Positions 1-64,000 of a stretch of 64,000 nt of DNA are shown piece after piece. The position numbers and the translations under genes are program-made. Each line of letters begins with the position of its first letter. Positions within the stretch are counted from its first letter, which is position 1. This DNA is from Nannocystaceae bacterium ST9 (lineage in GTDB: Bacteria > Myxococcota_A > Polyangia > Nannocystales > Nannocystaceae), in NCBI GenBank assembly GCA_048320885.1, contig JBLWFJ010000001.1, positions 1,605,642 to 1,669,641 on the forward strand. The letters are read 5' to 3'. Under the pieces are notes generated by a model. It saw nothing but the letters and a program-made list of their open reading frames with translations. It was not told the DNA's origin and made no database searches.

Positions 1-748
1 CGCCTGGAGCTCGGCGCGAGCGATCTCCACGCGAGGACGACGGTAGGACACGGCGAGATCGCGGGTCGTCGCGTAGGCGCGGGCGCTGGGATCGAGCGGG
101 CGAAGCTCGAGCGCGAGGTCGACGCTGGGATGGCGCAGCACGAGCTGGACGCCTCGATGAGCGGGATCCAGCTGCACGCCGGCGAGGACCCACCCCGGCG
201 GGAGCGTCGGGAGTGCGCCCGCGAACCATGCGTCGAGCACTCGCGCAGCCGAGTCGGTGGGCTCGGGCTCGGGCGCGGGCGGTGGTGCGGCGACGGGCGA
301 GCGCGGCTCGGGCCACGACGGGCCCGCGTGGCCGCTCAGGTCCACGACGCGAAGCGGCGGACCTTCGCTCGCCGAGGTCCACCCGGCCCGGGCTCGCGCC
401 GCGACTTCGAAGAAAGTCGCCGGCTCGAACACCGCGTCGAAGTAGCGATCTTCGACCCGCGAGGGCCCCTCGGCGAGTCTCGCGAGCACGGCACCGTCGG
501 GGATCGAGCGGCGCAGCGCGAGGATCGAGCCCTCGTCGAGCCGGCCGACGACGCCGACGAGATCGGGGCCGAGCTCGTCGAGGAGCTCGCGCAGCTGGGT
601 GCCCTCGCCGTGCCCGCGGACCAGCGCGACGGCGGCCCCGATCCCTCGCAGCCGCTCGGCCAGCCGCTCGAGCCGGCCCGAGTCTCGCTCGTCGACGCTC
701 GAGAGATCGAGGATCGCGATCGACTCGGCGCGCGCGCGGATCTGCATC
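1..748 (-). CDS. Hypothetical protein, partial (C-terminus beyond the left window edge)
   Basis: Minus-strand frame from ATG at 748..746 (MQIRARAESIAILDLSS...) stays open to position 1 with near-uniform G/C at codon third positions. The overlapping plus-strand ORF 130..957 is R/D/E-rich and looks like an antisense artefact. The start lies 27 bp downstream of the upstream gene's stop at 776. Confidence 0.5.
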
Positions 749-775
749 GTCGTCGCAGGGTACACCAGCGAGCGC

Positions 776-2152
776 TCAGTGGTTCGATGGATCCGGGGTC
801 GGCAAGCTCGCGCGGGCTCGCTCGATCCACGCGTCGACCTGCGCGCCGGGGTCGTCGTGATCGGCTCGCAAGGCGTCGCGCAGCGCCTCGCCGGCGCCCT
901 GAAGCTCACCACTCGCGACCTCGGCGTCGTAGTAGACGTGCAGGTCGCCGACGCTGAAGGGGCCCTCGGGCGCGCTGCCGGCCGGGCCCGAGAAGCCGAA
1001 GCTCGCCCGATCGGATCCGCGAGCGACGTGCACGCGCGCGTCGGACCTGGCGATCTCGATCGACTCGATCTCCCACGCGTCGAGGCGATCGCCGACGCGC
1101 AGCGGGCCGAGCCGATCGACGGTGTTGCCGGGGCCGCGATCGTGATCGCCACCCCGATCGGCGTGGTCGGGCGGAGGGTCGTGTCGGCCCGGGTCGCTCT
1201 GCGGCAGCTCGTGCGGCGTCGGCACGACCCAGGCCACGCCGATCAGCAAGACAGTGACCCCGCCGAGCAAGGCCAGCTCGCCGCCCGCGACCGGCGGGTC
1301 GTCGAGCTCGCGCGACGCGGGCTCCGAGGGCCGCGAAGCGCCGCGCCGGCGCGCGACGATCCGCGCCCACGGGTAGCTCCACGCCAGCAACAGGACCGTC
1401 GCCTCGATGTAGATCAGGTTCAGGAACACCAGGGTGCCGAGGTGAAAGCCGATCAGCAGCGTGCCCCAGACCATGCGCATGCGCGGCCCGACCAGATACG
1501 CGAGCGCCCCGACCTGCACGATCACCGTGACCACCCCGAAGCCCGCCGCGACGCTCGAGTCGAGCGCGACGAAGCGGGTGAGCGCGCCGATCGGCGAGGC
1601 GTCGTCGATCGGGTGGTGCGAGAGGATGTGGGCCTGCATCGAGTGGACCTCGAAGAGCCCGCCGGCGAGCAGCTTCTGTAGGCCGGCGTCGAAGTAGGTC
1701 GCGGCCAGGGCCGCGGCGGCGCCCGCCTCGGCCAAGCGCTCGCTGCGAGCCTGATCGGCCCCGCGCAGCCTGCCGTAGACGAGCCCGATCAACCAGCCGG
1801 TCAAGGCCGCGCCGACGCTGTAGTAGCGGCGGTGATGCGAGCCAAGCCAGGCCCCGAGCACCTCGACCAGCAGGGCCATCGCGATCAGCAGCAGCGCGAG
1901 AAACCAGGGCTCGGAGCGCTTGCCGCGAGCGAAGCCGATCACGCCGATCGTCGCGACCGCGAGCAGCACGACCACCGGCCAGGTCCGGTCGACGATCGTG
2001 AACAACCACGCGGGCGTCCACGCCACCCGCACGTCCGGGGCCGGCTGAACCAGCAAGATCAGCAGCACCGCGAGCAGGTCGAAGACCGTGACCCCGACCA
2101 GCACCCAGCGCAGGCCCGCGCGAGCGCCCTCGCCGTGAACCGAGGCGCTCAT
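776..2152 (-). CDS. Polytopic integral membrane protein (possibly HTTM-like), N-terminal TM bundle plus C-terminal soluble domain
   Basis: High-GC3 frame with several hydrophobic helices (LVGVTVFDLLAVLLILLV, VVVLLAVATIGVIGF, FLALLLIAMALLVEVLGAWLG...). The start is chosen at the internal ATG (MSASVHGEG), which overlaps the stop of the upstream 139-aa ORF. The first 61 codons of the listed ORF are R-rich junk. Confidence 0.55.
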   Translation of the reverse strand: MSASVHGEGARAGLRWVLVGVTVFDLLAVLLILLVQPAPDVRVAWTPAWLFTIVDRTWPVVVLLAVATIGVIGFARGKRSEPWFLALLLIAMALLVEVLGAWLGSHHRRYYSVGAALTGWLIGLVYGRLRGADQARSERLAEAGAAAALAATYFDAGLQKLLAGGLFEVHSMQAHILSHHPIDDASPIGALTRFVALDSSVAAGFGVVTVIVQVGALAYLVGPRMRMVWGTLLIGFHLGTLVFLNLIYIEATVLLLAWSYPWARIVARRRGASRPSEPASRELDDPPVAGGELALLGGVTVLLIGVAWVVPTPHELPQSDPGRHDPPPDHADRGGDHDRGPGNTVDRLGPLRVGDRLDAWEIESIEIARSDARVHVARGSDRASFGFSGPAGSAPEGPFSVGDLHVYYDAEVASGELQGAGEALRDALRADHDDPGAQVDAWIERARASLPTPDPSNH

Positions 2153-2568
2153 CGCCGCACCGCCCTGCAGCGAGCCACGAAGCAGTCGAGCTCGACCCGC
2201 TCGGGCCGATCGAGTCGCCACACGTGGATCACCAGCTCGACCGGCTCGCCGCCCTCGCCGGCGTTCGCTCGCATGTAGTCGAGCGACTCCTGCACGAGGT
2301 AGCCGGTCGCGTGTCCGAGCTCGCCGTCGGGACACATCGCCATCTCGACCTTCGCCGCCTCGAGCTCGCCCTCGCAGGCCCAGTCGACGTAGCGCTCGAT
2401 CTCGTGGTGCTCGCCCGCGCCATCTCGGACGATCAACCGGGCGCCGGAGGTCGGCGCCGCCTCGGAGAACATCGGGAAGGTCGAGAAGGGGAACGCGTTG
2501 GTCACACCGAACGCCGCGCCGACGTAGCCGGCGAACACGACGAGGGAGAGCGCCAAGGTCTCGCGCAT
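2149..2568 (-). CDS. Small secreted or membrane-anchored hypothetical protein
   Basis: N-terminal hydrophobic signal-like segment (MRETLALSLVVFAGYVGAAFG). Good GC3. Stop overlaps the start of the downstream membrane-protein gene, suggesting an operon. Confidence 0.5.
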   Translation of the reverse strand: MRETLALSLVVFAGYVGAAFGVTNAFPFSTFPMFSEAAPTSGARLIVRDGAGEHHEIERYVDWACEGELEAAKVEMAMCPDGELGHATGYLVQESLDYMRANAGEGGEPVELVIHVWRLDRPERVELDCFVARCRAVRR

Positions 2569-2592
2569 CGGCGCGACTATACCTCGGCGCGA

Positions 2593-3504
2593 CTACGCGT
2601 CGCCGAACTCGAACGCCGAGACCTGCACGCCCATGACCCGATCCTGAAACACCCGCCGACCCGACTCGCCGGCGGCCGCCCCCGCGGCGACCATCAGCGG
2701 GAGCAGGTGCTCTTCTCGCGGGTGGCAGCGGCGTCCGGCCGGCGCTCGCTCCCAGTCGGTCAGCGCCGCGTCACGACCGGAAGCATCGCCGCACGCCTCG
2801 GCCAGCCAGCCGTCGAATTGCTGCGAGAGCCCGAGCGAGGCCGGCCGACCGAAGCCACGCATGTCGTGGTAGCTCATGCCACTGCCGATGATCAGCACGC
2901 CCTCGTCGCGCAGCGGTGCGAGGGCCCGGCCGATCGCGAGGTGCTGGGCGGGATCGAGGCCAGCGACCAGCGAGAGCTGCAAGGTCGGGATCGTCGGCTC
3001 CGGGTAGGCGACCTTGAGCGGGACGAACACGCCGTGATCGAAGCCGCGCTGGCGCTCCTCGGCGCTGGCGAGCCCCGCCTCGCCGAGCAGACCTCGCACC
3101 CGGCTCGCCAGCTCGGGCGCGCCGGGTGCCGGCCACTCGAGCTGGTAGGTGTGCGGCGGAAACCCGTAGTAGTCGAAGAGCAGATCGGGCTGGGCCTGCG
3201 CGAGCACGGTCGCGACCGGCTGCTCCCAGTGGGCCGACACGACCAGCAGCGCGCGTGGATCGGCGTGCTCGCGGCCGACCGAGCGCAGCCACTCGGCCAT
3301 CGCGTTCCAGGTGTCGGCCGGACCCATCGTCCAGTCCATGAAGAAGCAGGGGCCGCCGCCGTGCGGGATGTACAAGGTCGGCTGGCGCTTGGTGGACGAC
3401 GACGAGGTGGTCATGTCGGAGGGTCCAGGGACCATGCAGCCTGCGAGCGTGGCCGTGCCGGCGGCGAGCATCGTGCGTCGCGAGTAGCCTTCGGCCGCGC
3501 TCAT
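2593..3504 (-). CDS. Extradiol ring-cleavage dioxygenase, class III / DODA (YgiD)-like, Tat-lipoprotein
   Basis: Motifs HGGGPCFF, SAHW, DHGVFVPL, IGSGMSYH are typical of 4,5-DOPA-dioxygenase/LigB-family enzymes. N-terminus RRTMLAAGTATLAGC is a twin-arginine signal with a lipobox. Confidence 0.8.
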   Translation of the reverse strand: MSAAEGYSRRTMLAAGTATLAGCMVPGPSDMTTSSSSTKRQPTLYIPHGGGPCFFMDWTMGPADTWNAMAEWLRSVGREHADPRALLVVSAHWEQPVATVLAQAQPDLLFDYYGFPPHTYQLEWPAPGAPELASRVRGLLGEAGLASAEERQRGFDHGVFVPLKVAYPEPTIPTLQLSLVAGLDPAQHLAIGRALAPLRDEGVLIIGSGMSYHDMRGFGRPASLGLSQQFDGWLAEACGDASGRDAALTDWERAPAGRRCHPREEHLLPLMVAAGAAAGESGRRVFQDRVMGVQVSAFEFGDA

Positions 3505-3580
3505 GGCTCGACCAGCGTGAGCCCGGACGTGTCACCGCGCAAGTCGAGACCGCCGATCGAGGCCGGCGCGGCCGGCTCGC

Positions 3581-4165
3581 TCAGCCCGAGACTCGATCGA
3601 ATTCGAGACGTCCGTCAGTCAGCGAGGGGAGCGTGAGCCGCGAAGGATCCCGCTCGACGAAACTCGCCGTCGCGCTGCGAATCGCAGCCCGTTCGTCGTC
3701 ACCGTACTCCCGTTCGTAGACGTCCTTCCACGTGGGTCGGGCGTCGCTGCCCTTCGGCCCGCGCGCCTCGTCGACCCCGGGATGCGCGAGCAGGCAGAGC
3801 AGCCAATTCTCGATGGCCCACGTGGGTATCGGCGTGGCCACTCGCTCACCAGGCAGCCGCGCCGACATGTGTCGGTTGCGAAGCGATTCATCCAACTGCT
3901 CTTTGCGCTTCCGATCGCCCTCGCCGTCGCCATCCACGATCGCGACCAAAGCCAAGTCGTGCTGATAGTTGGCGGCGCGCAGCGCCTTGACCTCGTCGGG
4001 ATAGTTGGCGAGCACCCACGCCGCCGCCGATCCCTTCCCCGCCGGAGCAGGCTTGGACCGAATGCGGCGAGCGTCGAACCCCTGGGCCACCAAGACGGCC
4101 CTCGCAAATCGCTCGGTCCGCGAGTCTTCGACCAAGAGGGTCACCCGGATGTTGCGATTACTCAT
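3581..4165 (-). CDS. Small TOPRIM-like protein (RloB/DUF4435-like), partner of the upstream ATPase
   Basis: Starts at internal ATG (MSNRNIRVTLLVEDSRTE). The ATG overlaps the ATPase stop in the sequence ATGAGTAA. It has a conserved acidic residue in LLVEDS and a DxD-like motif in IVDGDGEG, as in TOPRIM folds. Codon usage is atypical for this genome. Confidence 0.6.
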   Translation of the reverse strand: MSNRNIRVTLLVEDSRTERFARAVLVAQGFDARRIRSKPAPAGKGSAAAWVLANYPDEVKALRAANYQHDLALVAIVDGDGEGDRKRKEQLDESLRNRHMSARLPGERVATPIPTWAIENWLLCLLAHPGVDEARGPKGSDARPTWKDVYEREYGDDERAAIRSATASFVERDPSRLTLPSLTDGRLEFDRVSG

Positions 4166-5267
4166 TGTTCGAGAGCCCGCGGGCGATCTGTTCGGAGGGC
4201 GCGAGGCCGGACTCGCGGTCGAAGTCGGCCGGGCGAACTCGCGTGGGGCCACCATCGACGCGCGTGAACGAGAATGGCTGACTCGCCGCCATGTAATTGA
4301 CGACCTCTGGATGATGAGAGATCACGAACACCTGGCCGTGAGTCTGAAATGTGTCGCACAAGTTCACCAGCCAGGGCTGAATCTCGAGCAGACCGACATG
4401 GGCCTCCGGCTCGTCGAGCATCAAGCAGCCGTCTCGTGGGGTGGTCCCCTGAATCAACGAATACAGGACGATCAGCGCCCGCTGACCATCGGAGAGTTCG
4501 TCGAAGTCGACTTCGTACGTGACCCCGGATGTCTTCATGACCACGGTGAGATCGCGGTTTCGGCCATGCCGCCCCGAGCTGACCAACTTCAGGGATTGAA
4601 AGCCGTCGACTGCCGGTCGCAAGGCCCCCCAGAGCGGTTCCAACAGCTCGGGGTTCTCCTGAGAGAGATGCCGATACCAGGACGCGAAATTCTCCCCATT
4701 GCGATCGAGCGTCGTGTCCTCTCCAATGCTCGAGCTCTCGATGTTGCGCGCGTCCAGCCGAATCGACCAAACCTTGCGGATGAAGTCCCGCCATTGAATC
4801 AGATCGCGGGTCTCTTCCCGGACGTCGATGGACGCGAGAAACGATCGATTGCCACGAAATGCGAACGAGACCCCCTTGGTCCCATCGTTCCGGTGGAGGT
4901 GAACCTGCTCGTCCTCGAATGCGAACAATGTCTTCCCGTCGCGTACGACCTTCTCGCTCTCGATCATCGATCGCTCGGCGAGCACGTCGTGGCGAATCAC
5001 CAGTGTATAATGATAAAGGCCGCCGTCGATCTCGCACTCGAGCTCGATCCGCTGGCTCTCGCGCTTGTCCCAGCGGGTCCGGCTGCTGCTCGGAAATACC
5101 TCGTTCACGTCCATCTCGAAGGCCACGAGATCGACGACTGCTTCGACCGCGTCGAAGAGCGACGACTTGCCGGCGCCGTTGCTGCCGAGCAGGAGGTTGA
5201 TGCGTCCCGGCGCGAACTCGAAGTTCGTGAAGCAGCGGTAGTTGTCGATGGCGATGCGCTTGAACAC
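4158..5267 (-). CDS. ABC-type AAA ATPase (AAA_21/AAA_15-like, OLD/AbiL/PARIS-AriA-like)
   Basis: Walker A GSNGAGKSS, ABC signature-like LSDGQRALIVL, Walker B CLMLDEPEAHVG, H-loop ISHH. Many AT-ending codons (tat, cat, aca, att, ttt, caa, aat), unlike the genome's usual G/C-ending bias. Confidence 0.8.
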   Translation of the reverse strand: MFKRIAIDNYRCFTNFEFAPGRINLLLGSNGAGKSSLFDAVEAVVDLVAFEMDVNEVFPSSSRTRWDKRESQRIELECEIDGGLYHYTLVIRHDVLAERSMIESEKVVRDGKTLFAFEDEQVHLHRNDGTKGVSFAFRGNRSFLASIDVREETRDLIQWRDFIRKVWSIRLDARNIESSSIGEDTTLDRNGENFASWYRHLSQENPELLEPLWGALRPAVDGFQSLKLVSSGRHGRNRDLTVVMKTSGVTYEVDFDELSDGQRALIVLYSLIQGTTPRDGCLMLDEPEAHVGLLEIQPWLVNLCDTFQTHGQVFVISHHPEVVNYMAASQPFSFTRVDGGPTRVRPADFDRESGLAPSEQIARGLSNNE

Positions 5268-5322
5268 GGATCGATGCTCGCGCGAGAGTGTCGCGCGACC
5301 TCACGCGAAGCGCAAGCCTCGC

Positions 5323-6195
5323 TCAGCCCCAGCGGACCGGCAGGCCGTCGGTCAGCACGAAATCGTCGAAGTGCTTCTGCGCGGCGATCATCACGTTGAC
5401 CACGTCGCCGACGCTGGCGTCGTCGCCGACGTCGATGATCAGCGCGCCCTTGTTCGGCCACGCCTTCTTGATCTTGGTCAGCTCGGCCGCGAGCGCCTTC
5501 CAGCCGGTGCCCGACACCTCGGGGGCGAAGCGTGGGTGCGCGGCCTCGATCGTGAAGGTCTCGCCGGCGCCGAGCTTGACCCGCAGGCCGAGCACGTTGT
5601 CGCCGGGCGAGACTCGCAGGCCGCCGGGCGGCAGCAGATAGAAGGGCCGGGTTCGCAGGCCCGCGTTGCCGCCATTGATCAGCAGGGCGAGGTTGGGCGC
5701 GAGCCCGCCGGGCCGGCTCTCGGCGGCTGCGTAGGCCAGCTCGAGCACGGTGTGGGCCGGCACGCTGGCCTCGGCGCCGATCATCACGCGCGTCGGCAGC
5801 TCGATGTCGTAGGTCTGGTTCTCCTCCGAGAGCTGCAACCAGGCGTTGCGGAACCCGTTCCAGACCAGCTCCTTGCAGCCGCTCTTGCACTCGCGCGAGG
5901 CCGGCCCGGCCGGCAGCGCGCCGGCTTGCAGGTCCGCGATCTTCTGGTCGAAGATCGAGAATTGCTGGGGCGAGACGATCGCGTACATGCCCGGCTCGAC
6001 CGGCGCGCCGTTGGCCACCGGCAGCAGCTCGGAGCCGAAGATCGCGTTGATCTGGGTGAGGATCACGGTGTCGAGGCCCTGCAGGACCTCGGTCTGCGCC
6101 GGGGCGGCCGCGAGCGAGTCGGCGAGGCCATCCGATCCAGGGCCGACCAGCAGCGCGCCGATCAGGGGAATGCTCGACAAGACGTGCATGGCCAT
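5323..6195 (-). CDS. Secreted hypothetical protein with ExbD/TolR-like C-terminal motif
   Basis: Signal peptide MAMHVLSSIPLIGALLVG. C-terminal ALIIDVGDDASVGDVVNVMIAAQKHF resembles the ExbD/TolR periplasmic segment. Native high GC3. Lies 4 bp downstream of the lipoprotein gene. Confidence 0.5.
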   Translation of the reverse strand: MAMHVLSSIPLIGALLVGPGSDGLADSLAAAPAQTEVLQGLDTVILTQINAIFGSELLPVANGAPVEPGMYAIVSPQQFSIFDQKIADLQAGALPAGPASRECKSGCKELVWNGFRNAWLQLSEENQTYDIELPTRVMIGAEASVPAHTVLELAYAAAESRPGGLAPNLALLINGGNAGLRTRPFYLLPPGGLRVSPGDNVLGLRVKLGAGETFTIEAAHPRFAPEVSGTGWKALAAELTKIKKAWPNKGALIIDVGDDASVGDVVNVMIAAQKHFDDFVLTDGLPVRWG

Positions 6196-6199
6196 GCGC

Positions 6200-6994
6200 T
6201 CAGAACTCCTCGATGGCGACGGGGACCCAGGTGCTGTCGACGGTGCCTTCGCGGACGACCCCCAGCGAGGTCGAGCTGCCCATCGTGCGGCTGCGAATGC
6301 GGCCCTCGATCTGCTCTTCACTCGGCTCGGCGCCGCCCAGCCAGATCGGCAGCGTGGTCAGCATGCCGACCACGACCTGCCGCTCGTCCTCTTTGGTCTG
6401 CTTGGCGGTCGCGATCCAGACCTCGTAGGGATCGCCCTCGCAGACCACGTGAACCAGCCAACCTTCGTCGAGGCCCTTGGTCGCCTCCTTGGCCAGGCCC
6501 TCGACCACGCCCTGCATGTCGCTGCGCCACAGCCCGAGCGAGGTCAGCCGGGTCTCGACCCGCTTGACCAGGGTCGGCAGCAGCTCGTCGACCGGCGCGG
6601 CCGCGTCGGGCCGACACTCGGCCCCGCGCAGCGGCTCGCGGTAGCGAGCGGCCAGCTCGACGAAGCGATCCTGCACCGCATAGGGATCGCGGTGATGCTC
6701 GAGCTCGCGGCGCAGCGCCTGCAAGAGCGAGGTCGGCGAGCCGGTGCCCATCCAGTGCAGCAGCGCGAACGCGTCCCACGAGCCGTGCTTGTCGTCGGGC
6801 TGCACGCAGCCGCCACCGTCCGACTCCACGCAGTGGACGAACGAGAGCGCCGCGCGGCGAGCCGGCTCGGCCGGACCGACGGTCTGAGCCTCGGTCGTCT
6901 TGGTCTTGCAGCCTGCGAGCGAGGCACACGCGACCAGCAACATGCCGAAGGCCGAGCCGAGAGAGGTTCGAGTTAGCGAGGCGCCACTGTTCAT
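6200..6994 (-). CDS. Hypothetical lipoprotein
   Basis: Start MNSGASLTRTSLGSAFGMLLVACASLAGC carries a lipobox (LAGC). High GC3. The upstream portion of the listed 546-aa ORF is junk. Confidence 0.6.
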   Translation of the reverse strand: MNSGASLTRTSLGSAFGMLLVACASLAGCKTKTTEAQTVGPAEPARRAALSFVHCVESDGGGCVQPDDKHGSWDAFALLHWMGTGSPTSLLQALRRELEHHRDPYAVQDRFVELAARYREPLRGAECRPDAAAPVDELLPTLVKRVETRLTSLGLWRSDMQGVVEGLAKEATKGLDEGWLVHVVCEGDPYEVWIATAKQTKEDERQVVVGMLTTLPIWLGGAEPSEEQIEGRIRSRTMGSSTSLGVVREGTVDSTWVPVAIEEF

Positions 6995-7129
6995 GCGTGC
7001 TCCCACCCACCGAGGGGTCTTCACGCTCGGGAGTAACAGCGAGAGATCGCCGGCCGCAACAAATCGGCGCTGGCGATCCGCCGATCGACTTGCGTCGAAA
7101 ACTCGGTCGACTCGGGCTCGCCCGCCAGC

Positions 7130-8068
7130 ATGCGTCCCGTGCCCGCCAACAAGCACACCGTCCTCGCCCCGCCCTCGGAGCCTCGCTCGACCCTCTTGCC
7201 CGCCGCCCGGCCCGCCCGAGTCACGAGCGCGCAAGCGAGCCCCGCTTCGGTCGGCGCCGGACCCCAGCCGACCGACTGGTGGCGCTCGCCCGACGGCCGG
7301 GTCCGGCTGATCCACGGCGACAGCATGGAGGTACTCGCGGCCCTGCCCGAGCGCAGCGTCGACGTGATCTTCGCCGACCCGCCCTACTTCTTGAGCAACG
7401 GCGGAACCACCTGCCAAGCCGGCAAGCGAGTCAGCGTCGACAAGGGCGGCTGGGATCGCAGCCGCGGCGCCGAGGACAACCACGAGTTCAACCGCAGCTG
7501 GCTCGAGGCCTGCCAGCGGGTGCTGAGCGACGACGGGACCATCTGGGTCTCGGGCACCGCCCACGTGATCTTCTCGGTCGGCTACGCGATGCAGCAGCTC
7601 GGGTTCAAGCTGCTCAACGACGTGGTCTGGGAGAAGCCCAACCCGCCGCCCAACCTCTCGTGCCGCTACTTCACGCACAGCACCGAGCTGATCTTGTGGG
7701 CCGCCCGCGGGCGCAAGAGCAAGCATCACTTCGACTACGCCGCGATGAAGCAGCGCAACGGCAACAAGCAGATGAAGAACGTCTGGCGCTTCACCGCGCC
7801 GAGCAAGACCGAAAAGCAGCACGGCCGGCACCCGACCCAAAAGCCGCTCGGCCTGCTCGAACAGATCCTGCGCTCGAGCTGCCCGGCGGACGGGCGCGCG
7901 CTCGATCCCTTCAACGGCAGCGGCACGACCGGGGTCGCGGCCGCCAAGCTCGGCCTGCGCTACGTCGGCATCGAGCTCGACCCCGAGTACCTCGCGCTCA
8001 GCAAGCGGCGGCTGCTCGAGGCCGTGCCCGACTGGCAGCTCGAGCCGCGCGTGGCCGCGGTGGGCTGA
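7130..8068 (+). CDS. DNA methyltransferase (N6-adenine/N4-cytosine, N6_N4_Mtase family)
   Basis: DPPY motif (IFADPPYF), HPTQKP motif and a C-terminal SAM-binding FNGSGTTG. No adjacent restriction endonuclease, so it appears solitary. Confidence 0.85.
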   Translation: MRPVPANKHTVLAPPSEPRSTLLPAARPARVTSAQASPASVGAGPQPTDWWRSPDGRVRLIHGDSMEVLAALPERSVDVIFADPPYFLSNGGTTCQAGKRVSVDKGGWDRSRGAEDNHEFNRSWLEACQRVLSDDGTIWVSGTAHVIFSVGYAMQQLGFKLLNDVVWEKPNPPPNLSCRYFTHSTELILWAARGRKSKHHFDYAAMKQRNGNKQMKNVWRFTAPSKTEKQHGRHPTQKPLGLLEQILRSSCPADGRALDPFNGSGTTGVAAAKLGLRYVGIELDPEYLALSKRRLLEAVPDWQLEPRVAAVG

Positions 8069-8070
8069 AC

Positions 8071-8712
8071 GTGGCGACGTCCATCGAGATCGCCGAGCAC
8101 CCGCTGCTGCTGCTGGGTGGATTCGAAGCCGTCTTCCCGGCCCCGCTCGCCGAGCTGACCAGCCCGGCCGAGCTGCGTGCGCTGCTGAGTCTGGCCGCCG
8201 CGAGCCCGCTGCCGCCGACCGACGAGGCCATGCGCAAGCAGGTCCGCGAGCTGCTCCGGCACGGCGGGTTCAAGCCGAGCGGGCGCAGCAAGCCGGCGTC
8301 CGAATTCCTGCTGCGCGCCGCGTCGCAGGGCGAGCTCGGCTCGATCAACCTCGCGGTCGATCTGTGCAACGTCGCCTCGCTGCACTCGGGCCTGCCGATC
8401 AGCGTGGTCGATCGCGATCGCGTCGAGTCGCCGCTGAAGGTCGCGATCGCCGAGCCCGGATCGAGCTACGTGTTCAACGCCTCGGGTCAGACCATCGCCC
8501 TCGACGGCCTGCTCTGCCTGCACGACGCGGCCGGCCCCTGCGCCAACCCGGTCAAGGACAGCCAGCGGAGCAAGACCCACGCGGGCACGATCGCGACGAT
8601 CTGCGTGGTCTGGGGCTGCCGAGCGCTGGCCGAGCGCAGCGCCGCGACGACGAATTGGTATCGAGCGCTGCACGAGCGCTTCGGCGCGCAAGTCCGCGAC
8701 ATCGCCGGCTGA
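8071..8712 (+). CDS. B3/4 domain-containing protein
   Basis: GTG start 3 nt after the MTase stop. The sequence KPSGRSKPASEFLLRAASQGELGSINLAVDLCNVASLHSGLPISVVD is typical of B3/4 (PheT-like) domain proteins. Confidence 0.7.
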   Translation: MATSIEIAEHPLLLLGGFEAVFPAPLAELTSPAELRALLSLAAASPLPPTDEAMRKQVRELLRHGGFKPSGRSKPASEFLLRAASQGELGSINLAVDLCNVASLHSGLPISVVDRDRVESPLKVAIAEPGSSYVFNASGQTIALDGLLCLHDAAGPCANPVKDSQRSKTHAGTIATICVVWGCRALAERSAATTNWYRALHERFGAQVRDIAG

Positions 8713-8744
8713 GCCCGCGGCGAGCGGTGCTAACCTGGGCGCGG

Positions 8745-9404
8745 ATGAACTTCTTCGCCCACGCCCTGATCGCCGCGCGCCGCCGCGAAGAGCCAGCGTG
8801 GATCCTCGGCTCGATGCTGCCCGACCTCGCGAGCATGGCCGGCCTTCGCCTGCACGGCGTCGCCAAGCCCGGCCGCTTCAGCCCGCTGCTCGGCGAGGGC
8901 GTCGACTTCCATCACACCTGCGACGACGCCTTTCACGGCGCGCCGATCTTCGTCGAGCTGATGGACGGTGCCCACGCCGAGCTCGAGGCCCGCGGGCTGG
9001 GCTCGGGTCCGGCGATGGCGATCGGTCACGTCGGCGTCGAGCTGCTGCTCGACGGCTGCCTGGTCGCGCGCCACGGCGTGCCGATCTGCTACCGCGAAGC
9101 GATGGAGTTGGCCTCGATCGCCGGCGAAGATCTGAATTGGCGCGACGACAGCCACGAGCACCCGCAGCGCTGGCAGGCGCTGTGCGGGCGACTCCGCGGC
9201 GCGCCGGTGCCCGAGGCCTACGCCGATCCGGGCTTCGTCGCCGATCGGCTGATCCAGATCCTCGCGCGCCGTCCGATGCTGGCGGTCGAGCCGGGCAACG
9301 AGCCCGAGGTCCACGCCTGGGCCAAGCGCTGGGTGCCGAAGGTCGCCGCGCGCGAGCTGGCGCTGCTCGATCAGGTCGAAGACCGACTCGCTCGCGCACG
9401 CTGA
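8745..9404 (+). CDS. ACP phosphodiesterase-like protein (AcpH/DUF479-like)
   Basis: N-terminus MNFFAHALIA resembles AcpH MNFLAHLHLA. An HxHxxxD-like segment is present (VDFHHTCDD). The listed ORF has a junk R-rich N-terminal extension, so the call uses the internal ATG. Confidence 0.5.
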   Translation: MNFFAHALIAARRREEPAWILGSMLPDLASMAGLRLHGVAKPGRFSPLLGEGVDFHHTCDDAFHGAPIFVELMDGAHAELEARGLGSGPAMAIGHVGVELLLDGCLVARHGVPICYREAMELASIAGEDLNWRDDSHEHPQRWQALCGRLRGAPVPEAYADPGFVADRLIQILARRPMLAVEPGNEPEVHAWAKRWVPKVAARELALLDQVEDRLARAR

Positions 9405-9411
9405 GCCGAGC

Positions 9412-10623
9412 TCAATCCGAGAGCCCGAGCCGCCGCTCCCACACGCGAAACACCACCGTCGCGACCACGACCAGCATCGCCGCGAACGCGAAGGTGCCCG
9501 GGTAGTCGACGAGCATGACGACCGCCCCGAACATCGGCCCGCCGATCAGCAGGCCGAAGTCGAAGAGCGCGGTGAACATCGAGATCGCGCTGCCCCGCTC
9601 TTCGGGCCGCGCTCGCATGACGACCAGGGTCGACAAGATCGGGAACGCGTAGCCGTGGCCGATCCCACACAGCAGCCCGGCGAGGATCAGGTGCTCGGGC
9701 TCGCTGGCCAGGGCCATGACCACGAGCCCGGTCGCGCCGCTGAACAGCGCGGGGATCAGCACGCGGCGCAGGCCGAGCCGCTCGGGCACCCAGCCGAAGA
9801 ACGCACGCAGGATCGTGGCCGCGAGCGCGTAGGTCGCGAAGAAGCCGCCCATCGTGCCGAGCTCGGGCGCCTCGATCAGGTAGGTCTTCAAGAACGTGAA
9901 GTAGGCGGCCAGCCCGGTCGAGAACGCCAGGCCGACGAAGAACACCGAGCGCAGCTCCTTGGCCGCGACCGAGGTCCAAAACCCGCGCGCGGCCACGCTG
10001 CTGCGCTGGAGGGTCTCGGGCAGCGGGATCGTGATCAGCAGGCCGGCGCAGGCCGAGCCCAGGGCGATCCACAGCAAGTTCGAATAGTCGCCACCGACGA
10101 TCACGAGGTCGCCGAGCAGCCCGCCGATCGCCAGCGGCAGCATGCCGGAGATCCCGAACAGCGCGATGCCATGCGCCCGCCGCTCGGCCGGGACCAGGTC
10201 GGCGGCGATCGTGAACAGCACCGAGAAGAGCATCGCCTCGGCGGCGCCCTGGATCACCCGCACGCCCGCGACCATCAGCCAGACCGGCAGGCCGCCGCCG
10301 ATCGTCGAGGCGTCGAGCAGCACGAACGCGGCGGTCGCCAGCATGTGCACGCCCCCGCCGATCAACACGACGATCCGCCGGCCTCGCGTGTCCATCACCC
10401 GGCCGACCAGCGGGCGCGAGAGGATCGCCGACACGGCCATCGCGGCGAACAGCACCCCGATCAGCAGCTCGCCGGCGCCCCGGCCCTCGAGCCAGCCCGA
10501 GAGGTGCACGAAGCAGTAAAAGCCGATCCCGTGCAGGAAGTTGGCCGCCGCGGCCAGCACGAAGGGCAGGCTCCACAGCGACTTCCTGGCGGGCACGCTC
10601 GAGCCGGCGTCGGTCGCGAGCAT
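9412..10623 (-). CDS. MFS transporter
   Basis: About 12 predicted TM helices with a typical MFS loop motif (GRVMDTRGRR). Start at internal ATG MLATDAGSS. Confidence 0.8.
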   Translation of the reverse strand: MLATDAGSSVPARKSLWSLPFVLAAAANFLHGIGFYCFVHLSGWLEGRGAGELLIGVLFAAMAVSAILSRPLVGRVMDTRGRRIVVLIGGGVHMLATAAFVLLDASTIGGGLPVWLMVAGVRVIQGAAEAMLFSVLFTIAADLVPAERRAHGIALFGISGMLPLAIGGLLGDLVIVGGDYSNLLWIALGSACAGLLITIPLPETLQRSSVAARGFWTSVAAKELRSVFFVGLAFSTGLAAYFTFLKTYLIEAPELGTMGGFFATYALAATILRAFFGWVPERLGLRRVLIPALFSGATGLVVMALASEPEHLILAGLLCGIGHGYAFPILSTLVVMRARPEERGSAISMFTALFDFGLLIGGPMFGAVVMLVDYPGTFAFAAMLVVVATVVFRVWERRLGLSD

Positions 10624-10628
10624 CCCGC

Positions 10629-11900
10629 TCAGCTCTCTCGTTCGCGCATGCGCGTGCCCAGCATCAGCGCCAGCTTGACGTTGATCAGCGCGACCAGGCC
10701 CCCGAGCATCAAGGGCGCGCCGGGATCGATGTGCTCGAAGAGCGGGCCGGCGACCGCGGGGCCGCTGACCCGCGCGAGCGCCGACGACGACTCTTTCATG
10801 CCCATGTTCATGCCTTGGTTCTCGGCCGTCGACACCCGCGAGACCAAGGCCGAGATGGTCGCGGTCGTCAGCCCGTTGCCGCCCGCCATCAGCATGCCGC
10901 CGAGCCCGTAGCAGGCGAGCGCCGGCAGGCTGGCCCCGCCGTCGGCCGCGGTGGTCGCAAACCCGAGCAGCGCGGTCAGGTGGCCGACCCCGCCGATCGT
11001 CAGCAGCCCGAACCCGACCATGGTCAGGCCGATCGTCAAGGTCGTGGTCTCGCCGAATTTGCCGACCGCGCGACCGACCAGCAGGCCCTGGAAGATCACC
11101 ATGTTCACGCCGATGAAGGTCATGAAGATGCCGGTCTCGCGTCCACCCCAGCCGAACATGTGCTTGCTGAACAGCGGCAGCGTCGACTCCATGCCCGCGA
11201 ACGCGACGAAGAAGCAGAACGCGATCACGATCAGCCAGGCCATCGGCGTGCCCTGGACGCGGCGAGCCGCGTCGCGCATGCGCGGGAGCAAGGGGGGCTT
11301 GGGCGCCGCGTCGACGCGAGCCTGCGCCGCGCGATCGGGGAAGTGGGTCTCGGGCAGCCAGATCGCCGCCATCCCGAGGTTGAGCAGCGAGAGCAGGGCC
11401 GCCACGAAGAAGGGCAGCGAGGGCATGGCGTCGGTCGCGAGCAGCCCGCCGATCGCCGGGCCGAACACGAAGCCCATGCCCATCGCGGCGCCCATCATGC
11501 CCATGTACTTGGCTCGCTCCTTGGCCGGGACGAGGTCGGCGACGTAGGCGTGGGCGGTCGAGACGTTGGCCTTGCAGCAGCCCGCGACCACGCGAGCGGC
11601 GAACACCAGCCACAGCGCGTTGGCGAACCCGAGCACCAGGCTCGACGCGACCGAGCCGAAGATCGAAAACAGCATGATCGGTCGGCGACCGTGGCGATCG
11701 CTGAGCCGACCGAGCACCGGCGACATCACGAACTGCGCGGCCGAGAACGCGGTCGAGAGCAGCGTGACGGCGGTCGCCGAGGCGTCGAACGACTCCGCGT
11801 AGTAGGGGAGGATCGGCAAGATGATCCCGAACCCCGCGAGATCGAGGAACAAGGTCAGCGCCACCGTCGAGAGCGCCCGCCTACGTTCGCGCTCGGTCAT
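10629..11900 (-). CDS. MFS transporter (DHA1/tetracycline-efflux-like)
   Basis: MTERERRRALSTVALTLFLDLAGFGIILPILPYY followed by GRLSDRHGRRP motif A. 423 aa. Tandem with the upstream MFS gene. Confidence 0.8.
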   Translation of the reverse strand: MTERERRRALSTVALTLFLDLAGFGIILPILPYYAESFDASATAVTLLSTAFSAAQFVMSPVLGRLSDRHGRRPIMLFSIFGSVASSLVLGFANALWLVFAARVVAGCCKANVSTAHAYVADLVPAKERAKYMGMMGAAMGMGFVFGPAIGGLLATDAMPSLPFFVAALLSLLNLGMAAIWLPETHFPDRAAQARVDAAPKPPLLPRMRDAARRVQGTPMAWLIVIAFCFFVAFAGMESTLPLFSKHMFGWGGRETGIFMTFIGVNMVIFQGLLVGRAVGKFGETTTLTIGLTMVGFGLLTIGGVGHLTALLGFATTAADGGASLPALACYGLGGMLMAGGNGLTTATISALVSRVSTAENQGMNMGMKESSSALARVSGPAVAGPLFEHIDPGAPLMLGGLVALINVKLALMLGTRMRERES

Positions 11901-12042
11901 CGGAGCGGCACTCGTCGTCGACTCGGGCGGCTCGCTGGAGGCAGACACGCGCCGCGGAGTGTACGTGCTGGATCTGCGGAGCGACAGGCAAGCGCACGAG
12001 GCGCTGGCGTGGACGTGCGAGGAGGGTCTACCTTCCAATCCC

Positions 12043-12690
12043 GTGGCGCTGCCTCCCTTCGTGCTCGAGCAACTCGGACGTCCGCACGGTCGGCTCGCGG
12101 CCTTGACCGGATTCTTCCTGAACCGCGCCAACGCCAGGGCGATCCGCGAGGCGATCGCGACCCTCGAGCTGCGCCCGGGCCAGCGCGTGGTCGAGGTCGG
12201 GTTCGGCGGCGGCTACTCGCTCTCGGTCTTGCTGCGCGCGGTCGGAGCCGAGGGGCACGTGTTCGCGCTCGAGCTCTCCGACGAGCTGCTCGCGCGTGCG
12301 CGTCGACGCTACATCGTGCCGCGCATGCAGGGTCGCCTGCGGATCGATCGTGCGCCCGTCGAGCAGCTCCCGCTCGCCGACGCCAGCTTCGACGCCGCGC
12401 TGAGCATGCACACGATCTTCTTTTGGACCGACGTCGATCGTGGCCTCGACGAGCTCGCCCGCGTGCTGAAGCCGGGCGGTCGATTGGTCCTGGGTCTGGG
12501 CGAGCCCGAGATGTTGACGAAGGCGGGCTTCGCCGCCCACGGTCACCGCGTGGTCGTGCCCGAGCGGCTGGCCGAGCACATGCCCGCGCACGGGTTCGAG
12601 CGAGTCGCGATCCATCGAGCCGGACGCGAGAGCGTGCTGGTCAGCGCGCTGCGTTCGAACTCGCCGCCGCCGACTCCACGCGCGCCTTGA
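12043..12690 (+). CDS. Class I SAM-dependent methyltransferase
   Basis: Motif I VVEVGFGGG and post-I LKPGGRLVL. The start is uncertain: a GTG at 12043 is chosen because sequence upstream has low GC3 and overlaps the divergent MFS gene. Confidence 0.6.
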   Translation: MALPPFVLEQLGRPHGRLAALTGFFLNRANARAIREAIATLELRPGQRVVEVGFGGGYSLSVLLRAVGAEGHVFALELSDELLARARRRYIVPRMQGRLRIDRAPVEQLPLADASFDAALSMHTIFFWTDVDRGLDELARVLKPGGRLVLGLGEPEMLTKAGFAAHGHRVVVPERLAEHMPAHGFERVAIHRAGRESVLVSALRSNSPPPTPRAP

Positions 12691-13369
12691 TCCCCAGCAT
12701 CATTCGGCGCTCCATCACGAAGTTGATCGGCTCGACGAAGCCCTTCCACATCAGCTCATGCGAGCGGGTCGGCGTGTAGTCGAGCCGCCAGCGGATCAGC
12801 AGGCGAGTGCCGCCCACGGGCTCGGGCGCCTCGCTGTCTTCGAGCACGAACGCCCAGCTCGCGATCGTGAAGTCGTCGGGCCGCGGCCCGCCGCAGTCGA
12901 AGCGCTCGCCGCTCGCGTTGTCGCGGCCGTCGCAGAGCAGCAGCAGGTGGGGCGGCGAGAGCCGCTCGACGCGAAACGCCAGCTTGTCGTGCAGCGGAAT
13001 CTCGTCGCCGACCGCGAGCGCTTGCAGCTCCGGGACCACGCGCTCGGCCGACTCGCCGTCGACGAACTCGCCCGCGCCGACCATGTCCTCGAGCACGTCG
13101 TAGCTGTACCAACCAGCGCGACCCTGCCCGATCTGGATCAGCCAGGGCCAGACTCGCTCGGGCGGCGCCGCGATCGTGATCGCGCGGGTGTACTGCAAGC
13201 GCGGGCTCTCGATCAGCTCGTCGCCGGGCAACAGGCGATGGGCCTCGTGCTCGGTCGCGCCCCACTTGCGATAGAAGGCGCGCAAGAGCGGGTTGGCCAG
13301 CACGGTCGAGGCGATCGCAGCCGCCCCGACGACCCCGTCGGCGATGTGTTGGAAGTCGTGGTGGTGCAC
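12641..13369 (-). CDS. SRPBCC-family (polyketide cyclase/dehydrase-like) protein
   Basis: AITIAAPPERVWPWLIQIGQGRAGWYSYD is typical of the SRPBCC/Polyketide_cyc2 fold. Confidence 0.6.
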   Translation of the reverse strand: MHHHDFQHIADGVVGAAAIASTVLANPLLRAFYRKWGATEHEAHRLLPGDELIESPRLQYTRAITIAAPPERVWPWLIQIGQGRAGWYSYDVLEDMVGAGEFVDGESAERVVPELQALAVGDEIPLHDKLAFRVERLSPPHLLLLCDGRDNASGERFDCGGPRPDDFTIASWAFVLEDSEAPEPVGGTRLLIRWRLDYTPTRSHELMWKGFVEPINFVMERRMMLGIKARVESAAASSNAAR

Positions 13370-13427
13370 GGCGAGTCGAGCATCAGGGGCGCAGGCCCTG
13401 CGCGCAACCGCAGCGTTTGCGGCGAGC

Positions 13428-14168
13428 TCATCCGGGATCCGGCTGCTCGCCGAACCAGAGCACCGAGAAGCCCTGGTACACGTCGGCCCCGAGCGCCTGC
13501 CAGGGATGATCGACCCAGATGCCCTGGTTCAAGATCACCTCGTTGTGGCCCGGGCTCGACTTCCAGGCGTCGAGCGCCTGCGCGGGCGTGCCGATGCCCG
13601 AGACCGCGTTCTCGTAGCCATAGCCCGGGTACACGGTCAGCTCCGAGGGCTTGTCCCACATGCACTGGGCCTGCGCGTGATCGGGCGTGTAGCAGCAGGG
13701 TGACCAGGGGCCCTGATCCGACCAGCTGTGCAGGTTGCAGCCGCCCGGCTGGGTGTGCGGCGAGTTGTCGTTCAAGTCGTGCACGTGCGTGGTCGCGACC
13801 GTGCACAGCGAGTTCGAAGCCGGGATCGCCGGCAGCCCGTTCTCGGCTCGATAGTCGTTGACCAGCCCGATCAGCTCGATCGCGTCGGCGGTGCAGCCCG
13901 CAGGCGGATCGCCGGTCGTCGTGTCGGCCTCGCTCGTGCTCGTGTCGGCCTCGCTCGTGCTCGTGTCGGCCTCGCTCGTGCTCGTGCTCGTGTTCGTCGC
14001 GTCGTCGGCCGAGCTGCTCGTCGAGTCCGAGCTCGCATCGCCGTCACCGTCCCCGACCTCGGTGTCGGTGCCCGTCCCGCCGAGCTCGTCGGCCATGTCG
14101 TCCTCGACTCCGCCGTAGCAACCGATCGTCAGGACCAACACCATCGAAGCACGCGCGGCCGCTCGCAT
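13428..14168 (-). CDS. CAP/SCP (YkwD-like) domain lipoprotein with acidic S/T-rich repeat linker
   Basis: Lipobox LTIGC. C-terminal YRAENGLP...AWKSSPGHNEVILNQ matches the YkwD/CAP motif NSSGHRANILN. The linker carries TSTSEAD x3, encoded by a 24-bp tandem repeat. Confidence 0.7.
   Translation of the reverse strand: MRAAARASMVLVLTIGCYGGVEDDMADELGGTGTDTEVGDGDGDASSDSTSSSADDATNTSTSTSEADTSTSEADTSTSEADTTTGDPPAGCTADAIELIGLVNDYRAENGLPAIPASNSLCTVATTHVHDLNDNSPHTQPGGCNLHSWSDQGPWSPCCYTPDHAQAQCMWDKPSELTVYPGYGYENAVSGIGTPAQALDAWKSSPGHNEVILNQGIWVDHPWQALGADVYQGFSVLWFGEQPDPG
13905..13990. repeat. Three tandem 24-bp direct repeats inside the CAP-protein linker coding region
   Basis: tcgtgtcggcctcgctcgtgc(tcg) is repeated three times head-to-tail. 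It encodes the TSTSEAD repeats. Confidence 0.6.
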
Positions 14169-14293
14169 GCCGGCAAGGTAACAGCTTCGCCTTGATCGAA
14201 CGACCACAATTCCCATGCACCGCGTCGCGAAGGTAATGCCAGTGACGATCGAAGCGCTCGACCGCGATCGTGGATTCATGCGAAGGTCCGCTC

Positions 14294-15967
14294 ATGGTCA
14301 CGCGTCGCCCCGTCGAGCTCCTCTCGCTCGGCCTGTTCGCCTTGCTGGCCGCTTGCCAGGGCGATGGTCGAGGCAGCACCTTCGGCGGCACCTTCGACGA
14401 AGCCGGTGAGGGCGATGGCGACGGCGACGACGAGGGCCTCGACGACGGCGAGTACGCGGCCCCACGCCTGCGGATCCTGCTGGCCCGGCAATACGTCGCG
14501 ACGATCGGCGATCTGCTCGGACCGCAGGCTGCCCAGGTCGCGAGCACGCGCGCCGACGTGACGCTCAACGGCTTCGACGCGATCGGGGCCGCCCAGCTCG
14601 CGCTGACCAGTCAAGACATCGACGTCTACGAGAAGTCGGCCGGCGACGTCGCGGCCGCGGCCGTGGCCACGCCCGGCGCGATCGATCCCTACCTGAGCTG
14701 CACGCCGATCGAGCCGGGCGACGCCGAGTGCATGCGCAGCTTCGTCGACGCGTTCGGATCGCTGGCCTGGCGGCGCCCGCTCGACGAGAGCGAGCGAACC
14801 CGCTGGGCCGACGTCGGGCTCGCGGCCGCGCTCGACTTCGGCGACTTCGACAAGGGCGTCGAGTTCGTGATCGCCGGCATGTTGCAGTCGCCGAATTTCA
14901 TCTACCAGGTCGAGATCGGTGAGCCCGATCCCGACAACCCGGGCCTGCGCCGGCTGAGCGGGGCCGAGGTCGCGACTCGAATGTCGTACTTCCTGCTCGA
15001 CACCACGCCCAGCCGCGAGCTGCTCGAGGCCGCGGCCGCCGGCGAGCTCGACACCGCCGAGGGCGTGCGGGCCTGGGCCGAGAGCATGGTCCTCGATCCG
15101 CGGGCTCGCTTCGCGTTCGACAATTTCTTCGAAGAGGTCCTCTACCTGCGCAAGCTCGACGAGACCGCCAAGGATCTCGGCACCTACCCGAGCTGGTCGC
15201 CCTACCTGGCCGACTCGATGCGGGTCGAGACGCTCGCGCTGGTCGACGACGTGATCTGGCTCGAGGACGGCGACTATCGCGACGTGCTGACCGCCGACTA
15301 CACCTTCGTGAACGAGGCGCTGGCCGAGCACTACGGCATCGCCCACCCCGGCGGCACCGGCTTTCAGAAGGTCGCGCTGCCGCCCGGCGAGAAGCGAGGC
15401 GGCATCTTCGGTCACGCCAGCCTGCTCTCGGTGCTCGCCCACGTCAGCAGCACCTCGCCGACCTTGCGCGGCAAGTTCATCCAAGAGCGGATGATGTGCA
15501 CCTCGATCCCGCCGCCACCGCCCGGGGTCGTCACCGATCTGCCGAGCGGCGCCGAATACAAGACCATGCGCGAGCGCCTGGCCGCCCACCAAGAGCAGGA
15601 GACCTGCGCCATCTGCCACACGATCATGGATCCGCCCGGGCTCGGGCTCGAGAACTACGACGGCGTCGGGCAGTTCCGAACCATGGAGAACGGCGTGGTG
15701 ATCGACACCAAGAGCGACCTCGACGGCGATCCCTTCGACGGCGCCGCCGAGCTCGGCGCGGTCCTGCGCGAGCGCCCGAAGTTCTCGCTCTGCACCGTGC
15801 TCAACCTCTATCGCCACGCGACCGGCCACGTCGAGCTCTCGGGCGAGCTCGAGCGCCTGGTCGGCGTCGACGAGTCGTTCATCGCCGCCCAGTACCGATT
15901 CAAGTCGGCGCTGGTCGAGCTGGTCGCCAGCAAGGCGTTTCGCTTCGTCGGGGAGCAGGACCAATGA
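14294..15967 (+). CDS. DUF1592/DUF1588-family lipoprotein with CxxCH heme-binding motif
   Basis: Lipobox LLAAC. CAICH motif. Long acidic N-terminal linker. Stop overlaps the next gene's start (ATGA), the conserved pairing with DUF1552. Confidence 0.7.
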   Translation: MVTRRPVELLSLGLFALLAACQGDGRGSTFGGTFDEAGEGDGDGDDEGLDDGEYAAPRLRILLARQYVATIGDLLGPQAAQVASTRADVTLNGFDAIGAAQLALTSQDIDVYEKSAGDVAAAAVATPGAIDPYLSCTPIEPGDAECMRSFVDAFGSLAWRRPLDESERTRWADVGLAAALDFGDFDKGVEFVIAGMLQSPNFIYQVEIGEPDPDNPGLRRLSGAEVATRMSYFLLDTTPSRELLEAAAAGELDTAEGVRAWAESMVLDPRARFAFDNFFEEVLYLRKLDETAKDLGTYPSWSPYLADSMRVETLALVDDVIWLEDGDYRDVLTADYTFVNEALAEHYGIAHPGGTGFQKVALPPGEKRGGIFGHASLLSVLAHVSSTSPTLRGKFIQERMMCTSIPPPPPGVVTDLPSGAEYKTMRERLAAHQEQETCAICHTIMDPPGLGLENYDGVGQFRTMENGVVIDTKSDLDGDPFDGAAELGAVLRERPKFSLCTVLNLYRHATGHVELSGELERLVGVDESFIAAQYRFKSALVELVASKAFRFVGEQDQ

Positions 15968-17394
15968 CCACGCCACGCAAGCCACGCAAGCCGCTCAAGC
16001 CGCTCACTCCCCTGATCCGCGTGGCCGGCCGCGGCATGAATCGCCGCACGCTGCTTCGCGGCATGCTCGGCGGAGGTCTGGTCGCGCTCGCCCTGCCGCC
16101 GCTCGAGGCCATGCTGAATTCCAACGGCACCGCGCTGGCCAACGGCTCGCCCCTGCCCCGCCGAATGATCACCTGGTTCTTCGGCAACGGCTGCGCGCTC
16201 AAGAACACCGGTGATCCCAACGCCGGCATTCGCTTCCAGCCCGACGCCCAGGGGCCCGGCTACGACGTCACGCCCCAGCTCGCGCCGCTCCAGGCCGCCG
16301 GCGTGATCGATTATTGCCACGTGCTCTCGGGCTTCGACATCAAGGCCGCGTCGCAGCATCGCCGCGGTCACCACGACGGCTGCACCTTCTTTTCGGGCTA
16401 TCCCTTCATCGAGCTGCCGGCCGACGGCGCCAACTATTCGTCGAAGTTCGGCGGCCCGACCGTCGATCAGGTCGCCGCCAACGCGGTCGGCGGCCAGACC
16501 TTCCTGCCCTCGATCCAATTGCAGGTGTCCAAGCGGATCGTCGGCAGCGAAGGCCCGACCCTGCAATATCTCTCGCACAAGGGCCCGGATCAGCCGCTGC
16601 CGCAGACCGCCAACCCGCAAGAGGCGTGGAACAAGCTGTTCGCCAGCTTCACCGCCGAAGACGACCCCGCGACCCCGCATCGGCTCGCGGCCCTCGACGC
16701 CGTCAGCGAGGACGCCAAGGCCCTGCAGATGCGAGTCGGCGCCGCCGACCACCAGCGCCTCGAAGCCCACCTCGAGTCGGTCGCCCAGATCCGCAGCCAG
16801 ATCGCCGCGCTCGCCCCGGTCTGCACCACCCCGCCTCAGCCCGGCGAGACCAACACCGACATCGACGGCAACGAGCCGATCATCGCCGTCAACGACGTGA
16901 TGAGCAGCCTGATCGCCCTGGCCTTCTCCTGCGACATCACCCGAATCGCCAGCGTGCAATTCACCGGCTCGGTCGGATTCACCGTATTCAACGACCTCGG
17001 CATCAACATGGGTCACCACGACATGACCCACGACGCCCTGCGCAACGAGGACGTCGACGCCGCGACGATCTACACCATGCAGCGCTTCGCGACCCTGCTC
17101 GCCGCATTGCGCAACACGATCGAGGGCGACGGCAACCTGCTCGACAACTCCTGCGTGCTGCTCGGCAGCGACGCGTCCTCGGGCCTCACCCACGGCGTCT
17201 ACGACCAACCCTGCATCGTCGCCGGCAAGGGCGGCGGCGTGCTCAAGTACCCCGGCGTCCACTACCGCTCGCCCAACAGCGAGAACAGCTCGAACATCCT
17301 GCTCTCGGTGCTGCAGACGGTCTGTCCAGAGGCGACCGAGGTCGGCGGGACGCTCGGGTACTCGAACACGCCGGTCTCGCAGATCATGGCGTGA
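15964..17394 (+). CDS. DUF1552-family protein with twin-arginine signal
   Basis: MNRRTLLRGMLGGGLVALALP Tat signal. Translationally coupled to the upstream DUF1592-like gene. Confidence 0.75.
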   Translation: MTTPRKPRKPLKPLTPLIRVAGRGMNRRTLLRGMLGGGLVALALPPLEAMLNSNGTALANGSPLPRRMITWFFGNGCALKNTGDPNAGIRFQPDAQGPGYDVTPQLAPLQAAGVIDYCHVLSGFDIKAASQHRRGHHDGCTFFSGYPFIELPADGANYSSKFGGPTVDQVAANAVGGQTFLPSIQLQVSKRIVGSEGPTLQYLSHKGPDQPLPQTANPQEAWNKLFASFTAEDDPATPHRLAALDAVSEDAKALQMRVGAADHQRLEAHLESVAQIRSQIAALAPVCTTPPQPGETNTDIDGNEPIIAVNDVMSSLIALAFSCDITRIASVQFTGSVGFTVFNDLGINMGHHDMTHDALRNEDVDAATIYTMQRFATLLAALRNTIEGDGNLLDNSCVLLGSDASSGLTHGVYDQPCIVAGKGGGVLKYPGVHYRSPNSENSSNILLSVLQTVCPEATEVGGTLGYSNTPVSQIMA

Positions 17395-17397
17395 GCC

Positions 17398-17757
17398 GTG
17401 CTCGACTCGGTTCGCCCGCGATCGACCGGCCAGGCCGACGACCACGCGGCCGACGATCGAGCCTTGCGCTGCAAGCTGTGCGAGCGCGAGGTCGCTCGGC
17501 TCGCCGATCGGGTCTCGATCGGCAGCGGCGAGCTGCACACCTTCGTGAATCCGCGAGGCGAGGTGTTCGAGTTGGTCTGCTTCGCGCGCGCCGAAGGGGT
17601 CGTCGCGCGTGGCGAGGCGACGCTCGAGTTCACCTGGTTTCCCGGCCACGCGTGGCGATTTGGAATGTGTCGAACCTGCGGCGCGCAGCTCGGATGGCAT
17701 TATCGAGGTGATTCGAACTTTTGGGGTCTGGTTCGCGCCTCGTTACATTGGCCTTGA
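17398..17757 (+). CDS. CULT-domain protein (bacterial cereblon-like)
   Basis: CKLCEREV ... HTFVNPRGEVFE ... TWFPGHAWRFGMCRTCGAQLGWHY ... FWGLVRASL. The alignment to cereblon's thalidomide-binding CULT domain is near-colinear ([24 protein letters not shown]), including the tri-tryptophan cage and both CxxC pairs. Confidence 0.8.
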   Translation: MLDSVRPRSTGQADDHAADDRALRCKLCEREVARLADRVSIGSGELHTFVNPRGEVFELVCFARAEGVVARGEATLEFTWFPGHAWRFGMCRTCGAQLGWHYRGDSNFWGLVRASLHWP

Positions 17758-17780
17758 TCCGCTGGAATTCATCACGCATG

Positions 17781-17807
17781 GCGCAATCTCCCGCGGGAGA
17801 TTCGACG
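17781..17807. repeat. Solo copy of the palindromic element GCGCAATCTCCCGCGGGAGATTCGACG (core 18-bp perfect palindrome)
   Basis: Sits in the convergent intergenic gap between the CULT gene and the HAD hydrolase gene. 31 nt are identical to the copy at 60671..60704. Confidence 0.7.
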
Positions 17808-17827
17808 TCTCTGCGCGCGGGGATCGT

Positions 17828-18442
17828 TCACCCCTCCAGCAGCAGTGGATGATCCAACAATTCGGCGAGCCGCCGAATGTCGCCGCGCCCGCGCGGATCG
17901 ACATGAAGCGCCCGCATCCCGGCCTCGCGAGCGCCACGAACGTCGTCGTGCCGGCTGTCGCCGATCATGATCAGCTCGTCCAGCCCCAGCCCCAGCCGCG
18001 CCGCGGCGTGCTCGAAGATCGCCGGCTCCGGCTTGGCCATGCCGACGTCGCACGAGAACACCAGCACGTCGAAGTGGCGATCGAGCCCGAGCTCGAACAC
18101 CGGCCGCTTGTAGGGCGCCGCGAGGTTGGAGAGCAGCGCGAGCTTCAGCCCACGCTCGCGGGCCCGCTCGAGCGTGGCGACGCAGCCTTCGACGAGGTCG
18201 ACCGCGGCGAGGCCCTCGGCGAGCAGGCGATCGAAGTGCTCGGGCGGCGGACCCCAGCGGGCTTCGAAGTGCTCGCGAAACGCGGCGAGCGTCGGGATCG
18301 GCTGGGTCAGCGCGGCCCGTCGGGCGCGTCGCCACGCCCAGGGCGGCAGGGTCTTGTAGATGAGCTCGCGGTAGGCTCGCCAACCCTCGCCGCGGGTGAC
18401 GAGCGTACCGTAGAGATCGAAGACGAGACCGCGGACCGGCAT
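17828..18442 (-). CDS. HAD-family hydrolase
   Basis: Motif I VFDLYGTLV, motif III K, motif IV IGDSRHD. Start at internal ATG MPVRGL. Upstream ORF text is junk. Confidence 0.75.
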   Translation of the reverse strand: MPVRGLVFDLYGTLVTRGEGWRAYRELIYKTLPPWAWRRARRAALTQPIPTLAAFREHFEARWGPPPEHFDRLLAEGLAAVDLVEGCVATLERARERGLKLALLSNLAAPYKRPVFELGLDRHFDVLVFSCDVGMAKPEPAIFEHAAARLGLGLDELIMIGDSRHDDVRGAREAGMRALHVDPRGRGDIRRLAELLDHPLLLEG

Positions 18443-18570
18443 CACTCGTCCTCGCAGACCTCGAGCGCGGCCGGACTGAAGGTCTCGGCGACCTTCGGCG
18501 CGGCCTCCTGCGCGCCGCAGCCGATCCCGCCGATCACCCCACAGAGCACGACGACTCGAGCCGCTCGCAT
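18442..18570 (-). CDS. Possible small secreted peptide (42 aa) translationally coupled to HAD hydrolase
   Basis: MRAARVVVLCGVIGGIGCGAQEAAPKVAETFSPAALEVCEDE is signal-peptide-like. Its stop overlaps the HAD start (TGATG). Confidence 0.3.
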   Translation of the reverse strand: MRAARVVVLCGVIGGIGCGAQEAAPKVAETFSPAALEVCEDE

Positions 18571-18622
18571 GCCGCGAGTGTCCCAGCAAGCCCTCGCGCA
18601 CCGCAACGTGTAAAAGTCGGAC

Positions 18623-19054
18623 ATGGCCGCCGATCCTCGAGACGACTTCTCGGTCTTCGCCGACGTCGAGCACATGTTCTTCGGGCTCACGGATCCCTTC
18701 GCGCTGATCCGCGACGAGATCACCGAGAGCCTGACTCGCCAGGTCGCGTCGACTCGGGTCGAGTCGATCCGCTGCGCGGGCGAGCCGAAGTTTCTGACCT
18801 TGGGCCGCCGGCGCGACGACGAGCCCGACACGCTGATCGTGACCTACTTCGCCTGCTGCTTTCGCTGCTCGATCGAGGTCGCGACCGCGGCCGACCGCGA
18901 GCGACTCGACGCGACCGTGACGCTCTGCTTCGGCGAGGTCGACCGGCCGGGCCACGAGCGGATGCGCAGCTTCCTCGACGTGCACGCCGACGCCGAGCGA
19001 GCGTTCGAGGACGCGGAGTTTCAGCTCCGCTTCCTCGGGTTTCGCAACGAGTGA
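18623..19054 (+). CDS. Hypothetical protein
   Basis: Clean high-GC3 frame, 143 aa, no recognisable motifs. Convergent with the giant STAND gene and 1 nt from its stop. Confidence 0.55.
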   Translation: MAADPRDDFSVFADVEHMFFGLTDPFALIRDEITESLTRQVASTRVESIRCAGEPKFLTLGRRRDDEPDTLIVTYFACCFRCSIEVATAADRERLDATVTLCFGEVDRPGHERMRSFLDVHADAERAFEDAEFQLRFLGFRNE

Positions 19055-19055
19055 G

Positions 19056-22000
19056 TCACGGCGCGGGCGCGAACATCCGCGCGAGCTTGGCCTCGACCGC
19101 GACTCGAACCGGGTGGCTGGCGTCGATCCGTTGAAGCAGGGCGCTCAGCTCGGGCAACACCTGGCTGCCGGCCATGACTTGTCCGGTGCCGAACAGACTG
19201 GCGACGTAGCCGGGGCCGGCCTGGACCTGCTCGAAGGGCAGGTCGGCGTCGCGGGCAGCCTCCCAGGCGTCGCGCGCCCAGACCAGCGCCTCGCTCGGCT
19301 GCTTGCGCGCGAACACGTCGAGCTCGGCGAGCAGGATCAGACTCGGGATCGTCCGCGGCGTTCGGCGCGAGCCGAAGAGCTGGGTCTCGGCGGCGATCGA
19401 CGCGTGCAGCAGGCCGTGCGCCTCGTCGACCCGGCCGCGATGCACGAGCAGGGTCGCGAGCGTGTGCATGGTCATGGTCACCTCGGCGTGCACGTCGGTC
19501 GCATGGATCTCGCGCTTGATCGCCAGGCTCTCGCGCAGCAGCGACTCGGCCTCGTCGAAGCGAGCTTGGCCGAGCAGGGCGCTGGCCAGGCCGTGCAGGG
19601 TCGAGGCGACGTCGGCGTGGCGACGGGTCGCGAAGATTCGAACTTGCAGCTCGAGGTTGGCGCGGTAGCAGGCCTCGGCCTCGTCGTACTTGCCCTGCGC
19701 GAGCAGGGCGTTGGCCAAGCCGTGCGCGACCGCGGCGAGCTCGGGATGATCGACCTGGCCGTAGGCTCGCTGCTTGATCGCCAGCGCCTCGCGGGCGAGC
19801 TGCTCGGCCTCGGGCGCCCGCCCGCGATGAAAGGCGAGGTTGGCCAGGCCGGCGAGGCCCGCCGCGATGTCGGCGTGCTCGCGCGAGCCGTGCACGCGCT
19901 CGAGGATTGCGATCGACTCGCGATAGGCGGCTTCGGCCCGGTCGTACTCGCCCGATCCAGACAGCGCGTTGGCGAGCCCGTGCAGGGACGAGGCGACATG
20001 CGGGTGCTCGCGGGTGCCGAACACCCGCTGCTTGACGACGATGCTCTGCTCGAACGCCGCGATCGCGTCGGCGTACTTGCCTTGGCAGTCGAGCACGTCG
20101 CCGAGCCCTCGCAGCACGGTCGCGAGCGAGGGGTGATCTTCGTCGCCGACCAGCGAGCGCAGGATCGCGGCGGCCTCGCGATAGTCGGCCTCGGCCTCGC
20201 CGAGCTCGCCGAGCTGAGCCAGCGTGTTGGCCAGGCCGTGCAGCGCGAGCGCGACCTCGGGGTGCGCGTGCCGACCGAAGCCCTGCTCGATCTTGGCGAT
20301 CGCCTCACGATAGTTGGTCTCGGCCTCGCGCAGCTTGCCTTGCCGCAGCTGGGCCGACGCGAGCCCGGCCAGCGCGATGCCGAAGTCGGGGCGAGCCTGC
20401 AGACCGAGGCGCTCTTCGATCGCCAGCGCCTGGCGATACTCGGCCTCGGCCTCGCCGTACTTGCCTTGCCCGAGCAGGATGTTGGCCAGACCGGCGTGCG
20501 AGATCGCCAGGTCGGCGGGGCTCTGCCCGGCCTCGCCGGCCAGCGCGATCGATCCGCGAGCGTGGACCTCGGCCTCGCGGTAGCTGCCCATCGACTGGGC
20601 CGCGGCGCCGCAGTGGTGCAGCCAGGTGTCGCGCTGCGCGAGCGGCCAGTCGACCTCGCGCAAGCCATCGAGGAACTCCTTGCGCAAGCGGTAGAGCCCG
20701 GCTTGGTGCATGGTCGACGAGATCGCGATCATCACCCGCTCGGCGCCCTCCCACTGCTCGGCGGCGAGGTAGTGGCCGAGCGCCTCCTGCAATCCGGCGA
20801 GGTCGCGCTCGAGCATGCCGCACTGCTCGCGATGTCGACCGAGCAGCGCGCGACCGGACTTGGTCCAGGCCGGGCGTCCGGCGAACTGCTTGCCGACCGA
20901 CTCGCGGACCAGCGAGTGCAGGGCCCACGCGTCCTCGCCCGCGAAGCGACCGAGCAGACCGAGCGCGGCCAGGCGGTCGTCGCCGCTGCCGAGCCGCTCG
21001 ATGATCGCCCGCGGGACCGGCCGCTGGATCGCCGAGCACTCGCCGAGCAGGGCGAGCTCGTCGGGCGCGAGACAGGCGATCAGGCTGCCGAGCGCGAGCC
21101 GCTGCTCGACCTTGGCCCCGAGCCCGGCCAGCGCGGGATCGAGGTAGGCCGCGCGCATGATCTCGACGTCGCCGTCTTCGTCGAGCGGCGGCGCGCCCGG
21201 GAGCTTGCGCAGGCTGATCAGGCCGTTGATCCAGTCGACCGTGCCGGGGTGACCGTCGATCCGCTCGGTCAACTGCTCGCGCAGCGGCTCGGGCAGGCGT
21301 TGAAGCGGGTGCTTCCACGCGGTCATGCGATAGATCTCGGCCTTGCTGCACGGCGGGATCGACTCCCAGCAGCCGCACTCGCCGGCCGGCAGGTGGCGCG
21401 AGGTCATCAGCAGGGTCGTGTCGCCCTCGATCTCGCGCGCGAGGCAGGCGAAGAACCCGACCAGCGCCTCGTCGCGCCACTCGACGCCGCGCTCGGAAGA
21501 CGCCGCGCTCGCCTGCATCGACTCGAGGTTGTCGAGGTAGAGCACCCCGCCGCGAGCCAGGCCGAGCAGGAGTCGAGCGAGCGCCTGCGGGCGATCCTCG
21601 GCCCGGTCGAGCGCCTCGAGCCGCGCGTCCCAGTCCGCGGGCTTGCGCGGATGCTTGCCGATCACGCGCCGAACCAGGCCGAGCAGCCAGACGAAGGGCG
21701 TGGTTCGAGTGGCCTGCTCGACGTAGTCGCCGATCGGCAGGGCGATCACGTCGCCGGCGTCCTCGCTGCAGATCAGCGCGAAGCGGGTCATGGTCGTGGT
21801 CTTGCCGAGCCCGCCGAGCCCGTGGAGCCCGAGCGCTCGCTCGCCTCGCTTGCGGAGCTTGCGAAGCCGCGCGAGCAGCCGGCGACGACCGATGAAGCCG
21901 TGCTCGAGCACCGGCAGGCCCTCGGCGCCGGCCAGCTCGATCCGCTCGGGTCGCAGCACGTCCTCGAGCTGCTTGGTCTGGCGCAGCTTGCCGGCGACCA

Positions 22001-23960
22001 GGTCGCGATCGGGCCCGCGATGATAGAGCGCGAGCATCGACCAGGCGAAGGGGTAGCGAACGAAGCCGAGCGGGGTGTCGAGCACCTCCTTGCTGCTCAG
22101 CCGCGCGCGACGAACGGCCTCGACGGTCCGCTCGGTCGCGACCAGCTCGCGAAACAACGCGCGATCGATCCGGGCGATCAAGACGTCGGGGATCGGCCCG
22201 AAGTAGCCGAGCACCTGCGGGATCCCGCGGCGATGAAGTTGAGCGGCGATCGAGACCTCGCGGGCCGAGGCCGCATTCGAAGCCACGTCGCCCTCGGAGG
22301 CCACGCCCACGCTCGCCCCGTGCCCACACGAGAGCCAGAACGCGGCCGGAAGGCGCGAGGCGGCGGCGGCCAGGCGATCGCAGACGCTGGCGATCTCGAT
22401 CGGCGCGGGCCCGCCGTCCTCGTCCTCGAACAAGAGCTCGCCCGGCGCACCGCGGCCCGAGAAATGCAGGATCGTCGGCCGCTCGATCGCCCGCACGGCC
22501 TCGACCAGATCGTCGAGCGTGCCGAGCTCGGTGAAGCGCACGTAGCCGCGCAGCGGATCGAGGGCGCGGGCGATCCGGTACGAGGCGGCCTCGAGATCCT
22601 GGCTCGAGCCCTCGTCGGTCTCGGGCGCGGCCACGTGCGCGACGATCCGCGGGACGGTCGAGTCCTCGGGCAGCGGCTGCGCGCCGGGGACCACGACCTC
22701 GCGGATCAGGTTGAGGCTGCCGTTGCCGACCGGGAACTCGCCACGCACGCAGACCAGCTCCCAGGGCAGCAGCAAGACCGCGTCGACCTCGGCCGGATCA
22801 CCGTCGACGCGCAGCGCGAGGCTGGCCGGCTCGCTCATCGCCGCCGACCCGATCAGCTCGACCAGCCGCGCGGCGGCCTTGCTCGGCAACACGCCGAACA
22901 GCCGCTCGCCGATCGCCCGCGCGCGGGTTCGAATCCCGGCCGCGAGCGCCTCGCTCTCCGAATCGAGCTCGCCGTGGCGGGTGCACGAGAGCCCGCGCGC
23001 GGCCAGGGCCTGCAGCTCGCCGAGTTCGACCAGCGAGAGCTTCGGCGGATCGATCTCGACCCGCTCGCCGAGCGCCTCGACGGTCCAGCGCGGCCCGGGT
23101 CGGATCACCAGCGCGAGCTCGCGGGCGCCGGCGATCACCACCTCGTCGGCCAGCGCCTCGAACCAGCGCGGCAGCGTGACGAAGTCGGGCAGCTCGACTC
23201 GCTGGATGTGCTTGAGCACCTCGGCGTAGCTGCGCCCGTCGGTCCACTTCAGCGCCTGCAAGGTCGCGCCCTCGCCCGGGCCGATCACCGCGCGCCACAG
23301 GTGGAGCAGGCGACGCTGCTCGGCCGGCAACTCCGAGGTCCAGCGCAGCAGCCGAGGATCTTGCAGCGAGCAGCCGACGAAGAGCACGCGATTTTGCCGG
23401 AGCAGCACCTCGAGCTCGTGGATCGCCAGCGGATGGCGGCGCTCGTAGAGCGAGTAGCTCTCGCCGGTCAGCACCGCCGAGGTCCAGTCGTCCCAGGTCC
23501 CGTGGATCGCCAGGTAGAGCGGCAGGCCCTCGCCGGCCAGGTGCAGGCCGCGGTCGAGCTGCGAGAAGCGATGCGGCGCGCCGATCATCTCGCAGGCGCG
23601 CCGCAGCAGCAGGTCGTAGCAAGTGTCGATGATCGCCTTGAAGCGGCCGGCGGCGATCAGCTTGGCGAGGTGGAAGTGCAGCGGGCCCGGCTGGGGCGTG
23701 CGGCCCTGCTTGCGAAACTCCTGCTCGAGGAAGCGATGCAGCTCGCCCTCGCCGAGGTTCTGCACGAAGTCGTCGATCCACGCGTAGGGATCGTCGGACG
23801 CGGGCGGCTGCCAGTTGTCGGCCTCCTTGCGGCGCAGCGCGTCGACCAGCGCCCACAGGGTCGGCAGCGGTGGGTCGGCTTGGCAGCTGGCGCCCGCGCC
23901 GAGCCAGAGGATCGGCCGGCTGTCGTTGCTGAACAGGCCGCGGATCTTCTCGACGCTCAC
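19056..23960 (-). CDS. SIR2 - CHAT (caspase-like) - NB-ARC/STAND NTPase - TPR multidomain protein (NLR/Avs-like), about 1634 aa
   Basis: SIR2-like N-terminus: ILWLGAGAS, TCYD, VLFVGCSLQDPRLLRW. CHAT: LPWELV, ILHFSGRG, FWLSCGHGAS, LGYFGPIPD. P-loop GLHGLGGLGKTTT plus Walker B VLYLDNLE. About 10 TPR_12-type repeats (HPxVAxxLxxLAxxLxxQGKYxEAE). Start set at GTG 23960 (VSVEKIRGLFS) with GAGG 4 nt upstream; the upstream 64 codons of the listed ORF are R-rich junk. Confidence 0.85.
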   Translation of the reverse strand: MSVEKIRGLFSNDSRPILWLGAGASCQADPPLPTLWALVDALRRKEADNWQPPASDDPYAWIDDFVQNLGEGELHRFLEQEFRKQGRTPQPGPLHFHLAKLIAAGRFKAIIDTCYDLLLRRACEMIGAPHRFSQLDRGLHLAGEGLPLYLAIHGTWDDWTSAVLTGESYSLYERRHPLAIHELEVLLRQNRVLFVGCSLQDPRLLRWTSELPAEQRRLLHLWRAVIGPGEGATLQALKWTDGRSYAEVLKHIQRVELPDFVTLPRWFEALADEVVIAGARELALVIRPGPRWTVEALGERVEIDPPKLSLVELGELQALAARGLSCTRHGELDSESEALAAGIRTRARAIGERLFGVLPSKAAARLVELIGSAAMSEPASLALRVDGDPAEVDAVLLLPWELVCVRGEFPVGNGSLNLIREVVVPGAQPLPEDSTVPRIVAHVAAPETDEGSSQDLEAASYRIARALDPLRGYVRFTELGTLDDLVEAVRAIERPTILHFSGRGAPGELLFEDEDGGPAPIEIASVCDRLAAAASRLPAAFWLSCGHGASVGVASEGDVASNAASAREVSIAAQLHRRGIPQVLGYFGPIPDVLIARIDRALFRELVATERTVEAVRRARLSSKEVLDTPLGFVRYPFAWSMLALYHRGPDRDLVAGKLRQTKQLEDVLRPERIELAGAEGLPVLEHGFIGRRRLLARLRKLRKRGERALGLHGLGGLGKTTTMTRFALICSEDAGDVIALPIGDYVEQATRTTPFVWLLGLVRRVIGKHPRKPADWDARLEALDRAEDRPQALARLLLGLARGGVLYLDNLESMQASAASSERGVEWRDEALVGFFACLAREIEGDTTLLMTSRHLPAGECGCWESIPPCSKAEIYRMTAWKHPLQRLPEPLREQLTERIDGHPGTVDWINGLISLRKLPGAPPLDEDGDVEIMRAAYLDPALAGLGAKVEQRLALGSLIACLAPDELALLGECSAIQRPVPRAIIERLGSGDDRLAALGLLGRFAGEDAWALHSLVRESVGKQFAGRPAWTKSGRALLGRHREQCGMLERDLAGLQEALGHYLAAEQWEGAERVMIAISSTMHQAGLYRLRKEFLDGLREVDWPLAQRDTWLHHCGAAAQSMGSYREAEVHARGSIALAGEAGQSPADLAISHAGLANILLGQGKYGEAEAEYRQALAIEERLGLQARPDFGIALAGLASAQLRQGKLREAETNYREAIAKIEQGFGRHAHPEVALALHGLANTLAQLGELGEAEADYREAAAILRSLVGDEDHPSLATVLRGLGDVLDCQGKYADAIAAFEQSIVVKQRVFGTREHPHVASSLHGLANALSGSGEYDRAEAAYRESIAILERVHGSREHADIAAGLAGLANLAFHRGRAPEAEQLAREALAIKQRAYGQVDHPELAAVAHGLANALLAQGKYDEAEACYRANLELQVRIFATRRHADVASTLHGLASALLGQARFDEAESLLRESLAIKREIHATDVHAEVTMTMHTLATLLVHRGRVDEAHGLLHASIAAETQLFGSRRTPRTIPSLILLAELDVFARKQPSEALVWARDAWEAARDADLPFEQVQAGPGYVASLFGTGQVMAGSQVLPELSALLQRIDASHPVRVAVEAKLARMFAPAP

Positions 23961-24001
23961 GCCTCGATCGTAGCGCCCGGTGGGTTGGTTACGATGCGCG
24001 A

Positions 24002-24952
24002 GTGAGCGTCGATCGTCGGACCTGGCTCGCGGGTGTGTCGACCACGATCGGCTGCTTGGCCTGCGAACGCGCGGCTCCGCGGACGGCGAGCGAACGCGAG
24101 CCGACTCCGAGTGAGGATCGCGAGCCTTTGCCACCCGGCCACGAACCCCCACCGTCGGGTCTGCCGATCGGCGACGAGCCTGGCCAGGATCTCGCGAGCT
24201 TCCTCACCGAGCCCCGCCGCCCGATCACGGCCGAGCGGCGCACGCTCGAGCTCTTGCCGATCGGCGAGTACCCGCGCGGCTTCGTCGTCGAGTACGAGCG
24301 CGTGCACCTGGTCCGCAGCCCCGAGCTCGAGCTGCTGCGTCGCTTCGCCAGCGCGTGGTTCGGCCTGCCGGTGCGGGTCGCCGCGGCGCTCTCCGACGAG
24401 CTGCTCGAGACCCAGGCCCCCCAGCGCGAGTTCGAAGGTCGTCGGCAGTTCGACGCCGAGGCGCTGCTCGGCACGCTCGCCCCGCTGCGATCACCCGACG
24501 CCCACTCGCTGCTCGGGTTGACGCTCGAGGATCTCTGGTCGCCCTCGCTCGAAGGTCAGTGGGTGTTCGGGCTGGCGGCGGTCGAGCGCGGGCTGGCGAT
24601 CCACAGCATGCTCCGCTACGACCCCGGCCTGCGCAGCGCCGACGAGCGCCCACCGGACTTCGAGCGAATCATCCGCGATCGTGGCTTGCGGGTGCTGGTC
24701 CACGAGCTCGGTCACCTGCTGGGCATCCGTCATTGCGTGCACTTTTGTTGCGTGATGAATCCTACTGCGGGGCTCGCCGACCTCGATCGCCTGCCCTTGC
24801 GACTATGCCCAATCTGTCTCGACAAGCTGAACGCGGCGACCGGCGTCGATCGACTCGCTCGCGCGCTCGCGCTGCGAGACCTCTACGCCGAACTCGGGAT
24901 GATCGTGGAGCGCGACTGGATGAATGCACGAATCGCCGAAGCGACTCCATGA
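24002..24952 (+). CDS. Archaemetzincin-like zinc metalloprotease (peptidase M54-like), Tat-lipoprotein
   Basis: HELGHLLGIRHCVHFCCVMN...LCPICLD matches the archaemetzincin HExxHxxGxxHC...C...CxxC signature. N-terminus DRRTWLAGVSTTIGC is a Tat motif with a lipobox. Divergent from the STAND gene. Confidence 0.75.
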   Translation: MSVDRRTWLAGVSTTIGCLACERAAPRTASEREPTPSEDREPLPPGHEPPPSGLPIGDEPGQDLASFLTEPRRPITAERRTLELLPIGEYPRGFVVEYERVHLVRSPELELLRRFASAWFGLPVRVAAALSDELLETQAPQREFEGRRQFDAEALLGTLAPLRSPDAHSLLGLTLEDLWSPSLEGQWVFGLAAVERGLAIHSMLRYDPGLRSADERPPDFERIIRDRGLRVLVHELGHLLGIRHCVHFCCVMNPTAGLADLDRLPLRLCPICLDKLNAATGVDRLARALALRDLYAELGMIVERDWMNARIAEATP

Positions 24953-25056
24953 TCGCGCGAGCGTCGATTCACGTGATTCAGAGCATGGCCCCGATCGACA
25001 TCGACTAGATCTCATGGACAGGGCTGCCCCACCCGCGGGCGTGGTAGGTTGCCGGC

Positions 25057-25629
25057 ATGCGAGCGAACCTGATCCCCCTGATGCTCTTCGTCGCCCCCTT
25101 GCTGATCAGCCCGCCGACCCGGGCGGAAGGCCCCGATTCGCCCGATCTGTGCGCGGAGCGGGTGCTCGACGTCACCGGCGAGGTGTTCTCCGACTCGGTC
25201 GGCCAGACCATCTCGCGCTTTTGCAAGCCGCGCGTCGATCCGCCGATTCTCGATCGAGACGTCTGCTGCGTGATCGGCGATTCGGCGCGCTGCAAATTGC
25301 CGAATGCCGAGGGTCGCTGCACGAGCGGCATGAAGTTCTGGTGCGAGTATGGCGAGATCGATGGATCGACCGTGGACTGCTTCCAGGATGGCCCCGACGC
25401 CTGCGAGCAGGGCCATTGTTCGTCGCCGGACGAGATCGACGCGAATACCCATCTGTTCGCGGACTCGAGCTGGATCTGCTGCAACGACGCGGGTGACGAA
25501 TGCGTGTATGTCGGCGAAGGCGGCGCTACCCCGCCACCCGACGCCCTGGCCTGCTACAGCGGCAACATCACGATCTGCAGTTGGGGCGCGACTAACGAAG
25601 ACGGGACGGTCGACTGTCTCGGGACTTGA
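25057..25629 (+). CDS. Secreted cysteine-rich protein (18 Cys, 190 aa)
   Basis: Signal peptide MRANLIPLMLFVAPLLISPPTRAEG. GC3 is lower than in neighbouring genes. No known motif. Confidence 0.65.
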   Translation: MRANLIPLMLFVAPLLISPPTRAEGPDSPDLCAERVLDVTGEVFSDSVGQTISRFCKPRVDPPILDRDVCCVIGDSARCKLPNAEGRCTSGMKFWCEYGEIDGSTVDCFQDGPDACEQGHCSSPDEIDANTHLFADSSWICCNDAGDECVYVGEGGATPPPDALACYSGNITICSWGATNEDGTVDCLGT

Positions 25630-27022
25630 GCTCGATCGACTCGCTCGACTCGGACGCCTCGGCGCGTCGGTGAAGCCGGCGCGCCTCGTCTTCACCTTCG
25701 GCGTCGCCCTGCTGCACGGCCAGCGTGATCACCTGCAAGGTGATCAGCTGGGCGACGCGGCTGGCCTCGTCGCCCTGCGAGCTCGGGGTGCCCTCGGCCG
25801 AGACCACCGCGACCTCGGCCAGCGCGAGCGCCCGATCGAGCGGGACCCCGGCGAGCCGCTCGGCCGCCTGGAACTCTTCCCAGGCCGCGAGCGAGTGGCC
25901 GGCCCGAAGCATGGCGATCGCGTGATCGACGTTGGGCTCGTCCTTGGCCGCCGTCGCGGCGGCCAAGCCGGGCCCGAGCAGTTCGTGCATGTGGTAGCCG
26001 GAGCCCAGCGAGAGCCCGACCACGGCGATGACCGCGGTCGAGAACGCCACGCCACGCAGGTCGGCCAGCACCCGAGTTCGCGAGCGAGGGGCCGACTCGT
26101 GAATCGCCCCGAGCACCTCGAGCATGCGGGCCATCGTCGGTCGGGCCGCGATCTCGTCGGCGAGCGCGAGCCCCAACACTTCGAGCACCGGCGAGGGCAG
26201 CCGCGAGCGCACGCGATCGCGCGAGACCGAGAGCTCGAGCGCGACCATGGTCGCGCGAGCGAACGCGAACACGTCGCCGGCCGGCACCCACACGCCGTGA
26301 TCGCGCTCGGGCGGCATGTAGGCGATGGTCCCGGCGATCGGCCCGAACTCGCGCGGGCGACCGGCCAGGCCGAAGTCGGCCAGCAGCGCCCGCTCGTCGT
26401 GGATCAGGATGTTGTTGGGCTTGACGTCGCCGTGAACGATGCCGAGCGCGTGGCACCACGCGAGCGCGCGGCCGGCCTCGAGGCAACGAGCGAGCACCTC
26501 GGGCCACGCGTGGGTGCGGGCGTAGTCGGTCAAGGTCCGGCCCTCGCACCACTGCAAGACGATGTACGTGCGATCTTCGAACACGCCGGCGTCGTGGACC
26601 AAGACCACGTTGGGATGCGCGACCGCGGCGAGCATCCGCGCCTCCTTGGCCGCCGCGGTGTCGAGGATCTTGAGCACGATCGGCCGACCGAGCACGCGAT
26701 CGACCGCGAGGTAGACCCACGCCGACTTGCTGGTCGTGCTCGACAGTCGCTTGCACAACAAGAAGCGCAGCGGGTGCTGCTGCTCGAGCAGCCACTCGGC
26801 GGCCTCGTCGTGCGGCAGGTCGAGGCAGCGCGCGACCGCGGCGACGATCAGCAGGTCGCCCGAGCGATGCGCGTCGGGCAGCTCGGGTCCCCACCACAGC
26901 GGCAAGTCGGATCCGATCGGGCGCGAGCCGGACTCGCTCGAGCTCGACCCCGAGGCGAACCCCGACGAGTGCGGGAGCAGGGCCTCGCCCTCTGGCTCCT
27001 CGACGCGCGCCACTTCCGACAT
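25592..27022 (-). CDS. Membrane Ser/Thr protein kinase (degenerate glycine loop)
   Basis: HGDVKPNNIL catalytic loop, DFGLA, PPE. A C-terminal TM helix is followed by an extracytoplasmic tail. Start at internal ATG MSEVARVEE. Divergent from the ECF sigma gene. Confidence 0.75.
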   Translation of the reverse strand: MSEVARVEEPEGEALLPHSSGFASGSSSSESGSRPIGSDLPLWWGPELPDAHRSGDLLIVAAVARCLDLPHDEAAEWLLEQQHPLRFLLCKRLSSTTSKSAWVYLAVDRVLGRPIVLKILDTAAAKEARMLAAVAHPNVVLVHDAGVFEDRTYIVLQWCEGRTLTDYARTHAWPEVLARCLEAGRALAWCHALGIVHGDVKPNNILIHDERALLADFGLAGRPREFGPIAGTIAYMPPERDHGVWVPAGDVFAFARATMVALELSVSRDRVRSRLPSPVLEVLGLALADEIAARPTMARMLEVLGAIHESAPRSRTRVLADLRGVAFSTAVIAVVGLSLGSGYHMHELLGPGLAAATAAKDEPNVDHAIAMLRAGHSLAAWEEFQAAERLAGVPLDRALALAEVAVVSAEGTPSSQGDEASRVAQLITLQVITLAVQQGDAEGEDEARRLHRRAEASESSESIELKSRDSRPSRLR

Positions 27023-27155
27023 TCGCCGGAATGTACCCCATCCGCGGGCCTGGCCACTGTCCCAACGATCAAGATGGCCAAACCCGCGCGATTGGGCCGC
27101 AGGAGGGGCTTCACGCGCCGCTTGGGCAGCCGGCCCGACCGTGGGATAGTCGGCC

Positions 27156-27671
27156 ATGGCCGAGTTCCCGGGCGACGACACCATCCGCTCGTTGAGTCGT
27201 GAATTGTTGGTCTACCTGCGCCGCAAGATCCCGCCGGACACCGACGCCCGCGACTTCGTCGGCGAAGTCTGGGTCCGCGCAGCCGACCGCGAGCCGCGAG
27301 TCGGCATCCGAGCGCTCTGCTTCGGGATCGCCAATCGGATGATCGCCCAGCTCTACCGCGAGCGCCGAGGCCCGCGTCAGCGCGGCCACACCGTCGACGA
27401 CGCCACGCTCGCGGCCATGGCCAGCCAGGGCACCGGGCCCGCGACCGCGATGATCCGCAGCGAGGAGCGCGAAGCCCTGCAGGCCGCGCTGCACTCGATC
27501 CCCGAGGTCTATCGCGAGGTCGTCGCGCTCAGCCTCGCCGGGCTCGACAACTTCGAGATCGCCGAGAAGCTCGCGCTCGAGTACCACACCGTTCGCTCGC
27601 GACTCTCGCGGGGCCTGGCCAAGCTGCGGGCCGAAGTCGCCGCGAGCAAGCTGATCGTCGACACCAACTGA
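27156..27671 (+). CDS. ECF-type RNA polymerase sigma-70 factor
   Basis: Region 2 (VGEVWVRA) and region 4 HTH (NFEIAEKLALEYHTVRSRLSRGLAKLR). Confidence 0.8.
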   Translation: MAEFPGDDTIRSLSRELLVYLRRKIPPDTDARDFVGEVWVRAADREPRVGIRALCFGIANRMIAQLYRERRGPRQRGHTVDDATLAAMASQGTGPATAMIRSEEREALQAALHSIPEVYREVVALSLAGLDNFEIAEKLALEYHTVRSRLSRGLAKLRAEVAASKLIVDTN

Positions 27672-27676
27672 TCGAG

Positions 27677-28270
27677 TCAATCGATCGCCGCGTACATCAG
27701 GTCGGTGCGCAGCACGTACTTGCAGCCGGAGATCACCGGCCTGCCCTCGTGCAGGTAGCGGTGCTCGAAGCAGAGCGCCAGCCCGGTCGCCGGCACCACC
27801 AGCCCGAGGCCCGGCAGCGAGGTCTGGCCGCCCTCGAAGTCCTCGTTGAGATAGATCAGGAAGCTCATCCGCGAGGTCTCGCTGCGGTCGGGCCGGCGAT
27901 AGTGGCCGTCGGCGTGCAGGGCGAAGCGCTGGCCGGGCTCGTAGCGATAGAAGCGGAGCCGCTCGTTGAACCCGGTCGCGCGCCAGCGGCCCTGCACGAG
28001 CGTGGCCGTCGGCAGGTGTGGGCGGGTCCGCTGCCAGAGCGCGAGCGCCTGCTCGCGACCGTCGATCATCACCCGCTGGTTGTTGCGGATCTCCGGCACG
28101 CGAGCCTCTCGCCCGCCACCGATCTGGATCGGCGCTTCGTCGAAGCCGACGTGCTCGGCGAGCTCGATCCATTCGCGGCACTCGTCGGGCGAGAGCAAGT
28201 GCTCGAGGGTCACGAAGTGCGGCTCGTCGGGGCCGGCATCCTCGGGGGTCACGCGCGTCGTGACGGGCAT
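27677..28270 (-). CDS. 2OG-Fe(II) oxygenase (prolyl 4-hydroxylase-like)
   Basis: HADGHY...RSE...MSFLIYLNEDFEGGQT...H facial-triad pattern of the P4Hc family. Confidence 0.75.
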   Translation of the reverse strand: MPVTTRVTPEDAGPDEPHFVTLEHLLSPDECREWIELAEHVGFDEAPIQIGGGREARVPEIRNNQRVMIDGREQALALWQRTRPHLPTATLVQGRWRATGFNERLRFYRYEPGQRFALHADGHYRRPDRSETSRMSFLIYLNEDFEGGQTSLPGLGLVVPATGLALCFEHRYLHEGRPVISGCKYVLRTDLMYAAID

Positions 28271-28314
28271 GTCGGCAGCGTGGATCGGAACCCCCGACCT
28301 GGCCAGCGCACCCG

Positions 28315-28563
28315 CTAGCGACGCAGCACGAGGCCGACGATCTCGACCCCGCCGGGGTGCTCGGGCGCCTCGCGGATGTCGAGCGCGATGTCGGCCAGCC
28401 CGAGCTCGGCGAGCGCGAGATCGAAGTGCTCGCGCAGGTGCTCGGGCGAGCCACCCGCGAGCGCGCCGAGCCGGACCTCGATGCCGGCCAGCGCGGCGCC
28501 CTGGCGCTCGGCCTCGCTGCGGGCGGTGGCGATCATGCGGCGGATCAGACCGGACTCGTGCAT
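28315..28563 (-). CDS. HypA-like N-terminal domain protein lacking the zinc-finger half
   Basis: MHESGLIRRMIATARSEAERQGA... resembles the HypA N-terminus (MHELSL...). There are no cysteines and the protein ends after 82 aa. Start taken at internal ATG. Confidence 0.45.
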   Translation of the reverse strand: MHESGLIRRMIATARSEAERQGAALAGIEVRLGALAGGSPEHLREHFDLALAELGLADIALDIREAPEHPGGVEIVGLVLRR

Positions 28564-28625
28564 GGATGCGCCATCATGCAACGCGGGTCCGACGTAGTAC
28601 ACTGCGCCGCACCACTCGCTAGGCC

Positions 28626-29156
28626 ATGCAGCTCAACGACATCGAAGCCGAGCTGAGCTACGCGTACCTGCACGCCGTCGCCTCGCACGCGGGCGTCGCC
28701 TGTCAGGCGGCTGCGCGGACCCACGACAACCTCGGCATCGATGCCACGCTGACGCTCGTTCGGGACTTCGGGCCCAAGGCGACACTCTCTCGCATCACCC
28801 TGCACGTCCAATTGAAAGCGACGACGAAGCCGCCTGCGGTGACGAATGGCCGACTCGCCTACTTCCTCAAGGAGATCGAGTACGACCGCCTGCGTCGCGG
28901 CGGCGCCCTGCCTCCGGCGCTCCTCGCCGTGCTCTTCCTCCCCGAAGATCCCTCTGATTGGCTGAGCCACTCGACCGAACGTCTCGCCCTCTCGCGCTGC
29001 GCATATTGGCTGAGCCTCTCCGGCGCACCCGCGAGCAACAACAAGACCGGACAAACCGTCTATTTTCCTCCGGACCAAGTCCTCTCGCCCGATGGCTTGC
29101 AGCGTCTCTTCGAGCGCGTCGCTCACCGCGAGGATCTCCGCTATGTCGTTCCTTGA
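28626..29156 (+). CDS. DUF4365-like protein (predicted PD-(D/E)xK-fold)
   Basis: EAELSYAYLHAVASHAGVA...DNLGIDATLTL...LHVQLKAT matches the DUF4365 consensus (E...D.GID...QLK). GC3 is clearly lower than in flanking genes. Confidence 0.65.
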   Translation: MQLNDIEAELSYAYLHAVASHAGVACQAAARTHDNLGIDATLTLVRDFGPKATLSRITLHVQLKATTKPPAVTNGRLAYFLKEIEYDRLRRGGALPPALLAVLFLPEDPSDWLSHSTERLALSRCAYWLSLSGAPASNNKTGQTVYFPPDQVLSPDGLQRLFERVAHREDLRYVVP

Positions 29157-30273
29157 CAAATCCCTGGCTCGTCAGCTTCGACCGATGGCCATCAAGCAGT
29201 ACGCGGAGTCTCGCGGCTGGTTGCCGATCCCGCTCGAAGCGGCTCGTTTTTGGTTGTTCCGGCACCCCGAACAGACGCTCCAGCAGATCCAGATTCCGAT
29301 GGACGAAGACGACGTCGGCTTCGTCGACGCCATGCGGGATATCGTCCAAACGCTGTCCGAGCTCGAGCGGCGCCCCGAAGACGAGATCGTCGGGGACCTC
29401 CAGTGGCCCGACGCGGACATCCTGCGCGTTCGCGTCGTCAGCCGTGACAGCGAAGCCGGCCAGCTCTCGTTGACCGGCGATGTCGAGTTGCGCGAGGGCA
29501 TTCGACGAGCCCTGCTGGCATCCGCATGCTCGGTGATCACTCCAGCGCGCTTTCATCCTCGTCTCAGCCGCAACGAGGCCGATTCCTTGCTCGCGGCCTG
29601 CCGCGCCGGTCAAACCGAACGCGGCAGCTATGTCGTCAAGGTCATCTGTCCGCTCGATGCCGTCAGGGACGTCGCGGATCAGACCCTGCCCTTCACGCGA
29701 AAGGTGACGACCCACTTGATGACCTCGACTGCGCGCTTGATCGACGACATCGAGCACGATCGACTCGACGAGTATGAAGCGCCCGACAAGCAGACCTTGA
29801 GCTGGAACCTCTGCGACGCGCTGCTGCGCATGCGACCCGAGCGAGATGCGGGCCACATCGACATCTTGGCTCATTGGGCCGCCGATCGCCGCTTTCCACC
29901 CGAGGCGCCCGCGCGCGTCTCGATCAAGGCCGAGTACTTCTCGGCGATCGAGACGATCGCCGGAGTCCTGCGCCCGAGCGCCAGCGTGCCCAAGGAAGAG
30001 CAGCTCGTCGGCACGGTCGAGCAGCTGGCCGGCGTCGTGGGTGAGGATGGTCGTCGGGCTGGCGAGGTCCAATTCACCGTGTTCAAGGACGGCGAATCGG
30101 TGCGAACGAAGGCCATGCTCGATGTCGATCAGTACGAGGTGGCGATGCGCGCACACCAAGAAGGCAACGCGCTCGTGGTCCTGCATGGCATATTGTATCG
30201 GGGCTCGCGGATCAGCTGGGTCAAGCCAGTCAGCCGCCTGCAACCACTCGGTGATCAATCAAGCGGCGACTGA
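29140..30273 (+). CDS. Hypothetical protein (378 aa), partner of the DUF4365-like gene
   Basis: ATG MSFLDKSL overlaps the upstream gene by 17 nt. Same atypical codon usage. No recognisable motif. Confidence 0.6.
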   Translation, partial: AMSFLDKSLARQLRPMAIKQYAESRGWLPIPLEAARFWLFRHPEQTLQQIQIPMDEDDVGFVDAMRDIVQTLSELERRPEDEIVGDLQWPDADILRVRVVSRDSEAGQLSLTGDVELREGIRRALLASACSVITPARFHPRLSRNEADSLLAACRAGQTERGSYVVKVICPLDAVRDVADQTLPFTRKVTTHLMTSTARLIDDIEHDRLDEYEAPDKQTLSWNLCDALLRMRPERDAGHIDILAHWAADRRFPPEAPARVSIKAEYFSAIETIAGVLRPSASVPKEEQLVGTVEQLAGVVGEDGRRAGEVQFTVFKDGESVRTKAMLDVDQYEVAMRAHQEGNALVVLHGILYRGSRISWVKPVSRLQPLGDQSSGD

Positions 30274-30711
30274 GCCGACGATTTCACGAACCCGCGCCTC
30301 GAGATCGGCCGAGCTCGCGACCAGCTCGGGCGAGACCTCGCCGCCGAGCTCGAAGCGCCCGCCCTCGATCCCGAGAAACTCCCCCTCCGGCAGTCGCCGG
30401 CCCAGCGCGCGCGCCAGCTCCAGCGCCTCCGCGGGCCCGAACCCGTGCGACGAGAGCTGGGCGAGCGCCTTGGCGTGCTCGGGCAGCTCGGCGAGCGTGA
30501 AGTGATGCAGGGTGCCGGGTGCCCGCCCGCTGACGACGACGTCGAGCAGCAGCACGCGATCGTCGGTGTCGAGCAAGTCGAGCAGGCCCGCGCCCGGTCG
30601 ACCGGCGAGCACGAGCGCGACGCTCGGGTCGCCCGCGAACATTCGCTCGGCGAGCGCGAGCATGAAGCCGTCGTCGCCGCGCATCGCCGAGCCCAGGGCG
30701 ATCACTCGCAC
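30259..30711 (-). CDS. Hydrogenase maturation protease (HycI/HoxW/HyaD family)
   Basis: GTG start VRVIALGSAMRGDDGFMLALAE carries the GxxxxGDDGxG motif. Overlaps the large-subunit gene end by 10 nt. Confidence 0.8.
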   Translation of the reverse strand: MRVIALGSAMRGDDGFMLALAERMFAGDPSVALVLAGRPGAGLLDLLDTDDRVLLLDVVVSGRAPGTLHHFTLAELPEHAKALAQLSSHGFGPAEALELARALGRRLPEGEFLGIEGGRFELGGEVSPELVASSADLEARVREIVGSVAA

Positions 30712-32024
30712 CGCTCGATCTCCAGGCGCAGGAAGTGGGTCGCGCACGAGATGCAGGGGTCGTAGGCCCGGATCACGCGCTCGCACAGCGCGGTCGCCTC
30801 GGCGTGGTCGAGCGCGATCAGGCGGGGCGCGAGGCCGATCAGATCCTGCTCGATCCGGGCTTGGTTCTGCGAGGTCGGCGGAACGATCCGGGCGTCGCGG
30901 ATCAGCCCGCGATCGTCGAGCTCGTAGCGGTGCCAGCACAGCCCGCGCGGGGCCTCGGTGCAGCCGATGCCCACGCCCGCGCGCAGCGAGCTCGGCTCGA
31001 CGAAGGCCGGCTCGACCCGCGTGGTGTAGCGGTCGACGATGTCGAGCGCCTCGGCGAGGGCGTGGACGATCTCGATCGAGCGCACGACGATCGAGCGATG
31101 CGGGTTGTCGACCGGCAGGCGCAGGCCCGAGCGCTCGAGCGCCGCCTGGGCGCGCGGATGCAGCTTGTCGGCGCCATGGTTGATGCGCGCGAGCGGGCCG
31201 ACCAGGTAGGGCCGGCCGGTGTCGCGCAGGCGCGACTGCAAGGCGTTCGAGTGATCGACCTGGTGCTCGTCGACACGATCGAGCCAGTCGTCGACCGCGA
31301 CCTGCTCGGCGGGACCGCGGCCGTCGCCGAGCAGGATCACGTCGCCCCACTCGAGCGGGTAGGCGTCGCCGCTCAGCGCCGCGAACAGGTAATCTTGCGG
31401 GTGATCGGGCATCGCCAGCGTGGCGGTCCACTCGACCGTCGCCTCGGCCTCGTCGAGCGCACGGGCGAGCTCGGGTCGCAGGACCTGCAGCTCGGCCGGC
31501 GTGGGCGTGCGCGAGAACCCGCCGATCCGCGGCGAGACCGGGTGGATCGCTCGCCCGCCCAACACCTCGAGGATCCGGTTGCCGACCTTCTTGATCCGCA
31601 GGCCTCGCTCGACCAGCTCGCGGTGCTGGCCGGCCATAGCGATCGCGCTCTCGAACCCGAGAAAGTCGGGCGCGTGCAGCATGAACACGTGCAGCGCGTG
31701 GCTCTCGATCCACTCGCCGCAGTAGATCAATCGTCGCAGCGCGCGGATGCCCGGGCTGGGCGGATCGAGGCCGAGCGCCCGCTCGAGCGCTCGCGCGGCC
31801 CCGAGCTGATAGGCGATCGGACAGATCCCGCAGATCCGCGCGACGATGTCGGGCACCTCGTCGTACGAGCGCCCGCGCAGCAGCGCCTCGAAGTAGCGCG
31901 GGGCCTCGAAGATCTGCAGCTTGGCCTCCAGCACCTCGCCCTGCTCGCCGAGCCGCAGCCAGAAGCGGCCCTCGCCCTCGACCCGCGCGAGCATCTCGAC
32001 TCGATACACTCGCTCTTCGCTCAC
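30702..32024 (-). CDS. [NiFe]-hydrogenase large (alpha) subunit, group 3-like
   Basis: N-terminal RICGICP and C-terminal DPCISCATH nickel-binding motifs. GTG start overlaps the small-subunit stop (GTGA). 440 aa. Confidence 0.9.
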   Translation of the reverse strand: MSEERVYRVEMLARVEGEGRFWLRLGEQGEVLEAKLQIFEAPRYFEALLRGRSYDEVPDIVARICGICPIAYQLGAARALERALGLDPPSPGIRALRRLIYCGEWIESHALHVFMLHAPDFLGFESAIAMAGQHRELVERGLRIKKVGNRILEVLGGRAIHPVSPRIGGFSRTPTPAELQVLRPELARALDEAEATVEWTATLAMPDHPQDYLFAALSGDAYPLEWGDVILLGDGRGPAEQVAVDDWLDRVDEHQVDHSNALQSRLRDTGRPYLVGPLARINHGADKLHPRAQAALERSGLRLPVDNPHRSIVVRSIEIVHALAEALDIVDRYTTRVEPAFVEPSSLRAGVGIGCTEAPRGLCWHRYELDDRGLIRDARIVPPTSQNQARIEQDLIGLAPRLIALDHAEATALCERVIRAYDPCISCATHFLRLEIERCE

Positions 32025-32809
32025 GACTTCGACTCCTGGCGCTCGCTCTCGGCTCGGAACGCCTCGGACCAGCCGGTGATCAAGCGATGCACGCGGACCA
32101 GCTGCTCGTGCGGGCGGCCTTGCACGGCGTGGAAGTGATCGGCGAGCGAGGCCGTGTTGGCGTGCTCCTTGGGCCCGAAGCAGCCGAAGCAGCCGCGGCT
32201 GAACTTCGGACACAGCGCCCCGCAGCCGGCGTGGGTGACCGGGCCCAGGCAGGCCTGATCGCCGACGACCATCACGCAGACGTTCCCGGCCCGCTTGCAC
32301 TCCATGCACACGCTCTCGTCGGCGATGTCGGGTCGGCGACCCGCGAGCGTGGCCGAGATCAGCTCGAGCAGCTGGAATTTGGAGATCGGGCAGCCGCGCA
32401 GTTCGAAGTCGACGGGCACGTGGGCCGCGACCGCGGTCGAGGTCGCCAGGCTGGCGACGTAGTCGGGCCGGGCGTACACGACCCGGGCGAACTCGGCGTG
32501 GTCGGAGAAATTGCGCAGCGCCTGCACGCCGCCCGCGGTCGCGCACGCGCCGATCGTGATCAGCTTGCTCGCCCGGGCTCGAATCTCGCGCAGCTCGATC
32601 AACTGTTCGGGCGTCGACACCGAGCCCTCGACGAGCACGAGATCGAAGCGATCGTGCGCATCGGCGATCGGCCCGGCCTCGGGGAAGTGCACGATGTCGA
32701 TCGCCCCGGCGATCGCCAGCAGCTCGTCCTCGAGATCGAGCAGGGTCAGCTGGCAGCCGTCGCACGAGGCCAGCTTGAACACACCCAGTCGTGGTCGTCG
32801 ATCGGCCAT
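32021..32809 (-). CDS. [NiFe]-hydrogenase small (delta) subunit, group 3-like
   Basis: KLASCDGCQ, IGACATAGG, CPKFSRGCFGCFGP FeS-cluster motifs. 262 aa. Confidence 0.9.
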   Translation of the reverse strand: MADRRPRLGVFKLASCDGCQLTLLDLEDELLAIAGAIDIVHFPEAGPIADAHDRFDLVLVEGSVSTPEQLIELREIRARASKLITIGACATAGGVQALRNFSDHAEFARVVYARPDYVASLATSTAVAAHVPVDFELRGCPISKFQLLELISATLAGRRPDIADESVCMECKRAGNVCVMVVGDQACLGPVTHAGCGALCPKFSRGCFGCFGPKEHANTASLADHFHAVQGRPHEQLVRVHRLITGWSEAFRAESERQESKS

Positions 32810-32811
32810 GG

Positions 32812-34794
32812 CTAGAACCCCTCGTGCCCGAGCAGACCGCCGAGCTGATCGCGGCGAAACACCGGACCGTCCTTGCACACGAAGTGCGGGCCGAATTGAC
32901 AGCGCCCGCACAGGCCGACGGCGCACTTCATGTTGCGCTCGATCGAGAGCCAGATCCGCTCGGCCGGCACGCCGATCTGGTCGAGCTCGCGCAGCACGAA
33001 GTGCATCATGTTGTCGGGCCCGCAGACCAGGTAGGCCGCGTCGGTCGAGAGCCGCTTGCGGCGGATCAGCGTGGTCACCACGCCGACGTGGCCGGTCCAG
33101 CCCGGCGCCGCGCGATCGACCGTGACGTGGACCTTGCAGTGGCGATGCTCGCGTTGCCAGGCGAGCAGCTCGTGGTCGAAGAGCAGCTCGCTCGGGCTGC
33201 GCGCGCCGTAGAGCACGCGCACGAAGGGGAAGAGCTCGGGCTCGGCGAGCGCCTGACGGATCGCTCCACGCAGCGGCGCGAGCCCGAGGCCGCCGGCGAT
33301 CACGACCAGCTCGCGCCCGCGCAGCTCGGCCAGCGGCCAGCCGCGACCGAAGGGTCCGCGCAGCGTGAGCTCGTCGCCGACGCGCAGCTCGGCCAGCGCG
33401 GTCGTGGTCGCACCGACCGCGCGCAGCGTGTGTTGCAGCAGCGCGCCCTGCTGACCCGACATCGAGATCGGGACCTCGCCGATCGCCGGCAGGCCGAGCA
33501 TCGCGAACTGTCCGGCCCGCGCTTCGATGCGCTCGTCGGGCTCGATCTCCAGCGTGACCACGCCGGGGATCTCGGCCTTCACCGCGCGCACGCGAGCGAC
33601 CTGCGGCAGCATCGGATCGCCACCGACGACCGCGGGCTCGCTCGAGCGCGCGGGCGAGAGCGGGAGCACCGGCGCGCGCGTGCTGGCGCCCTCGCGCAGG
33701 GCCGCGAGCTCCTCGGTCACGTCGATCCCGACCGGGCACCAGGCGATGCAGCGACCACAGCCCACGCACCCGCTGCTGCCGAACTGCGCGACCCAGCTGC
33801 CGAACTTGTGGGTCAACCACTGCCGGTAACGCTGGCGAGTCTCGGCCTGAAACTGCGCGCCGTGGATCCGCGAGTGCTCGTCGGAGAAGCACGAGTCCCA
33901 CACCCGCTCGCGCTCGGGCTCGCGGTCGAGCGGGGCGACCTCCTCGACCCGATGACAAAAGCAGGTCGGGCAGACCTGCGTGCAGTTGCCACACGCCAGG
34001 CAGCGCTCGGCGACCTGCTGCCAGCGCGGATGATCGAGGTTGGCGAAGAGCAGCGCGGGCAGGTCGGTGGTGTCGAGCGTGCGGCCCATCGCGGCCGCCG
34101 AGCGAGCCAGCGCCTGCGAACGCCAGGTGGTCGCCTCGTCGTCGGCCTCGCGCCGCTCGAGCTGCTCGGCGATCACCCGCCCGCGCTCGCTGCCGACCTC
34201 GAGCACGAAGCGGTGGCCCTCGTCGTCGAGCCGCTCGGTCAGGCGCAGGTCGTAGTCGGCCTCGACCGCCGGCCCGGTCTGCATGCTCGTGCAAAAGCAG
34301 AGCCCGCCGGGCTCGAGGCACTCGACCGCGACCACGAAGGCCCGCTCGCGCCTCGCCTGCACGCGAGGGTCGCGATGCTCGCCCGAGGTCCAGACCTCGC
34401 CCTGGATCCGCATCGCCGCAACCTCGCAGGCTCGCACGCCGATCAGCGCGACCGGCCGCTCGTCGGCCTCGGAGATCGCCGTGATCGTCAGCGCTCCCCG
34501 GCCCTCGGGCGTGTGCCGACGAATCTGGACCAGGGGCTCGCGCGGCGGGGTCAGGTGAGCGCGTGGCCCCTGCGGACCGAGCACGTAGCCGAAGTAGGCC
34601 GCGTCGTCGCGCCGCGCGATCCGATAGCGACCGGGCGACTGCACGTCGGTCCACCCGATCGGGAGGTCTTCGGCCCCGCGCAGCTCGGCGTGGACGATCG
34701 CTCCGTCGCGCAGCGTGGGCCCGAGCAGGCGATGGCCTCGCTCGCGCAGCAGCTCGAGCAAGCGGGCCAGCTCGCGCGCCTCGAGGATCTGCAC
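32812..34794 (-). CDS. Fused hydrogenase beta (4Fe-4S) and gamma (FAD/NAD(P)-binding, 2Fe-2S) subunit, sulfhydrogenase-like
   Basis: [16 protein letters not shown] and [12 protein letters not shown] ferredoxin motifs. C-terminal flavin-reductase-like region ([26 protein letters not shown]). Confidence 0.85.
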
Positions 34795-35265
34795 TCAGCC
34801 GCCTCCGTAGAGATCGAGCATGTGCACGCGCGCGTCGGCCAGCCGCTGGGCGACGACCTCGAACGCGTGCTGCATGACGAAGTAGCCGAGCTCGTGGTCG
34901 AGCTCGCACAGCTCGCGCAGCGCCGCGGCCGGGAACGCCAGGCAGTGGCTGAGCTTGGCCGCGCGCGCCGTGGTCGTCCACGCGACCGAGCTGCCGCGGC
35001 CGAGCAGCGCCGACCACCCGAGCAGATCGCCGCGACTGAGCGCCGCGAGGATCATCGGCGGCCGACCGGGCACGCTGAGCTCGAGCGAGATTCGACCGTC
35101 GACCACGATCCGCAGCGTGTCGGCGAGCTCGCCCTCGTGAAACAGCTCGCTGCCTTGCTCGTGTCGCTCGAGCGTGCCGATCCCGGCCAGTCGCTCGAGA
35201 TGTCCGCGTCCGAGCGCCTCGCCGATCGGCAGGCGCAGCAGCTCGGCGAGGACGTCGTCGGCCAT
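34795..35265 (-). CDS. Cyclic nucleotide-binding domain protein
   Basis: cNMP-binding-like fold (GELADTLRIVVDGRISLE...RAAKLSHCLAF). Its stop abuts the hydrogenase beta-gamma start, so it is the first gene of the operon. Confidence 0.7.
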   Translation of the reverse strand: MADDVLAELLRLPIGEALGRGHLERLAGIGTLERHEQGSELFHEGELADTLRIVVDGRISLELSVPGRPPMILAALSRGDLLGWSALLGRGSSVAWTTTARAAKLSHCLAFPAAALRELCELDHELGYFVMQHAFEVVAQRLADARVHMLDLYGGG

Positions 35266-35315
35266 GCCCGCGCACCCTAGCAGCCTCACGCGCGCTCGGG
35301 CCGGAAAAGCGTGCG

Positions 35316-36116
35316 TCAGTCGCTCGAGCGGACGAGGATCGCCTTGCCGTAGCTCATGCCGAAGCCGAGCCGCATCGCGTTGCGCTCGGTCGAGGTCCCG
35401 GGCCGCGAGCCGATGGTCGCGATCTTGCAACCATGCTCGCTCGCCCGCGCGAGCCGAGCCAGCATCAGCGCCTGCTGGACCCCGCGCTGGCGAAATTGCG
35501 GGAGCACCGAGGTGCCCGACAGGTGGGCGACGTCGACGTCGAGGTCCATCGAGCCCGCGCCCGCGGGCACGCCATCGAGCAGGGCCACATAGGCCCGCGT
35601 GTGCGCCAGCGTGATCGAGCGACGCGCGATGTCGATGATCAGCTCGGGGATCACGTGATCCGGCGGAAAGAACCCGCTCATCGAGACGCGCACGCCGAGC
35701 TCGACCTCGGCCGGATCGCTGCGATCGAGCTCGCGGACCTCGAGCTTGGCCGGCCAGCCGAGCGGCGGCTCGGGCAGCGGCTCGCGGCGCTCGAGCGGGC
35801 GATGGAGCAGCTGCTTGAACTCGCGCAGCGCGAAGCCTCGCCGAGCCAGCCCCGCGATCAGGCTCGAGTCGACGTAGGGGCACAGCTCGATCGACGCCGG
35901 CACCTCGCGCTCGCGATAGAACTGGACCAGGCCGTCGAGCTCGGCGTCGCGGACCGGCCCGGCGAGCCCCGCGTTCAACACCCGATTGTGAAAGGTGCCC
36001 GGCCCCGAGTAGCCCGCCACGCCGCCGGCGAAGGGCCGAGACTCCTCGACCAGCTCGCCGAGCTGGCGAGCGGCGCGAGCCTCTTCGAGCGTGGCGACGT
36101 CGCGAAAGCTCAGCAT
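35316..36116 (-). CDS. GNAT-family N-acetyltransferase
   Basis: Motif A QFRQRGVQQALM (Q/RxxGxG/A). Confidence 0.65.
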   Translation of the reverse strand: MLSFRDVATLEEARAARQLGELVEESRPFAGGVAGYSGPGTFHNRVLNAGLAGPVRDAELDGLVQFYREREVPASIELCPYVDSSLIAGLARRGFALREFKQLLHRPLERREPLPEPPLGWPAKLEVRELDRSDPAEVELGVRVSMSGFFPPDHVIPELIIDIARRSITLAHTRAYVALLDGVPAGAGSMDLDVDVAHLSGTSVLPQFRQRGVQQALMLARLARASEHGCKIATIGSRPGTSTERNAMRLGFGMSYGKAILVRSSD

Positions 36117-36149
36117 GCGCGCGGCGATGATATCCTCGAATCACGCCCC

Positions 36150-36569
36150 ATGTACCGCGTCGCGCACGAGATCGGTCGCCTGGTCGAGATCGCCATCTGG
36201 ACGCCGGTGTCGATCGCGGAGACCGAGCGCTGGGGTGCCGACCACGATCGCGTGATCGAGGGTGTCGGCCAGCCCTACGTGTGCTTCGTCGATCTGCGCG
36301 GCGCCAAGCTCTTCCCGCAGGAGGTCGTCGAAGCCTACGTCTCGACCATGCGCGCCGAGCAGCAGCTCGTCCGCACGGCCACGCTGCTGCCCGAGTCGCC
36401 GCTGGTCGCCTTGCAGATCGGTCGGATGATCCGCCAGGCCGGGCATCCGCAGCGGCGGGCGTTCGAGCTCGCCGACGAGGCCACGGCGTGGTTGAGCGAG
36501 GTGTTGGATCCGCGCGAGCGAGCCCGGCTGCGCAGCATCGTCGACGCGCCGGTCTGGCGGCAGACCTGA
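36150..36569 (+). CDS. Hypothetical protein
   Basis: Clean high-GC3 frame from ATG MYRVAHEIG. 139 aa. The upstream part of the listed ORF is antisense junk. Confidence 0.5.
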   Translation: MYRVAHEIGRLVEIAIWTPVSIAETERWGADHDRVIEGVGQPYVCFVDLRGAKLFPQEVVEAYVSTMRAEQQLVRTATLLPESPLVALQIGRMIRQAGHPQRRAFELADEATAWLSEVLDPRERARLRSIVDAPVWRQT

Positions 36570-36575
36570 GCTCGA

Positions 36576-38393
36576 CTACTCGGCTTCGACCGGGCTCAGC
36601 TCGATCCGCACGACCGGCCCGCCCGCGTCGAACCGGCCCTCGACCTCGACCCTGCGCGACTGCAACCATCGTTGCACCGGCGGATCGCCGGCGAAGTCCA
36701 CGTCCCCACGCACGCCGATCCGCCCGAGCTCGCGCATGCGAACGTGGAAGATCGCGATCTCGTGATCGGCCCGCGCGAGCCCGAGCAACCACTCCATGCG
36801 CGCGTCGTCGTCACCCGCGATCACCCAGGCGTCGGGCCCCTCCGCGAGCGTGCCCACGCGCATGCGCTGGCCCTCGTAGGTCCACTCGCCGACCTGCATC
36901 GACTGCCCCGCGATCTCGCGCGGTTCGAGCTCGACCCCGGCCAGGCCGGCGAGCGGCTCGAGCATCTCGACCAGGCTGGTCCGCGCGCGCAGCCAGCCGA
37001 CCCACTGCTCTTGGCCCTCGACCTCGCCGAGCTCGAGCAGGGCACCGCCGAACCCGGCGGTGTCGTCGGCCAGCGATCCCGCGGCTCGCCCGACCACGCC
37101 GCGCTCGCTCTGCGCGAGCTTGCCGAAGCTGCCGACGAGGTTCGGCCAGGTCGCGAGCTCGACGAGGATCCACCCGCGATCGCCGGCCTGTCGAAGCACG
37201 CGCTGGATCGTGGTCGAGTCGGCGTAGGGCCCGGTCGCGAACGCGGCGAAGCGAGGCGCCCGCGAGAGGCCATCGAAGCGCGCGCAGGCCAACGCGATCA
37301 TGCAGAGCGGCTCGCGTTCGGGCGCCGGCAGGCTCAGCGGGCTGGGCTCGGCCAGGCTGGTCAGACGCGGCGCGGCTCCGGGCGCGAGCGTCCAGCGAAG
37401 CTCGAGATCGACGCGCGGGTCTTCGCCTTCGCCGATCGTGCCGCGCAGCTCGAGGCCCTCGAAGAGCCGATCGGTCGCGAGTAGATCGTCGAAGGCTCGC
37501 TCGCGGTCGAGCAGCGCGTGCTCGTCGAGCTCGCCGCGAACCAGGGCCAGCGCCGCGTCGGCGGTCGCCTCGGCGTGCATCAATGCCTTGCTGGGCTCGG
37601 CGGCCAGGCGCAGCTCGATCGCGGCCTCGCCCGGGCTCGCGCGCGTGCCCGCGAGCGCGTCGGCTCGCTCGGCGACCTCGGCGATCCAGGTCCGCGGCGA
37701 GTCGCTCGGCGGGGCATGAAACAGATAGATCGCGTCGACTCGCAGGCCGCGGGGGTGCACCCGGGTCCAGACCAGCAGGCGCTCGCGCCCGCCACAGGTT
37801 CGCGGCTCGCCGAGCTCGGCACACACGCCGCGCCAGGGATCGTCGGGCTTGGCTCCGACGATCAGCGCGAGCACCTGGGCCAGCCGCTCGGGATCGTCGC
37901 TGGGCAGCAGCGCCCGAACGTGCACGCCGAGCGAGGCGGCTTGCTCGTGCAGCTCGACCAGCTCCGCGGGCCGCCGCCGCTCGGGCGCCTGCGCGGCGAG
38001 GTCGGTGATCCGCTTGCGGACGGCCGCGCGGCGATCGTCGAGCGGCCGCAGCGAGAGCTCGATCCTCGCGTCGCGGGCCAGGCCGATCACGGCGAGTCGA
38101 TCGAGCGGCTCGCCCGTGAACTGCTCGACGATCCCGGCGAACGCGTCGACCAGCGGCGAGCCGGTCGGACTCGGGCGCGGCAGGGCGCGAGCGAGGCGGG
38201 CGAGCGCGGTGGTGTCGTAGCTCGCGACCAACGCCGCGCCCTCGAGCTCGACGCTCGCGTCGTCACCCTCTCGATCGTCGAGCTCGGGCGCGATCACGAT
38301 CGGCTCGCGCGCGTGCTCGGGCTCGCGCTCGGGTTCGTTCGCGGGTCCACACGCGAGCAGCCCCGCGAGCGCGAGCCAGCGAAGCCTGGTCAT
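36576..38393 (-). CDS. Hypothetical lipoprotein (605 aa), paralog of the upstream gene
   Basis: Lipobox LAGLLACG. Shares FAAFATGPYAD, WPNLVGSFGKLAQSE and AGDDDARMEWLLGLARADHE blocks with the adjacent lipoprotein. Confidence 0.65.
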   Translation of the reverse strand: MTRLRWLALAGLLACGPANEPEREPEHAREPIVIAPELDDREGDDASVELEGAALVASYDTTALARLARALPRPSPTGSPLVDAFAGIVEQFTGEPLDRLAVIGLARDARIELSLRPLDDRRAAVRKRITDLAAQAPERRRPAELVELHEQAASLGVHVRALLPSDDPERLAQVLALIVGAKPDDPWRGVCAELGEPRTCGGRERLLVWTRVHPRGLRVDAIYLFHAPPSDSPRTWIAEVAERADALAGTRASPGEAAIELRLAAEPSKALMHAEATADAALALVRGELDEHALLDRERAFDDLLATDRLFEGLELRGTIGEGEDPRVDLELRWTLAPGAAPRLTSLAEPSPLSLPAPEREPLCMIALACARFDGLSRAPRFAAFATGPYADSTTIQRVLRQAGDRGWILVELATWPNLVGSFGKLAQSERGVVGRAAGSLADDTAGFGGALLELGEVEGQEQWVGWLRARTSLVEMLEPLAGLAGVELEPREIAGQSMQVGEWTYEGQRMRVGTLAEGPDAWVIAGDDDARMEWLLGLARADHEIAIFHVRMRELGRIGVRGDVDFAGDPPVQRWLQSRRVEVEGRFDAGGPVVRIELSPVEAE

Positions 38394-40339
38394 GGCTTCT
38401 CGAGCGCGACGCGGATCGCCGGGCCGGACTTGCCCTGATCCCACTGGGCTCGCAGCGATCGGCCCGTCATCCATGCTCGGGCGAACCCGAACTCGCGCGC
38501 GAGCTCGTCGACGCTCTCGACGGCCCGCCACAGATCGGGGACCTCGAAGTAGGCGATCGGTGCCGAGCCGTCGTCGCGCGGCAGCCCGGCCAGCCAACCC
38601 ACGCTCTCGTCGCCGTCGGCGAGCACCGCCCAACCCCAGTCGCCGGTCTCGATCGGCGGATCGCTGATCGCATAGAAGCGCGCCGGCACCTCGTCGTCGG
38701 GCAAGTGCGCGGTCTCGATCGAGCCCGGCACGCCCTCGATCGTGGTGGGCGTCAGGCCGATCTCGGCCATCCGCATCAGCCCGCGCAGGGTCGAGAGATC
38801 CATCGCCGGCATGCGAGCGAACCCGACCCACTCGCCGAGCGGGCGGCCTTGCAGGGTGCTTCGCTCGCGCAGCGCGAACCCGAAGGCCAGCACCCGCTCG
38901 ACCGCCTTCTTCGAGTTCTCGGCCACGACCGACTCGGGCGGCTGCAGGCTCTGGCCGGGGAACTTGCCGAGCATGCCGAGCGCGTTGGGCCAGCTCTCGA
39001 GCACGAGCAGCGCGAGCATCGACTCGTCTTCGCCCTGCTCGAAGGTGGTCTCGAACAGCTCGGGATCGGCGAAGGGCCCAGTCGCGAGCGAGGCGAAGCG
39101 CGCGGTCGAGGGCACGCCTCGGCTGCGCCCGCAGGCCAGCGAGCCCGCACACAAGCTCGCCAGCGTCGGCACGTCAGCGTCGACCTGCAGCAGCCCGAAC
39201 ATCTCGCCGGCCGCCTGTTCGCCGAGCTTCGTCGGCAGCCAGGCGAAGTTGGCGAGCATCCGCTGGGGCTCGACGTCGAGCTCGAGCGCGACGCCGTCGA
39301 AGAGCCGCGCGGGCTCGTGGATCGCCCGCAGGGCTTCGTCGCGCTCGCGGTGGCGCTCGAGCGCCGAGCGACCCTCCCAGCGCAGGTTGGCGATCGTCTC
39401 GCCGAGCTCGCGCGCCCGCAGGGCGTTGAACGCCGAGGCGCTCGCGATCAGCAAGTTGGCGTCGCCGCGCAGCGAGCCGACGTCGGGGATCGCGGTGGCC
39501 GAGGGCGCCGCGACGGCCTGCTGAACCACCGCGCTGCGCAGCTCGGTCTCGGCCTCGTCGTGGGCCGAGCGAAAGAACGTCAGCGCGTCGAGCTGGACGC
39601 CGCCCGGGACCATGCGAGCGACCAGCATCAAGCCCTCGTCGCCCGTACACAGCACGTGCGGCTGGAGCGAGACGCAGGTCTTCGTCCACGCGCCGGGCTC
39701 GACCTTCATCGACATCGAGCGCAGCGTCTGGCTGCGCTCGATGTCGGCGATCGGCAAGTGCATGCGCAGGTGCAGGCCGAGGGTCTCGACGCGATCGAGG
39801 AGGAGCTCGGCGTCGGTCGAGAGCGGGGGCGGTTGAGTTTGATCAGGCGTGTCGGGCCGAGCGAGCTCGTCGATCAGCGGGCCAGCCTGCTCGAGCGTCT
39901 GCTGGATCGCGCCGGCGTGATCGAGGATCGGCCGGATCGAGAAGCTGGCCCGCGCCTGCGGATCGAGGCCCATGAACTCGAGCACGTCGTCGACGCGCGG
40001 ATCGACGCCGAGCAGCGAGCCGGCCATGGCCAGATCGCGCGCCGCGTCGGGCGAGAGCGGGATGCCATGCACGAGCTCTTGCAGCGTTCCGACGCGAACG
40101 CTCGCGAACAAGAACGCGCCGTCGAGATAGCCCGGCTGCATGCCGACCGAGGGACCCGCGAGCGCCGGAACCAGCTCGCGCGGCGCCGGGGCGCTGGGAT
40201 CGGGGTTGAAGAGCGGCGGGCGATCCTCGGCGCCGGCTTGGCCCGCGGGACCCTCGTCGCTCGCAGCGTCGCGCGTCTCGTTGCAGCCGAGCGGGAGCGC
40301 GAGCGCGAGCAGCAGCGAGGCGAGGCGCGGGCCGATCAT
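38390..40339 (-). CDS. Hypothetical lipoprotein (649 aa), paralog of the downstream gene
   Basis: Lipobox LALPLGC. Shares FASLATGPFAD, WPNALGMLGKFPGQS and LADGDESVGWLAGLPRDD blocks with the downstream lipoprotein. Its stop overlaps the downstream ATG. Confidence 0.65.
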   Translation of the reverse strand: MIGPRLASLLLALALPLGCNETRDAASDEGPAGQAGAEDRPPLFNPDPSAPAPRELVPALAGPSVGMQPGYLDGAFLFASVRVGTLQELVHGIPLSPDAARDLAMAGSLLGVDPRVDDVLEFMGLDPQARASFSIRPILDHAGAIQQTLEQAGPLIDELARPDTPDQTQPPPLSTDAELLLDRVETLGLHLRMHLPIADIERSQTLRSMSMKVEPGAWTKTCVSLQPHVLCTGDEGLMLVARMVPGGVQLDALTFFRSAHDEAETELRSAVVQQAVAAPSATAIPDVGSLRGDANLLIASASAFNALRARELGETIANLRWEGRSALERHRERDEALRAIHEPARLFDGVALELDVEPQRMLANFAWLPTKLGEQAAGEMFGLLQVDADVPTLASLCAGSLACGRSRGVPSTARFASLATGPFADPELFETTFEQGEDESMLALLVLESWPNALGMLGKFPGQSLQPPESVVAENSKKAVERVLAFGFALRERSTLQGRPLGEWVGFARMPAMDLSTLRGLMRMAEIGLTPTTIEGVPGSIETAHLPDDEVPARFYAISDPPIETGDWGWAVLADGDESVGWLAGLPRDDGSAPIAYFEVPDLWRAVESVDELAREFGFARAWMTGRSLRAQWDQGKSGPAIRVALEKP

Positions 40340-40360
40340 CGCGGCGACTCTATCACGCGA

Positions 40361-40774
40361 TCACTCGCCCTCGCCCGAGAGGTAGAGCCAGCGCCCGCCC
40401 TCGCGGACGAACACGCTGTGCTCGACGAACGACACGTCGCGACCTTCGCGGCTGAGCCGAGCGAAGAAGCGGACCTCGCCGCGATCACCCTGCTCGCGGC
40501 TCAGCTGGATCTCGAGCCCCTCGAAGCGCGTGCTCGTGCAGAACTGCGCGACGTCGGCCCGCCACTCGCGGGTGTCGCTGCGAAAGTGCGGGCCCTCGGG
40601 GTGGGTGGTCGCGAGCAGATAGTCGACCTCGCCCAGCGCGTAGGCACAGTAGCGCGAGCGCATCAGCGCCTCGGGGCTCGACGCGGGCGCGCCCGCGTGC
40701 AGCGGACGGCAGCAGCGCTTGTACTTGTGGCCCGAACCGCAGGGGCAGGGCGCGTTGACGGAGACGCTCGGCAT
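40361..40774 (-). CDS. SEC-C motif protein (YchJ/UPF0225 family)
   Basis: CPCGSGHKYKRCC SEC-C metal-binding motif at the N-terminus. Confidence 0.8.
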   Translation of the reverse strand: MPSVSVNAPCPCGSGHKYKRCCRPLHAGAPASSPEALMRSRYCAYALGEVDYLLATTHPEGPHFRSDTREWRADVAQFCTSTRFEGLEIQLSREQGDRGEVRFFARLSREGRDVSFVEHSVFVREGGRWLYLSGEGE

Positions 40775-40829
40775 GCCGCGATCAGCCTAACGGGTTTCAC
40801 GAGGCCCTCGCACCGGCTACCTTGCGCGC

Positions 40830-42377
40830 GTGCCCCTGGTCGACGTGCTCCTCGACCCCGACGCGTTCGGCGATCCCGATCGCCTGCGCCAAGCCGCCGC
40901 GCGCCAGGCCAAGATCCCGCTCGGCCAGGTTCGTCACGTGGTCGTCCGCAAGCGCAGCGTCGACGCGCGGCGCGGGCAGGTTCGGATCCGGGCGCAGGTC
41001 GAGGTGCTCACCCACGACGCGCCGCCCGAGCCTCTGCCTCGACCCTGGCCGCTGGCCTCGCTGACGGGCGAACCGAGGGTCGCCGTGATCGGTGCAGGCC
41101 CGGCCGGACTCTTCTGCGCGCTGGCCTTGGCTCGCGCCGGTGTGCGCTCGCTGATCCTCGAGCGCGGTCAGCCGGTCAGCCAGCGTCGGCGCGACGTCGC
41201 CGATCTCAGCGCGCGCGGGATCCTGCACGCCGAGAGCAACTACTGCTTCGGCGAAGGCGGAGCCGGGACCTTCAGCGACGGCAAGCTCTACACGCGCGCC
41301 GACAAGCGCGGGCCGGTCGACGAAGTGCTGCGAGCCCTGGTCGCCCACGGAGCGCCGATCGATCTGCTGGTCGACGCTCGCCCGCACATCGGCACCAACC
41401 GCCTGCCGGGCGTGGTCACCAGCCTGCGTCAGCACCTCGAGCAAGCCGGCGTGCTCGTCCGCTTCGGCGCGCGCGTGACTCGACTGTGCACGCACGAGGG
41501 CGCGATCGAAGGCGTCGAGCTCGAAGGTGGCGAGCGGATCGACGTGCCCGCGGTCGTGCTCGCGACCGGCCACTCGGCGCACGACGTGGTCCGCTTCGTT
41601 CGTGAAGCCGGCGCGCAGGTCAGCTTCAAGCCCTTCGCGCTGGGCGTGCGGCTCGAGCATCCGCAGCCGGTGATCGACGCGATCCAGTATGGTCGCTGGG
41701 CCGGACATCCCGTGGTCGGCCCGGCCAGCTATCGCCTGGTCCAGAAGGTCGGCGACACCTCGGTGTTCTCGTTCTGCATGTGCCCCGGCGGCCACATCGT
41801 CCCGGCCGCGACCGAGCCCGACGGACAAGTCGTCAACGGCTGGAGCCCCTCCTCGCACCGCGGTCGCTTCGCCAACAGCGGGTTCGTGGCCGAAGTCGGG
41901 CTCGCGCAGCTGCACGAAGCCGGCCTCGATCCCAGCGATCCGCTCGCCGGCCTCGAGCTCCAGCGTCGCTACGAGCGAGCCGCCTACGACGCGGGCGGCG
42001 GGGCCTTCGTCGGTCCCGCGCAAGGCCTGCTCGACTTCGTCGCCGGCCGCACCAGCGCGTCGCTGCCCACGTGCAGCTACCCGCGCGGCGTTCGACCAGC
42101 GCGACTCGACGAGCTGCTCGGTCCGCTGGCCTCGCCGATCCGCGACGCGCTGAAGCAAGTGGCCGCGGTCATGCCCGCGTTCATGACCGCCGATGCGCTC
42201 GCCGTCGGCGTCGAGAGCCGAACCAGCTCGCCGGTTCGAATCGAGCGCGACCGCGAGACCCTGCAATCGCCGACGCTGCGCGGGCTCTATCCCTGCGGCG
42301 AAGGGGCCGGGTTCGCGGGTGGGATCATGTCGGCCGCGCTCGATGGCATGCGGATCGCAGACGCGATCGCGGGCTGA
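40830..42377 (+). CDS. FAD-dependent oxidoreductase (COG2509-like)
   Basis: Rossmann dinucleotide motif VAVIGAGPAGLFCALALARAG. Confidence 0.8.
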   Translation: MPLVDVLLDPDAFGDPDRLRQAAARQAKIPLGQVRHVVVRKRSVDARRGQVRIRAQVEVLTHDAPPEPLPRPWPLASLTGEPRVAVIGAGPAGLFCALALARAGVRSLILERGQPVSQRRRDVADLSARGILHAESNYCFGEGGAGTFSDGKLYTRADKRGPVDEVLRALVAHGAPIDLLVDARPHIGTNRLPGVVTSLRQHLEQAGVLVRFGARVTRLCTHEGAIEGVELEGGERIDVPAVVLATGHSAHDVVRFVREAGAQVSFKPFALGVRLEHPQPVIDAIQYGRWAGHPVVGPASYRLVQKVGDTSVFSFCMCPGGHIVPAATEPDGQVVNGWSPSSHRGRFANSGFVAEVGLAQLHEAGLDPSDPLAGLELQRRYERAAYDAGGGAFVGPAQGLLDFVAGRTSASLPTCSYPRGVRPARLDELLGPLASPIRDALKQVAAVMPAFMTADALAVGVESRTSSPVRIERDRETLQSPTLRGLYPCGEGAGFAGGIMSAALDGMRIADAIAG

Positions 42378-42403
42378 GACAGGGCTGAGATAGGGCTGAG
42401 ATA

Positions 42404-42426
42404 GGGAGACCGCCCGGCGGTCTCCC
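42404..42426 (+). terminator. Putative intrinsic terminator hairpin after the oxidoreductase gene
   Basis: Perfect 9-bp inverted repeat GGGAGACCG-CCCGG-CGGTCTCCC, 27 bp after the stop. Preceded by three GGGCTGAGAYA direct repeats. No U-tract, which is common in high-GC genomes. Confidence 0.35.
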
Positions 42427-43506
42427 CCTCGAGCTTCGCTCGAGGAACCCCCTCTTCTCGGCTCTGCCTACGTGGGGCATTGCGTGGTTCCCCTGCTCGG
42501 GCCGTCTCGCCCTCGCGGGGAATGGACAGCGGGTTCGCTTCGCTCCCCTTGCTTCCGCTTCGGCGACGGCTCGTCGCTTTTTCTTTGCGGGAGGTCGGAC
42601 AGAGAAACTTGGCCCCATCGCCTGGCCGCTTGTCATTGCTGGGTTTGTCGTGCTTTGCACGATTTTTCCCACGCCTTCTCAACCGATGTTGGAACTGTCG
42701 AGTGGGCCGGACATTGGAATGCCGACCGGGGATCCAACCGCGACACCTACGCCCCAAGGCGGATGCAATCCTGAGCAGCATACACGCGTCGCATCATTCA
42801 GTTTCGGGCTCTCGCTGCTCGGCGAGCGCCTGGAGGCCGCGATGGCCCTCTGCTCATTCTTCGAACGCGTTACAGTGATCAGTGTGGTCGCGTGAGCGCG
42901 ATGGCTCCACCCGCTCAGCTTGGACTCGACTTGACATTCGCACGCATCAATGATATGATTCATGCGATGGTCGATTGTCTGGAATCCATCGAACACCTCG
43001 CCCGGCAGATCGCTGAACTCGCTCGCTGCATCGATACGGTCAAGCACGCTTGGCTCCGGCGAATCCGTGAATTCGACGCCCGCAATGGTTGGGCAGACAC
43101 GGGCTGCGTCTCGATGGTCGCGTGGCTCTCGTGGTGGACGGGCACCAGCAACAAGACGGCCAGCGAGCATGTCCGTATCGCCCGGGCGCTCGGTGAGCTG
43201 GCTTTGATCGATCAGGCATTCGCAGCCGGTGAGCTGACCTATTCCAAGGTCCGCGCGCTCACCCGCGGCGCCACGCCGGCCACCGAACAAACCCTGCTCG
43301 ACGTTGCCACGACCGCGACCGCCAGCCAGCTCGACAAGATCGTCGCTGGATTGCGGCGAGTCCGAGTGTACGCAAATCCCGAGCAAGGCGGTGGCGAAGC
43401 GCCGCGCCGATTCGCCCGCTTCACCGAGACGCCGGATGGCATGGTTCGAATCGTCGCTCAGGTCGGGCCCGAGGAGGCGCTCGTCCTGCAGGCGGCAATG
43501 GACGTG

Positions 43507-43533
43507 GCGCAATCTCCCGCGGGGGATTCGACG
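43507..43533. repeat. Palindromic element copy (GCGCAATCTCCCGCGGGGGATTCGACG) inside the HNH ORF
   Basis: Encodes AQSPAGDS. One mismatch from a perfect palindrome. Confidence 0.7.
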
Positions 43534-43555
43534 GCGCCCCGCGCGGCCAACGACC

Positions 43556-43580
43556 CGCAATCTCCCGCGGGAGATTTCGG
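43556..43580. repeat. Palindromic element copy (CGCAATCTCCCGCGGGAGATTTCGG) inside the HNH ORF
   Basis: Encodes PQSPAGDF. Core AATCTCCCGCGGGAGATT is a perfect 18-bp palindrome. Confidence 0.7.
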
Positions 43581-45103
43581 GTCCGACCAAGCCGACGCGC
43601 TGGTCGCCGTCGCGCGCGGCTATCTCGATCGCAAGCCGACCACGCGCGGCACCGGTTGCGAGCTGATCATGATGACCACGCCCGAACAGCTCGCTCACGG
43701 CCCCGAGGGGATCGGTGGATTCCTGCGCGATGGCACCCCGTTGCCGCTGCACGTGGCCCGAATGCTGGCCTGCGACGCCTCGCGGGTCGACGTGAGCGTC
43801 GGCGAGTCGGGTGAGATCCTCGACGTCGGCCGCTCGCGTCGAACCATCCCCACGGGGATCGGTCGCGCGCTGACGCTGCGCGACGGTGGCTGTCGCGTGC
43901 CGGGCTGCGGGCGCTCACGGCATCTGCAGGCCCATCATGTCGAAGCATGGGCAGAAGGTGGGGAGACCTCGATCTCGAACCTCGTGCTGCTCTGCCCCGG
44001 CCACCACGGCTTGGTCCACGAGGGCAAGCTGCACGTCGAGGTTCGGGCGGGCAAGCTCGAATTCATCAATGCCCACGGTCTGACCATCGAGCCTACGCCG
44101 AACCACAGCATCGACCCCGAGACCGTCGCCGCTTGGCTCGACGCTGCCGAGCCCCCGGGCGAGCCGCCGATGGCGTGGGACGGGAGTCGGCTCGACCTTC
44201 ACGAGGTGATCGGTTGGATGATGCTGTCCGAAGGATTTCGAGCGGACGTGGGCGCGCGGGGATGATTGCGCAGGGCTCATCTCGGGCCTTCTCGAGGGCA
44301 TGCTCGCCTGGTCAGCTCGGGCGTGGATCCGCCTCGCCTACGCCCTCTGACCAACGAAGCGCGATCGCCCGCTCGAGTCGAAGTCGGCCGCGAAGCGCTG
44401 GGGTCAGGAGCGGACCTGTTCCAACACGGTCGGCCCCCAACGTCGCGGCGCAAACAGGTCTCAGCAAAAACAACCAGGGAGGCCCCCGGCATGGTGGCCT
44501 CCCCGTCGCTTCGAGCGGTTCCGGTTCTCTTGTTTCGAGGCTCCCGCAGCGCCTCGGGGTCCGTTGTCGCGTCGTGGATCGCGGGCCGACGCGGTGGTCG
44601 ATGGCTTCGACCGAGTTGCTGCCGGGGCAGAGCCCCGACGACTCGACTCTCGTCGAGTGGCGAGCTCGCGCTCGCGTCAGGAGTGTGCGTCCGTCGAGGT
44701 CGGCTCGAGACTGGCTCGGGAGCGCCTCGACTTCAGGGTGGCGCCGCGCTGGGCGGGCGCCGGTCCCGGGCTAGGAGGGTCCTCCTTTCGGGGGTTGAGC
44801 CCGATGGTTGCAAGTAGGGGCTTGGAGCGGACGTCGTGATTCGATCATGCTCACCTCCTGTTGCCGGGTGCCTGAAGCGACACGCCGATCGTAGCAGCGT
44901 CCGTTCGCTTCGCTCACTACTAATTTTTAGGGAGGCCCTTCCGCGGGCCTCCCCCGGGCCGGCAGAGCCGTCCCGGGTCCTCCTCCTCGCAGGCCCTTCG
45001 GGCTTGCTCGCTTCGCCTTCGCTCGCTCGGTCCTTCAGCCACGGTTCAATTTCGCGACGAGTCGGTGGCGACTCTCGCGTGGAGGGAATTCCTTTGGCCG
45101 GCT

Positions 45104-46228
45104 TCAGCGCCCGAGCAGGGTGTCGAGCAGGCCCTTCTTCTTGGGCGCGACGGTCTGGCCGAGCTCCTCGGCGAGCGCCCGCAGCTTGTCCTCTTGCTCG
45201 GCGTTGAGCTTCTTGGGCACGCTGACGTTGACGCGGACATGATGGTCGCCGCGCGAGCGACCGCGGGTCTCGAGCACGGGGATGCCTTGGCCTCGCCGGG
45301 TCAGGATCGTGCCCGGCTGCGTGCCCGGGTCGATGTCCAGCTCGGTCTCGCCCTCGAGCGTGGGGATGGTGACCTTGGTGCCCAGCGTGGCCTGGAACAT
45401 CGAGATCTCGAGCTCGCTGACGATGTCGTACTCGTGCCGCTCGAAGCGAGGATCGGCCTCGACGCGCAGAACCACGTAGAGGTTGCCGGGTGGACCGCCC
45501 GCGCTGCCGGGCTGACCAGCGTTGGGGATCCGCAGGGTCTGACCGTCGTCGACGCCGGCGGGGATCTTGACGCTGAGCTTGGACTCGCGCTGGACCGAGC
45601 CGCTGCCCGAGCAGGTCTTGCAGGGCGACTCGATCGTCTCGCCGCGACCGCGGCAGCGCGGGCAGGTGGTCTGCACGCGGAAGAAGCCCTGGCTGTGCAC
45701 GACCTGGCCGTGGCCCTGGCACTCGCGACACTTGGTCGGCGAGGTCCCGGGCTCGGCACCGCTGCCCGAGCAGGTCTCGCAGTCGACTCGCCGCGGCACG
45801 TTGATCTCGCGCTCGCTGCCCTCGACCGCCTCGAGGAAGGGGATCTCGAACTCCATCTTGAGGTCGGCGCCGCGCTGCGCTCCACCGCGCCGTCGCCCAC
45901 CGCCACCGCTGAAGCCGAGGTTGCCGAACAGGTCGCCGAACAGGTCGCCGAAGTGGGCGAAGATCTCTTCGGTGCCTTGGAAGCCCTGGAAGCCCGCGCC
46001 GCGCGGACCTTCGTGGCCGAACTGATCGTAGAGCCGACGCTTCTGATCGTCGCTCAGCACCTCGAACGCCTCGGCGCACTCCTTGAAGCGCTCTTCGGCG
46101 GTCGCGTCCCCCGGGTTGCGGTCGGGGTGGTACTGCATCGCCATCTTGCGATAAGCGCGTTTGATGTCCACCGCGGAGGCATCGCGCGCGACCTCCAGGA
46201 CCTCGTAGTAATCGCGTTTTGCGGACAC
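45104..46228 (-). CDS. dnaJ: Molecular chaperone DnaJ
   Basis: J-domain HPD motif (YHPDRNPGD), G/F-rich linker, four CxxCxGxG zinc-finger repeats, conserved C-terminal domain. Confidence 0.9.
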
Positions 46229-46333
46229 CGCGCGCGAAACCTAAGGCCGGGCCCGCGAGCTGTCAACCAAGCGCGTCGACGTGCACTCCTATGGTATGGT
46301 CCGCGCCGTCGACCGAGGTCCGAGAGACACGTC

Positions 46334-46927
46334 ATGCGATCCACGCTCACGCCCCTGGCTCTGCTCGCCCTTCCCGCTCTCTTTGGCTGCAAGGAAGAAG
46401 AGCCCCCGTTGTTCGACGAGACGGGCGTGTGGGCGGTCGAGAAGTACGCGCTCGACGGCGGTCAGCTCGAGGACATCCCACAGGAGCGCAAGAACGCGTT
46501 CTTGCTCAACTTCGACTCGGACCTGGGCGTGGTCGCCGTCGGCAGCTGCTTCAGCGCCAACAACCAGGACATCGAGAGCGCGATCTGCAAGAGCAACCCG
46601 GCCGCCGCCTTCTGGGAGTGCCAGTGCTTCGCGTACGAGTTCAAGAAGAGCCGGATGGTCTGGCAGCCCTTCGATCCGGGCGCCGAGATTCCGATCGTCG
46701 GCGACCCCGAGATCGAGGGCTCGGGCGCGTTCGAGGTCCTGGTCGAGGAGTTCCCCTCGCTCGGCCTCGGCTACCTCTACAACCCGATGCCGATGGGCGT
46801 GTTCGACAGCGACGGAACGCTCTCGAAGTACGTGTTGCAGCAGAAGGCCGTCAACGTGTGGACCGAGGCCGAGGTCGCGCCCGACAGCCTGCTCGAGTGC
46901 TCGGTCGGCTGCTTCGGCGCGCAGTAG
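46334..46927 (+). CDS. Hypothetical lipoprotein
   Basis: MRSTLTPLALLALPALFGC lipobox. 197 aa. Good GC3. Confidence 0.6.
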   Translation: MRSTLTPLALLALPALFGCKEEEPPLFDETGVWAVEKYALDGGQLEDIPQERKNAFLLNFDSDLGVVAVGSCFSANNQDIESAICKSNPAAAFWECQCFAYEFKKSRMVWQPFDPGAEIPIVGDPEIEGSGAFEVLVEEFPSLGLGYLYNPMPMGVFDSDGTLSKYVLQQKAVNVWTEAEVAPDSLLECSVGCFGAQ

Positions 46928-47134
46928 CGACCCGCTACGATCTCACGTGCCTCCGTCCCGCGTCGCCAAGCCCCGCACGTCGAACGACGACGCCGAACGC
47001 GAACGTCTGATCGCCGCGATCGAAGAGGGACTCGCCGACCTGGACGCTGGCCGCTCCTACTCGCACGCCGAAGTGCTCGCCGAAATGCGCGAGCGCTTCG
47101 CCCCGTCGCCGAAGTGAAGGCGACTGACCCACGA

Positions 47135-47229
47135 CGGAAGCGCACAGGAATCGAACCTGCCCGAGACGCTCGTCGCGTCTCACACCGGTTTTGAAGACCG
47201 GGGGCCGCACCAGCCGGCCATGCGCCTCC
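47135..47229 (-). tRNA. selC: tRNA-Sec (selenocysteine, anticodon UCA)
   Basis: The minus-strand sequence is near-colinear with E. coli selC: 8-bp acceptor stem (GGAGGCGC / GCGCTTCC, one G-U), D-arm GGCCG-GCUGGUG-CGGCC, anticodon loop CUUCAAA, 7-bp long extra arm GAGACGC-GACGA-GCGUCUC, T-arm GCAGG-UUCGAUU-CCUGU, discriminator G. No CCA is encoded. Confidence 0.8.
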
Positions 47230-47270
47230 TCGGCGAGAGTATCACGAGCCGAGTCGCTACACTGCCGCGC

Positions 47271-48206
47271 ATGCCCCAGGCAGCGAGTGCGGAGTTTCGA
47301 ACGCGTGTGGCCGCGGCGATGCGGTCGCTGCAAGATGCGATCTGTGCCGGGCTCGAGGCGCTCGAGCGCGATCGAGGTGGAAGCGTCGGCTTTCGTGAGG
47401 ACGCGTGGACGCGCGAGGGCGGCGGAGGTGGGCGCACGCGGGTGATCGCCGACGCGGCGGTGTTCGAACGCGGCGGGGTCAATTTCTCCGAGGTCCACGG
47501 CGAGTTCTCGCCCGACTACGCGACCCAGGTGCCGGGCTCGGGCCGCGAGTTCTGGGCCTGCGGGGTGTCGCTGGTCCTGCACCCTCGCAACCCGCACGTA
47601 CCGACCTGCCACGCCAACTTCCGCATGCTCGAGCACGGCGACAAGGCTTGGTTCGGAGGCGGAGCCGACCTCACGCCCTACTACTTTCACGGCGAAGATC
47701 GCGATCACTTCCACGCGGTCTGGCGCGAGGTCTGCGAGGCGCACCCGGGCATCGGCGACTACCCGGCCTGGACGCAATGGTGCGATCGCTACTTCTTCCT
47801 GCCCCACCGCGGCGAGCGACGCGGGGTCGGGGGCATCTTCTTCGACAACCTGTGGATCGACGCGGCCGGCTCGAGCGAGGCGACCCGCGAGCATCGCGAT
47901 CGCGTCGAGCAATTCGTGTTCGCGGCCGGCGGCCAGTTCCTCGCCGCCTACCTGCCGATCGTCGAGCGCCGGATCGCCACGCCCTGGACCGACGCCGAGC
48001 GAGCCTGGCAGGAGATCCGCCGCGGTCGCTACGTCGAGTTCAACCTGGTCTATGATCGCGGCACCGTGTTCGGGCTCAAGACCGGCGGACGCACCGAGTC
48101 GATCCTGATGTCGCTGCCGCCTCGGGTGCGCTGGGTCTACGACTACGAGCCGGAGCCGGGCAGCCGCGAGGCCGAGCTGCTGCGCGAGCTTCGTGATGCC
48201 CGCTGA
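47271..48206 (+). CDS. hemF: Oxygen-dependent coproporphyrinogen III oxidase
   Basis: LHPRNPHVPTCHANFR, FGGGADLTPYY, RRGRYVEFNL are HemF signatures. Start at ATG 47271, because 47220 would overlap the tRNA-Sec gene. Confidence 0.85.
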   Translation: MPQAASAEFRTRVAAAMRSLQDAICAGLEALERDRGGSVGFREDAWTREGGGGGRTRVIADAAVFERGGVNFSEVHGEFSPDYATQVPGSGREFWACGVSLVLHPRNPHVPTCHANFRMLEHGDKAWFGGGADLTPYYFHGEDRDHFHAVWREVCEAHPGIGDYPAWTQWCDRYFFLPHRGERRGVGGIFFDNLWIDAAGSSEATREHRDRVEQFVFAAGGQFLAAYLPIVERRIATPWTDAERAWQEIRRGRYVEFNLVYDRGTVFGLKTGGRTESILMSLPPRVRWVYDYEPEPGSREAELLRELRDAR

Positions 48207-49299
48207 GACCGGGACCAAGCTGCGGCCGAGCGCGACCGGCCGCATGCGCGGCTGGGCGTGGGCCGGGGCGCTGGCGAGCGCGGCCTTGTTGGTCGTGATC
48301 GGGATCCTCGCGATCTCGTGGGTCGAACAGAGCCCGCTGCCGCCCTTCGTGACCGGCGAGCCGCCCATCTCGGGCGAGCCCCTCGGCTCGCCCAAGCCCG
48401 CCAACTTGCTGCGCGTGGCCGGCAGCGGCAGCAACCTCCCGCTGACCCGCGAGCTCGCCGACGCCTTCGAAGCCACCCGACCCTGGCAGCGCGTGCGCGT
48501 GCACGAGAGCATCGGCTCGGGCGGCGGGATCCGGGCCGCGCTCGATCGGGCGATCGACATCGGGCTGATCTCGCGGCCGCTCAAGTCGAGCGAGGCCGAC
48601 AAGGGCCTGATCGCGATCCCCTACGCTCGGGTCGCGGTCGTGTTCGCGGCCAACCCCTCGGTGCCCGTGCGCGGGCTGACCCGCGCGATGGTCCTCGACC
48701 TCTACTCGGGCAAGCAGACCCACTGGGACGACGGCTCGCCCGCGGTCGTGTTGCAGCGCGAGCCCGGCGACTCCAGCCACCTCGCCGCGCATCAAGTCAT
48801 CCCCGGGTTCGAGACGATCGATCAACAAGCCTGGGATCAGCGACGCTTTCGCGTGCTGTTCAACGACCGCTCGATGCAGGAGGCGCTGCTGTCCACGCCC
48901 GGCGCGATCGGGCTGTTCGACTCGGGGCTCGCGACCATCCAAGAGCTGCCGCTCGCGGTGCTCGAGTTCGAGGGCAAGCGCGCGCGCGAGGAGGCGGTCC
49001 GGACCGGCAGCTACCCGCTGTTCAAGGATCTCGCGTTCGTCTACGTCGAGGACGATCCCGATCCGCTGGTGCTCGAGTTCATCGCGTTCGTGTTCTCGGC
49101 CGACGGCCAGCGGATCATCACCGAGAGCGGCTACGTGCCGATCGATCCGCCGCCGCACTCGTCGTTCGCCCACCTGCGCGAGGTCGGCCCGCCGCGCGAG
49201 CGCCAGCCCGAGCCCGCGCCGATCGACGAGACCGGCACGGACACCGACACGGACACCGACACCGACGCGAGCACCAGCGACGAGGAGAGCGGCCGATGA
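48196..49299 (+). CDS. PstS-family/PBP-like periplasmic substrate-binding protein with C-terminal TD repeats
   Basis: VAGSGSNLPLTRELADAF is the PBP-like_2 phosphate-binding protein pattern. N-terminal TM/signal. C-terminal (TD)x5 acidic tail. Its stop overlaps the histidine-kinase start (ATGA). Confidence 0.6.
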   Translation: MPAETGTKLRPSATGRMRGWAWAGALASAALLVVIGILAISWVEQSPLPPFVTGEPPISGEPLGSPKPANLLRVAGSGSNLPLTRELADAFEATRPWQRVRVHESIGSGGGIRAALDRAIDIGLISRPLKSSEADKGLIAIPYARVAVVFAANPSVPVRGLTRAMVLDLYSGKQTHWDDGSPAVVLQREPGDSSHLAAHQVIPGFETIDQQAWDQRRFRVLFNDRSMQEALLSTPGAIGLFDSGLATIQELPLAVLEFEGKRAREEAVRTGSYPLFKDLAFVYVEDDPDPLVLEFIAFVFSADGQRIITESGYVPIDPPPHSSFAHLREVGPPRERQPEPAPIDETGTDTDTDTDTDASTSDEESGR

Positions 49300-50642
49300 G
49301 CGAGCAACCCAAGCTCGAGGCCGCCGCGCTGCCCTCGGTCGATCTGACCGGCTACCTGACCGCGCGGCTCGGTCCGCTGGCGTTCGTGCTGCTCTTCGTG
49401 GTCGCGCTCTCGGCCCCGCTCGCCTACTTGTTGATGGGCGTGCAGACCATCCGCGCGCGCGCGGGCTCGACCGCCTCGCTGGTCGCCGAGCTGATCCGCG
49501 AGGAGGCCCAGCAGCGCCCGGTGCTCTGGCGCTACGACGCGCCCAAGCTGGTCCGCAACCTCGATCTCCAGGCCGCGCAGTCGAGCATCGTGCGGATCGA
49601 TCTGACCGACGAGCGCGGCCGGCTGATCGAGCTCGGCCAGGATCCGCCGAGCGAGGCCGACGCGGAGCTGCTCTGGGTCTCGGCCCCGGTCATGGTCACC
49701 ACCGAGATCGCGCGGGTCTGGGTCGGCGTGACCACCGAAGAGATCGAGCGGCAGGCCCTGCTGATCCTGATCGGGTTCACGGTGCTCGGGGCCGGCCTGG
49801 CCGGGATGATGTACTGGCTGCCGCGGGTCGCGATCGTCCAGGCCGAGCAAGAGATCGATCGCTCGCAGCAGGCGCTCGCCCACCTCAACACCACGCTCGA
49901 GGCCCAGGTCGTCGAGCGCTCGTCGCAGCTGCGCGAGGCGCTTCGCGAGGTCCGCGACAAGGAGCAGCGCCTGCGCGAGCTCTCGGGTCGCGCGGTCGCG
50001 ATGCAGGAGGCCGAGCGGCGCTCGCTGTCCCGCGAGCTGCACGACTCGGCTGGCCAGGCGCTGACGGCCATCCGCATCAACCTCCAGCTCTTGGCCGGCG
50101 CCGCCGGGTCCGACACCGCGCGCAAGCTGGCCGAGCGGACCGTCGAGCTGGCCGACACCACGCTCGAAGAGATCCGCCGGGTCGTCGACCGCCTGGCCCC
50201 GGCCGTGCTCGCCGACCTCGGCCTGCGCAAGGCGGTCGAGCGCCACTGCGACGACTTCGCCGAGCGGACCGGCGTCGAGGTCGTGTGTCGCTGCGTCGGG
50301 CTCGATCGGCCCGGGGTCGACACGGGCGTCGAGACCTCGGCCTATCGGATCGTGCAAGAGAGCCTGACCAACGTGGCCCGCCACGCCCACGCCGAGTCGG
50401 TCGCGATCCACCTGCGCCGCGACGACCCCGGCTCGCCGCGCGACCGGATCGTGATCGACGTGGTCGACGACGGCCGCGGCTTCGATCTCGACGAGGTCCG
50501 CCGCAAGAGCCGGCGCGGGCTCGAGGGCATGCGCGAACGGGTCGAGTTGGTCGGCGGGACGATCGAGATCCAGGCCGCGCCCGGCGAGGGCGCGCGGATC
50601 CACGTCGAGCTGCCGGTCCAGCCCGAGAGCGAGGCCGGCTAG
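49296..50642 (+). CDS. Sensor histidine kinase (NarX/UhpB-type, HisKA_3)
   Basis: Two N-terminal TM helices, coiled-coil, H-box ELHDSAGQALTAIRINLQL, HATPase_c (DDGRGF, GLEGMRERV). Confidence 0.8.
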   Translation: MSEQPKLEAAALPSVDLTGYLTARLGPLAFVLLFVVALSAPLAYLLMGVQTIRARAGSTASLVAELIREEAQQRPVLWRYDAPKLVRNLDLQAAQSSIVRIDLTDERGRLIELGQDPPSEADAELLWVSAPVMVTTEIARVWVGVTTEEIERQALLILIGFTVLGAGLAGMMYWLPRVAIVQAEQEIDRSQQALAHLNTTLEAQVVERSSQLREALREVRDKEQRLRELSGRAVAMQEAERRSLSRELHDSAGQALTAIRINLQLLAGAAGSDTARKLAERTVELADTTLEEIRRVVDRLAPAVLADLGLRKAVERHCDDFAERTGVEVVCRCVGLDRPGVDTGVETSAYRIVQESLTNVARHAHAESVAIHLRRDDPGSPRDRIVIDVVDDGRGFDLDEVRRKSRRGLEGMRERVELVGGTIEIQAAPGEGARIHVELPVQPESEAG

Positions 50643-50653
50643 CTCGTGGTTTT

Positions 50654-52113
50654 CTAGAACGCCGACGCGTCGAGTTGGATCAAGCGGACTCGCGCTGGCC
50701 GATCACCGTTGGCCAGCCTCAGCCCGATCGCGAGCTGCTGGCCCCACGCGCGCATGTCGAGCGCGCGGGCGTTGTCGGGCTGCGCACCGCGAGGGGCGCT
50801 CAGCGGCGCGATCGCAAGATCGAGCGCCTCGTTCGTGGTCTGGGTCGCGAAGTCGAAGCCGACCACGCGCAAGCGAGCGCTCGAGTCATCGCGGATCCCT
50901 TCGCTCGCGCAGCTGCACTCGTCGCCCTCGCAGACCTCGAAGTAGCGCGTGCTTCGATCGTGGTGAGTCTCGACCCACGCCAGCCAGAGCACGCCGTCGA
51001 GCGTCTGGGCCACCGCGAAGCCATCGACATCGAGGCCGTCCGCGAGCTCGGTGCACTCGGACTCGGATCGGCAGCCCTCGCTCGGCTCACCGGACTCGCA
51101 CTCGAGCCGGGCGAGCGGCGTGTCGGCCAGCGTGAACTCGCGGTAGGGCTGGCCGGCTTCGCCGGGCCAGGCGATCCGCAGAGCGTCGGGGTGCTGAATC
51201 ACGACCGCGTAGTCGGGCACGGGCGCGAGCGGGGCGCTCGGCTTGGTCGGCGAGACCGGGCGATACGCGAGCGGCGAGCATCCGACGACGGGGCTGCCGA
51301 GCACCGAATCGACGCCGAGCACCGCGTCGGGATCGGGGCGGCGCGCGTTCAACTGCCAGCGCTCGCCCTGGTCGGCGATCGAGAGCGTGACGGGCAGGCC
51401 CTGGCGATCGAGCGTCCAGTGCGGCCACGAGCCCGGGTCGATCGGATAGGCGGTACCGGACGCGATCTGGGCGTCGTCGGTCACGTAGGTCGTGTCGATC
51501 GGCCAGGGTTGACCGATGTCGGCCCAGACGTGGACGACACCCGCGGGCGAGCTCTCGAGATCGTGGACGAGGCTGATCCAGTCGGCGTCGGGGTCCTCGA
51601 CGGAGAGGTCCTTCCAGATACCCGCCTCACGATGACGAAAGACCATCCCGACGTCGGTCGTGTCGGTCGCGAGGTAGAGCTCGCCCGCCGCGTCTTGGTC
51701 GAGCAGCACCGCTTGGCGAACGAACCCGGTCAACAAGCTCGGATCGAGCGTCGCCTGCTCGCCGCTCGCGCTCAACAACATCGCGCGCGAACGGCTCGCC
51801 GTGACCAGGTAGGCCTGCTCGTCGGTCGTGGCCACGCGCACGCCCAAGCTCGAGACCTCGCGGTCGCAGGTCAGCACGACGTCGGTGGTGACCGAGCAGT
51901 CACCGCTCGCGCAAGGTGTGCCCAGGGCGTCGCCCGGGTCGGTCGTACAGATCGGCAGACCCGGCGTGGGTTCGGGCTCGGGCGCCTCGACCTCGTCGCC
52001 TCGACAGAGCGCCTCGTCATCGTCGTCGCCGTCGCCCTCCGCCGTCGGGTCGTCGGCACACGCGAGGACCATCAGCGCGATCACCAAGACCAATACCGGA
52101 ACGCGACACAGCA
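50654..52113 (-). CDS. Hypothetical secreted lipoprotein (486 aa), Cys-rich N-terminal acidic region
   Basis: MLCRVPVLVLVIALMVLAC lipobox. Lies between the kinase and response-regulator genes on the opposite strand. Confidence 0.6.
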
Positions 52114-52189
52114 TGGGCGCCGGGACTGACTCCGACCTCGGCGAATCGATCCCTGCTGAAGCCACGCAATCCCTGTTACCCTGGGTGCG

Positions 52190-52852
52190 ATGTCGGAAAC
52201 GCCGATCCGCGTGCTCTTGGCCGAGGACCACACGATCGTCCGCGAGGGCCTCAAGTCGCTGCTGGCCGCCACGCAGGACCTCGAGGTCGTCGGCGAGGTC
52301 TCCGACGGGCGCGAGGCCGTCGACGCGGTCGCCCGCGTGCGACCCGACGTGATCGTCATGGATCTCAACATGCCCAAGCTCAACGGCGTCGACGCGACTC
52401 GCGAGATCCGCGAGCGACCGGGCGCGCCGAAGATCGTGATCCTCTCGATGTACGACGGCGAAGAGTACGTGCGCCCGGCGATCCGGGCCGGCGCGAGCGG
52501 CTACCTGCTCAAGGGCTCGGGGCTCTCGGATCTGGTCTCGGCGATCCGGGCGGTCCACCGCGGCGACGCGTTCTTCAGCCCGGCGGTCGCGAAGATCCTC
52601 CTGCACGACAGCCGCAACGACGACGACGACAAGGCCACCCCGGATCCCGCCGACGGCCTGACCCGGCGCGAGCGCGAGGTCCTGACCCTGGTCGGCGAGG
52701 GCAAGTCGAGCCCGGAGATCGCCAAGATCCTCGTGCTCTCGGTCAAGACCGTCGAGGGGCACCGCGGGCGGATCATGGACAAGCTCGGCGTCCACAACGT
52801 CGCGGGCCTGGTCCGCCAGGCGATCCGGCTCGGGCTGGTCTCGGCCGAGTAG
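52190..52852 (+). CDS. NarL/FixJ-family response regulator (REC + LuxR HTH)
   Basis: RVLLAEDH...DVIVMDLNMP receiver. C-terminal LTRREREVLTLVGEGKSSPEIAKILVLSVKTVEGHR LuxR-type HTH. Confidence 0.85.
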   Translation: MSETPIRVLLAEDHTIVREGLKSLLAATQDLEVVGEVSDGREAVDAVARVRPDVIVMDLNMPKLNGVDATREIRERPGAPKIVILSMYDGEEYVRPAIRAGASGYLLKGSGLSDLVSAIRAVHRGDAFFSPAVAKILLHDSRNDDDDKATPDPADGLTRREREVLTLVGEGKSSPEIAKILVLSVKTVEGHRGRIMDKLGVHNVAGLVRQAIRLGLVSAE

Positions 52853-52855
52853 CTC

Positions 52856-54370
52856 TCACGACATGATCAGGCCGAGCGCGAGGATCAGCGCGAGCCCGGC
52901 GATGTCCATCCAGGCGCCGAACCGGATCATCGTCGGGATCCGCACCAGCCCGGTCCCGTAGACCAGGGCGTTGGGCGGGGTCGAGACCGGCAGCATGAAC
53001 GCGAAGCTGGCCGCGAGCGTGACGCAGACGGTGACCGGGATCGGATCGATCCCGAGCCGGATCGCCATCGGGATCACGACCGGGACCATGATGTTGGTCA
53101 TCGCGGTGTTGCTGATCAGCTCGGTCGCGTAGATCGTCAGCGCGGTCATCACCGCGAGCAGCACGAAGCCCGAAGCCTCGCCGAAGCGGCCCTCGACCGA
53201 GCCGCCGAGCGCGTCGGCCAGGCCGGTCTCGACGGTCAGATCGCCGAGCGCCAGCCCGCCGCCGAGCAAGAAGAGCGTGCCCCAGTCGATGTTGCCGACC
53301 CGCGCCCAGTCGATCAGCGCCGGTCGCCGTCCGCCGCTGCCGGCCGGCTCGCCCGAGGGGATCAAGAAGAGCAGGCTCGCGGCGACCAGCGCGACCACGC
53401 CCTCGGGCAGCGCCCGCTCGGCCCACTGCGTGGCCGCGGCCTCGTCACCGAGCGCGAGCCGGACGATCGAGGGCGTCAGCCAGCCGGCGATCGCCAGGCC
53501 GAACACCAGCACCGCTCGCCGCTCGCCCGGCTTGGTCGGACCGAGCGCGTCGAGGTCGGCTCGGACCGAGTCGCTCAGCCCGGCCATCCGCTCGAGCGCG
53601 GGCGGCCACCAGATCCGCGCCATCACCAGCATCGCGATCATGGCCGCGATCCCGAGCGGCACGCCGAAGCTCATCCAGGTCAGGAAGTCGATGTGCTCGC
53701 CGACCCGCTCGAGCTGGCCCATCGCGATCACGTTGGGCGCGGTCCCGATCGGCGTGCATATGCCCCCGAGCGAGCTCGCGTAGGCCAGGCAGATCAGCAT
53801 GCCCTCTTCGAAGCGACGCTGACGCTCGAGCACCGCGGGGTCGTCGGGGCAGAGCCGACGAATGCTCGCGCACAGGCCGACCGCGATCGGCAGCATCATC
53901 GCCGTGGTCGCGGTGTTGTTGATCCACATCGAGAACCCGAACGCGACCGTGGCCACGCCGATCAGCGCGCGGGTCGGCGAGCCGCGGACTTGCTCGCGGG
54001 CGAGCAGCCAGAGCGCCGCACGGCGATCGAAGCCCTGGTGACTGAGCGCCTCGGCCAGCATGAAGCCGCCGAGGAACAAGAAGATCAGCGGGTGGGCGAA
54101 CCCGGCGAACGCCTGCTTGGCCGGCGCGACGTCGAAGAGCACGGCCAGCGCCGGCGCGAGCAGGGCCGCCATCGCCAGCGGGATCGCCTCGGTGATCCAC
54201 AAGATCACCGTCGCGGTCCCGATCGCCAGCAGTCGGTGGGCTTCGCCGCTCAGGCCCCCGAGCGGGAGCATCAGCACGATCAACGCGCTCAGCGGGGCAG
54301 CGATCATGCCGAAGCGAGCGCGGAACCGATCGAAGCGCTGCTCTCGTTCGCTGAGCTGGACGCCCGACAC
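52856..54370 (-). CDS. DASS/SLC13-family anion:cation symporter
   Basis: 504 aa polytopic. Duplicated SNTA/T-like hairpin motifs (WINNTATTAMMLP, ISNTAMTNIMVP). Confidence 0.75.
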   Translation of the reverse strand: MSGVQLSEREQRFDRFRARFGMIAAPLSALIVLMLPLGGLSGEAHRLLAIGTATVILWITEAIPLAMAALLAPALAVLFDVAPAKQAFAGFAHPLIFLFLGGFMLAEALSHQGFDRRAALWLLAREQVRGSPTRALIGVATVAFGFSMWINNTATTAMMLPIAVGLCASIRRLCPDDPAVLERQRRFEEGMLICLAYASSLGGICTPIGTAPNVIAMGQLERVGEHIDFLTWMSFGVPLGIAAMIAMLVMARIWWPPALERMAGLSDSVRADLDALGPTKPGERRAVLVFGLAIAGWLTPSIVRLALGDEAAATQWAERALPEGVVALVAASLLFLIPSGEPAGSGGRRPALIDWARVGNIDWGTLFLLGGGLALGDLTVETGLADALGGSVEGRFGEASGFVLLAVMTALTIYATELISNTAMTNIMVPVVIPMAIRLGIDPIPVTVCVTLAASFAFMLPVSTPPNALVYGTGLVRIPTMIRFGAWMDIAGLALILALGLIMS

Positions 54371-54433
54371 CGCTGGAAGGTATGCGTCGCGCCGACGATC
54401 GACAAGGCCGTCGCGCGCCGGTTAGCATGGGTC

Positions 54434-55081
54434 GTGACCCTCGCTTCGACGCGCCCGTGGATGGCCGCCGCCTTGCTGCTGCTCGCGAGTTGCAGCAGCC
54501 GCGATCCGGGTCGGCAGGACTCCAAGCCGGCCGACGATCGCCACGAGCAGGCCGCGAGCTCGCCTGGATCCGGCAGCGAGATCGCGGCCGCGGCCGCGCC
54601 CTCCGACATCGCGCTGAGCGAGCGCCACGCCGACGCTCGGTTCGGGTTCGAGCTCTCGTTCCCGAGCGGCTGGACGGCGGGCGAGGGCGAGATGCCGGCC
54701 TTCTTCGTGGCCTCGCCGCGCGAGGGCGAGGCCGACGAATTCGTCGAAAACGTCAACGTGGTCGTCGAGCCGCTGACCGAGCCGATGAGCGCCAACGCCT
54801 ACGCCGACGGCTCGGAGGCCCTGATCGCGGCCGACCTCGGCGCGTATCAGTTGATCGCGCGCAGCGAGGTCGAGCTCGGCGATCGACCGGCCGTCCGCCG
54901 CGAGTACGAGCACGTCTACCTCGGCCGGCCGCTCTGGGTGGTCTCGTACCTGCTGGTCGTCGATCGTCGCGGCTACGTGATCACGGCCACCGCCGAGCGC
55001 GAGCACGCCGAGCTCTGGCGCGCGCGGCTCGAGGCGATCGCCAGCAGCTTCCGGATCACGTCGGCCGCGAGCGCGGGCTGA
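54434..55081 (+). CDS. Hypothetical lipoprotein
   Basis: LLLLASC lipobox. Start is ambiguous: GTG 54434 or ATG 54461. Confidence 0.5.
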   Translation: MTLASTRPWMAAALLLLASCSSRDPGRQDSKPADDRHEQAASSPGSGSEIAAAAAPSDIALSERHADARFGFELSFPSGWTAGEGEMPAFFVASPREGEADEFVENVNVVVEPLTEPMSANAYADGSEALIAADLGAYQLIARSEVELGDRPAVRREYEHVYLGRPLWVVSYLLVVDRRGYVITATAEREHAELWRARLEAIASSFRITSAASAG

Positions 55082-55101
55082 TCGTGAGCGCCGGGTCCGA
55101 G

Positions 55102-56499
55102 ATGCTCAGCCGCGCGCGGCCGAATCGGATTCCCGCTCGCTGGTGGTTCGCGCTGCTCTTCGCCCTGCTCGCGCTGCTCTGGTCGGGCAGCGCGACCGGG
55201 CTGCTCAGCAGCAACGACGGCTCGCACCTCGCCCTCGCCCGCGCGCTGGTCCTGCGCGGCGAGACCTCGATCGAGCCCGATCGCGCGCTGACCCTCGGGA
55301 TCGATCTCGCCGAGCGCGAGGGTCGGGCCTACTCCGATCGCCCGCCCGGGACCGCGTTCACGGCCTTGCTCGCGGTCTGGCTCGGCGATCGCCTCGACGC
55401 CGCCGCGCTGGTCCGGGCCCGCGATCAGGCCCGCGCCGGCGACCCGGTCGAGCCGATGCCCGCGTGCCCGCCCTACGTCGCGACCTATGCCAAGCGCTTC
55501 CCCGACGCGCCGCCGCTGGCCAAGCGGATCGCGACCGGCGTGCTGCTCGGCCTGCACGCCTGCCTGCTCGGCCTGCTCGGGCTGGCGCTGATCGATCGCC
55601 TGCTCGCTCGGCTCGCGCTCTCGCGCGGCGCTCGGCTGTTCGCGCTGGCCAGCCTCGGCGCCGCGACGCTCTGGGGCCCCTACTCGACCGCCCTGTTCTC
55701 GCATGTCGCGAGCGCGACGATGCTGTCCGGCTTCTTGCTCGGGGCGCTCGCGCTGCGCGAACCACCGCCGGGCTGGCGAGCCCACGCGATCGCGCTCGCG
55801 ACCGGGCTCGCGGGCGGCTGGGCGATCGCCTGCGACTACCTGCTCGTGCTCGCGCTCGTGCCGGCCTCGCTGCTGGCGATCGACTGGCGACGCTGGCCCA
55901 TGGTCTTGCTCGGCGGCGCCCCGATCGTCGTGGCCACGCTCGCCTATCACCAGGCCGCGTTCGGCAGCCCCTTCGCGATCGGCTACGACTTCCACTCGAC
56001 CTTCGCGTTCGCGCGCGAGCGCGAGAGCACCTTCGGCGGCGATCCGCTCGAGGGCCTGTGGGTGCTGCTCGGGGCCGGCCGCGGCGCGGGCTTGCTGGCG
56101 CAGGCCCCGATCGCGCTCGCCGGTCTGCTCGCGCTCGCTTGGTACGCGCGGCGGCCCGAGCTGCGCGGGCTCGGCTTGGCCGCGCTGGGCTTCGTGGCCT
56201 GGCTGCTCGCGCTCTGCTTTCACGCGACGCCTTGGGGCGGCGGCACCGAGGATCACCGCTACCTGATCCCGATCTTGCCCTTGGCCGCGATCGGTCTGGG
56301 TTTGGCGTGGGAACACGCGAGCGCGCGCCCCTGGCTTCGCGCGCTGCTCGTGCTGCTCGCGCTGGGATCGGCGTGGCGCGTGTGGTCGGCGTTCCTGGCC
56401 TGGCGCGAGGGCACGCTGTTGGCCAACGCCGAGCTCGGCACGATGGTCGCGCTCGCGGTGTTGGTCGCGAGCTTGCTGGCTCGCCGCGATCAATCGTGA
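55102..56499 (+). CDS. Polytopic membrane protein (possible GT-C-fold glycosyltransferase)
   Basis: About 11 TM helices. Start at ATG MLSRARPNRIP. Confidence 0.5.
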   Translation: MLSRARPNRIPARWWFALLFALLALLWSGSATGLLSSNDGSHLALARALVLRGETSIEPDRALTLGIDLAEREGRAYSDRPPGTAFTALLAVWLGDRLDAAALVRARDQARAGDPVEPMPACPPYVATYAKRFPDAPPLAKRIATGVLLGLHACLLGLLGLALIDRLLARLALSRGARLFALASLGAATLWGPYSTALFSHVASATMLSGFLLGALALREPPPGWRAHAIALATGLAGGWAIACDYLLVLALVPASLLAIDWRRWPMVLLGGAPIVVATLAYHQAAFGSPFAIGYDFHSTFAFARERESTFGGDPLEGLWVLLGAGRGAGLLAQAPIALAGLLALAWYARRPELRGLGLAALGFVAWLLALCFHATPWGGGTEDHRYLIPILPLAAIGLGLAWEHASARPWLRALLVLLALGSAWRVWSAFLAWREGTLLANAELGTMVALAVLVASLLARRDQS

Positions 56500-56544
56500 G
56501 TCTTCATCCACGCCCGCGGGTCGGGGTCGTGGTAGCCAAGCTCG

Positions 56545-57541
<997 letters not shown>

Positions 57542-57549
<8 letters not shown>

Positions 57550-58801
57550 AGCGCCCCGAGTAGACCTCGGGCTCGCCCGTCTCCCACGGCCGATACTCGT
57601 TGCAGAAATCGATCCGCTCGCCGAGCGGCGGATGGCTCGCTCGCCAGATCACGACCAGCCGACTCGGCCGTGGGTTGGCGAGGTTCGACTGCTGCAAGCG
57701 AGCGAACGCCTCCGCGCAGCCGCGGTTGTCGTGGGTTATCTCGAGCGCGAAGCGGTCGGCCTCGTGCTCTTGATGGCGCGACCAGGCGTTGGCGAGCGGC
57801 GCGATCGCGAGGTTGAAGAGCCCGACCAGGACCAGAAAGAGCGGCAGCGCGGCGACGTCGGCCAGGCTCTCGAACCCGAAGCGGGCGTGGAAGCGGCGGA
57901 TCAGCCGAGTCGCGATCACGTGAAAGCCCGCGAGCGTGGCCGGGATCGCCAGCGCCAGCGCGATCATCGAGTCGCGGACATGCCCGAGCACGTAATGCCC
58001 CATCTCGTGGCCCATCACGACCAGCAGCTGCTCGCGCGAGAGCGCGGCGATGATCGTGTCCCACAGCACGATCCGCTTGGTCGACGCGAACCCGGTCACG
58101 TAGGCGTTGACGGTGTTGGTGTCGACGCTCTTGTCGACCTCGAACACGCGGCTGCCTTCGATCCCGGCCCGCTCGGCGAGCGCGAGGATCTCGGCTTCGA
58201 GCGCCGGGTCCTGCATCGGTCCGAAGTCGTTGAACAGCGGGGCGATGAACACCGGCGCGAGCATCAGCAGCAAGAACGCGACCGGAATCGCGACCAGGCT
58301 GGTCCAGATCCACCAGCGGCTCGGGCTCTTGCGGATGAACGCGAGCGTGCCGGGCACGACCAGCAGCGCGAAGGCGGTCAGCAAGCCCAGGCCGATCAGC
58401 TCGTCGCCCAGCCACTTGCCCAGGCTCTGGGTCGAGAGCCCATAGTCGTGCGGGCGCAGATAGCCGGCGTAGCAAGCCAGCGGCAGATCGATGACGAAGG
58501 TCAGGCCGAGGTACGCCAGCAGATAGATCAGCGTCGCCCGCCAGCGCTTGGACCCGATCTCGATCGCCCAGTCGCGCAGCCGCGCCGAGAACCCGGTGAC
58601 CAGCAAGAGCGCGGGGATCAGCAGCGTCCAGGTCTGGTTGAGCAGCCACAGCAAGTTGCCGCTCCGGTAGTAGCGGAGCGCCTGCTCGCTGGGCGCGGGC
58701 ACCTCGACGCGATCGGGCGGACCCGCGAACGCCGGCACCACCAGCAAGAGCGCCAGCACGAACGCGACCACGAACGCGAGACGACGCCAGCTCGGCTTCA
58801 C
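57542..58801 (-). CDS. M48-family zinc metallopeptidase (Ste24/HtpX-like)
   Basis: HEMGHYVLGH zinc motif, multiple TM helices. GTG start chosen 33 bp downstream of the USP stop. Confidence 0.75.
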
Positions 58802-58833
58802 CTCGGCAATGTCCGCCCGGCGCTCCGGCGAGG

Positions 58834-59370
58834 TCAAGCCTCGGCGGCGGGCGGCACGACCAGCACCGGACAGGGCGCCTCGCGGATCACCCGATCGGCC
58901 GTGCTGCCGAGGAAGAAGCGCGAGACTCGGCTGCGCCCGCTCGCCGCCACGATGATCAGCTCGGCGTCGAAGGTCTTGGCTTCGGCGAGGATGGTCTCGA
59001 CCGCGATCCCGGGTCGGACCGCGAAGCTGCACTTCACGTGGCTGGCGAAGCGCGCCGTCAGCTGCTCGAGCGCGTCGATCGAGGCCTTGCGCGCGGCCTC
59101 GTGGATCTCCTCGACCGTGCCGGCCCCGAGCACCCCCAGGCCGCTGTTGTAGATCCGCGCCGACTCGTAGGTCGGCGTGGCGTGGACCAGGCGCAGCTCG
59201 CCGCCCTCGTCGATGATCCCCGCCGCCAGCTCGAGCGTCTTGATGCTCGCCGCCGCGACGCCGACCTTGCCGCCCTCGAGTTCGGCCTCGAAGCCCGAGT
59301 GGAGCGCCACGTCGGCCTCCTCGGTGAAGTCGATCGGGACCAGGATCCGCCGAAAGGGCGTCTTGCTCAT
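58834..59370 (-). CDS. Universal stress protein (UspA family)
   Basis: RILVPIDFTEEADVAL ... LIIVAASGRSRVSRFFLGSTADRVIREAPCPVLVV. Confidence 0.75.
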   Translation of the reverse strand: MSKTPFRRILVPIDFTEEADVALHSGFEAELEGGKVGVAAASIKTLELAAGIIDEGGELRLVHATPTYESARIYNSGLGVLGAGTVEEIHEAARKASIDALEQLTARFASHVKCSFAVRPGIAVETILAEAKTFDAELIIVAASGRSRVSRFFLGSTADRVIREAPCPVLVVPPAAEA

Positions 59371-59452
59371 GGCCGGCATGCTACCGCATTTGTCCAGCAA
59401 GCCAGTCCGGTCGTTTTTGCCGAGCCCCGCGATCCGCGATACAGAGCCCCGC

Positions 59453-60655
59453 ATGAGCAAGTCCGTCCGCAAGCTGCCTGGCCACGTGCGTGCACGCCTG
59501 CATCGCCAGCTGGCCCAGGGCTGGCAGCGGGCGGTGTTCGCCAGCCCACGCAGCGACGAGGGCTCGCGCGACGAGCAGGTGGTCGAAGGCCCGGGCCCGC
59601 TCGGCGACGAGGCGGCGTTCGAGCCCGCGTTCGCCGACCTGCTCGCCCGCGCCGAGCAGGCCGCCGGCGAGGGTCGGGTCAAGCAGACCTTCGTGATCGA
59701 CGAGCGCCGCCGGCTCGAGCTCGACGCTCGCCACGGCCAGATCAAGGCCCGCACGCTCGACGACGCGACCGTCGACAAGATCATGGGCGGCAAGCAACGC
59801 GTGCTGCGACCCGATCGCAGCGCCGCGCTCTTGCAGGCGATCGGCATCATGAACGCCGACGCGACCATCTCGGCCCGCAACGCCAAGAAGTACAAGCAGG
59901 TCAACCACCTCGTCGAGCTCTGCCGGCCGACCTGGGAGAAGATCGCCGCCGGCCGAACGATCGACGCCGCCCACCCGCTGCGGATCGTCGACCTCGCCTG
60001 CGGCAACAGCTACCTGGCCTTCGTGCTGCTCGAGGCCCTGCGGCTCGCCGAGCTGCCCGCCCGCCTGCTCGGCGTCGACCTGCGCGACGACGTGATCGCC
60101 AGCAGCCGCGAGCGAGCCGCCGCGATCGGCTTCGCCGAGCAGAGCGAGTTCGTGGCCAGCAAGCTCGAGGCCCTCGACGCCGAGCGGCTGCGAGCGAAGC
60201 TCGGTGGCCCCGTAGACCTCGCGCTGGCCCTGCACGCCTGCGACACCGCGACCGATGCCGCGCTCGCGCTGGCGATCGCCTCGGGGGCCGCGGCGATCCT
60301 CGCCGTGCCCTGCTGCCAAGCCGAGCTCGCGCGACAGCTCGCCGACTCCCCGACGCTCGCCGAGCTGCTGGTCCCGGCGATGGTCGAACATGGTCTGCTG
60401 CGACGGAGCCTCGGCGAGCTGCTCACCGACTCGCTGCGGATCGAGCTGCTCGAGGCGTGTGGGTACACCGTGACCGTGCTCGAGTTCGTCGACAGCGAGC
60501 ACACGCCGAAGAATCTGCTGATCCGCGGGCATCGCAAGCACTCCGGGAAGGTCGAGCCCGGGCGCTGGGGTATCGCTGCGGTCGGCGAGCGGTGCAAGCG
60601 ATTGGGGGTCGAGCCGGCGCTGCTTCGGCTGCTGCGGGCGATTCAGGCCGGCTGA
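59453..60655 (+). CDS. Class I SAM-dependent methyltransferase domain protein
   Basis: IVDLACGNSYLAFVL motif I. 400 aa. Start at ATG MSKSVRK. Confidence 0.7.
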   Translation: MSKSVRKLPGHVRARLHRQLAQGWQRAVFASPRSDEGSRDEQVVEGPGPLGDEAAFEPAFADLLARAEQAAGEGRVKQTFVIDERRRLELDARHGQIKARTLDDATVDKIMGGKQRVLRPDRSAALLQAIGIMNADATISARNAKKYKQVNHLVELCRPTWEKIAAGRTIDAAHPLRIVDLACGNSYLAFVLLEALRLAELPARLLGVDLRDDVIASSRERAAAIGFAEQSEFVASKLEALDAERLRAKLGGPVDLALALHACDTATDAALALAIASGAAAILAVPCCQAELARQLADSPTLAELLVPAMVEHGLLRRSLGELLTDSLRIELLEACGYTVTVLEFVDSEHTPKNLLIRGHRKHSGKVEPGRWGIAAVGERCKRLGVEPALLRLLRAIQAG

Positions 60656-60677
60656 GCTCGCGTCGGTTCAGAACATG

Positions 60678-60704
60678 GCGCAATCTCCCGCGGGAGATTC
60701 GACG
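60678..60704. repeat. Palindromic element copy GCGCAATCTCCCGCGGGAGATTCGACG
   Basis: Identical to the solo copy at 17781..17807. Confidence 0.7.
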
Positions 60705-60725
60705 CATCCTCGCCGCCAACGATCC

Positions 60726-60750
60726 ACAATCTCCCGCGGGGGACTATGGC
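60726..60750. repeat. Palindromic element copy CACAATCTCCCGCGGGGGACTATGG (degenerate)
   Basis: 48 bp downstream of the preceding copy, the same spacing as inside the intact HNH ORF. Confidence 0.6.
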
Positions 60751-60922
60751 TCCGACCAAGCCGACGCGCTGGTCGCGGTCGCGCGAGGCCATCTCGAACG
60801 CAAGCCGACCACGCGCGGGACCGGATTCGAGCTGCTCATGATGACCACGCCCGAGCAGCTCGCCCACTGCCCCGAGGGGATCGGTGGATTCCCGCGCGAA
60901 TCGATCGTCTCGCATGATCATG

Positions 60923-61641
60923 TCACCCCTGGCCCGCCCATCCACGCAACACGACGGTTTCGGACACGATCCCAGATCCATCGAATCCTTCCGAACAATC
61001 GGGTTCGGTCAAGACCGCCCCCATGACGTTCTTCGGGAGCCCACGAATGCCCGCCAAACCACATCGCGTGAACTTCGTATTCTCGAAGAACATGGCGTCG
61101 AAGTCCGCTCCTCGCAGATCACTGTCGGCGAAGTCCGCGCGCGCCGCGTTCGCCGAGCGAAACGAGCACTCGTGCAATCGGCACTTCGTGAAATCCGATC
61201 GTTTCAACTTCGCATTGTCGAATCGACAGTCGACGAAGATCGACTCGAAGAACATCGATTTCGTGAGATCAGCACGTGAGAAGTCGACTCGCTCGAAGGT
61301 CGAGCCACTCGCGCCCAAGCTCTGGAGGCCCGAACCTGCAAAGTTCGAGTCAATCACATCACACTGGTCCATGCGAGCATCCTGAAGGAAGCAGCGCTCG
61401 AATGCACAGCCATCGAATCGACAGCGACGAAATTTTCCATCATTGAATTCGACCCCGCGAAACACGATCGCTACAAACTCACAGCCGATGAACTCAGCGC
61501 CAATCAGATTTGTGTCGGCGAGGGTCGACTGACTAATCCTTCGATCTCGCAGCAAGAACTGAACACCATCGGGTTTCCCCATGACCCAACGCTGATGGGA
61601 TTCGAGCAGTGAGGTTCCGAAGAACTCTTGATCGACTGACA
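60923..61641 (-). CDS. Pentapeptide-repeat protein
   Basis: Repeats of A(D/N)LxxxxF-type pentapeptides (RADLTKSMFFESIFVDCRFDNAKLKRSDFTKCRLHECSF...). Start is uncertain: ATG near 61641 (MSVDQEFF), coupled to the upstream stop, or an upstream GTG at 61822. Low GC3. Confidence 0.6.
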
Positions 61642-61643
61642 TC

Positions 61644-62252
61644 TCAGCTGTGACCTGACTCGAATCGGACCGCCCCGGTCCGGCGCCAGCCGCGGCAGGG
61701 TGAAGACGCACCAACTTTCCATATGACCAGAACGTCGTCGTCTCGATGGTAGCGAAAGAATTGATCAGACGCTTCATGGTTCGCGCTCTTGTCGCCGAAC
61801 CGTGCGATGAACGTGGGATCACGCAAATCGGCCTGCCTCACCGCCTCGGTCTTCCAACCGGCCTTGAACGCCCAGCCCGCGGCGCTCCGCTCGACATGCA
61901 CGACGAAATCCCGGGCTGGAAATCCAAGAAATTCGCCGATGTCGTTCAATTTATAATTGTATGACGGATGAACATCCGCGCACGTCACATAAAATTCAGC
62001 TCCACATTTCTCGGTCTCCATATCCGGGGTGAGAGGTGCCAACCATCGCGGTTGTTGATGAACGATACCCCAAACAGCGACATCATGACCAATTCGTTCG
62101 ACATACCCAGCGAATTGCTCATGGAACGAGAGCCATACATCGAAGCACCGGCCCGCGGCCTGCAAAATCGTCTCGACCTTCCTGGTCGAGACTGCGGAGA
62201 ATCGCTCGAGCGTGGCGAGGTATTCGATGGCGGTCGGTGTCATGGGTATCAT
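61644..62252 (-). CDS. Immunity-like protein, paralog of 62776..63411
   Basis: Shares blocks with its paralog: FHEQFAGYV / FHERYAGYV, TCADVHPSYNYKL / ACADMHPSHDFRL, GEFLGFP / GKFLGGP. Low GC3. My coordinate read near its stop is off by about 1 nt. Confidence 0.55.
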   Translation of the reverse strand: MIPMTPTAIEYLATLERFSAVSTRKVETILQAAGRCFDVWLSFHEQFAGYVERIGHDVAVWGIVHQQPRWLAPLTPDMETEKCGAEFYVTCADVHPSYNYKLNDIGEFLGFPARDFVVHVERSAAGWAFKAGWKTEAVRQADLRDPTFIARFGDKSANHEASDQFFRYHRDDDVLVIWKVGASSPCRGWRRTGAVRFESGHS

Positions 62253-62259
62253 GGATCAG

Positions 62260-62769
62260 TCATGCGGTGGGAGCATTGTTTGCTGGATCCGGCATCTGCC
62301 AACCGTGAGGTCGTTCAACGAACTCCATGAGATCGATGTCGATGTCGATGACCCTCCAACCCTTGCGTCGGCGCCGTTGCTCGAGAAGGTGCCAGTCTCG
62401 GTGTGTTGGCATCATCCGAAACTCTTCGGTGCGCTCGCCCCTCGAACTCCACGCGATCCGAAAGACGCAAAAATCGCACTCCCAGTACGCATCGGACTTC
62501 GGCCTTCCGTCTTCATACCATTCCTTTGCCGGACCGTTGCGGAGGCCCTTGAAAAAGAAGACCTCCGACTTCAACCGACCGTCATGATACCATGATCGAA
62601 AGGGTCCATGTGGAGCCCCCCACGTGTATCCCGCAAGGCCGATCAAATGGCCAGTCTTCTCGTCGCGCTCGTAGGCCATCCCCGAAAAGGGTTGGCCATG
62701 ATGGAGCATATCACTCGAACCATCCTCGGCGGTATCGAGTTCATCAAAATCGATCTCGAGCATGGACAT
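62260..62769 (-). CDS. YwqK-family / MORN-repeat immunity (antitoxin) protein
   Basis: MORN-variant repeats (GPFRSWYHDGRLKSEVFFFKGLRNGPAKEWYEDGRPKSDAYWE). Clearly low GC3. Confidence 0.7.
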   Translation of the reverse strand: MSMLEIDFDELDTAEDGSSDMLHHGQPFSGMAYERDEKTGHLIGLAGYTWGAPHGPFRSWYHDGRLKSEVFFFKGLRNGPAKEWYEDGRPKSDAYWECDFCVFRIAWSSRGERTEEFRMMPTHRDWHLLEQRRRRKGWRVIDIDIDLMEFVERPHGWQMPDPANNAPTA

Positions 62770-62775
62770 CCTGGG

Positions 62776-63411
62776 TCACTCGCTCGCGTGGAGCCGAACC
62801 CACCCATCGCGCAGCTCCTGGTGCTCTCGGTCGTCGGCGATCAGGTAGGTCTCGTCCTTCAGATACGACGTGTACTCGTCCGACGCCGCGTCGATCCTCC
62901 GCATCGTCGACCTTCCGAGGATCTCGGCGCGCAACTCGGGATCGCGCCCCTTCACCATCACGACGTTCTCGACCGCATGGCCCTCGCAGAAACCCCAGAC
63001 CGCCGCGAGTTGCTCGATGAACACGTCGAAGGAGGTCGTGGGCCCGCCGAGGAATTTTCCGTCGTGGCGCAGCCGGAAGTCGTGCGAGGGGTGCATGTCG
63101 GCGCAGGCGATCGCCCACTTGCCCTCGCGCGACCAATCGAAGACCCGCGGCTGAAGTGGGTCGAGCCAGGTCGGATGCTCGTGAACGAGGCCGAGCACGC
63201 AGAGTTCGTCCAGCTCGAGCACGTATCCGGCGTAGCGCTCGTGGAAGTCTAGCCAAGCCGGAAACACGGGGTATCCGCGAGCGTGGAGCAGCCGCTCCAC
63301 TTCGGAGGTGGGGAGGAAGGAATCGCGACGCTGAAGCGCGAGCCAGTCGATTGCTGCCTTCGAGAGCATGTTCGCCTCCGATTCTACGACGAGCCCCCGC
63401 CCGGTGGCCAT
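62776..63411 (-). CDS. Immunity-like protein, paralog of 61644..62252
   Basis: See paralog. Overlaps the 3' end of the toxin ORF by about 28 bp. Confidence 0.55.
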   Translation of the reverse strand: MATGRGLVVESEANMLSKAAIDWLALQRRDSFLPTSEVERLLHARGYPVFPAWLDFHERYAGYVLELDELCVLGLVHEHPTWLDPLQPRVFDWSREGKWAIACADMHPSHDFRLRHDGKFLGGPTTSFDVFIEQLAAVWGFCEGHAVENVVMVKGRDPELRAEILGRSTMRRIDAASDEYTSYLKDETYLIADDREHQELRDGWVRLHASE

Positions 63412-64000
63412 GGCCGATCCCCAGGTTGCCAGTTCTTCGCGGCATCAGTTTGTTTCTGCCCGCGCATCTTGTGATCGAAGGTACCGGGCTCCGGATCGAA
63501 GGGAGCGTGCGCTCCATCCGTGCCGACCTCGCAGTTGCCGCAGCGCGGCGCGGGTTCTCCCGCGCGCATACGATCGGAGTCGCCTTCACGCCACATCGGT
63601 ACCACGGTCATTTCGGAGATATCTGCCTCCGTGGCTCCTGGACCTCGCTTGTGCAGCGCGTCGTTGAGCGCGTGGACTTCGCCGTGCGTCGATGGCCGCG
63701 ACGAGTGTCGCGGATTGTCTTTGTTCCAAGCCAGCCGAGGTTGGAGCGCGGGATGGGGCTTTCGGGGTGGTTGTTTTCCTGGGTCGTTGATCGCCCGGGA
63801 GACTTCTCCAGTACGACGATCGACGACGACGACGACGACCGGTCCACCTTGCTCTGCATTGACCTTTTGTGTTCGTCCGCCACCAATGTCGATTGGAGTC
63901 CCATTCTTGATCGCGTTATCGAGCGCCAATCGATATTTCTCAGCTTCTGCGAGCGCGAGACGCTGCGCGTCCTCTTGCGACATCAACTTGGGTTTGTCGG
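63384..64000 (-). CDS. C-terminal toxin domain of a polymorphic toxin, YwqJ-like nucleotide deaminase (partial; N-terminus beyond window)
   Basis: HGEVHALNDALHKRG (HxE zinc-binding helix) and PRCGNCE (PCxxC) are the deaminase signatures. The frame is open to the window edge. The YwqK-like immunity gene is downstream. Confidence 0.55.
   Translation of the reverse strand, partial: DKPKLMSQEDAQRLALAEAEKYRLALDNAIKNGTPIDIGGGRTQKVNAEQGGPVVVVVVDRRTGEVSRAINDPGKQPPRKPHPALQPRLAWNKDNPRHSSRPSTHGEVHALNDALHKRGPGATEADISEMTVVPMWREGDSDRMRAGEPAPRCGNCEVGTDGAHAPFDPEPGTFDHKMRGQKQTDAAKNWQPGDRPWPPGGGSS

Follow-up and report, generated by a model that had tools for sequence, protein, structure and literature searches.

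A divergent ABC ATPase-Toprim gene pair, probably of the HEC-01 and Mad3/Mad4 type, in Nannocystaceae bacterium ST9

The window, that is, the whole analyzed stretch of 64,000 nucleotides, contains on its minus strand a two-gene cassette encoding a 369-aa ABC ATPase followed by a 194-aa protein (Table 1). The ATG of the small gene (4165-4163) overlaps the TAA of the ATPase gene (4160-4158), and translation of the two genes is coupled. The homologous pairs L001, L004, L007, and L009 are likewise annotated with overlaps, of 8-11 nt. Both reading frames, their overlap, and the ATPase motifs were read from the sequence as the original prediction had described them. A longer, 224-aa version of the small ORF is possible from an upstream ATG, but was rejected, as the alignment of homologs begins at the 194-aa start; because all homologs begin there, we consider this start correct. 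The NCBI gene call for the small protein in the source genome is wrong and cuts off the predicted catalytic Glu. Both cassette genes are full length, with the motifs of the ATPase and the acidic residues E13, D78, D80, and E119 of the small protein intact. A promoter and terminator scan found no sigma-70-like promoter at the locus, the sigma-70 model being uninformative for a myxobacterium.

Table 1. Features of the cassette and its surroundings (positions in the window)
Feature	Position	Strand	Comment
ABC-type ATPase, AAA_21/AAA_15, HEC-01A-like	4158..5267	-	369 aa, GTG start; from ORF list, Pfam, PADLOC
Small Toprim-like protein, distant DUF3226/DUF4276/HEC-01B relative	3581..4165	-	194 aa; predicted metal-dependent nuclease effector
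Start/stop overlap ATGAGTAA	4158..4165	-	8 nt; translational coupling; from sequence
Spacer between the ExbD-like gene and the ATPase start	5268..5322	-	55 nt; upstream edge of the low-GC segment
Direct repeat, copy 1 (CTCGCTCAGCCCGAG)	3576..3590	.	covers the small-gene stop codon; candidate insertion junction
Direct repeat, copy 2 (CTCGCTCAGCCCCAG)	5318..5332	.	covers the stop codon of the ExbD-like gene; candidate insertion junction
ExbD-like gene	5323..6321		native flanking gene
LigB-type dioxygenase gene	2593..3504		native flanking gene
N6_N4 methylase gene	7130..8068		GC3 0.946

The nearest neighbors of the cassette encode the LigB-type dioxygenase, the ExbD-like protein, a lipoprotein, and an N6_N4 methylase. 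No defense genes and no helicase gene adjoin the cassette in the window, so that the pair stands alone. The methylase was considered as a further component of the system, similar to those of MADS or of the related locus L007, and rejected: its third-position GC content (GC3) is native, it lies on the other strand with two genes between it and the cassette, and it resembles the L007 methylase at the level of motifs only.

The cassette differs in composition from its surroundings. GC3 is 0.797 in the ATPase gene and 0.785 in the small gene versus 0.895-0.946 in the neighbors, when these are read in the correct frame, and the total GC content drops to about 0.60 over positions 4200-5200 against 0.70-0.75 in the flanks. 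The low-GC3 cassette is bracketed by the two copies of the direct repeat, located 1742 bp apart, and the 12-nt exact core of this repeat is the longest exact direct repeat within positions 3350-5500. Among 2000 random Markov-1 sequences, none had a repeat of at least 12 nt at both stop codons. The GC and GC3 dips, together with the bracketing repeat, support horizontal acquisition of this foreign-looking cassette. The unusual codon usage and the acquisition had both been anticipated, whereas the proposed placement at the 3' end of a native operon is replaced by a position between two co-directional native genes. The flanking-repeat sequence GGGCTGAGCGAG was considered as a possible target duplication. 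No tRNA gene that could serve as an integration landmark occurs within 20 kb of the cassette.

The ATPase, which is 100% identical to a protein of Nannocystaceae bacterium ST9 annotated as "AAA family ATPase", contains the Walker A motif GSNGAGKSS, the signature LSDGQRALIVL, the Walker B motif LMLDEPEAHVG, and the ISHH motif. In 32 homologs, residues G28, N30, G31, G33, K34, Q72, S259, G261, D285, and E286 are invariant, Q72 being a candidate Q-loop, and the H-loop residue H318 is nearly so. The Pfam families AAA_21 (52.4 bits, cut-off 27) and AAA_15 (34 bits, cut-off 32.1) are both matched above their gathering cut-offs, which, together with the motifs, assigns the protein to the ABC ATPases of the OLD-like clade. 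The SMC_N score narrowly misses its cut-off (39.6 versus 40), and RecF (33.7 versus a curated cut-off of 172) and transporter models miss theirs by a wide margin. As originally expected, the profile scores thus support an ATPase of the AAA_21/AAA_15 type that is neither a transporter nor a RecF. Among the PADLOC models, the best matches are PDC-M25A (2e-24) and HEC-01A (2.7e-24), followed by mad3 (2e-20), with AriA and AbiLi behind them. The best HEC-01A model, PDLC04178, aligns residues 3-349 to positions 10-358 of the 399-position profile, and five more HEC-01A models match at 1e-16 or better.

The small protein carries the motifs LLVEDS and IVDGDGEG, and the original claim of a conserved Glu and DxD is borne out by its homologs. 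Residues E13, D14, D78, G79, and D80 are invariant in the 12 closest relatives; in 112 diverse members E13 and D80 still show no variation and D78 reaches at least 90% conservation, while E119 and W121 are also invariant in the family. In the predicted structure (pLDDT 95.4), E13 follows strand beta1 (residues 7-12) and D78-G-D80 follows strand beta3 (71-75). The model thus supports a Toprim-compatible fold with the Glu and the DxD at the canonical positions, in agreement with the original proposal; in the Toprim superfamily these motifs follow the first and the third strand of a three-layer fold of the order beta2-beta1-beta3-beta4. Alignments of this model to OLD and to PH0156 (PDB 2P62), which we take to be a representative of DUF3226 (PF11536), cover 139-159 residues with 16-17% identity, versus 93-118 residues with 7-12% identity for flavodoxin-like or Rossmannoid-type alternatives. 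A Foldseek search of the PDB with the model gave no significant match, the family profile A2 yielded only chance matches among PDB sequences, and phmmer with the DUF3226-like member P0368 did not retrieve PH0156 from the PDB.

The family of the small protein comprises 1542 clusters at 50% identity, and its branch is spread over Myxococcota, Pseudomonadota, Acidobacteriota, Nitrospirota, Actinomycetota, and Cyanobacteria. The protein had been described as unusually small, but its relatives are typically about 170-195 aa long and the HEC-01B and DUF4276 profiles have 192-219 positions, so that 194 aa is an ordinary length. The protein itself has no usable match to Pfam, PADLOC, or NCBIfam models, the best one being a chance-level HAD-family match (E = 0.034); HEC-01B models do not match it at E ≤ 1, the suggested comparison with PF13707 and PF14491 was negative, and there was no match to Toprim_OLD of Pfam. 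Its relatives are more informative. HEC-01B matches occur in 37 of the 112 relatives (best 2.9e-8), and the closest ones match colinearly at 6e-4 to 0.05. DUF3226 is matched by 22 relatives (best 26.9 and 25.9 bits, cut-off 27), DUF4276 (PF14103) by 13 (best 14.8, cut-off 30.2), and mad4 by 12. Marginal matches to RloB and AbiLii were found in two (best 0.0026) and three (best 0.0097) relatives, respectively, whereas DUF4435/AriB models match neither the small protein nor, among the families listed, any of the 112 relatives. We therefore relate the small protein to HEC-01B, DUF3226, and DUF4276 through weak or sub-threshold matches of its relatives. No DUF3226 or DUF4276 match exceeds its gathering cut-off and the protein itself lacks any, so that Pfam at present effectively does not cover the family. 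The predicted Toprim-like character is thus supported, while an assignment to RloB or DUF4435 is not.

The pairing of the two genes is conserved across several bacterial phyla. The ATPase gene is located directly upstream of the small gene in 25 of 26 related loci, and across 18 loci the identity of the ATPase rises and falls with that of the small protein (r = 0.93). HEC-01-type pairs occur both inside helicase-methylase systems (L001/L002, L027) and outside them (the window, L004, L030). For instance, the pair in L027 lies between genes for a DruE-like helicase (2.4e-101) and a DpdE/DrmD/HmaA-like SNF2 helicase (7.9e-265), in a neighborhood that also encodes a DrmMI-like methylase (7e-63) and an LmuB-like protein; the layout of L001/L002 is the same, and L028 is a multi-system island. 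In L007 the pair adjoins genes for a methylase, a protein that weakly matches a PLD domain, and a recombinase. No defense genes are adjacent to the pair in L004 and L030, and intact solo pairs turn up repeatedly in genomes that are unrelated (the window, L004, L009, and L030). Enhygromyxa salina contains a 62%-identical orphan ATPase gene without the partner, and thus decay of the pair does happen. In the plasmid and phage collections, tblastn retrieved no relatives of the small protein, and the ATPase matched only 23%-identical genes of cyanobacterial plasmids, with uninformative neighbors.

The closest described systems are HEC-01 and MADS. HEC-01 (Hma-embedded candidate 01) consists of the ABC ATPase HEC-01A and the Toprim protein HEC-01B with a conserved OLD-like metal site, and the single representative tried in Escherichia coli gave no protection against any phage tested (Payne et al., 10.1101/2024.01.29.577857). 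The likeness to this system includes the order of genes, the ATPase first and the small Toprim-like protein second, the fit of the ATPase to HEC-01A over nearly its full length, the colinear fit of the small-protein relatives to HEC-01B, and the embedding of some relatives among helicase, SNF2, and methylase genes. On the other hand, the small protein of the window matches no HEC-01B model, the cassette is solo rather than embedded, and PDC-M25A scores equally well for the ATPase. Because the HEC-01B match is lacking, PADLOC-DB 2.0.0 would probably miss the locus. In MADS, an ABC ATPase (Mad3) is likewise followed by a small DUF4276-type Toprim protein (Mad4); DUF4276 and RloB have both been assigned to the Toprim superfamily (PMC12065111). 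Deletion of mad3 or mad4 lowers MADS defense, and the methylase gene mad5 can be lost only together with mad2 or mad3 (10.1101/2023.03.30.534895). However, no MADS-like genes adjoin the cassette, the sole nearby methylase looks native, and the ATPase is not a MAD3 equivalog, since it scores 55.4 bits with the NCBIfam model NF047739 against a cut-off of 420.

Other ATPase-Toprim systems are less similar. The AriB partner in PARIS is about 300 aa long and contains DUF4435 (PMC11464382), whereas the 194-aa partner encoded by the cassette has no DUF4435 or AriB match. Further, AriA is about 55 kDa, whereas the ATPase has 369 aa, and the model behind the AriA match (2e-15) is in effect the generic AAA_21 profile, with the same 304 positions. 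AbiL resembles the cassette in having two genes, for an ATPase and a Toprim-superfamily partner, but the AbiLi match is weaker (1.4e-14) and the small protein does not match AbiLii/RloB (PF13707). In OLD (class 1, P2 Old and Ts OLD 6P74; class 2, Bp OLD 6NK8) and in GajA of Gabija, the ATPase and the Toprim domain are fused, unlike the two separate ORFs of the window; GajA models match the ATPase at 1e-9 to 1e-11 in the N-terminal P-loop only, and the GajB/UvrD-like helicase partner of Gabija and class 2 OLD is missing at the cassette.

Thus we conclude that the locus probably belongs to the HEC-01 / Mad3-Mad4 type, as a divergent member not yet catalogued, and is neither PARIS nor AbiL. [quoted passage not shown] The reading that we favor as probable is a horizontally acquired pair of an ABC ATPase and a stand-alone Toprim protein with the architecture of HEC-01 and Mad3/Mad4. 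A function of the cassette in defense is suggested by analogy. By comparison with OLD, Gabija, and PARIS, an oligomer of the ATPase could serve as the sensor and regulator, with the small nuclease bound to it and thereby held or positioned. When a cue from a phage or from foreign DNA is coupled with the binding or hydrolysis of ATP, the Toprim effector would be activated or released; it might then cut nucleic acid by two-metal catalysis and so stop the infection. Candidate targets are DNA, as in OLD and Gabija, or tRNA, as in PARIS AriB; the trigger of PARIS is an anti-restriction protein (Ocr).

Several other explanations were weighed against this probable ATPase-Toprim defense pair. The pair may not be autonomous, acting instead as an accessory nuclease of a helicase-methylase system (Hma, DISARM-like, or MADS) that cuts unmethylated DNA, in which case the solo copy of the window would be stranded and functionless or repurposed. 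The location of relatives between helicase, SNF2, and methylase genes or beside a methylase is consistent with this explanation, as are the genetics of mad3, mad4, and mad5, the lack of protection by HEC-01 alone, and the orphan ATPase of E. salina. We nevertheless regard it as unlikely, since intact solo pairs recur in unrelated genomes, the predicted catalytic residues of the window pair are all intact, and the nearby N6_N4 methylase is native in composition and unrelated to that of L007. A selfish addiction module similar to toxin-antitoxin systems, with a Toprim toxin, a regulatory ATPase, and self-maintenance as the only role, would fit the compact, overlapping, horizontally moved cassette found in scattered genomic contexts, and the Pfam description of AAA_21 as "putative AbiEii toxin, Type IV TA system". 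Its absence from the plasmid and phage collections searched and its repeated placement in defense clusters, which points to defense, make such a module quite improbable.

The two remaining alternatives concern the nature of the proteins. If the small protein were a flavodoxin-like or Rossmannoid ligand binder or an adaptor of the ATPase, its acidic residues would bind a regulatory metal or nucleotide; this we consider very improbable given the family-invariant Glu after beta1 and DxD after beta3, the longer alignments with higher identity to OLD and PH0156, and the matches of relatives to Toprim-superfamily models. Hardly credible is a housekeeping pair for DNA repair or RNA processing, formed by a RecF/Rad50/SbcC-like ATPase and an RNase M5-like Toprim protein. 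The N-terminal P-loop region of the ATPase does weakly match RecF, Rad50, and SMC, with SMC_N almost reaching its cut-off, but the RecF, Rad50, and SMC matches are confined to some 45 residues at Walker A and score well short of the curated cut-offs, while the patchy taxonomy, the foreign codon signature, and the defense-cluster context of relatives also argue against this role.

[quoted passage not shown] The present locus adds a probable member to the already catalogued HEC-01 class of candidate anti-phage modules rather than a new mechanism or a new kind of system. More speculatively, and with a rather low chance of being right, the large subfamily of Toprim-like proteins of roughly 185 aa, for which the libraries have no model, and of their dedicated ATPases could be an autonomous defense system that is separate from PARIS, Gabija, and OLD and has a trigger and a target of its own, or else a portable nuclease module recruited by Hma, DISARM-like, and MADS systems against unmethylated DNA. 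The portable module, if real, would explain both the frequent embedding in helicase-methylase systems and why loss of mad2 or mad3 has to accompany deletion of mad5. The predicted nuclease partner of the HEC-01-like branch goes undetected by the Pfam, NCBIfam, and PADLOC libraries that were searched, and an HMM built from the alignment A2 would let defense-annotation tools detect such loci. Solo copies like that of the window offer a clean test of whether HEC-01-type cassettes act alone.

The two genes of the pair are coupled and lie on the minus strand, at exactly the coordinates of the original prediction; all motifs that it quoted for both proteins were found as well. The ATG of the small gene overlaps the TAA of the ATPase gene (ATGAGTAA, read from the sequence). 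An alternative reading of the small ORF, giving 224 aa from an upstream ATG, was rejected: all homologues in the alignment begin at the 194-aa position, which is therefore the correct start. In the public annotation of Nannocystaceae bacterium ST9, the ATPase is labeled 'AAA family ATPase' (100% identity), and the small gene product is an N-terminally truncated protein of 144 aa, lacking the first 50 residues, the family-invariant E13 together with D14 among them.

Features of the cassette, its flanks, and other genes of the window
Feature	Position	Strand	Comment
ABC-type ATPase	4158-5267	minus	369 aa, GTG start
Small ORF	3581-4165	minus	194 aa, ATG start
ExbD-like gene	5323-6321	minus	one flank of the cassette
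LigB-type dioxygenase gene	2593-3504	minus	other flank of the cassette
15-nt direct repeat	3576-3590 and 5318-5332		each copy spans a stop codon, one of the small gene, the other of the upstream ExbD-like gene
N6_N4 DNA methyltransferase	7130-8068	plus	Pfam 1e-54; ~1.9 kb from the cassette, opposite strand
1698-aa ORF	19056-24152	minus	SIR2_2, weak CHAT match, sub-threshold AAA_16 match, many TPR repeats

The cassette is of foreign origin. As originally noticed, the codon usage of both genes is unlike that of native ones, with GC3 of 0.80 in the ATPase and 0.79 in the small gene versus 0.90-0.95 in the neighboring genes, and the GC content is ~0.60 across the cassette versus 0.70-0.75 outside. 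The longest exact direct repeat in positions 3350-5500 is the 12-mer CTCGCTCAGCCC, or 15 nt with one mismatch, and its copies bracket exactly the 1742-bp low-GC3 cassette segment. Both genes that carry a copy, the small one and the ExbD-like one, end in ...GGC TGA GCGAG, the stop codon lying inside each repeat copy; in a post hoc test, no case with a repeat of this kind at the two stop codons arose among 2000 random sequences. The repeat has the appearance of either a target-site duplication or microhomology at a junction. The terminal 'SG' of the small protein is absent from its aligned homologues, which would fit a junction within the last codons of the gene.

Two other genes of the window deserve mention. 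The methyltransferase has native GC3 (0.946) and no relationship to the methylase beside a homologous pair in another genome (locus L007), and is therefore probably not a component of the system. The 1698-aa ORF, at a distance of ~15 kb, resembles antiviral STAND proteins of the Avs/NLR-like type that carry a SIR2 effector; its match to AAA_16, a STAND-type NTPase domain, is just under the Pfam cut-off.

The ATPase passes the Pfam cut-offs of AAA_21 (52.4 bits, cut-off 27) and AAA_15 (34 bits, cut-off 32.1), and SMC_N is just under threshold. The RecF, Rad50, and transporter models align to approximately the first 45 residues only and score far under their curated cut-offs, which argues against a grouping with transport or repair ABC proteins. 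Homologues at E<=1e-10 number more than 1600, mostly of 365-375 aa. The catalytic motifs are intact: 32 homologues show no variation at Walker A G28, N30, G31, G33, and K34, at Q72, at signature S259 and G261, or at Walker B D285/E286, and almost none at H318. The top PADLOC-DB models are PDC-M25A (2e-24), HEC-01A (2.7e-24, nearly full length), and mad3 (2e-20), followed at lower rank by AriA (2e-15), whose model covers the same 304 positions as AAA_21, and AbiLi (1.4e-14).

The small protein alone matches no model in Pfam, PADLOC, or NCBIfam, and a word-indexed search yielded 12 relatives only. A profile built from these 12 and scored against 1.84 billion cluster representatives retrieved 1542 proteins at E<=1e-3 (1126 at E<=1e-10), nearly all of 170-195 aa; thus the family is large though unmodeled. 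Among 112 diverse aligned members, E13, D80, E119, and W121 are invariant, and positions with at least 90% conservation include D14, D78, P41, G45, and R63. Scanned one by one against Pfam and PADLOC, these members gave weak matches to PADLOC HEC-01B (up to 37 members, best 2.9e-8), DUF3226 (22, up to 26.9 bits versus a cut-off of 27), DUF4276 (13), mad4 (12), PDC-M25B and AbiLii (three each), RloB (two), PDC-M38B, and PDC-M31B. The closest relatives (45-55% identical) have colinear HEC-01B matches with E from 6e-4 to 0.05, and two family members are labeled 'DUF4276' in UniRef. The AF2 model from the 112-sequence alignment (pLDDT 95.4, pTM 0.91) has the order beta1 (7-12), E13, helix, beta2, helix, beta3 (71-75), D78-G-D80, helix, short strand, a helix with E119 and W121, and a C-terminal helical region. 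Foldseek on an earlier, weaker model ranked Bp OLD first with a non-significant match. From motif placement, family links, and the predicted fold combined, not from the fold alone, we conclude that the small protein is a putative Toprim-like protein.

DUF4276 proteins, Mad4 included, and RloB have been placed in the Toprim superfamily (PMC12065111). HEC-01 is an ABC ATPase with a TOPRIM protein that shares the OLD metal site and is embedded in Hma systems (Payne et al., bioRxiv 10.1101/2024.01.29.577857). In MADS, deletion of mad3 or mad4 reduces defense, and mad5 can be deleted only jointly with mad2 or mad3 (bioRxiv 10.1101/2023.03.30.534895). HEC-01 and Mad3-Mad4 are distant relatives of the window locus, which would work like them; it falls outside PARIS, AbiL, fused OLD/Gabija, and MADS proper. 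PARIS combines AriA with the DUF4435 protein AriB (PMC11464382), and no DUF4435 signal was found for the window pair. The feature is real, and its original reading as an AbiL/PARIS-like split OLD system was broadly correct, apart from the comparison with PARIS and AbiL. We place the locus in a known candidate class, as a divergent member that is not catalogued at present.

The pairing is conserved. Of 26 fetched loci, 25 have the ATPase gene directly upstream of the small gene (in locus L021 the small gene is present as a fragment only), annotated overlaps in homologous pairs are 8-11 nt, and identities to the two window proteins co-vary (r = 0.93, 18 distinct loci). The hosts belong to Pseudomonadota, Myxococcota, Nitrospirota, Acidobacteriota, and Acidimicrobiia, and also include many Cyanobacteria. 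In Enhygromyxa salina, of a related Nannocystaceae genus, an ATPase 62% identical to that of the window (PVNL01000130.1; locus L029, 10001-11152) has no small Toprim-like partner and is directly followed by a GAF-domain gene on the opposite strand; it is an orphan or decayed cassette.

In the proposed mechanism, sensing and regulation would fall to the ATPase, and the Toprim protein would be a two-metal nuclease effector, released or activated upon infection. The main rival explanation holds that the pairs do not act autonomously but supply helicase/methylase systems with a nuclease module. A HEC-01 representative protected against none of the phages used (bioRxiv 10.1101/2024.01.29.577857), and the contexts of the pair are of two types, embedded and solo. 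Relatives of the embedded type lie in defense clusters. For instance, in locus L027 the pair is placed between the gene of a DruE-like helicase (2.4e-101) and those of an SNF2 helicase resembling DpdE/DrmD/HmaA (7.9e-265), a DrmMI-like methylase (7e-63), and an LmuB-like protein; two further loci (L001 and L002) have the same layout, and in locus L028 the pair is in a multi-system island. Locus L007, described below, also belongs to the embedded type. Solo pairs, found among housekeeping genes, are those of the window and of loci L004 and L030.

Some of these neighborhoods contain further candidates. The island of L028 encodes another AAA_21 ATPase, of 373 aa and distinct from the first, and after it a 305-aa protein without a Pfam match (682-2728); the two adjoin an SNF2 helicase and an MmeI-like methylase, and may form a further cassette of an ABC ATPase and a partner. 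The L007 neighborhood includes an N6_N4 methylase, a recombinase, and, flanking the pair, an 881-aa protein and a 338-aa protein with a weak PLD-domain (PLDc_2) match (3438-6083 and 8040-9056), neither matching PADLOC; it may be an uncharacterized methylase-associated cluster. The solo pair of L030, from a Pyrinomonadaceae MAG, has a palindromic motif (AACGGGACA ... TGTCCCGTT) repeated on either side (9865-9900 and 11714-11825), which may be a scar of mobility or an element of the REP-like kind.

In practical terms, a large, unmodeled Toprim-like family could gain a new HMM from these observations, and the solo loci provide clean material for testing whether HEC-01-type cassettes act alone.

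Follow-up and report, generated by a model that had tools for sequence, protein, structure and literature searches.

To our knowledge, the bacterial STAND/NLR-like receptors described so far carry one effector head each. In Avs5, a SIR2-STAND protein (EfAvs5, AVAST), a SIR2 fold, a STAND NTPase, and a helical-repeat sensor follow one another in one chain, as they do in the protein described here, and ligand-induced oligomerization is expected to activate both proteins (PMC11897194). However, the present protein has an added CHAT domain between the SIR2 fold and the NTPase and a Cys at the equivalent of EfAvs5 N141; its NTPase is nearest to the PH0952-type STAND, and the PADLOC Avs models were unmatched. 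DSR2 and ThsA, which gave the best sequence and structure matches to aa 1 to 278, have the GAGxS loop, the TxYD frame, and the catalytic His in common with it, whereas Cys114 replaces their Asn; both are without a STAND module, and their sensors differ. The caspase-like CHAT fold of the second head is that of SAVED-CHAT (8TL0), the Csx29 TPR-CHAT protein of Craspase, and separase. The H375/C422 dyad of SAVED-CHAT is aligned by the HFxGHG and LSxCHG motifs of the relatives of our protein, whereas our protein has Arg503/Gly546 at the dyad, and its trigger is a STAND NTPase plus TPR rather than SAVED/cA3 or a CRISPR effector. The PH0952/MalT-type STAND proteins (6MFV) are the closest solved relatives of the NTPase and winged helix, and there too the TPR sensor lies C-terminal to the NTPase, but both lack the SIR2 and CHAT heads, and the output of MalT is a DNA-binding domain. 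The residues that matter for catalysis are known from alanine mutants: N133A and H171A in DSR2 (PMC11087589) and N141A in EfAvs5 (PMC11897194) for the SIR2 fold, and H375A and C422A in SAVED-CHAT for the His/Cys dyad (10.1101/2023.06.23.546230).

The gene lies in the window (the whole 64-kb stretch of DNA that was analyzed) with the following features.

19056..23960, minus strand: whole gene, a SIR2-like/CHAT-like/STAND NTPase/TPR protein of 1634 aa (ORF list and translation, GC3, ortholog)
23127..23960, minus strand: SIR2-like (SIR2_2) domain, aa 1-278 (Pfam, phmmer, Foldseek)
23886-23900, minus strand: GAGAS NAD-binding loop, aa 21-25, kept (family alignment)
23619..23621, minus strand: Cys114 (codon TGC), in the column of the catalytic/NAD+-binding Asn (DSR2 and family alignments)
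23502..23504, minus strand: His153 (codon CAC), the retained SIR2 catalytic His, equal to DSR2 H171 (DSR2 and family alignments)
21981..23126, minus strand: beta-rich linker and CHAT (caspase-fold, clan CD) domain, aa 279-660 (Pfam, family profile, AlphaFold2/Foldseek)
22452..22454, minus strand: Arg503 (codon CGC), in the column of the CHAT catalytic His, SAVED-CHAT H375 (family and 8tl0 profile alignments)
22323..22328, minus strand: Cys545-Gly546 (codons TGT GGG), with Gly546 in the column of the catalytic Cys, SAVED-CHAT C422 (family and 8tl0 profile alignments)
20661..21908, minus strand: STAND P-loop NTPase module (NBD, helical, and winged-helix parts), aa 685-1100 (motifs, family profile)
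21798-21821, minus strand: Walker A GLGGLGKT, aa 714-721 (motif)
21528-21545, minus strand: Walker B VLYLDN, aa 806-811 (motif)
19059..20660, minus strand: C-terminal TPR sensor-type array, aa 1101-1634, about 9-10 repeats (Pfam)

A first-pass annotation of this DNA had proposed a single polypeptide, and one unbroken ORF does encode the whole protein, from a GTG start codon at 23960 to a stop at 19056-19058; the frame is open upstream to 24152. GC3 is ∼0.9 in one frame over the entire gene, and a frame switch is absent. The sole close ortholog, a metagenomic protein (P0006, at locus L014), has the identical start and a nearly equal length. On the plus strand, an ORF of equal length (19113..24005) gives a translation of low complexity and is in the wrong phase for GC3, and it was dismissed as a high-GC shadow ORF. 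The four modules named in that annotation, SIR2, CHAT, STAND, and TPR, were all recovered by Pfam, AlphaFold2/Foldseek, and PDB profile matches, but the NB-ARC label and the intact CHAT dyad that it had attached to them were not. Active sites were mapped by sequence alignments, profile alignments, and secondary-structure positions, and the catalytic columns were read from alignments to DSR2, SAVED-CHAT, and more than 100 relatives.

The SIR2-CHAT-STAND-TPR architecture is an uncharacterized family and not a one-off. It falls into about 40 clusters when grouped at 50% identity, has members in Myxococcota, Acidobacteriota, and Nitrospinota, and includes 8 full-length loci in GTDB genomes and at least 24 metagenome loci; a ninth GTDB locus (L010) appears to be frameshifted. 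The suggestion that the architecture is uncharacterized held, in that we found no paper on a SIR2+CHAT fusion upon a STAND protein, but this gene is not its only example. A word-indexed homolog search gave 5 relatives and an exhaustive profile search revealed more; the low yield of the word index is a sensitivity limit and not a sign of rarity. No relative was confirmed when metagenomes were scanned with just the window protein as query, and a scan with the family alignment found 80 loci, none of them a further member of the clade with dead active sites. The active sites are intact in nearly all family members, and some members are partly degenerate. What is defined here is a metagenome-wide family in which two enzymatic heads stand in tandem, a NADase of the sirtuin type and a protease of the CHAT type.

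The N-terminal head of the window protein has the SIR2-like fold that had been proposed for it. Pfam SIR2_2 matched aa 109 to 217 with 53.6 bits (cutoff, 24.5), phmmer matched the SIR2 region to DSR2 (E=4e-5), and Foldseek matched the AlphaFold2 model of aa 1 to 690 (pLDDT 85) to the SIR2 domains of DSR2 (SIR2-only chains) and ThsA (E∼1e-11; TM about 0.7). The catalytic His and Asn expected of such a fold fared differently: His153 is present, but Asn is replaced by Cys114. The window sequence idtCyd aligns with DSR2 ittNyd, so that DTCYD replaces TNYD, in the column of DSR2 N133, EfAvs5 N141, and ThsA N112/113. All 33 other family members have Asn at position 114, as do all 24 metagenome loci in which the motif occurs, and the ortholog has the identical TGC codon. 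We know of no active sirtuin-fold NADase with Cys in place of the catalytic Asn.

For the second head, the Pfam CHAT match was marginal (aa 441 to 643; 26.0 bits versus a cutoff of 24). A phmmer search of the PDB with the CHAT region alone returned spurious prenyltransferase matches only, and the family profile, used instead, matched the CHAT domain of 8tl0 (E=1e-7). The AlphaFold2 model of aa 280 to 690 (pLDDT 89, pTM 0.89) matched SAVED-CHAT, separase, Csx29, and caspase-3 in Foldseek. The His/Cys dyad had been read as intact from the motifs ILHFSGRG and WLSCGHG, but in the SAVED-CHAT and family alignments it is Arg503/Gly546. In the first motif, Arg occupies the catalytic position where relatives have HFSGHG; this column is His in 94% of the 33 other members and in every one of 80 metagenome loci (the search pattern permitted H or R), and the ortholog has the identical CGC codon for Arg. 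In the second motif, Gly stands in the catalytic column where relatives have LSxCHG; Cys is found there in 97% of the 33 other members, and the ortholog has Ala (Cys-Ala). The His-to-Cys spacing of 47 residues in 8tl0 agrees with H375/C422. Cys545, at −1, is a clade-specific neighbor that lies outside the conserved catalytic column.

Hence, 3 of the 4 catalytic residues are replaced (C114, R503, and G546) and the SIR2 His alone is retained; as read from the alignments, the protein lacks the canonical chemistry for cleaving NAD+ and peptides. This bears on the earlier prediction of two outputs, in which the triggered SIR2 head depletes NAD+ and the CHAT head cleaves substrates. Both folds are present and well modeled, the GAGAS loop and His153 are retained, and all four catalytic residues occur in most members, so that an ancestor was plausibly active in this way. 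However, dual output is contradicted for the window gene because Cys, Arg, and Gly stand at the equivalents of DSR2 N133 and SAVED-CHAT H375 and C422, residues required in DSR2, EfAvs5, and SAVED-CHAT, where Ala at the equivalent sites kills activity or defense. We regard an active dual effector as very improbable here, and annotation by domains alone would wrongly predict an NAD+-depleting, proteolytic killer. For relatives with intact sites dual output is plausible, and if these members are active, one sensor could have both metabolic and proteolytic outputs.

It is also rather unlikely that one or both heads use non-canonical catalysis, with Cys545 as a shifted nucleophile or with Cys114 supporting an altered SIR2 chemistry (a thiol-linked ADP-ribosyl intermediate, or transfer in place of hydrolysis). 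Such chemistry would fit the presence of Cys545 in both orthologs and in the intact clade closest to them (WLSCCYG), as well as a SIR2 domain that is under tighter constraint than any other part of the protein (dN/dS 0.13-0.21) and keeps its GAGAS loop and His153. But the CHAT general base is lost too (R503 in both orthologs), the sole nearby His, H547, is Gln in the ortholog, and in a caspase fold the −1 residue is expected to face away from the active site.

The nucleotide switch, on the other hand, is intact. G714 to K720 of the Walker A motif and D810 of Walker B are conserved across 74 relatives, and 36 of the 39 conserved NTPase columns are kept in the window protein, including Walker A/B, R855, the GxP motif GHP (aa 903-905), and the WHD His H1015. 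The P-loop NTPase named in the first-pass annotation is therefore present, though its assignment to NB-ARC is not supported: the Pfam NB-ARC model (PF00931) gave no significant match (E=0.33; 10.6 bits versus a cutoff of 23.5; P-loop only), and the plant NLR Roq1 was matched by the family profile with E=0.056 only. AAA_16 scored 29.1 bits, under the cutoff of 32.6, and a phmmer search of the PDB with the NTPase region alone gave no match. The closest solved relative is the PH0952 STAND-TPR structure 6mfv, matched by the family profile over both the P-loop and the WHD (E=2.5e-9). The C-terminal array was given as about 10 TPR repeats, in line with the ∼9-10 found with TPR_10 (E=8e-54; 9 stretches) and TPR_12 (E=5e-52; 8 stretches) over aa ∼1150-1520. 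It is the fastest-evolving part of the protein, with 57% identity to the ortholog.

The window protein and its ortholog, which has the same active-site losses, are 76% identical overall. Both copies are full-length: their 4.9 kb contain neither stops nor frameshifts, the 13 gap columns are all in-frame, and dS is about 0.46 (one pairwise comparison, in which GC-rich codon bias lowers dS). The pairwise dN/dS values were 0.16 (0.13-0.21), 0.26, 0.33, and 0.56 for the SIR2, CHAT, NTPase, and TPR parts, respectively, an estimate confined to a single pairwise comparison because the dead state is common to one ortholog only. Judged from these two sequences, the gene is kept by purifying selection, which is strongest on the dead SIR2 and CHAT heads. 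The substitutions fall on the active sites more often than expected by chance. For instance, 94 columns are at least 85% conserved in the 33 other members, and the window protein and ortholog deviate at 12 of these, among them N114 (100% conserved), H503 (94%), and C546 (97%); the hypergeometric P for 3 of the 4 catalytic sites within these 12 columns is 0.006. A once-active defense gene that is turning into a pseudogene, with no current function, would account for several active-site losses piled up in one lineage, for the partial degeneration of other members and the apparent frameshift in L010, and for the absence of a defense-island context. Such a relic is nevertheless quite improbable: the full ORF is kept in two lineages at this dS with only in-frame gaps, dN/dS stays far below 1, with its minimum in the dead domains, the canonical NTPase motifs are all intact, and the GC3 bias is uniform.

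Next to the gene lies a metallopeptidase, given here for context only.

24002..24952, plus strand: M54 archaemetzincin-like metallopeptidase (HELGHLLGIRHC), divergent neighbor (Pfam Peptidase_M54, E=1e-10)

Both flanking genes had been described as divergent and the small one as secreted. The M54 gene is indeed divergent, but the 143-aa small ORF is convergent and has no evident signal peptide. Both had also been put forward as possible substrates or partners. The gene order of ECF sigma factor, kinase, and M54 is conserved in the ortholog locus L014, as is the small ORF, but the M54 gene and the small ORF adjoin 0 of 8 distant family loci, so neither was retained as a family-level partner; indeed, no gene neighbor of any kind is conserved family-wide across these 8 loci. 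It is unlikely that the protein is a housekeeping or developmental STAND-TPR regulator (MalT/AfsR/PH0952-like) acting together with its neighbors, the ECF sigma factor, the Ser/Thr kinase, and the M54 peptidase. The affinity of the NTPase to PH0952, the kept gene order, and the ordinary chromosomal surroundings agree with a regulator, but the synteny is limited to two closely related genomes, Pfam detects no DNA-binding output domain, one relative carries an EAD5 conflict-system adaptor, and the rapid divergence of the TPR array suits an arms-race sensor. Because the surroundings hold no recognizable defense island and PADLOC gave no Avs-model match (a generic TPR match and weak ThsA-type SIR2 matches only), the immune role is one that we infer.

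We favor the reading that the window gene encodes an NLR-like pseudoenzyme sensor or scaffold with dead SIR2 and CHAT heads and an intact ATPase switch, a protein whose probable functions are sensing and assembly, not NAD+ degradation or proteolysis. By what is known of STAND biology, the fast-evolving TPR array would bind a protein ligand, for example an invader protein or a cellular cue, and this binding would free the protein from autoinhibition; nucleotide-dependent oligomerization would then gather the N-terminal domains. The clustered dead heads may serve as a binding or assembly platform, because their chemistry is missing and yet they are the most constrained parts of the protein, and they may still bind a ligand (NAD+) through the GAGAS loop and His153. 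Most plausibly, such a platform would enter a joint assembly with a partner, recruit it, or titrate it, in the manner of the pseudo-caspase cFLIP and plant sensor NLRs; the partner would be a relative that is catalytically competent or some other molecule. This partner is hypothetical, since no catalytically active paralog or partner was found within the 64-kb window and no neighbor is conserved in the family.

By analogy only, the protein is comparable to cFLIP (a pseudo-caspase), plant sensor NLRs that work with helpers, and the iSTAND modules of bacterial ternary systems (Kaur et al. 2021, PMC8195603), in all of which a conserved fold with eroded catalysis is kept under selection and a role is expected via assembly or regulation rather than catalysis. 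Compared to iSTAND, the window protein is reversed, with the effector heads dead and the NTPase intact. Non-catalytic roles of effector domains are familiar in animal and plant immunity and scarcely explored in bacteria. The window copy is a natural experiment in this respect, with its active sites erased and its folds, ATPase switch, and frame selected, and it points to such roles (scaffold, decoy, or regulation) in prokaryotic NLR-like proteins. More tentatively, it may be a naturally selected "double-dead" bacterial NLR within a previously undescribed family of two-effector STAND immune receptors, its heads possibly kept as an assembly or regulatory platform by which it pairs with active SIR2-CHAT-STAND relatives or other effectors or holds them in check, as a prokaryotic counterpart of cFLIP or of the plant sensor/helper NLRs. 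The nearest intact relative (P0007) has a different locus context and adjoins a canonical sirtuin gene.

The protein encoded by the window gene has four modules; three catalytic residues have been lost, the NTPase is intact, the N-terminal heads are under the strongest purifying selection, and the TPR array is diverging fast.

19056..23960, minus strand: SIR2-CHAT-STAND-TPR gene, 1634 aa, GTG start at 23960

Because the window has ~70% G+C, long ORFs are present on both strands at this locus. The GC3 was ~0.9 in one phase only from 19100 to 23900, with no frame switch, and the position-1/position-2 GC pattern was that of a minus-strand gene. The single ORF proposed in the first-pass annotation stands, since one GC3 phase covers the full length with no hint of a hidden frameshift, the minus-strand translation is protein-like, and P0006, the closest database relative, begins with the same VSVEKIRGLF... 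residues. An antisense ORF (19113-24005, plus strand, 1630 aa) was rejected as a gene: its translation is low complexity, rich in Ala, Gly, Arg, and Leu, and does not fit the GC3 phase, so that it is only a high-GC shadow mirroring the real gene.

Pfam searches with the window protein gave SIR2_2 at aa 109-217 (53.6 bits), CHAT at aa 441-643 (26.0 bits, barely over the cutoff of 24), AAA_16 at aa 689-845 (29.1 bits, under its cutoff), and very strong TPR_10/TPR_12 matches at aa ~1150-1520. A model of aa 1-690, built from a 35-sequence family alignment (mean pLDDT, 85), had the DSR2 SIR2 domain and ThsA as its best PDB matches (E~1e-11; TM ~0.7, SIR2-only chains), and a model of aa 280-690 (pLDDT, 89; pTM, 0.89) resembled SAVED-CHAT 8TL0, separase, Csx29 TPR-CHAT, gingipain, and caspase-3/-9. 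The NTPase family profile matched the PH0952 STAND-TPR structure 6MFV at the P-loop and winged helix with E=2.5e-9, compared to only E=0.06-0.3 for plant NB-ARC and NACHT proteins. From the Pfam matches, the model folds, and the 6MFV match, the order is therefore SIR2-fold, CHAT-fold, STAND NTPase, and TPR. Thus, the HMM searches and N-terminal model recovered the SIR2-like domain, the CHAT fold, and the TPR array read earlier; the STAND NTPase was also found, but the NB-ARC label given to it was too specific (non-significant Pfam match, E=0.33). PADLOC returned no Avs model for the protein, just generic TPR and weak ThsA-type SIR2 matches, and in NCBIfam, TPR-type matches and a non-significant Dsr2 sirtuin match (E=0.088) reached no cutoff.

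The canonical catalytic activities of the window protein have very probably been lost. First, in a phmmer comparison against PDB, IDTCYD aligns with ITTNYD of DSR2 and LAIHGT with LKVHGD, at DSR2 positions N133 and H171. These form a catalytic/NAD+-binding pair, mutation of which abolishes NADase activity (PMC11087589), and N141, the equivalent Asn of the SIR2-STAND protein EfAvs5, is indispensable (PMC11897194). By this alignment, therefore, the window protein keeps the His (His153) but has Cys114 at the catalytic Asn position, that of both DSR2 N133 and EfAvs5 N141. Second, the family CHAT profile aligns HFsGhG with LHFIGHG of 8TL0 and yLsschg with VLNACC; in 8TL0, the aligned His and Cys lie 47 residues apart, the very spacing of H375/C422, the published SAVED-CHAT dyad (10.1101/2023.06.23.546230). 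In the window protein, these columns hold Arg503 (HFSGRG) and Gly546 (WLSCGHG). The caspase-like fold was thus supported but the intact His/Cys dyad reported for it was not, the Cys in question being Cys545, which directly precedes the catalytic column. Non-canonical catalysis via Cys545 or Cys114 is unlikely.

Third, the lost residues are well conserved in the family. TNYD, GHG, and xxC[HYD]G were present in 9/9 relatives from GTDB genomes and a metagenome; N114, H153, and C546 are conserved at ≥90% in the 35-sequence alignment, as are H503 and C546 in a 50-sequence alignment. Of 94 columns conserved at ≥85% in 33 other members, the window protein and its orthologue deviate at 12, including N114 (100% conserved), H503 (94%), and C546 (97%), that is, three of the four catalytic positions (hypergeometric P=0.006). 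A metagenome scan with a CHAT-site pattern that accepted Arg as well as His found His in all 80 loci returned, 24 of which also had TNYD upstream. With Cys114, Arg503, and Gly546 at catalytic positions, the predicted dual NADase and protease output is not applicable to the window copy, and an active dual effector is highly improbable.

Partial active-site erosion recurs independently elsewhere in the family alignment. P0028 (HFSGRG, LSYSE) and P0029 (HFSGPA) are affected in the CHAT dyad alone, and P0031, P0042, and P0051 (GAG loop and TNYD altered) and P0001 (SIR2 His to Tyr) in the SIR2 motifs alone. That either active site can erode without the other suggests that the SIR2 and CHAT heads are separable modules. 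Two other family-conserved positions are Gly in both the window protein and its orthologue: aa 138 (nt 23547-23549) in the SIR2 region, 97% Asn in the other members, and aa 906 (nt 21243-21245), right after GHP in the NTPase, 89% Arg in the other members.

The orthologue P0006 (1633 aa), found in the exhaustive profile search, is 76% identical overall and lies on a JGI metagenome contig (L014) with the same upstream order of ECF sigma factor, Ser/Thr kinase, and M54 peptidase. Since its C114 (TGC) and R503 (CGC) codons are those of the window gene and its position 546 is Ala, the inactivating changes arose before the two lineages separated. Both genes are full length, every gap is in-frame, and dS is ~0.46. 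The Nei-Gojobori dN/dS values, from this single pairwise comparison, were as follows.

SIR2 region: dN/dS 0.16, 92% aa identity
Linker and CHAT region: dN/dS 0.26, 83% aa identity
NTPase region: dN/dS 0.33, 80% aa identity
TPR region: dN/dS 0.56, 57% aa identity

By these values, the dead heads are the most constrained regions and the sensor-type repeats the most variable. The NTPase keeps 36 of 39 family-conserved columns, among them Walker A, Walker B D810/E813, R855, GHP, and the winged-helix His1015. That the window gene is a decaying relic is improbable given the full-length ORFs, the in-frame gaps, the low dN/dS in the dead heads, and the intact NTPase. This pattern, its selection part coming from a single orthologue, argues against pseudogenization and for the view that the N-terminal domains have been kept for a putative function other than catalysis, on a nucleotide switch that still works.

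Overall, the protein is probably a pseudoenzyme NLR-like sensor/scaffold, a role that we hold less confidently than the loss of canonical activities. Going by what is established for STAND/NLR and Avs proteins, the TPR array would bind a ligand and nucleotide-dependent oligomerization would then gather the N-terminal domains. The SIR2 NADases of Avs5, DSR2, and ThsA are activated by oligomerization, and the CHAT protease of SAVED-CHAT by ordered assembly; in the intact relatives, oligomerization would plausibly turn on both activities. In the window protein, with the canonical chemistry gone, the clustered heads would most likely be an interaction/regulatory platform or a ligand-binding module; cFLIP and plant sensor/helper NLRs offer an analogy for how they might partner an active relative or keep it in check. 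A selectively maintained double pseudoenzyme head would be a more interesting finding than the dual-output prediction and, as deduced from sequence, a clear testable oddity that may moderately surprise specialists.

The surrounding genes were as follows.

7130-8068, plus strand: N6/N4 DNA methyltransferase (PF01555, E=1e-54), ~11 kb from the SIR2-CHAT-STAND gene
14270-17394, plus strand: gene pair, PSD/PSCyt (Planctomycete-type; DUF1592/1588/1595/1585/1587) and DUF1552 (HXXSHH)
18623..19054, plus strand: 143-aa ORF, convergent, ending 1 bp from the SIR2-CHAT-STAND stop
24002-24952, plus strand: M54 archaemetzincin-like peptidase (HELGHLLGIRHC, Cys-rich C-terminal motif), divergent
25592-27184, minus strand: Ser/Thr protein kinase, after the M54 gene, 73% identity in L014
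27156-27671, plus strand: ECF sigma factor, beyond the M54 gene, 85% identity in L014

The M54 gene lies 41 bp from the start of the large gene, the two being arranged alike in L014, and the peptidase N-terminus (DRRTWLAGVSTTIGCLAC) resembles a Tat signal and lipobox. Divergent flanks had been described on both sides; this was correct for the peptidase but not for the convergent 143-aa ORF. The latter has no Pfam match, and at L014 an extra 315-aa gene, also without Pfam match, is inserted between its counterpart (15849-16271, 59% identity) and the large gene. Because the kinase and sigma factor, whose ORFs as listed overlap by ~29 bp, are conserved in the orthologue locus (7052-9019), they may form a small regulatory unit. 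A non-immune STAND regulator tied to the sigma factor, kinase, and peptidase is distinctly unlikely. The peptidase, kinase, sigma factor, and 143-aa ORF are shared with the closely related L014 locus alone and no neighbor gene is common to the eight more distant family loci, which speaks against the suggested peptidase and small ORF as family-wide partners. The wider window contains ordinary chromosomal genes (MFS transporter, oxidoreductases, GNAT), with no recognizable defense island around the gene and no paralogue of it within the window. The PSD/PSCyt and DUF1552 pair is a helpful marker of taxonomy and ecology; together with the 70% GC and the placement of the best relatives in Myxococcota MAGs, it indicates that the DNA probably comes from a myxobacterium-like bacterium. 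P0007, the closest relative with intact catalytic sites, has another context, in which a canonical sirtuin gene (PF02146, 262 aa) lies 55 bp ahead of it in the same orientation (L015, 681-1469 and 1524-5831); the two may form an operon of a housekeeping-type Sir2 and a SIR2-CHAT-STAND protein.

Rarity of relatives was rejected: a word-indexed search gave only 5, which an exhaustive HMM search of 1.84 billion representatives showed to be a sensitivity limit (14,104 matches at E<1e-3 and 234 at E<1e-30). Among the matches listed, ~40 representatives (50%-identity clusters) span SIR2 and CHAT in one stretch, and the full-length fusion was found at 8 loci in GTDB species genomes, from Myxococcota, Acidobacteriota/Thermoanaerobaculia, and a Nitrospinia MAG. 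The relatives run through Pfam had the same order, SIR2_2, CHAT, AAA_16, and TPR. An additional N-terminal EAD5 (PF19957) adaptor, a domain characteristic of the conflict systems that multicellular bacteria carry (Kaur et al. 2021, PMC8195603), was present in P0014 (aa 4-114), and the L004 ORF has an ~80-aa N-terminal extension without domain assignment. Such adaptors link the family to these EAD/Death-like conflict systems. The family belongs to a known group, the STAND/NLR-like proteins with N-terminal effector domains. Surveys of STAND proteins in bacteria speak of single effectors, e.g., SIR2 or caspase-like domains, and full-text literature searches found no paper on SIR2, CHAT, and STAND in one protein. 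All 10 database entries examined were metagenomic singletons, the three named ones just "TPR repeat protein." The architecture is real and, as far as searched, undescribed, as had been supposed, with the census above giving its spread. A ninth GTDB locus, L010 from an Acidobacteriota MAG, matches but looks frameshifted: its SIR2-CHAT match spans 2.1 kb (8001-10116) and its longest ORF is only 473 aa, pointing to a frameshift in this copy or to misassembly.

Follow-up and report, generated by a model that had tools for sequence, protein, structure and literature searches.

A PDC-M02 gene pair, a DUF4365 nuclease and its three-domain partner, in the hydrogenase operon of a myxobacterium

A two-gene insertion at the hycI-hypA junction

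The DNA analysed here, a 64-kb stretch that we refer to as the window, comes from the myxobacterium Nannocystaceae bacterium ST9. It includes an operon for a cytosolic [NiFe]-hydrogenase, in which the genes for the maturation protease HycI and a HypA-like protein are separated by two overlapping genes, A and B, that run antisense to them (Table 1). Both ORFs lie where an initial sequence-only reading had placed them, on the plus strand between 28626 and 30273; its figures of 17 nt for their overlap and 378 aa for the second protein are corrected here to 14 nt (29143-29156) and 376 aa.

Table 1. Features of the ST9 cassette and its flanks (window coordinates)
Feature	Coordinates	Strand	Remarks
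Inserted segment	28573..30293		1,721 bp, missing at relatives' orthologous hycI-hypA junction; ends +/-10 bp
Leader 5' of gene A	28573..28625	+	53 nt
Gene A, PDC-M02A, stand-alone DUF4365/DREN-type PD-(D/E)xK nuclease	28626..29156	+	176 aa
Gene B, PDC-M02B partner protein	29143..30273	+	376 aa
B N-terminal domain, ~residues 1-105	29143..29457	+	Helix, three strands, helix, then helix and strand
B middle alpha/beta domain, ~residues 106-283	29458..29991	+	Most conserved motifs
B C-terminal OB-fold domain, ~residues 284-376	29992..30270	+	Like SSB, RPA, PriB
hycI, [NiFe]-hydrogenase maturation protease	30259..30711	-	Pfam HycI; 150 aa
HypA-like gene	28315..28563	-	82 aa; Pfam HypA 31.2 bits, profile positions 1-68 of 112

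Translation of B most likely begins at the ATG at 29143 and ends at 30273. Family alignments favour this start over the one in the NCBI record (29185, for a protein of 362 aa), and a Shine-Dalgarno-like motif, GAGGAT, is found about 11 nt 5' of it; the public start is probably 14 codons too late, and because of this difference an exact-match query with B had no hit. The short overlap of the two reading frames suggests that A and B are translationally coupled. The leader probably carries a promoter of the cassette's own; TTGACA-like boxes are present about 60-70 nt 5' of A in six related loci. Scanning with consensus sequences disclosed no strong sigma-70 site within the window, and nothing usable as promoter or terminator in the cassette.

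That the segment is an insertion follows from the corresponding junction in the closest relatives, whose large hydrogenase subunits are 72-89% identical to that of ST9: at all four such loci (L017, L018, L019 and L020) hycI and hypA adjoin directly, sharing an overlap of 19 nt. These empty sites confirm directly the earlier proposal that a hyd-hyp cluster has been split. In local alignment with the empty site of L017, homology stops at 30294 (L017 position 9731) and restarts at 28572 (9775), about 43 bp of the original junction having been replaced by the insert. The exchange has rewritten the C-terminus of HycI, which is 150 aa long here as against 162; the HycI proteins of the four relatives all terminate in ...CTSxx and their genes overlap the hypA start, while the 3' end of the ST9 gene overlaps the B stop by 15 nt. 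The two hydrogenase genes, translationally coupled in the relatives, now lie 1.7 kb apart. The flanking genes are thus the HycI protease and HypA-like genes that had been claimed, but hypA was not truncated by the insertion, as had also been supposed: the ST9 protein has the MHE N-terminus and no Zn-finger insert, and since the relatives carry the same zinc-finger-less form of 82-88 aa directly after hycI, the short form is native and not a product of insertion damage.

Base composition sets the segment apart as well, to a real but moderate degree as judged within the 64-kb window. GC content falls to 0.63-0.65 over 28573-30293; the mean for the insert is 0.643, compared with 0.698 +/- 0.030 for 1.7-kb windows across the 64 kb (z -1.85), and the 5.4% of such windows that are equally low are confined to three islands. 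GC3 is 0.791 in A and 0.786 in B, below all nine flanking genes (0.84-0.93), as the sequence-only reading had noticed. The seven AT-ending codons that it named (caa, ttg, aaa, aat, tct, tat and ttt) number 6.4-7.4 per 100 codons in A and B and 1.1-2.9 in the flanks, an enrichment of about threefold, though "frequent", the word it used, is too strong. We regard it as near certain that the segment is an insertion and a copy of the predicted defence candidate PDC-M02, acquired horizontally.

The insert encodes A and B only, and no recombinase, which raises the question of whether the pair moves itself: A, together with a B able to handle single-stranded DNA through its OB fold, could form a minimal selfish cassette that inserts its own 1.7-kb unit at gene 3' ends without an integrase. 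The unit has sharp, equivalent ends in the window and in L014, some 52 nt ahead of A and some 22 nt past the end of B, and adjoins the 3' end of hycI in the window, of hypA in L014, of a TauE-like gene in L008 and of tRNA-Pro in L007; direct repeats flank it in L014 (34 bp, perfect) and L008 (about 88 bp). Its termini, however, are unconserved and lack inverted repeats, and some copies adjoin recombinases or transposases able to act in trans. Flanking repeats are absent from most loci, the window included; a search of nine others found none. Those that do occur are duplicates of whichever gene lies alongside and vary in length, so that homologous (Campbell-type) duplication accounts for them better than a fixed target-site duplication. 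We therefore consider self-insertion highly improbable. The left copy of the L014 repeat resembles an internally deleted hypA. A search for a duplicated tRNA-Pro end 5' of the L007 cassette returned background only, and a candidate relic of the L014 34-bp repeat at 30259-30285 of the window was rejected, its score of 12 being background in a GC-rich sequence where many sites reach 15 or more.

A DREN-type nuclease and a three-domain partner

Protein A matches Pfam DUF4365 (PF14280) with E 1.1e-16 and 61.6 bits, well over the cut-off of 24.3, through residues 9-164 (profile positions 2-138 of 139), which bears out the DUF4365 identity first proposed from motifs; the motifs quoted then are indeed present. 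Its best PADLOC match is PDLC04287 (E 1.2e-61, residues 3-173, profile positions 6-177 of 182), and all 25 of the PADLOC matches listed are to PDC-M02A. NCBIfam holds no family for A, and sequence searches of the PDB, with A alone or with an A profile, gave nothing meaningful. An AlphaFold2 model built with database homologs (pLDDT 88.6) was closest, in a Foldseek search of the PDB, to the DREN-APAZ chains of SPARDA (9qcc, 9vx6, 9jsz and 9qbp, E about 1e-7). Thirteen SPARDA chains matched in all, with E values of 1e-7 to 4e-4, probability 1.00 and query-normalised TM scores of 0.49-0.61, in agreement with the PD-(D/E)xK nuclease-like core that had been suggested for A. The archaeal Holliday-junction resolvases came next (Hjc, E 6e-4).

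Five residues, D34, G37, D39, Q62 and K64, are invariant across 34 A homologs, the acidic pair in the spacing D-x-x-G-x-D; from this conservation D34, D39, Q62 and K64 are the putative catalytic residues. Q62 and K64 have their counterparts in Q62/K64 of TmuRE, a protein that loses its activity when these residues are mutated (PMC10810196), and the eCIS toxin EAT16 needs the DxGxD...QxK motif to be toxic, mutation of the motif abolishing the effect (PMC11297309). With SPARDA, A has in common the DREN fold, the QxK and the acidic residues, all of them essential in TmuRE, but at 176 aa it has no APAZ fusion, SPARDA effector chains being of about 390-420 aa, and the short Argonaute (MID-PIWI) gene of SPARDA is absent from the ST9 locus, where the neighbours are hycI and hypA. 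DREN alone is monomeric and is activated by tetramerisation (PMC12205087); by analogy, the output of A is likely to resemble that of SPARDA, namely collateral, non-specific degradation of DNA following activation by oligomerisation. A DUF4365 domain with the same motif occurs in EAT16 and in Divona, an integron-cassette system reported to be anti-phage (bioRxiv 10.1101/2024.07.02.601686). Each of these is a single multi-domain protein without a B-like partner: Divona is a fusion of DUF4365 with a RecB-like nuclease plus crr6, and EAT16, which reaches its target by eCIS injection, contains one further domain.

Protein B, for which the sequence-only reading could offer no motif, has no family in Pfam or NCBIfam, nor do its three domains find one in Pfam when searched singly. 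It is no orphan, however, and annotation should not call it one: it belongs to PDC-M02B, a family of 5,591 clusters at 50% identity, its best PADLOC match being PDLC04323 (E 6.2e-116, residues 8-370, profile positions 8-372 of 374). The AlphaFold2 model (pLDDT 93.1, pTM 0.82) has no solved analogue over the whole chain and no Argonaute-like structural match, and a PDB sequence search with the B profile gave nothing meaningful. By comparison of models, the C-terminal domain is an OB fold resembling SSB, RPA and PriB. The N-terminal domain is possibly dsRBD/HicA-like in its modelled fold (1whz is, we take it, a HicA/dsRBD-like protein). The middle domain, which carries the motifs ACRAGQTExGSY, CPL, PFxR, NLC and LRP, found no solved analogue and no recognisable fold relative. 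Neither an HTH nor an RHH was detected anywhere in the 376 aa. No B homologs appeared in phage records or IMG/VR contigs, and against phage families only weak links emerged, to two PHROGs of unknown function.

The kinship of A to Hjc, second-nearest to its model, and of the B OB domain to SSB, RPA and PriB would suit an accessory DNA repair or recombination module of mobile DNA, A acting as a structure-specific nuclease and B as an SSB/PriB-like protein on replication or recombination intermediates; DprA and helicases are indeed encoded near L026. A shares with Hjc and the minimal PD-(D/E)xK nucleases the core alpha-beta-beta-beta-alpha-beta fold (Foldseek E 6e-4 to 1e-2), but differs in about 70 extra residues at its C-terminus, in QxK in place of ExK, in a mobile and patchy distribution and in having an obligate partner gene. 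A repair role is also hard to reconcile with horizontal transfer and atypical composition, with the lack of the cassette in the closest relatives, with neighbours that are restriction and Abi genes, not rec or ruv, and with the non-specific, toxic DNase activity of the DUF4365 members studied to date; we rate it very unlikely.

Conservation of the pair and its genomic context

Assignment to PDC-M02 rests on full-length matches of both A and B to their models, in adjacent genes on the same strand, A then B. PDC-M02 is cassette CAS_00021 (FAM_01850>>FAM_00842) in Supplementary Table 8 of Payne et al. (bioRxiv 10.1101/2024.01.29.577857), FAM_01850 being A and FAM_00842 B on the assumption that the order of the names is that of the genes. 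It was counted 894 times, and the genes from which it was derived lay within BREX, DISARM or type I RM loci (bioRxiv 10.1101/2024.01.29.577857). The ST9 pair has the order, strand and two-gene architecture of its homologs and nothing structural distinguishes it from them; it does differ in lying in a hydrogenase operon, not in a BREX, DISARM or RM locus. It is thus a new example of an already listed candidate and not a new type of system. We found no experimental test of PDC-M02 in the searchable literature, and it remains a prediction; in one study, four of eight PADLOC candidate systems protected when tested.

Pairing of the two genes is conserved. Directly 5' of B, on the same strand, each of 20 other loci examined has DUF4365 coding sequence, whole or as a remnant: 17 loci have the intact gene, two a disrupted one, and in one only its last few codons are left. 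A-B overlaps of 1-14 nt could be read in eight loci. The hosts belong to four or more phyla (among them Myxococcota, Alphaproteobacteria, Clostridia and Spirochaetota), with B identity down to 25%; a genome search based on a narrower alignment yielded 11 loci, all from Myxococcota or unclassified MAGs. The three points on which the cassette interpretation had been staked, namely partnership of B homologs with DUF4365, deviant GC3 and a DUF4365 profile match, have therefore all come out on its side.

Damaged copies occur: A is disrupted in L005 and L006 and lost from L024, and B is frameshifted in L004. These disrupted and partial copies, and the ST9 copy's want of a recognisable consensus promoter, might be taken to mean that the latter is a decaying remnant without current function. 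Against this, both ST9 ORFs are intact and full length relative to the family profiles, every family-invariant residue of A and of B is kept, and the coupling overlap and Shine-Dalgarno-like motif are preserved; decay seems to us scarcely probable.

The neighbourhoods of B homologs give a mixed picture. Of the ten loci for which annotation of the neighbours was displayed, six have genes for Mrr, DUF262, Abi, an MmeI-like methyltransferase, SNF2 or a helicase-nuclease next to the pair, which speaks for defence. The remaining four of the ten have housekeeping neighbours, and the ST9 cassette itself sits in no defence island, its immediate neighbours being hydrogenase, oxygenase, sigma-factor and kinase genes; both observations count against a role in defence.

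A toxin-antitoxin or addiction module without antiviral role is another reading of such a pair: A would be a toxin constantly neutralised by B, and loss of the module would kill the cell and so stabilise the carrier DNA. A small, translationally coupled operon of two genes, one for a nuclease of toxic type, fits this description; the pair is found on plasmids, and beside HicA and RelBE on Entomospira p28; and the solo B of L024, from which A has been deleted, is what a dispensable or dangerous toxin would leave behind. As a putative antitoxin, however, B does not resemble those of type II, its length being over double that of the toxin and its three domains all conserved; the toxin gene precedes that of its partner; searches turned up neither an HTH nor an RHH such as a DNA-binding autoregulator would have; and the genes that led to the family lay inside BREX, DISARM or RM loci. 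We judge a pure addiction module unlikely; as the TA and Abi categories overlap, it is in any case only partly a rival.

A candidate sensor-plus-nuclease defence system

The explanation we favour, with moderate confidence, is that the cassette is a defence system, anti-phage or anti-plasmid, of the general sensor-plus-nuclease type. This agrees with the uncharacterised defence or abortive-infection module envisaged by the sequence-only reading, as it does with the bioinformatic listing of PDC-M02 as a candidate; defence itself is a prediction. What triggers the system and how A and B would be activated are much less certain than its general type. In the scheme that we find most plausible, coupled translation would supply A and B in a fixed ratio, and B, a three-domain sensor, would keep A inactive through a physical interaction. 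On infection B would meet a cue, most plausibly single-stranded nucleic acid of the invader or a protein-nucleic acid complex, and cue-bound B would release A to oligomerise into its active form. Following the example of the SPARDA DREN, active A would then degrade DNA indiscriminately, putting a stop to invader and infected cell alike (abortive infection).

The ST9 locus offers a clean natural example of the family, with an empty site known to within about 10 bp and both genes intact, and one in which the cost of insertion to the host is measurable, in the rewritten HycI C-terminus and the lost hycI-hypA coupling. The cassette, a member of a very large family (over 5,000 clusters when grouped at 50% identity), pairs the type of collateral DNase used by SPARDA with a partner that is not an Argonaute. 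Should PDC-M02 prove to be a genuine defence system, the DREN effector would be seen to couple to a completely different sensor, probably guide-independent and based on an OB fold, and a compact two-gene system would be added to the catalogue.

Insertion between hycI and hypA

The proteins of the window are 100% identical to those of the myxobacterium Nannocystaceae bacterium ST9. Relatives were sought with the hydrogenase large subunit encoded beside the cassette, and the contigs of the closest were then read. These are the metagenome contigs L017 and L018 (large subunit 89% identical to that of the window), L019 (75%) and L020, Plesiocystis pacifica SIR-1 (72%). All four share the order cNMP-binding protein, Fe-S/NAD subunit, small subunit, large subunit, HycI, HypA-like, and in each the start of hypA precedes the hycI stop by 19 nt, with no intervening sequence. 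When the window is aligned with L017 at the nucleotide level, the breakpoints fall at positions 30294 and 28572 of the window; the 1,721 bp between them, 28573-30293, are specific to the ST9 genome and take the place of 43 bp of the ancestral junction. The segment is an insertion, its empty site known from these relatives, and it splits the hyd-hyp cluster as the sequence-only reading had proposed. That reading also took the hypA-like gene to be truncated, which needs correcting: in Nannocystaceae hydrogenase operons HypA occurs as a conserved variant of 82-88 aa that retains the nickel-binding MHE N-terminus but not the CxxC...CxxC zinc-finger insert found in canonical HypA (Table), and this short form is native to the clade, not a product of the insertion. 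The insertion did shorten and rewrite the C-terminus of HycI, which at 150 aa ends in ...ARVREIVGSVAA (...EIVGSVAA), as against 162 aa in the relatives, whose conserved ...CTSxx end reads through the hypA start. The 19-nt overlap is lost as well, and with it the translational coupling of hypA, which in ST9 lies 1.7 kb downstream, past the antisense cassette.

Two overlapping plus-strand genes had been placed here correctly, but B has 376 rather than 378 aa and overlaps the A stop by 14 rather than 17 nt, because alignment of B with 45 homologs puts the family start at ATG 29143. An ORF listing starts B upstream of this, at ATG 29092; the public record (hypothetical protein ACNOYE_06895, 362 aa) starts it at 29185, probably 14 codons too late, which is why the longer protein had no exact match there. 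ATG 29143 is favoured by the alignment of the family, by the coordinates of the match to the PADLOC profile and by an SD-like motif, GAGGAT, about 11 nt 5' of it.

The reported drop in GC3 was confirmed, at 0.79 in both A and B against 0.84-0.93 in nine neighbouring genes, and the AT-ending codons singled out earlier number 6-7 per 100, about three times the 1-3 of the neighbours. In this window of about 70% GC the inserted segment has a GC of 0.643, against 0.698 +/- 0.030 for 1.7-kb windows across the 64 kb (z = -1.85); GC this low occurs in just 5.4% of such windows, falling in three islands of which the cassette is one. Judged within the 64-kb window, its atypical composition is genuine but moderate.

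Elsewhere in the window, a second low-GC island (~3500-5300, GC ~0.60) may be another acquired defence gene: ORF 4158-5267 (-) encodes an AAA_21/SMC-type ABC ATPase that in PADLOC matches PDC-M25A, HEC-01A and mad3 best (E ~1e-24); the overlapping downstream ORF 3581-4255 gave no PADLOC match. The lowest-GC island (~60500-62800, GC 0.55-0.58) is probably also foreign DNA. At 19056-24152 (-) lies a gene for a 1,698-aa protein of NLR/Avs-like architecture (SIR2_2, CHAT, AAA_16 STAND ATPase and many TPR repeats), with just weak PADLOC matches (TPR, ThsA), which could be an immune gene in its own right. A DUF222 plus HNH endonuclease protein is encoded at 42892-44265 (+), in a mildly low-GC stretch (~0.63), and a tRNA-Sec gene (anticodon TCA) at 47135-47229 (-).

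Coordinates of features in the window (plain numbers), in protein B and in other loci (L-prefixed)
Feature	Location	Strand	Remarks
Gene A	28626-29156	+	176 aa
Gene B	29143-30273	+	start from family alignment and SD-like motif
hycI	30259-30711	-	
Short hypA, ST9	28315-28563	-	conserved short form
Short hypA, relatives	L017:9784-10032; L019:2240-2506; L020:9844-10110		conserved short form
B, N-terminal alpha/beta domain	residues ~1-105		core of helix, three strands, helix
B, middle alpha/beta domain	residues ~106-283		most conserved motifs: ACRAGQTExGSY, CPL, PFxR, NLC, LRP
B, C-terminal domain	residues ~284-376		five-stranded barrel with inserted helix
L014 34-bp repeat, left	L014:9390-9423		
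L014 34-bp repeat, right	L014:11153-11186		3' end of hypA
L008 repeat	L008:6050-6138; L008:8207-8294		3' end with stop codon of TauE/SafE-like membrane protein gene
tRNA-Pro (CGG)	L007:2786-2862		40 nt past B stop, 3' end toward cassette
Solo B	L024:9600-11221		
Tandem repeats, 21-bp unit	L010:1580-1746; L011:9041-9286		6-8 copies; both Sandaracinaceae
Tandem repeats, 41-bp unit	L006:9388-9510		three copies
Pentapeptide-repeat protein	60923-61822	-	lowest-GC island
MORN-like protein	62260-62769	-	lowest-GC island

Family membership and predicted folds

The assignment of A to DUF4365 holds, with a Pfam match well above threshold. B, whether whole or cut into domains, matched no Pfam or NCBIfam family; it is nevertheless no orphan, as it had been called, since, among 1.84 billion representatives searched with its profile, 5,591 clusters matched at E <= 1e-3 (2,084 at E <= 1e-30), nearly all of 365-400 aa. 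In PADLOC-DB the matches of A and B are confined to the two components of one system, PDC-M02, and both run full length: A to PDC-M02A (E 1.2e-61), B to PDC-M02B (E 6.2e-116). The cassette is a well-delimited further member of an already catalogued candidate, which supports the earlier suggestion of a defence or abortive-infection module, PDC-M02 itself being a prediction. PDC stands for 'phage defence candidate': starting from genes embedded in BREX, DISARM and type I RM loci, Payne et al. looked for derived cassettes in RefSeq and curated 145 untested candidates, PDC-M02 being cassette CAS_00021 (FAM_01850>>FAM_00842), counted 894 times (bioRxiv 10.1101/2024.01.29.577857). Our literature search found no paper naming or testing PDC-M02; the PADLOC candidates tested in the published studies found are others.

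The AlphaFold model of A (pLDDT 88.6) has its best PDB matches among the DREN-APAZ chains of SPARDA, the short Argonaute system (9qcc, 9vx6, 9jsz, 9jt2, 9qbp, 9qbq; E 1e-7 to 4e-4, prob 1.0), followed by archaeal Hjc resolvases and EcoRV. Residues D34, G37, D39, Q62 and K64 are invariant among 34 homologs, giving A, as modelled, a nuclease fold with conserved putative catalytic residues. Its Q62 and K64 match the Q62/K64 pair of TmuRE, a DUF4365 nuclease that is inactivated when these residues are mutated (PMC10810196), and toxicity of the eCIS toxin EAT16 depends on a DxGxD...QxK motif (PMC11297309). That the cassette is a dead remnant is very improbable, given that the window ORFs are intact and retain the invariant residues.

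The model of B (pLDDT 93.1, pTM 0.82) has three parts (Table), the last of them a predicted OB fold of the kind seen in SSB, RPA and PriB. No solved structure resembling the whole chain or its middle domain was found, and structural comparison revealed no Argonaute-like or APAZ-like part in B. An Hjc-like nuclease with an SSB-like partner could also be read as a repair or recombination module of mobile DNA, a reading to which we give little credence.

Pairing, neighbourhoods and mobility

Twenty other distinct B loci were compared (11 from species-representative genomes, 6 from contig look-ups and 3 from plasmids, the L003 contig being counted once). A DUF4365 gene or its remnant lies directly 5' of B on the same strand in all twenty, so the partnership is conserved; A is intact in 17, disrupted by frameshift in two (L005, L006) and deleted in one (L024), where only its last codons (...EELRY) precede the B start. 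Where the junction was read, the genes overlap by 1-14 nt. The pairing is kept at B identities as low as 25% (L026), and its hosts are Myxococcota, Alphaproteobacteria (Phaeobacter), Clostridia (Pusillibacter) and Spirochaetota (Entomospira).

Defence-type or mobile neighbours occur in six of the ten loci with displayed annotation: two Mrr-type nucleases and two transposases (L016); three DUF262 proteins, an Abi protein, HicA and RelBE (L023); an MmeI-like methyltransferase, SNF2 helicase and DUF1016 (L024); a DUF87 ATPase with methyltransferase, and dCTP deaminases (L025); SNF2 and DEAD helicases (L026); and an Mrr_cat_2 helicase-nuclease (L027). The other four (L012, L014, L021, L022), like the window copy, lie amid housekeeping genes. 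Twelve plasmids carry B homologs; none was found in the phage collection or IMG/VR, and A and B each weakly match PHROGs of unknown function. Tandem repeats directly 5' of A in three distant loci (Table) may have a regulatory role or belong to an ORF upstream.

Among related Myxococcota the cassette sits at differing chromosomal sites. On the metagenome contig L014, whose B is 60% identical to that of the window, it lies beside a gene closely homologous to the short hypA (phmmer E 4e-34), on the opposite side, the order being A, B, hypA as against hypA, A, B in the window. The unit is bracketed there by a perfect 34-bp direct repeat (AGCGGCTCAGCGCAGCGTGAGCCCGACGATCTCG), its copies 1,763 bp apart. 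The left copy is followed directly by TGCATG (start of hypA, read on the opposite strand), and because repeat and start together read as a mini-ORF, MHEIVGLTLR*, it looks like a hypA internally deleted between two CTCG microhomologies. The ends of the unit are nearly equal in L014 and the window (51 vs 53 nt before A, 24 vs 20 nt after B). In L008, too, the end of a flanking gene is duplicated on either side of the cassette, as an ~88-bp direct repeat with one indel and 94% identity over its last 62 bp. The 3' end of a tRNA is a classic position for island integration, and in L007 a tRNA-Pro gene follows B; a search of the 1 kb 5' of that cassette gave no duplicate of its end. Because the repeats are duplicated pieces of a local flanking gene, they are better explained by Campbell-type integration via flanking homology than by a fixed target-site duplication. 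The loci compared showed no conserved termini and no inverted repeats, and a cassette that mobilises itself seems highly unlikely. At the right junction in the window, an apparent trace of the L014 repeat was considered and rejected, the resemblance not being significant.

A sensor-plus-nuclease reading

The DREN domain of SPARDA is by itself monomeric and inactive; filament formation forces it into tetramers, producing a collateral nuclease (PMC12205087). By analogy with its best-studied relatives, which need induced oligomerisation, A would be a toxic-type, non-specific DNase; it is always co-translated with the larger B, which bears at least one module of nucleic-acid-binding type. We favour, with moderate confidence, a defence system of the general sensor-plus-nuclease type, and would name a specific trigger with much less. 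In the simplest mechanism, which we infer, A and B would form a complex in which B, as sensor or scaffold, licenses the nuclease once an invader is detected, and A would then degrade DNA collaterally, leading to abortive infection. A plain toxin-antitoxin or addiction module, an idea that overlaps conceptually with abortive infection, is unlikely. The defence system we favour is proposed to be, in effect, a guide-independent counterpart of SPARDA.

For ST9, the insertion may have impaired or rewired maturation of its hydrogenase. For the family, the point of note is that the nuclease of PDC-M02 is of SPARDA type and its partner an unrelated OB-fold protein.
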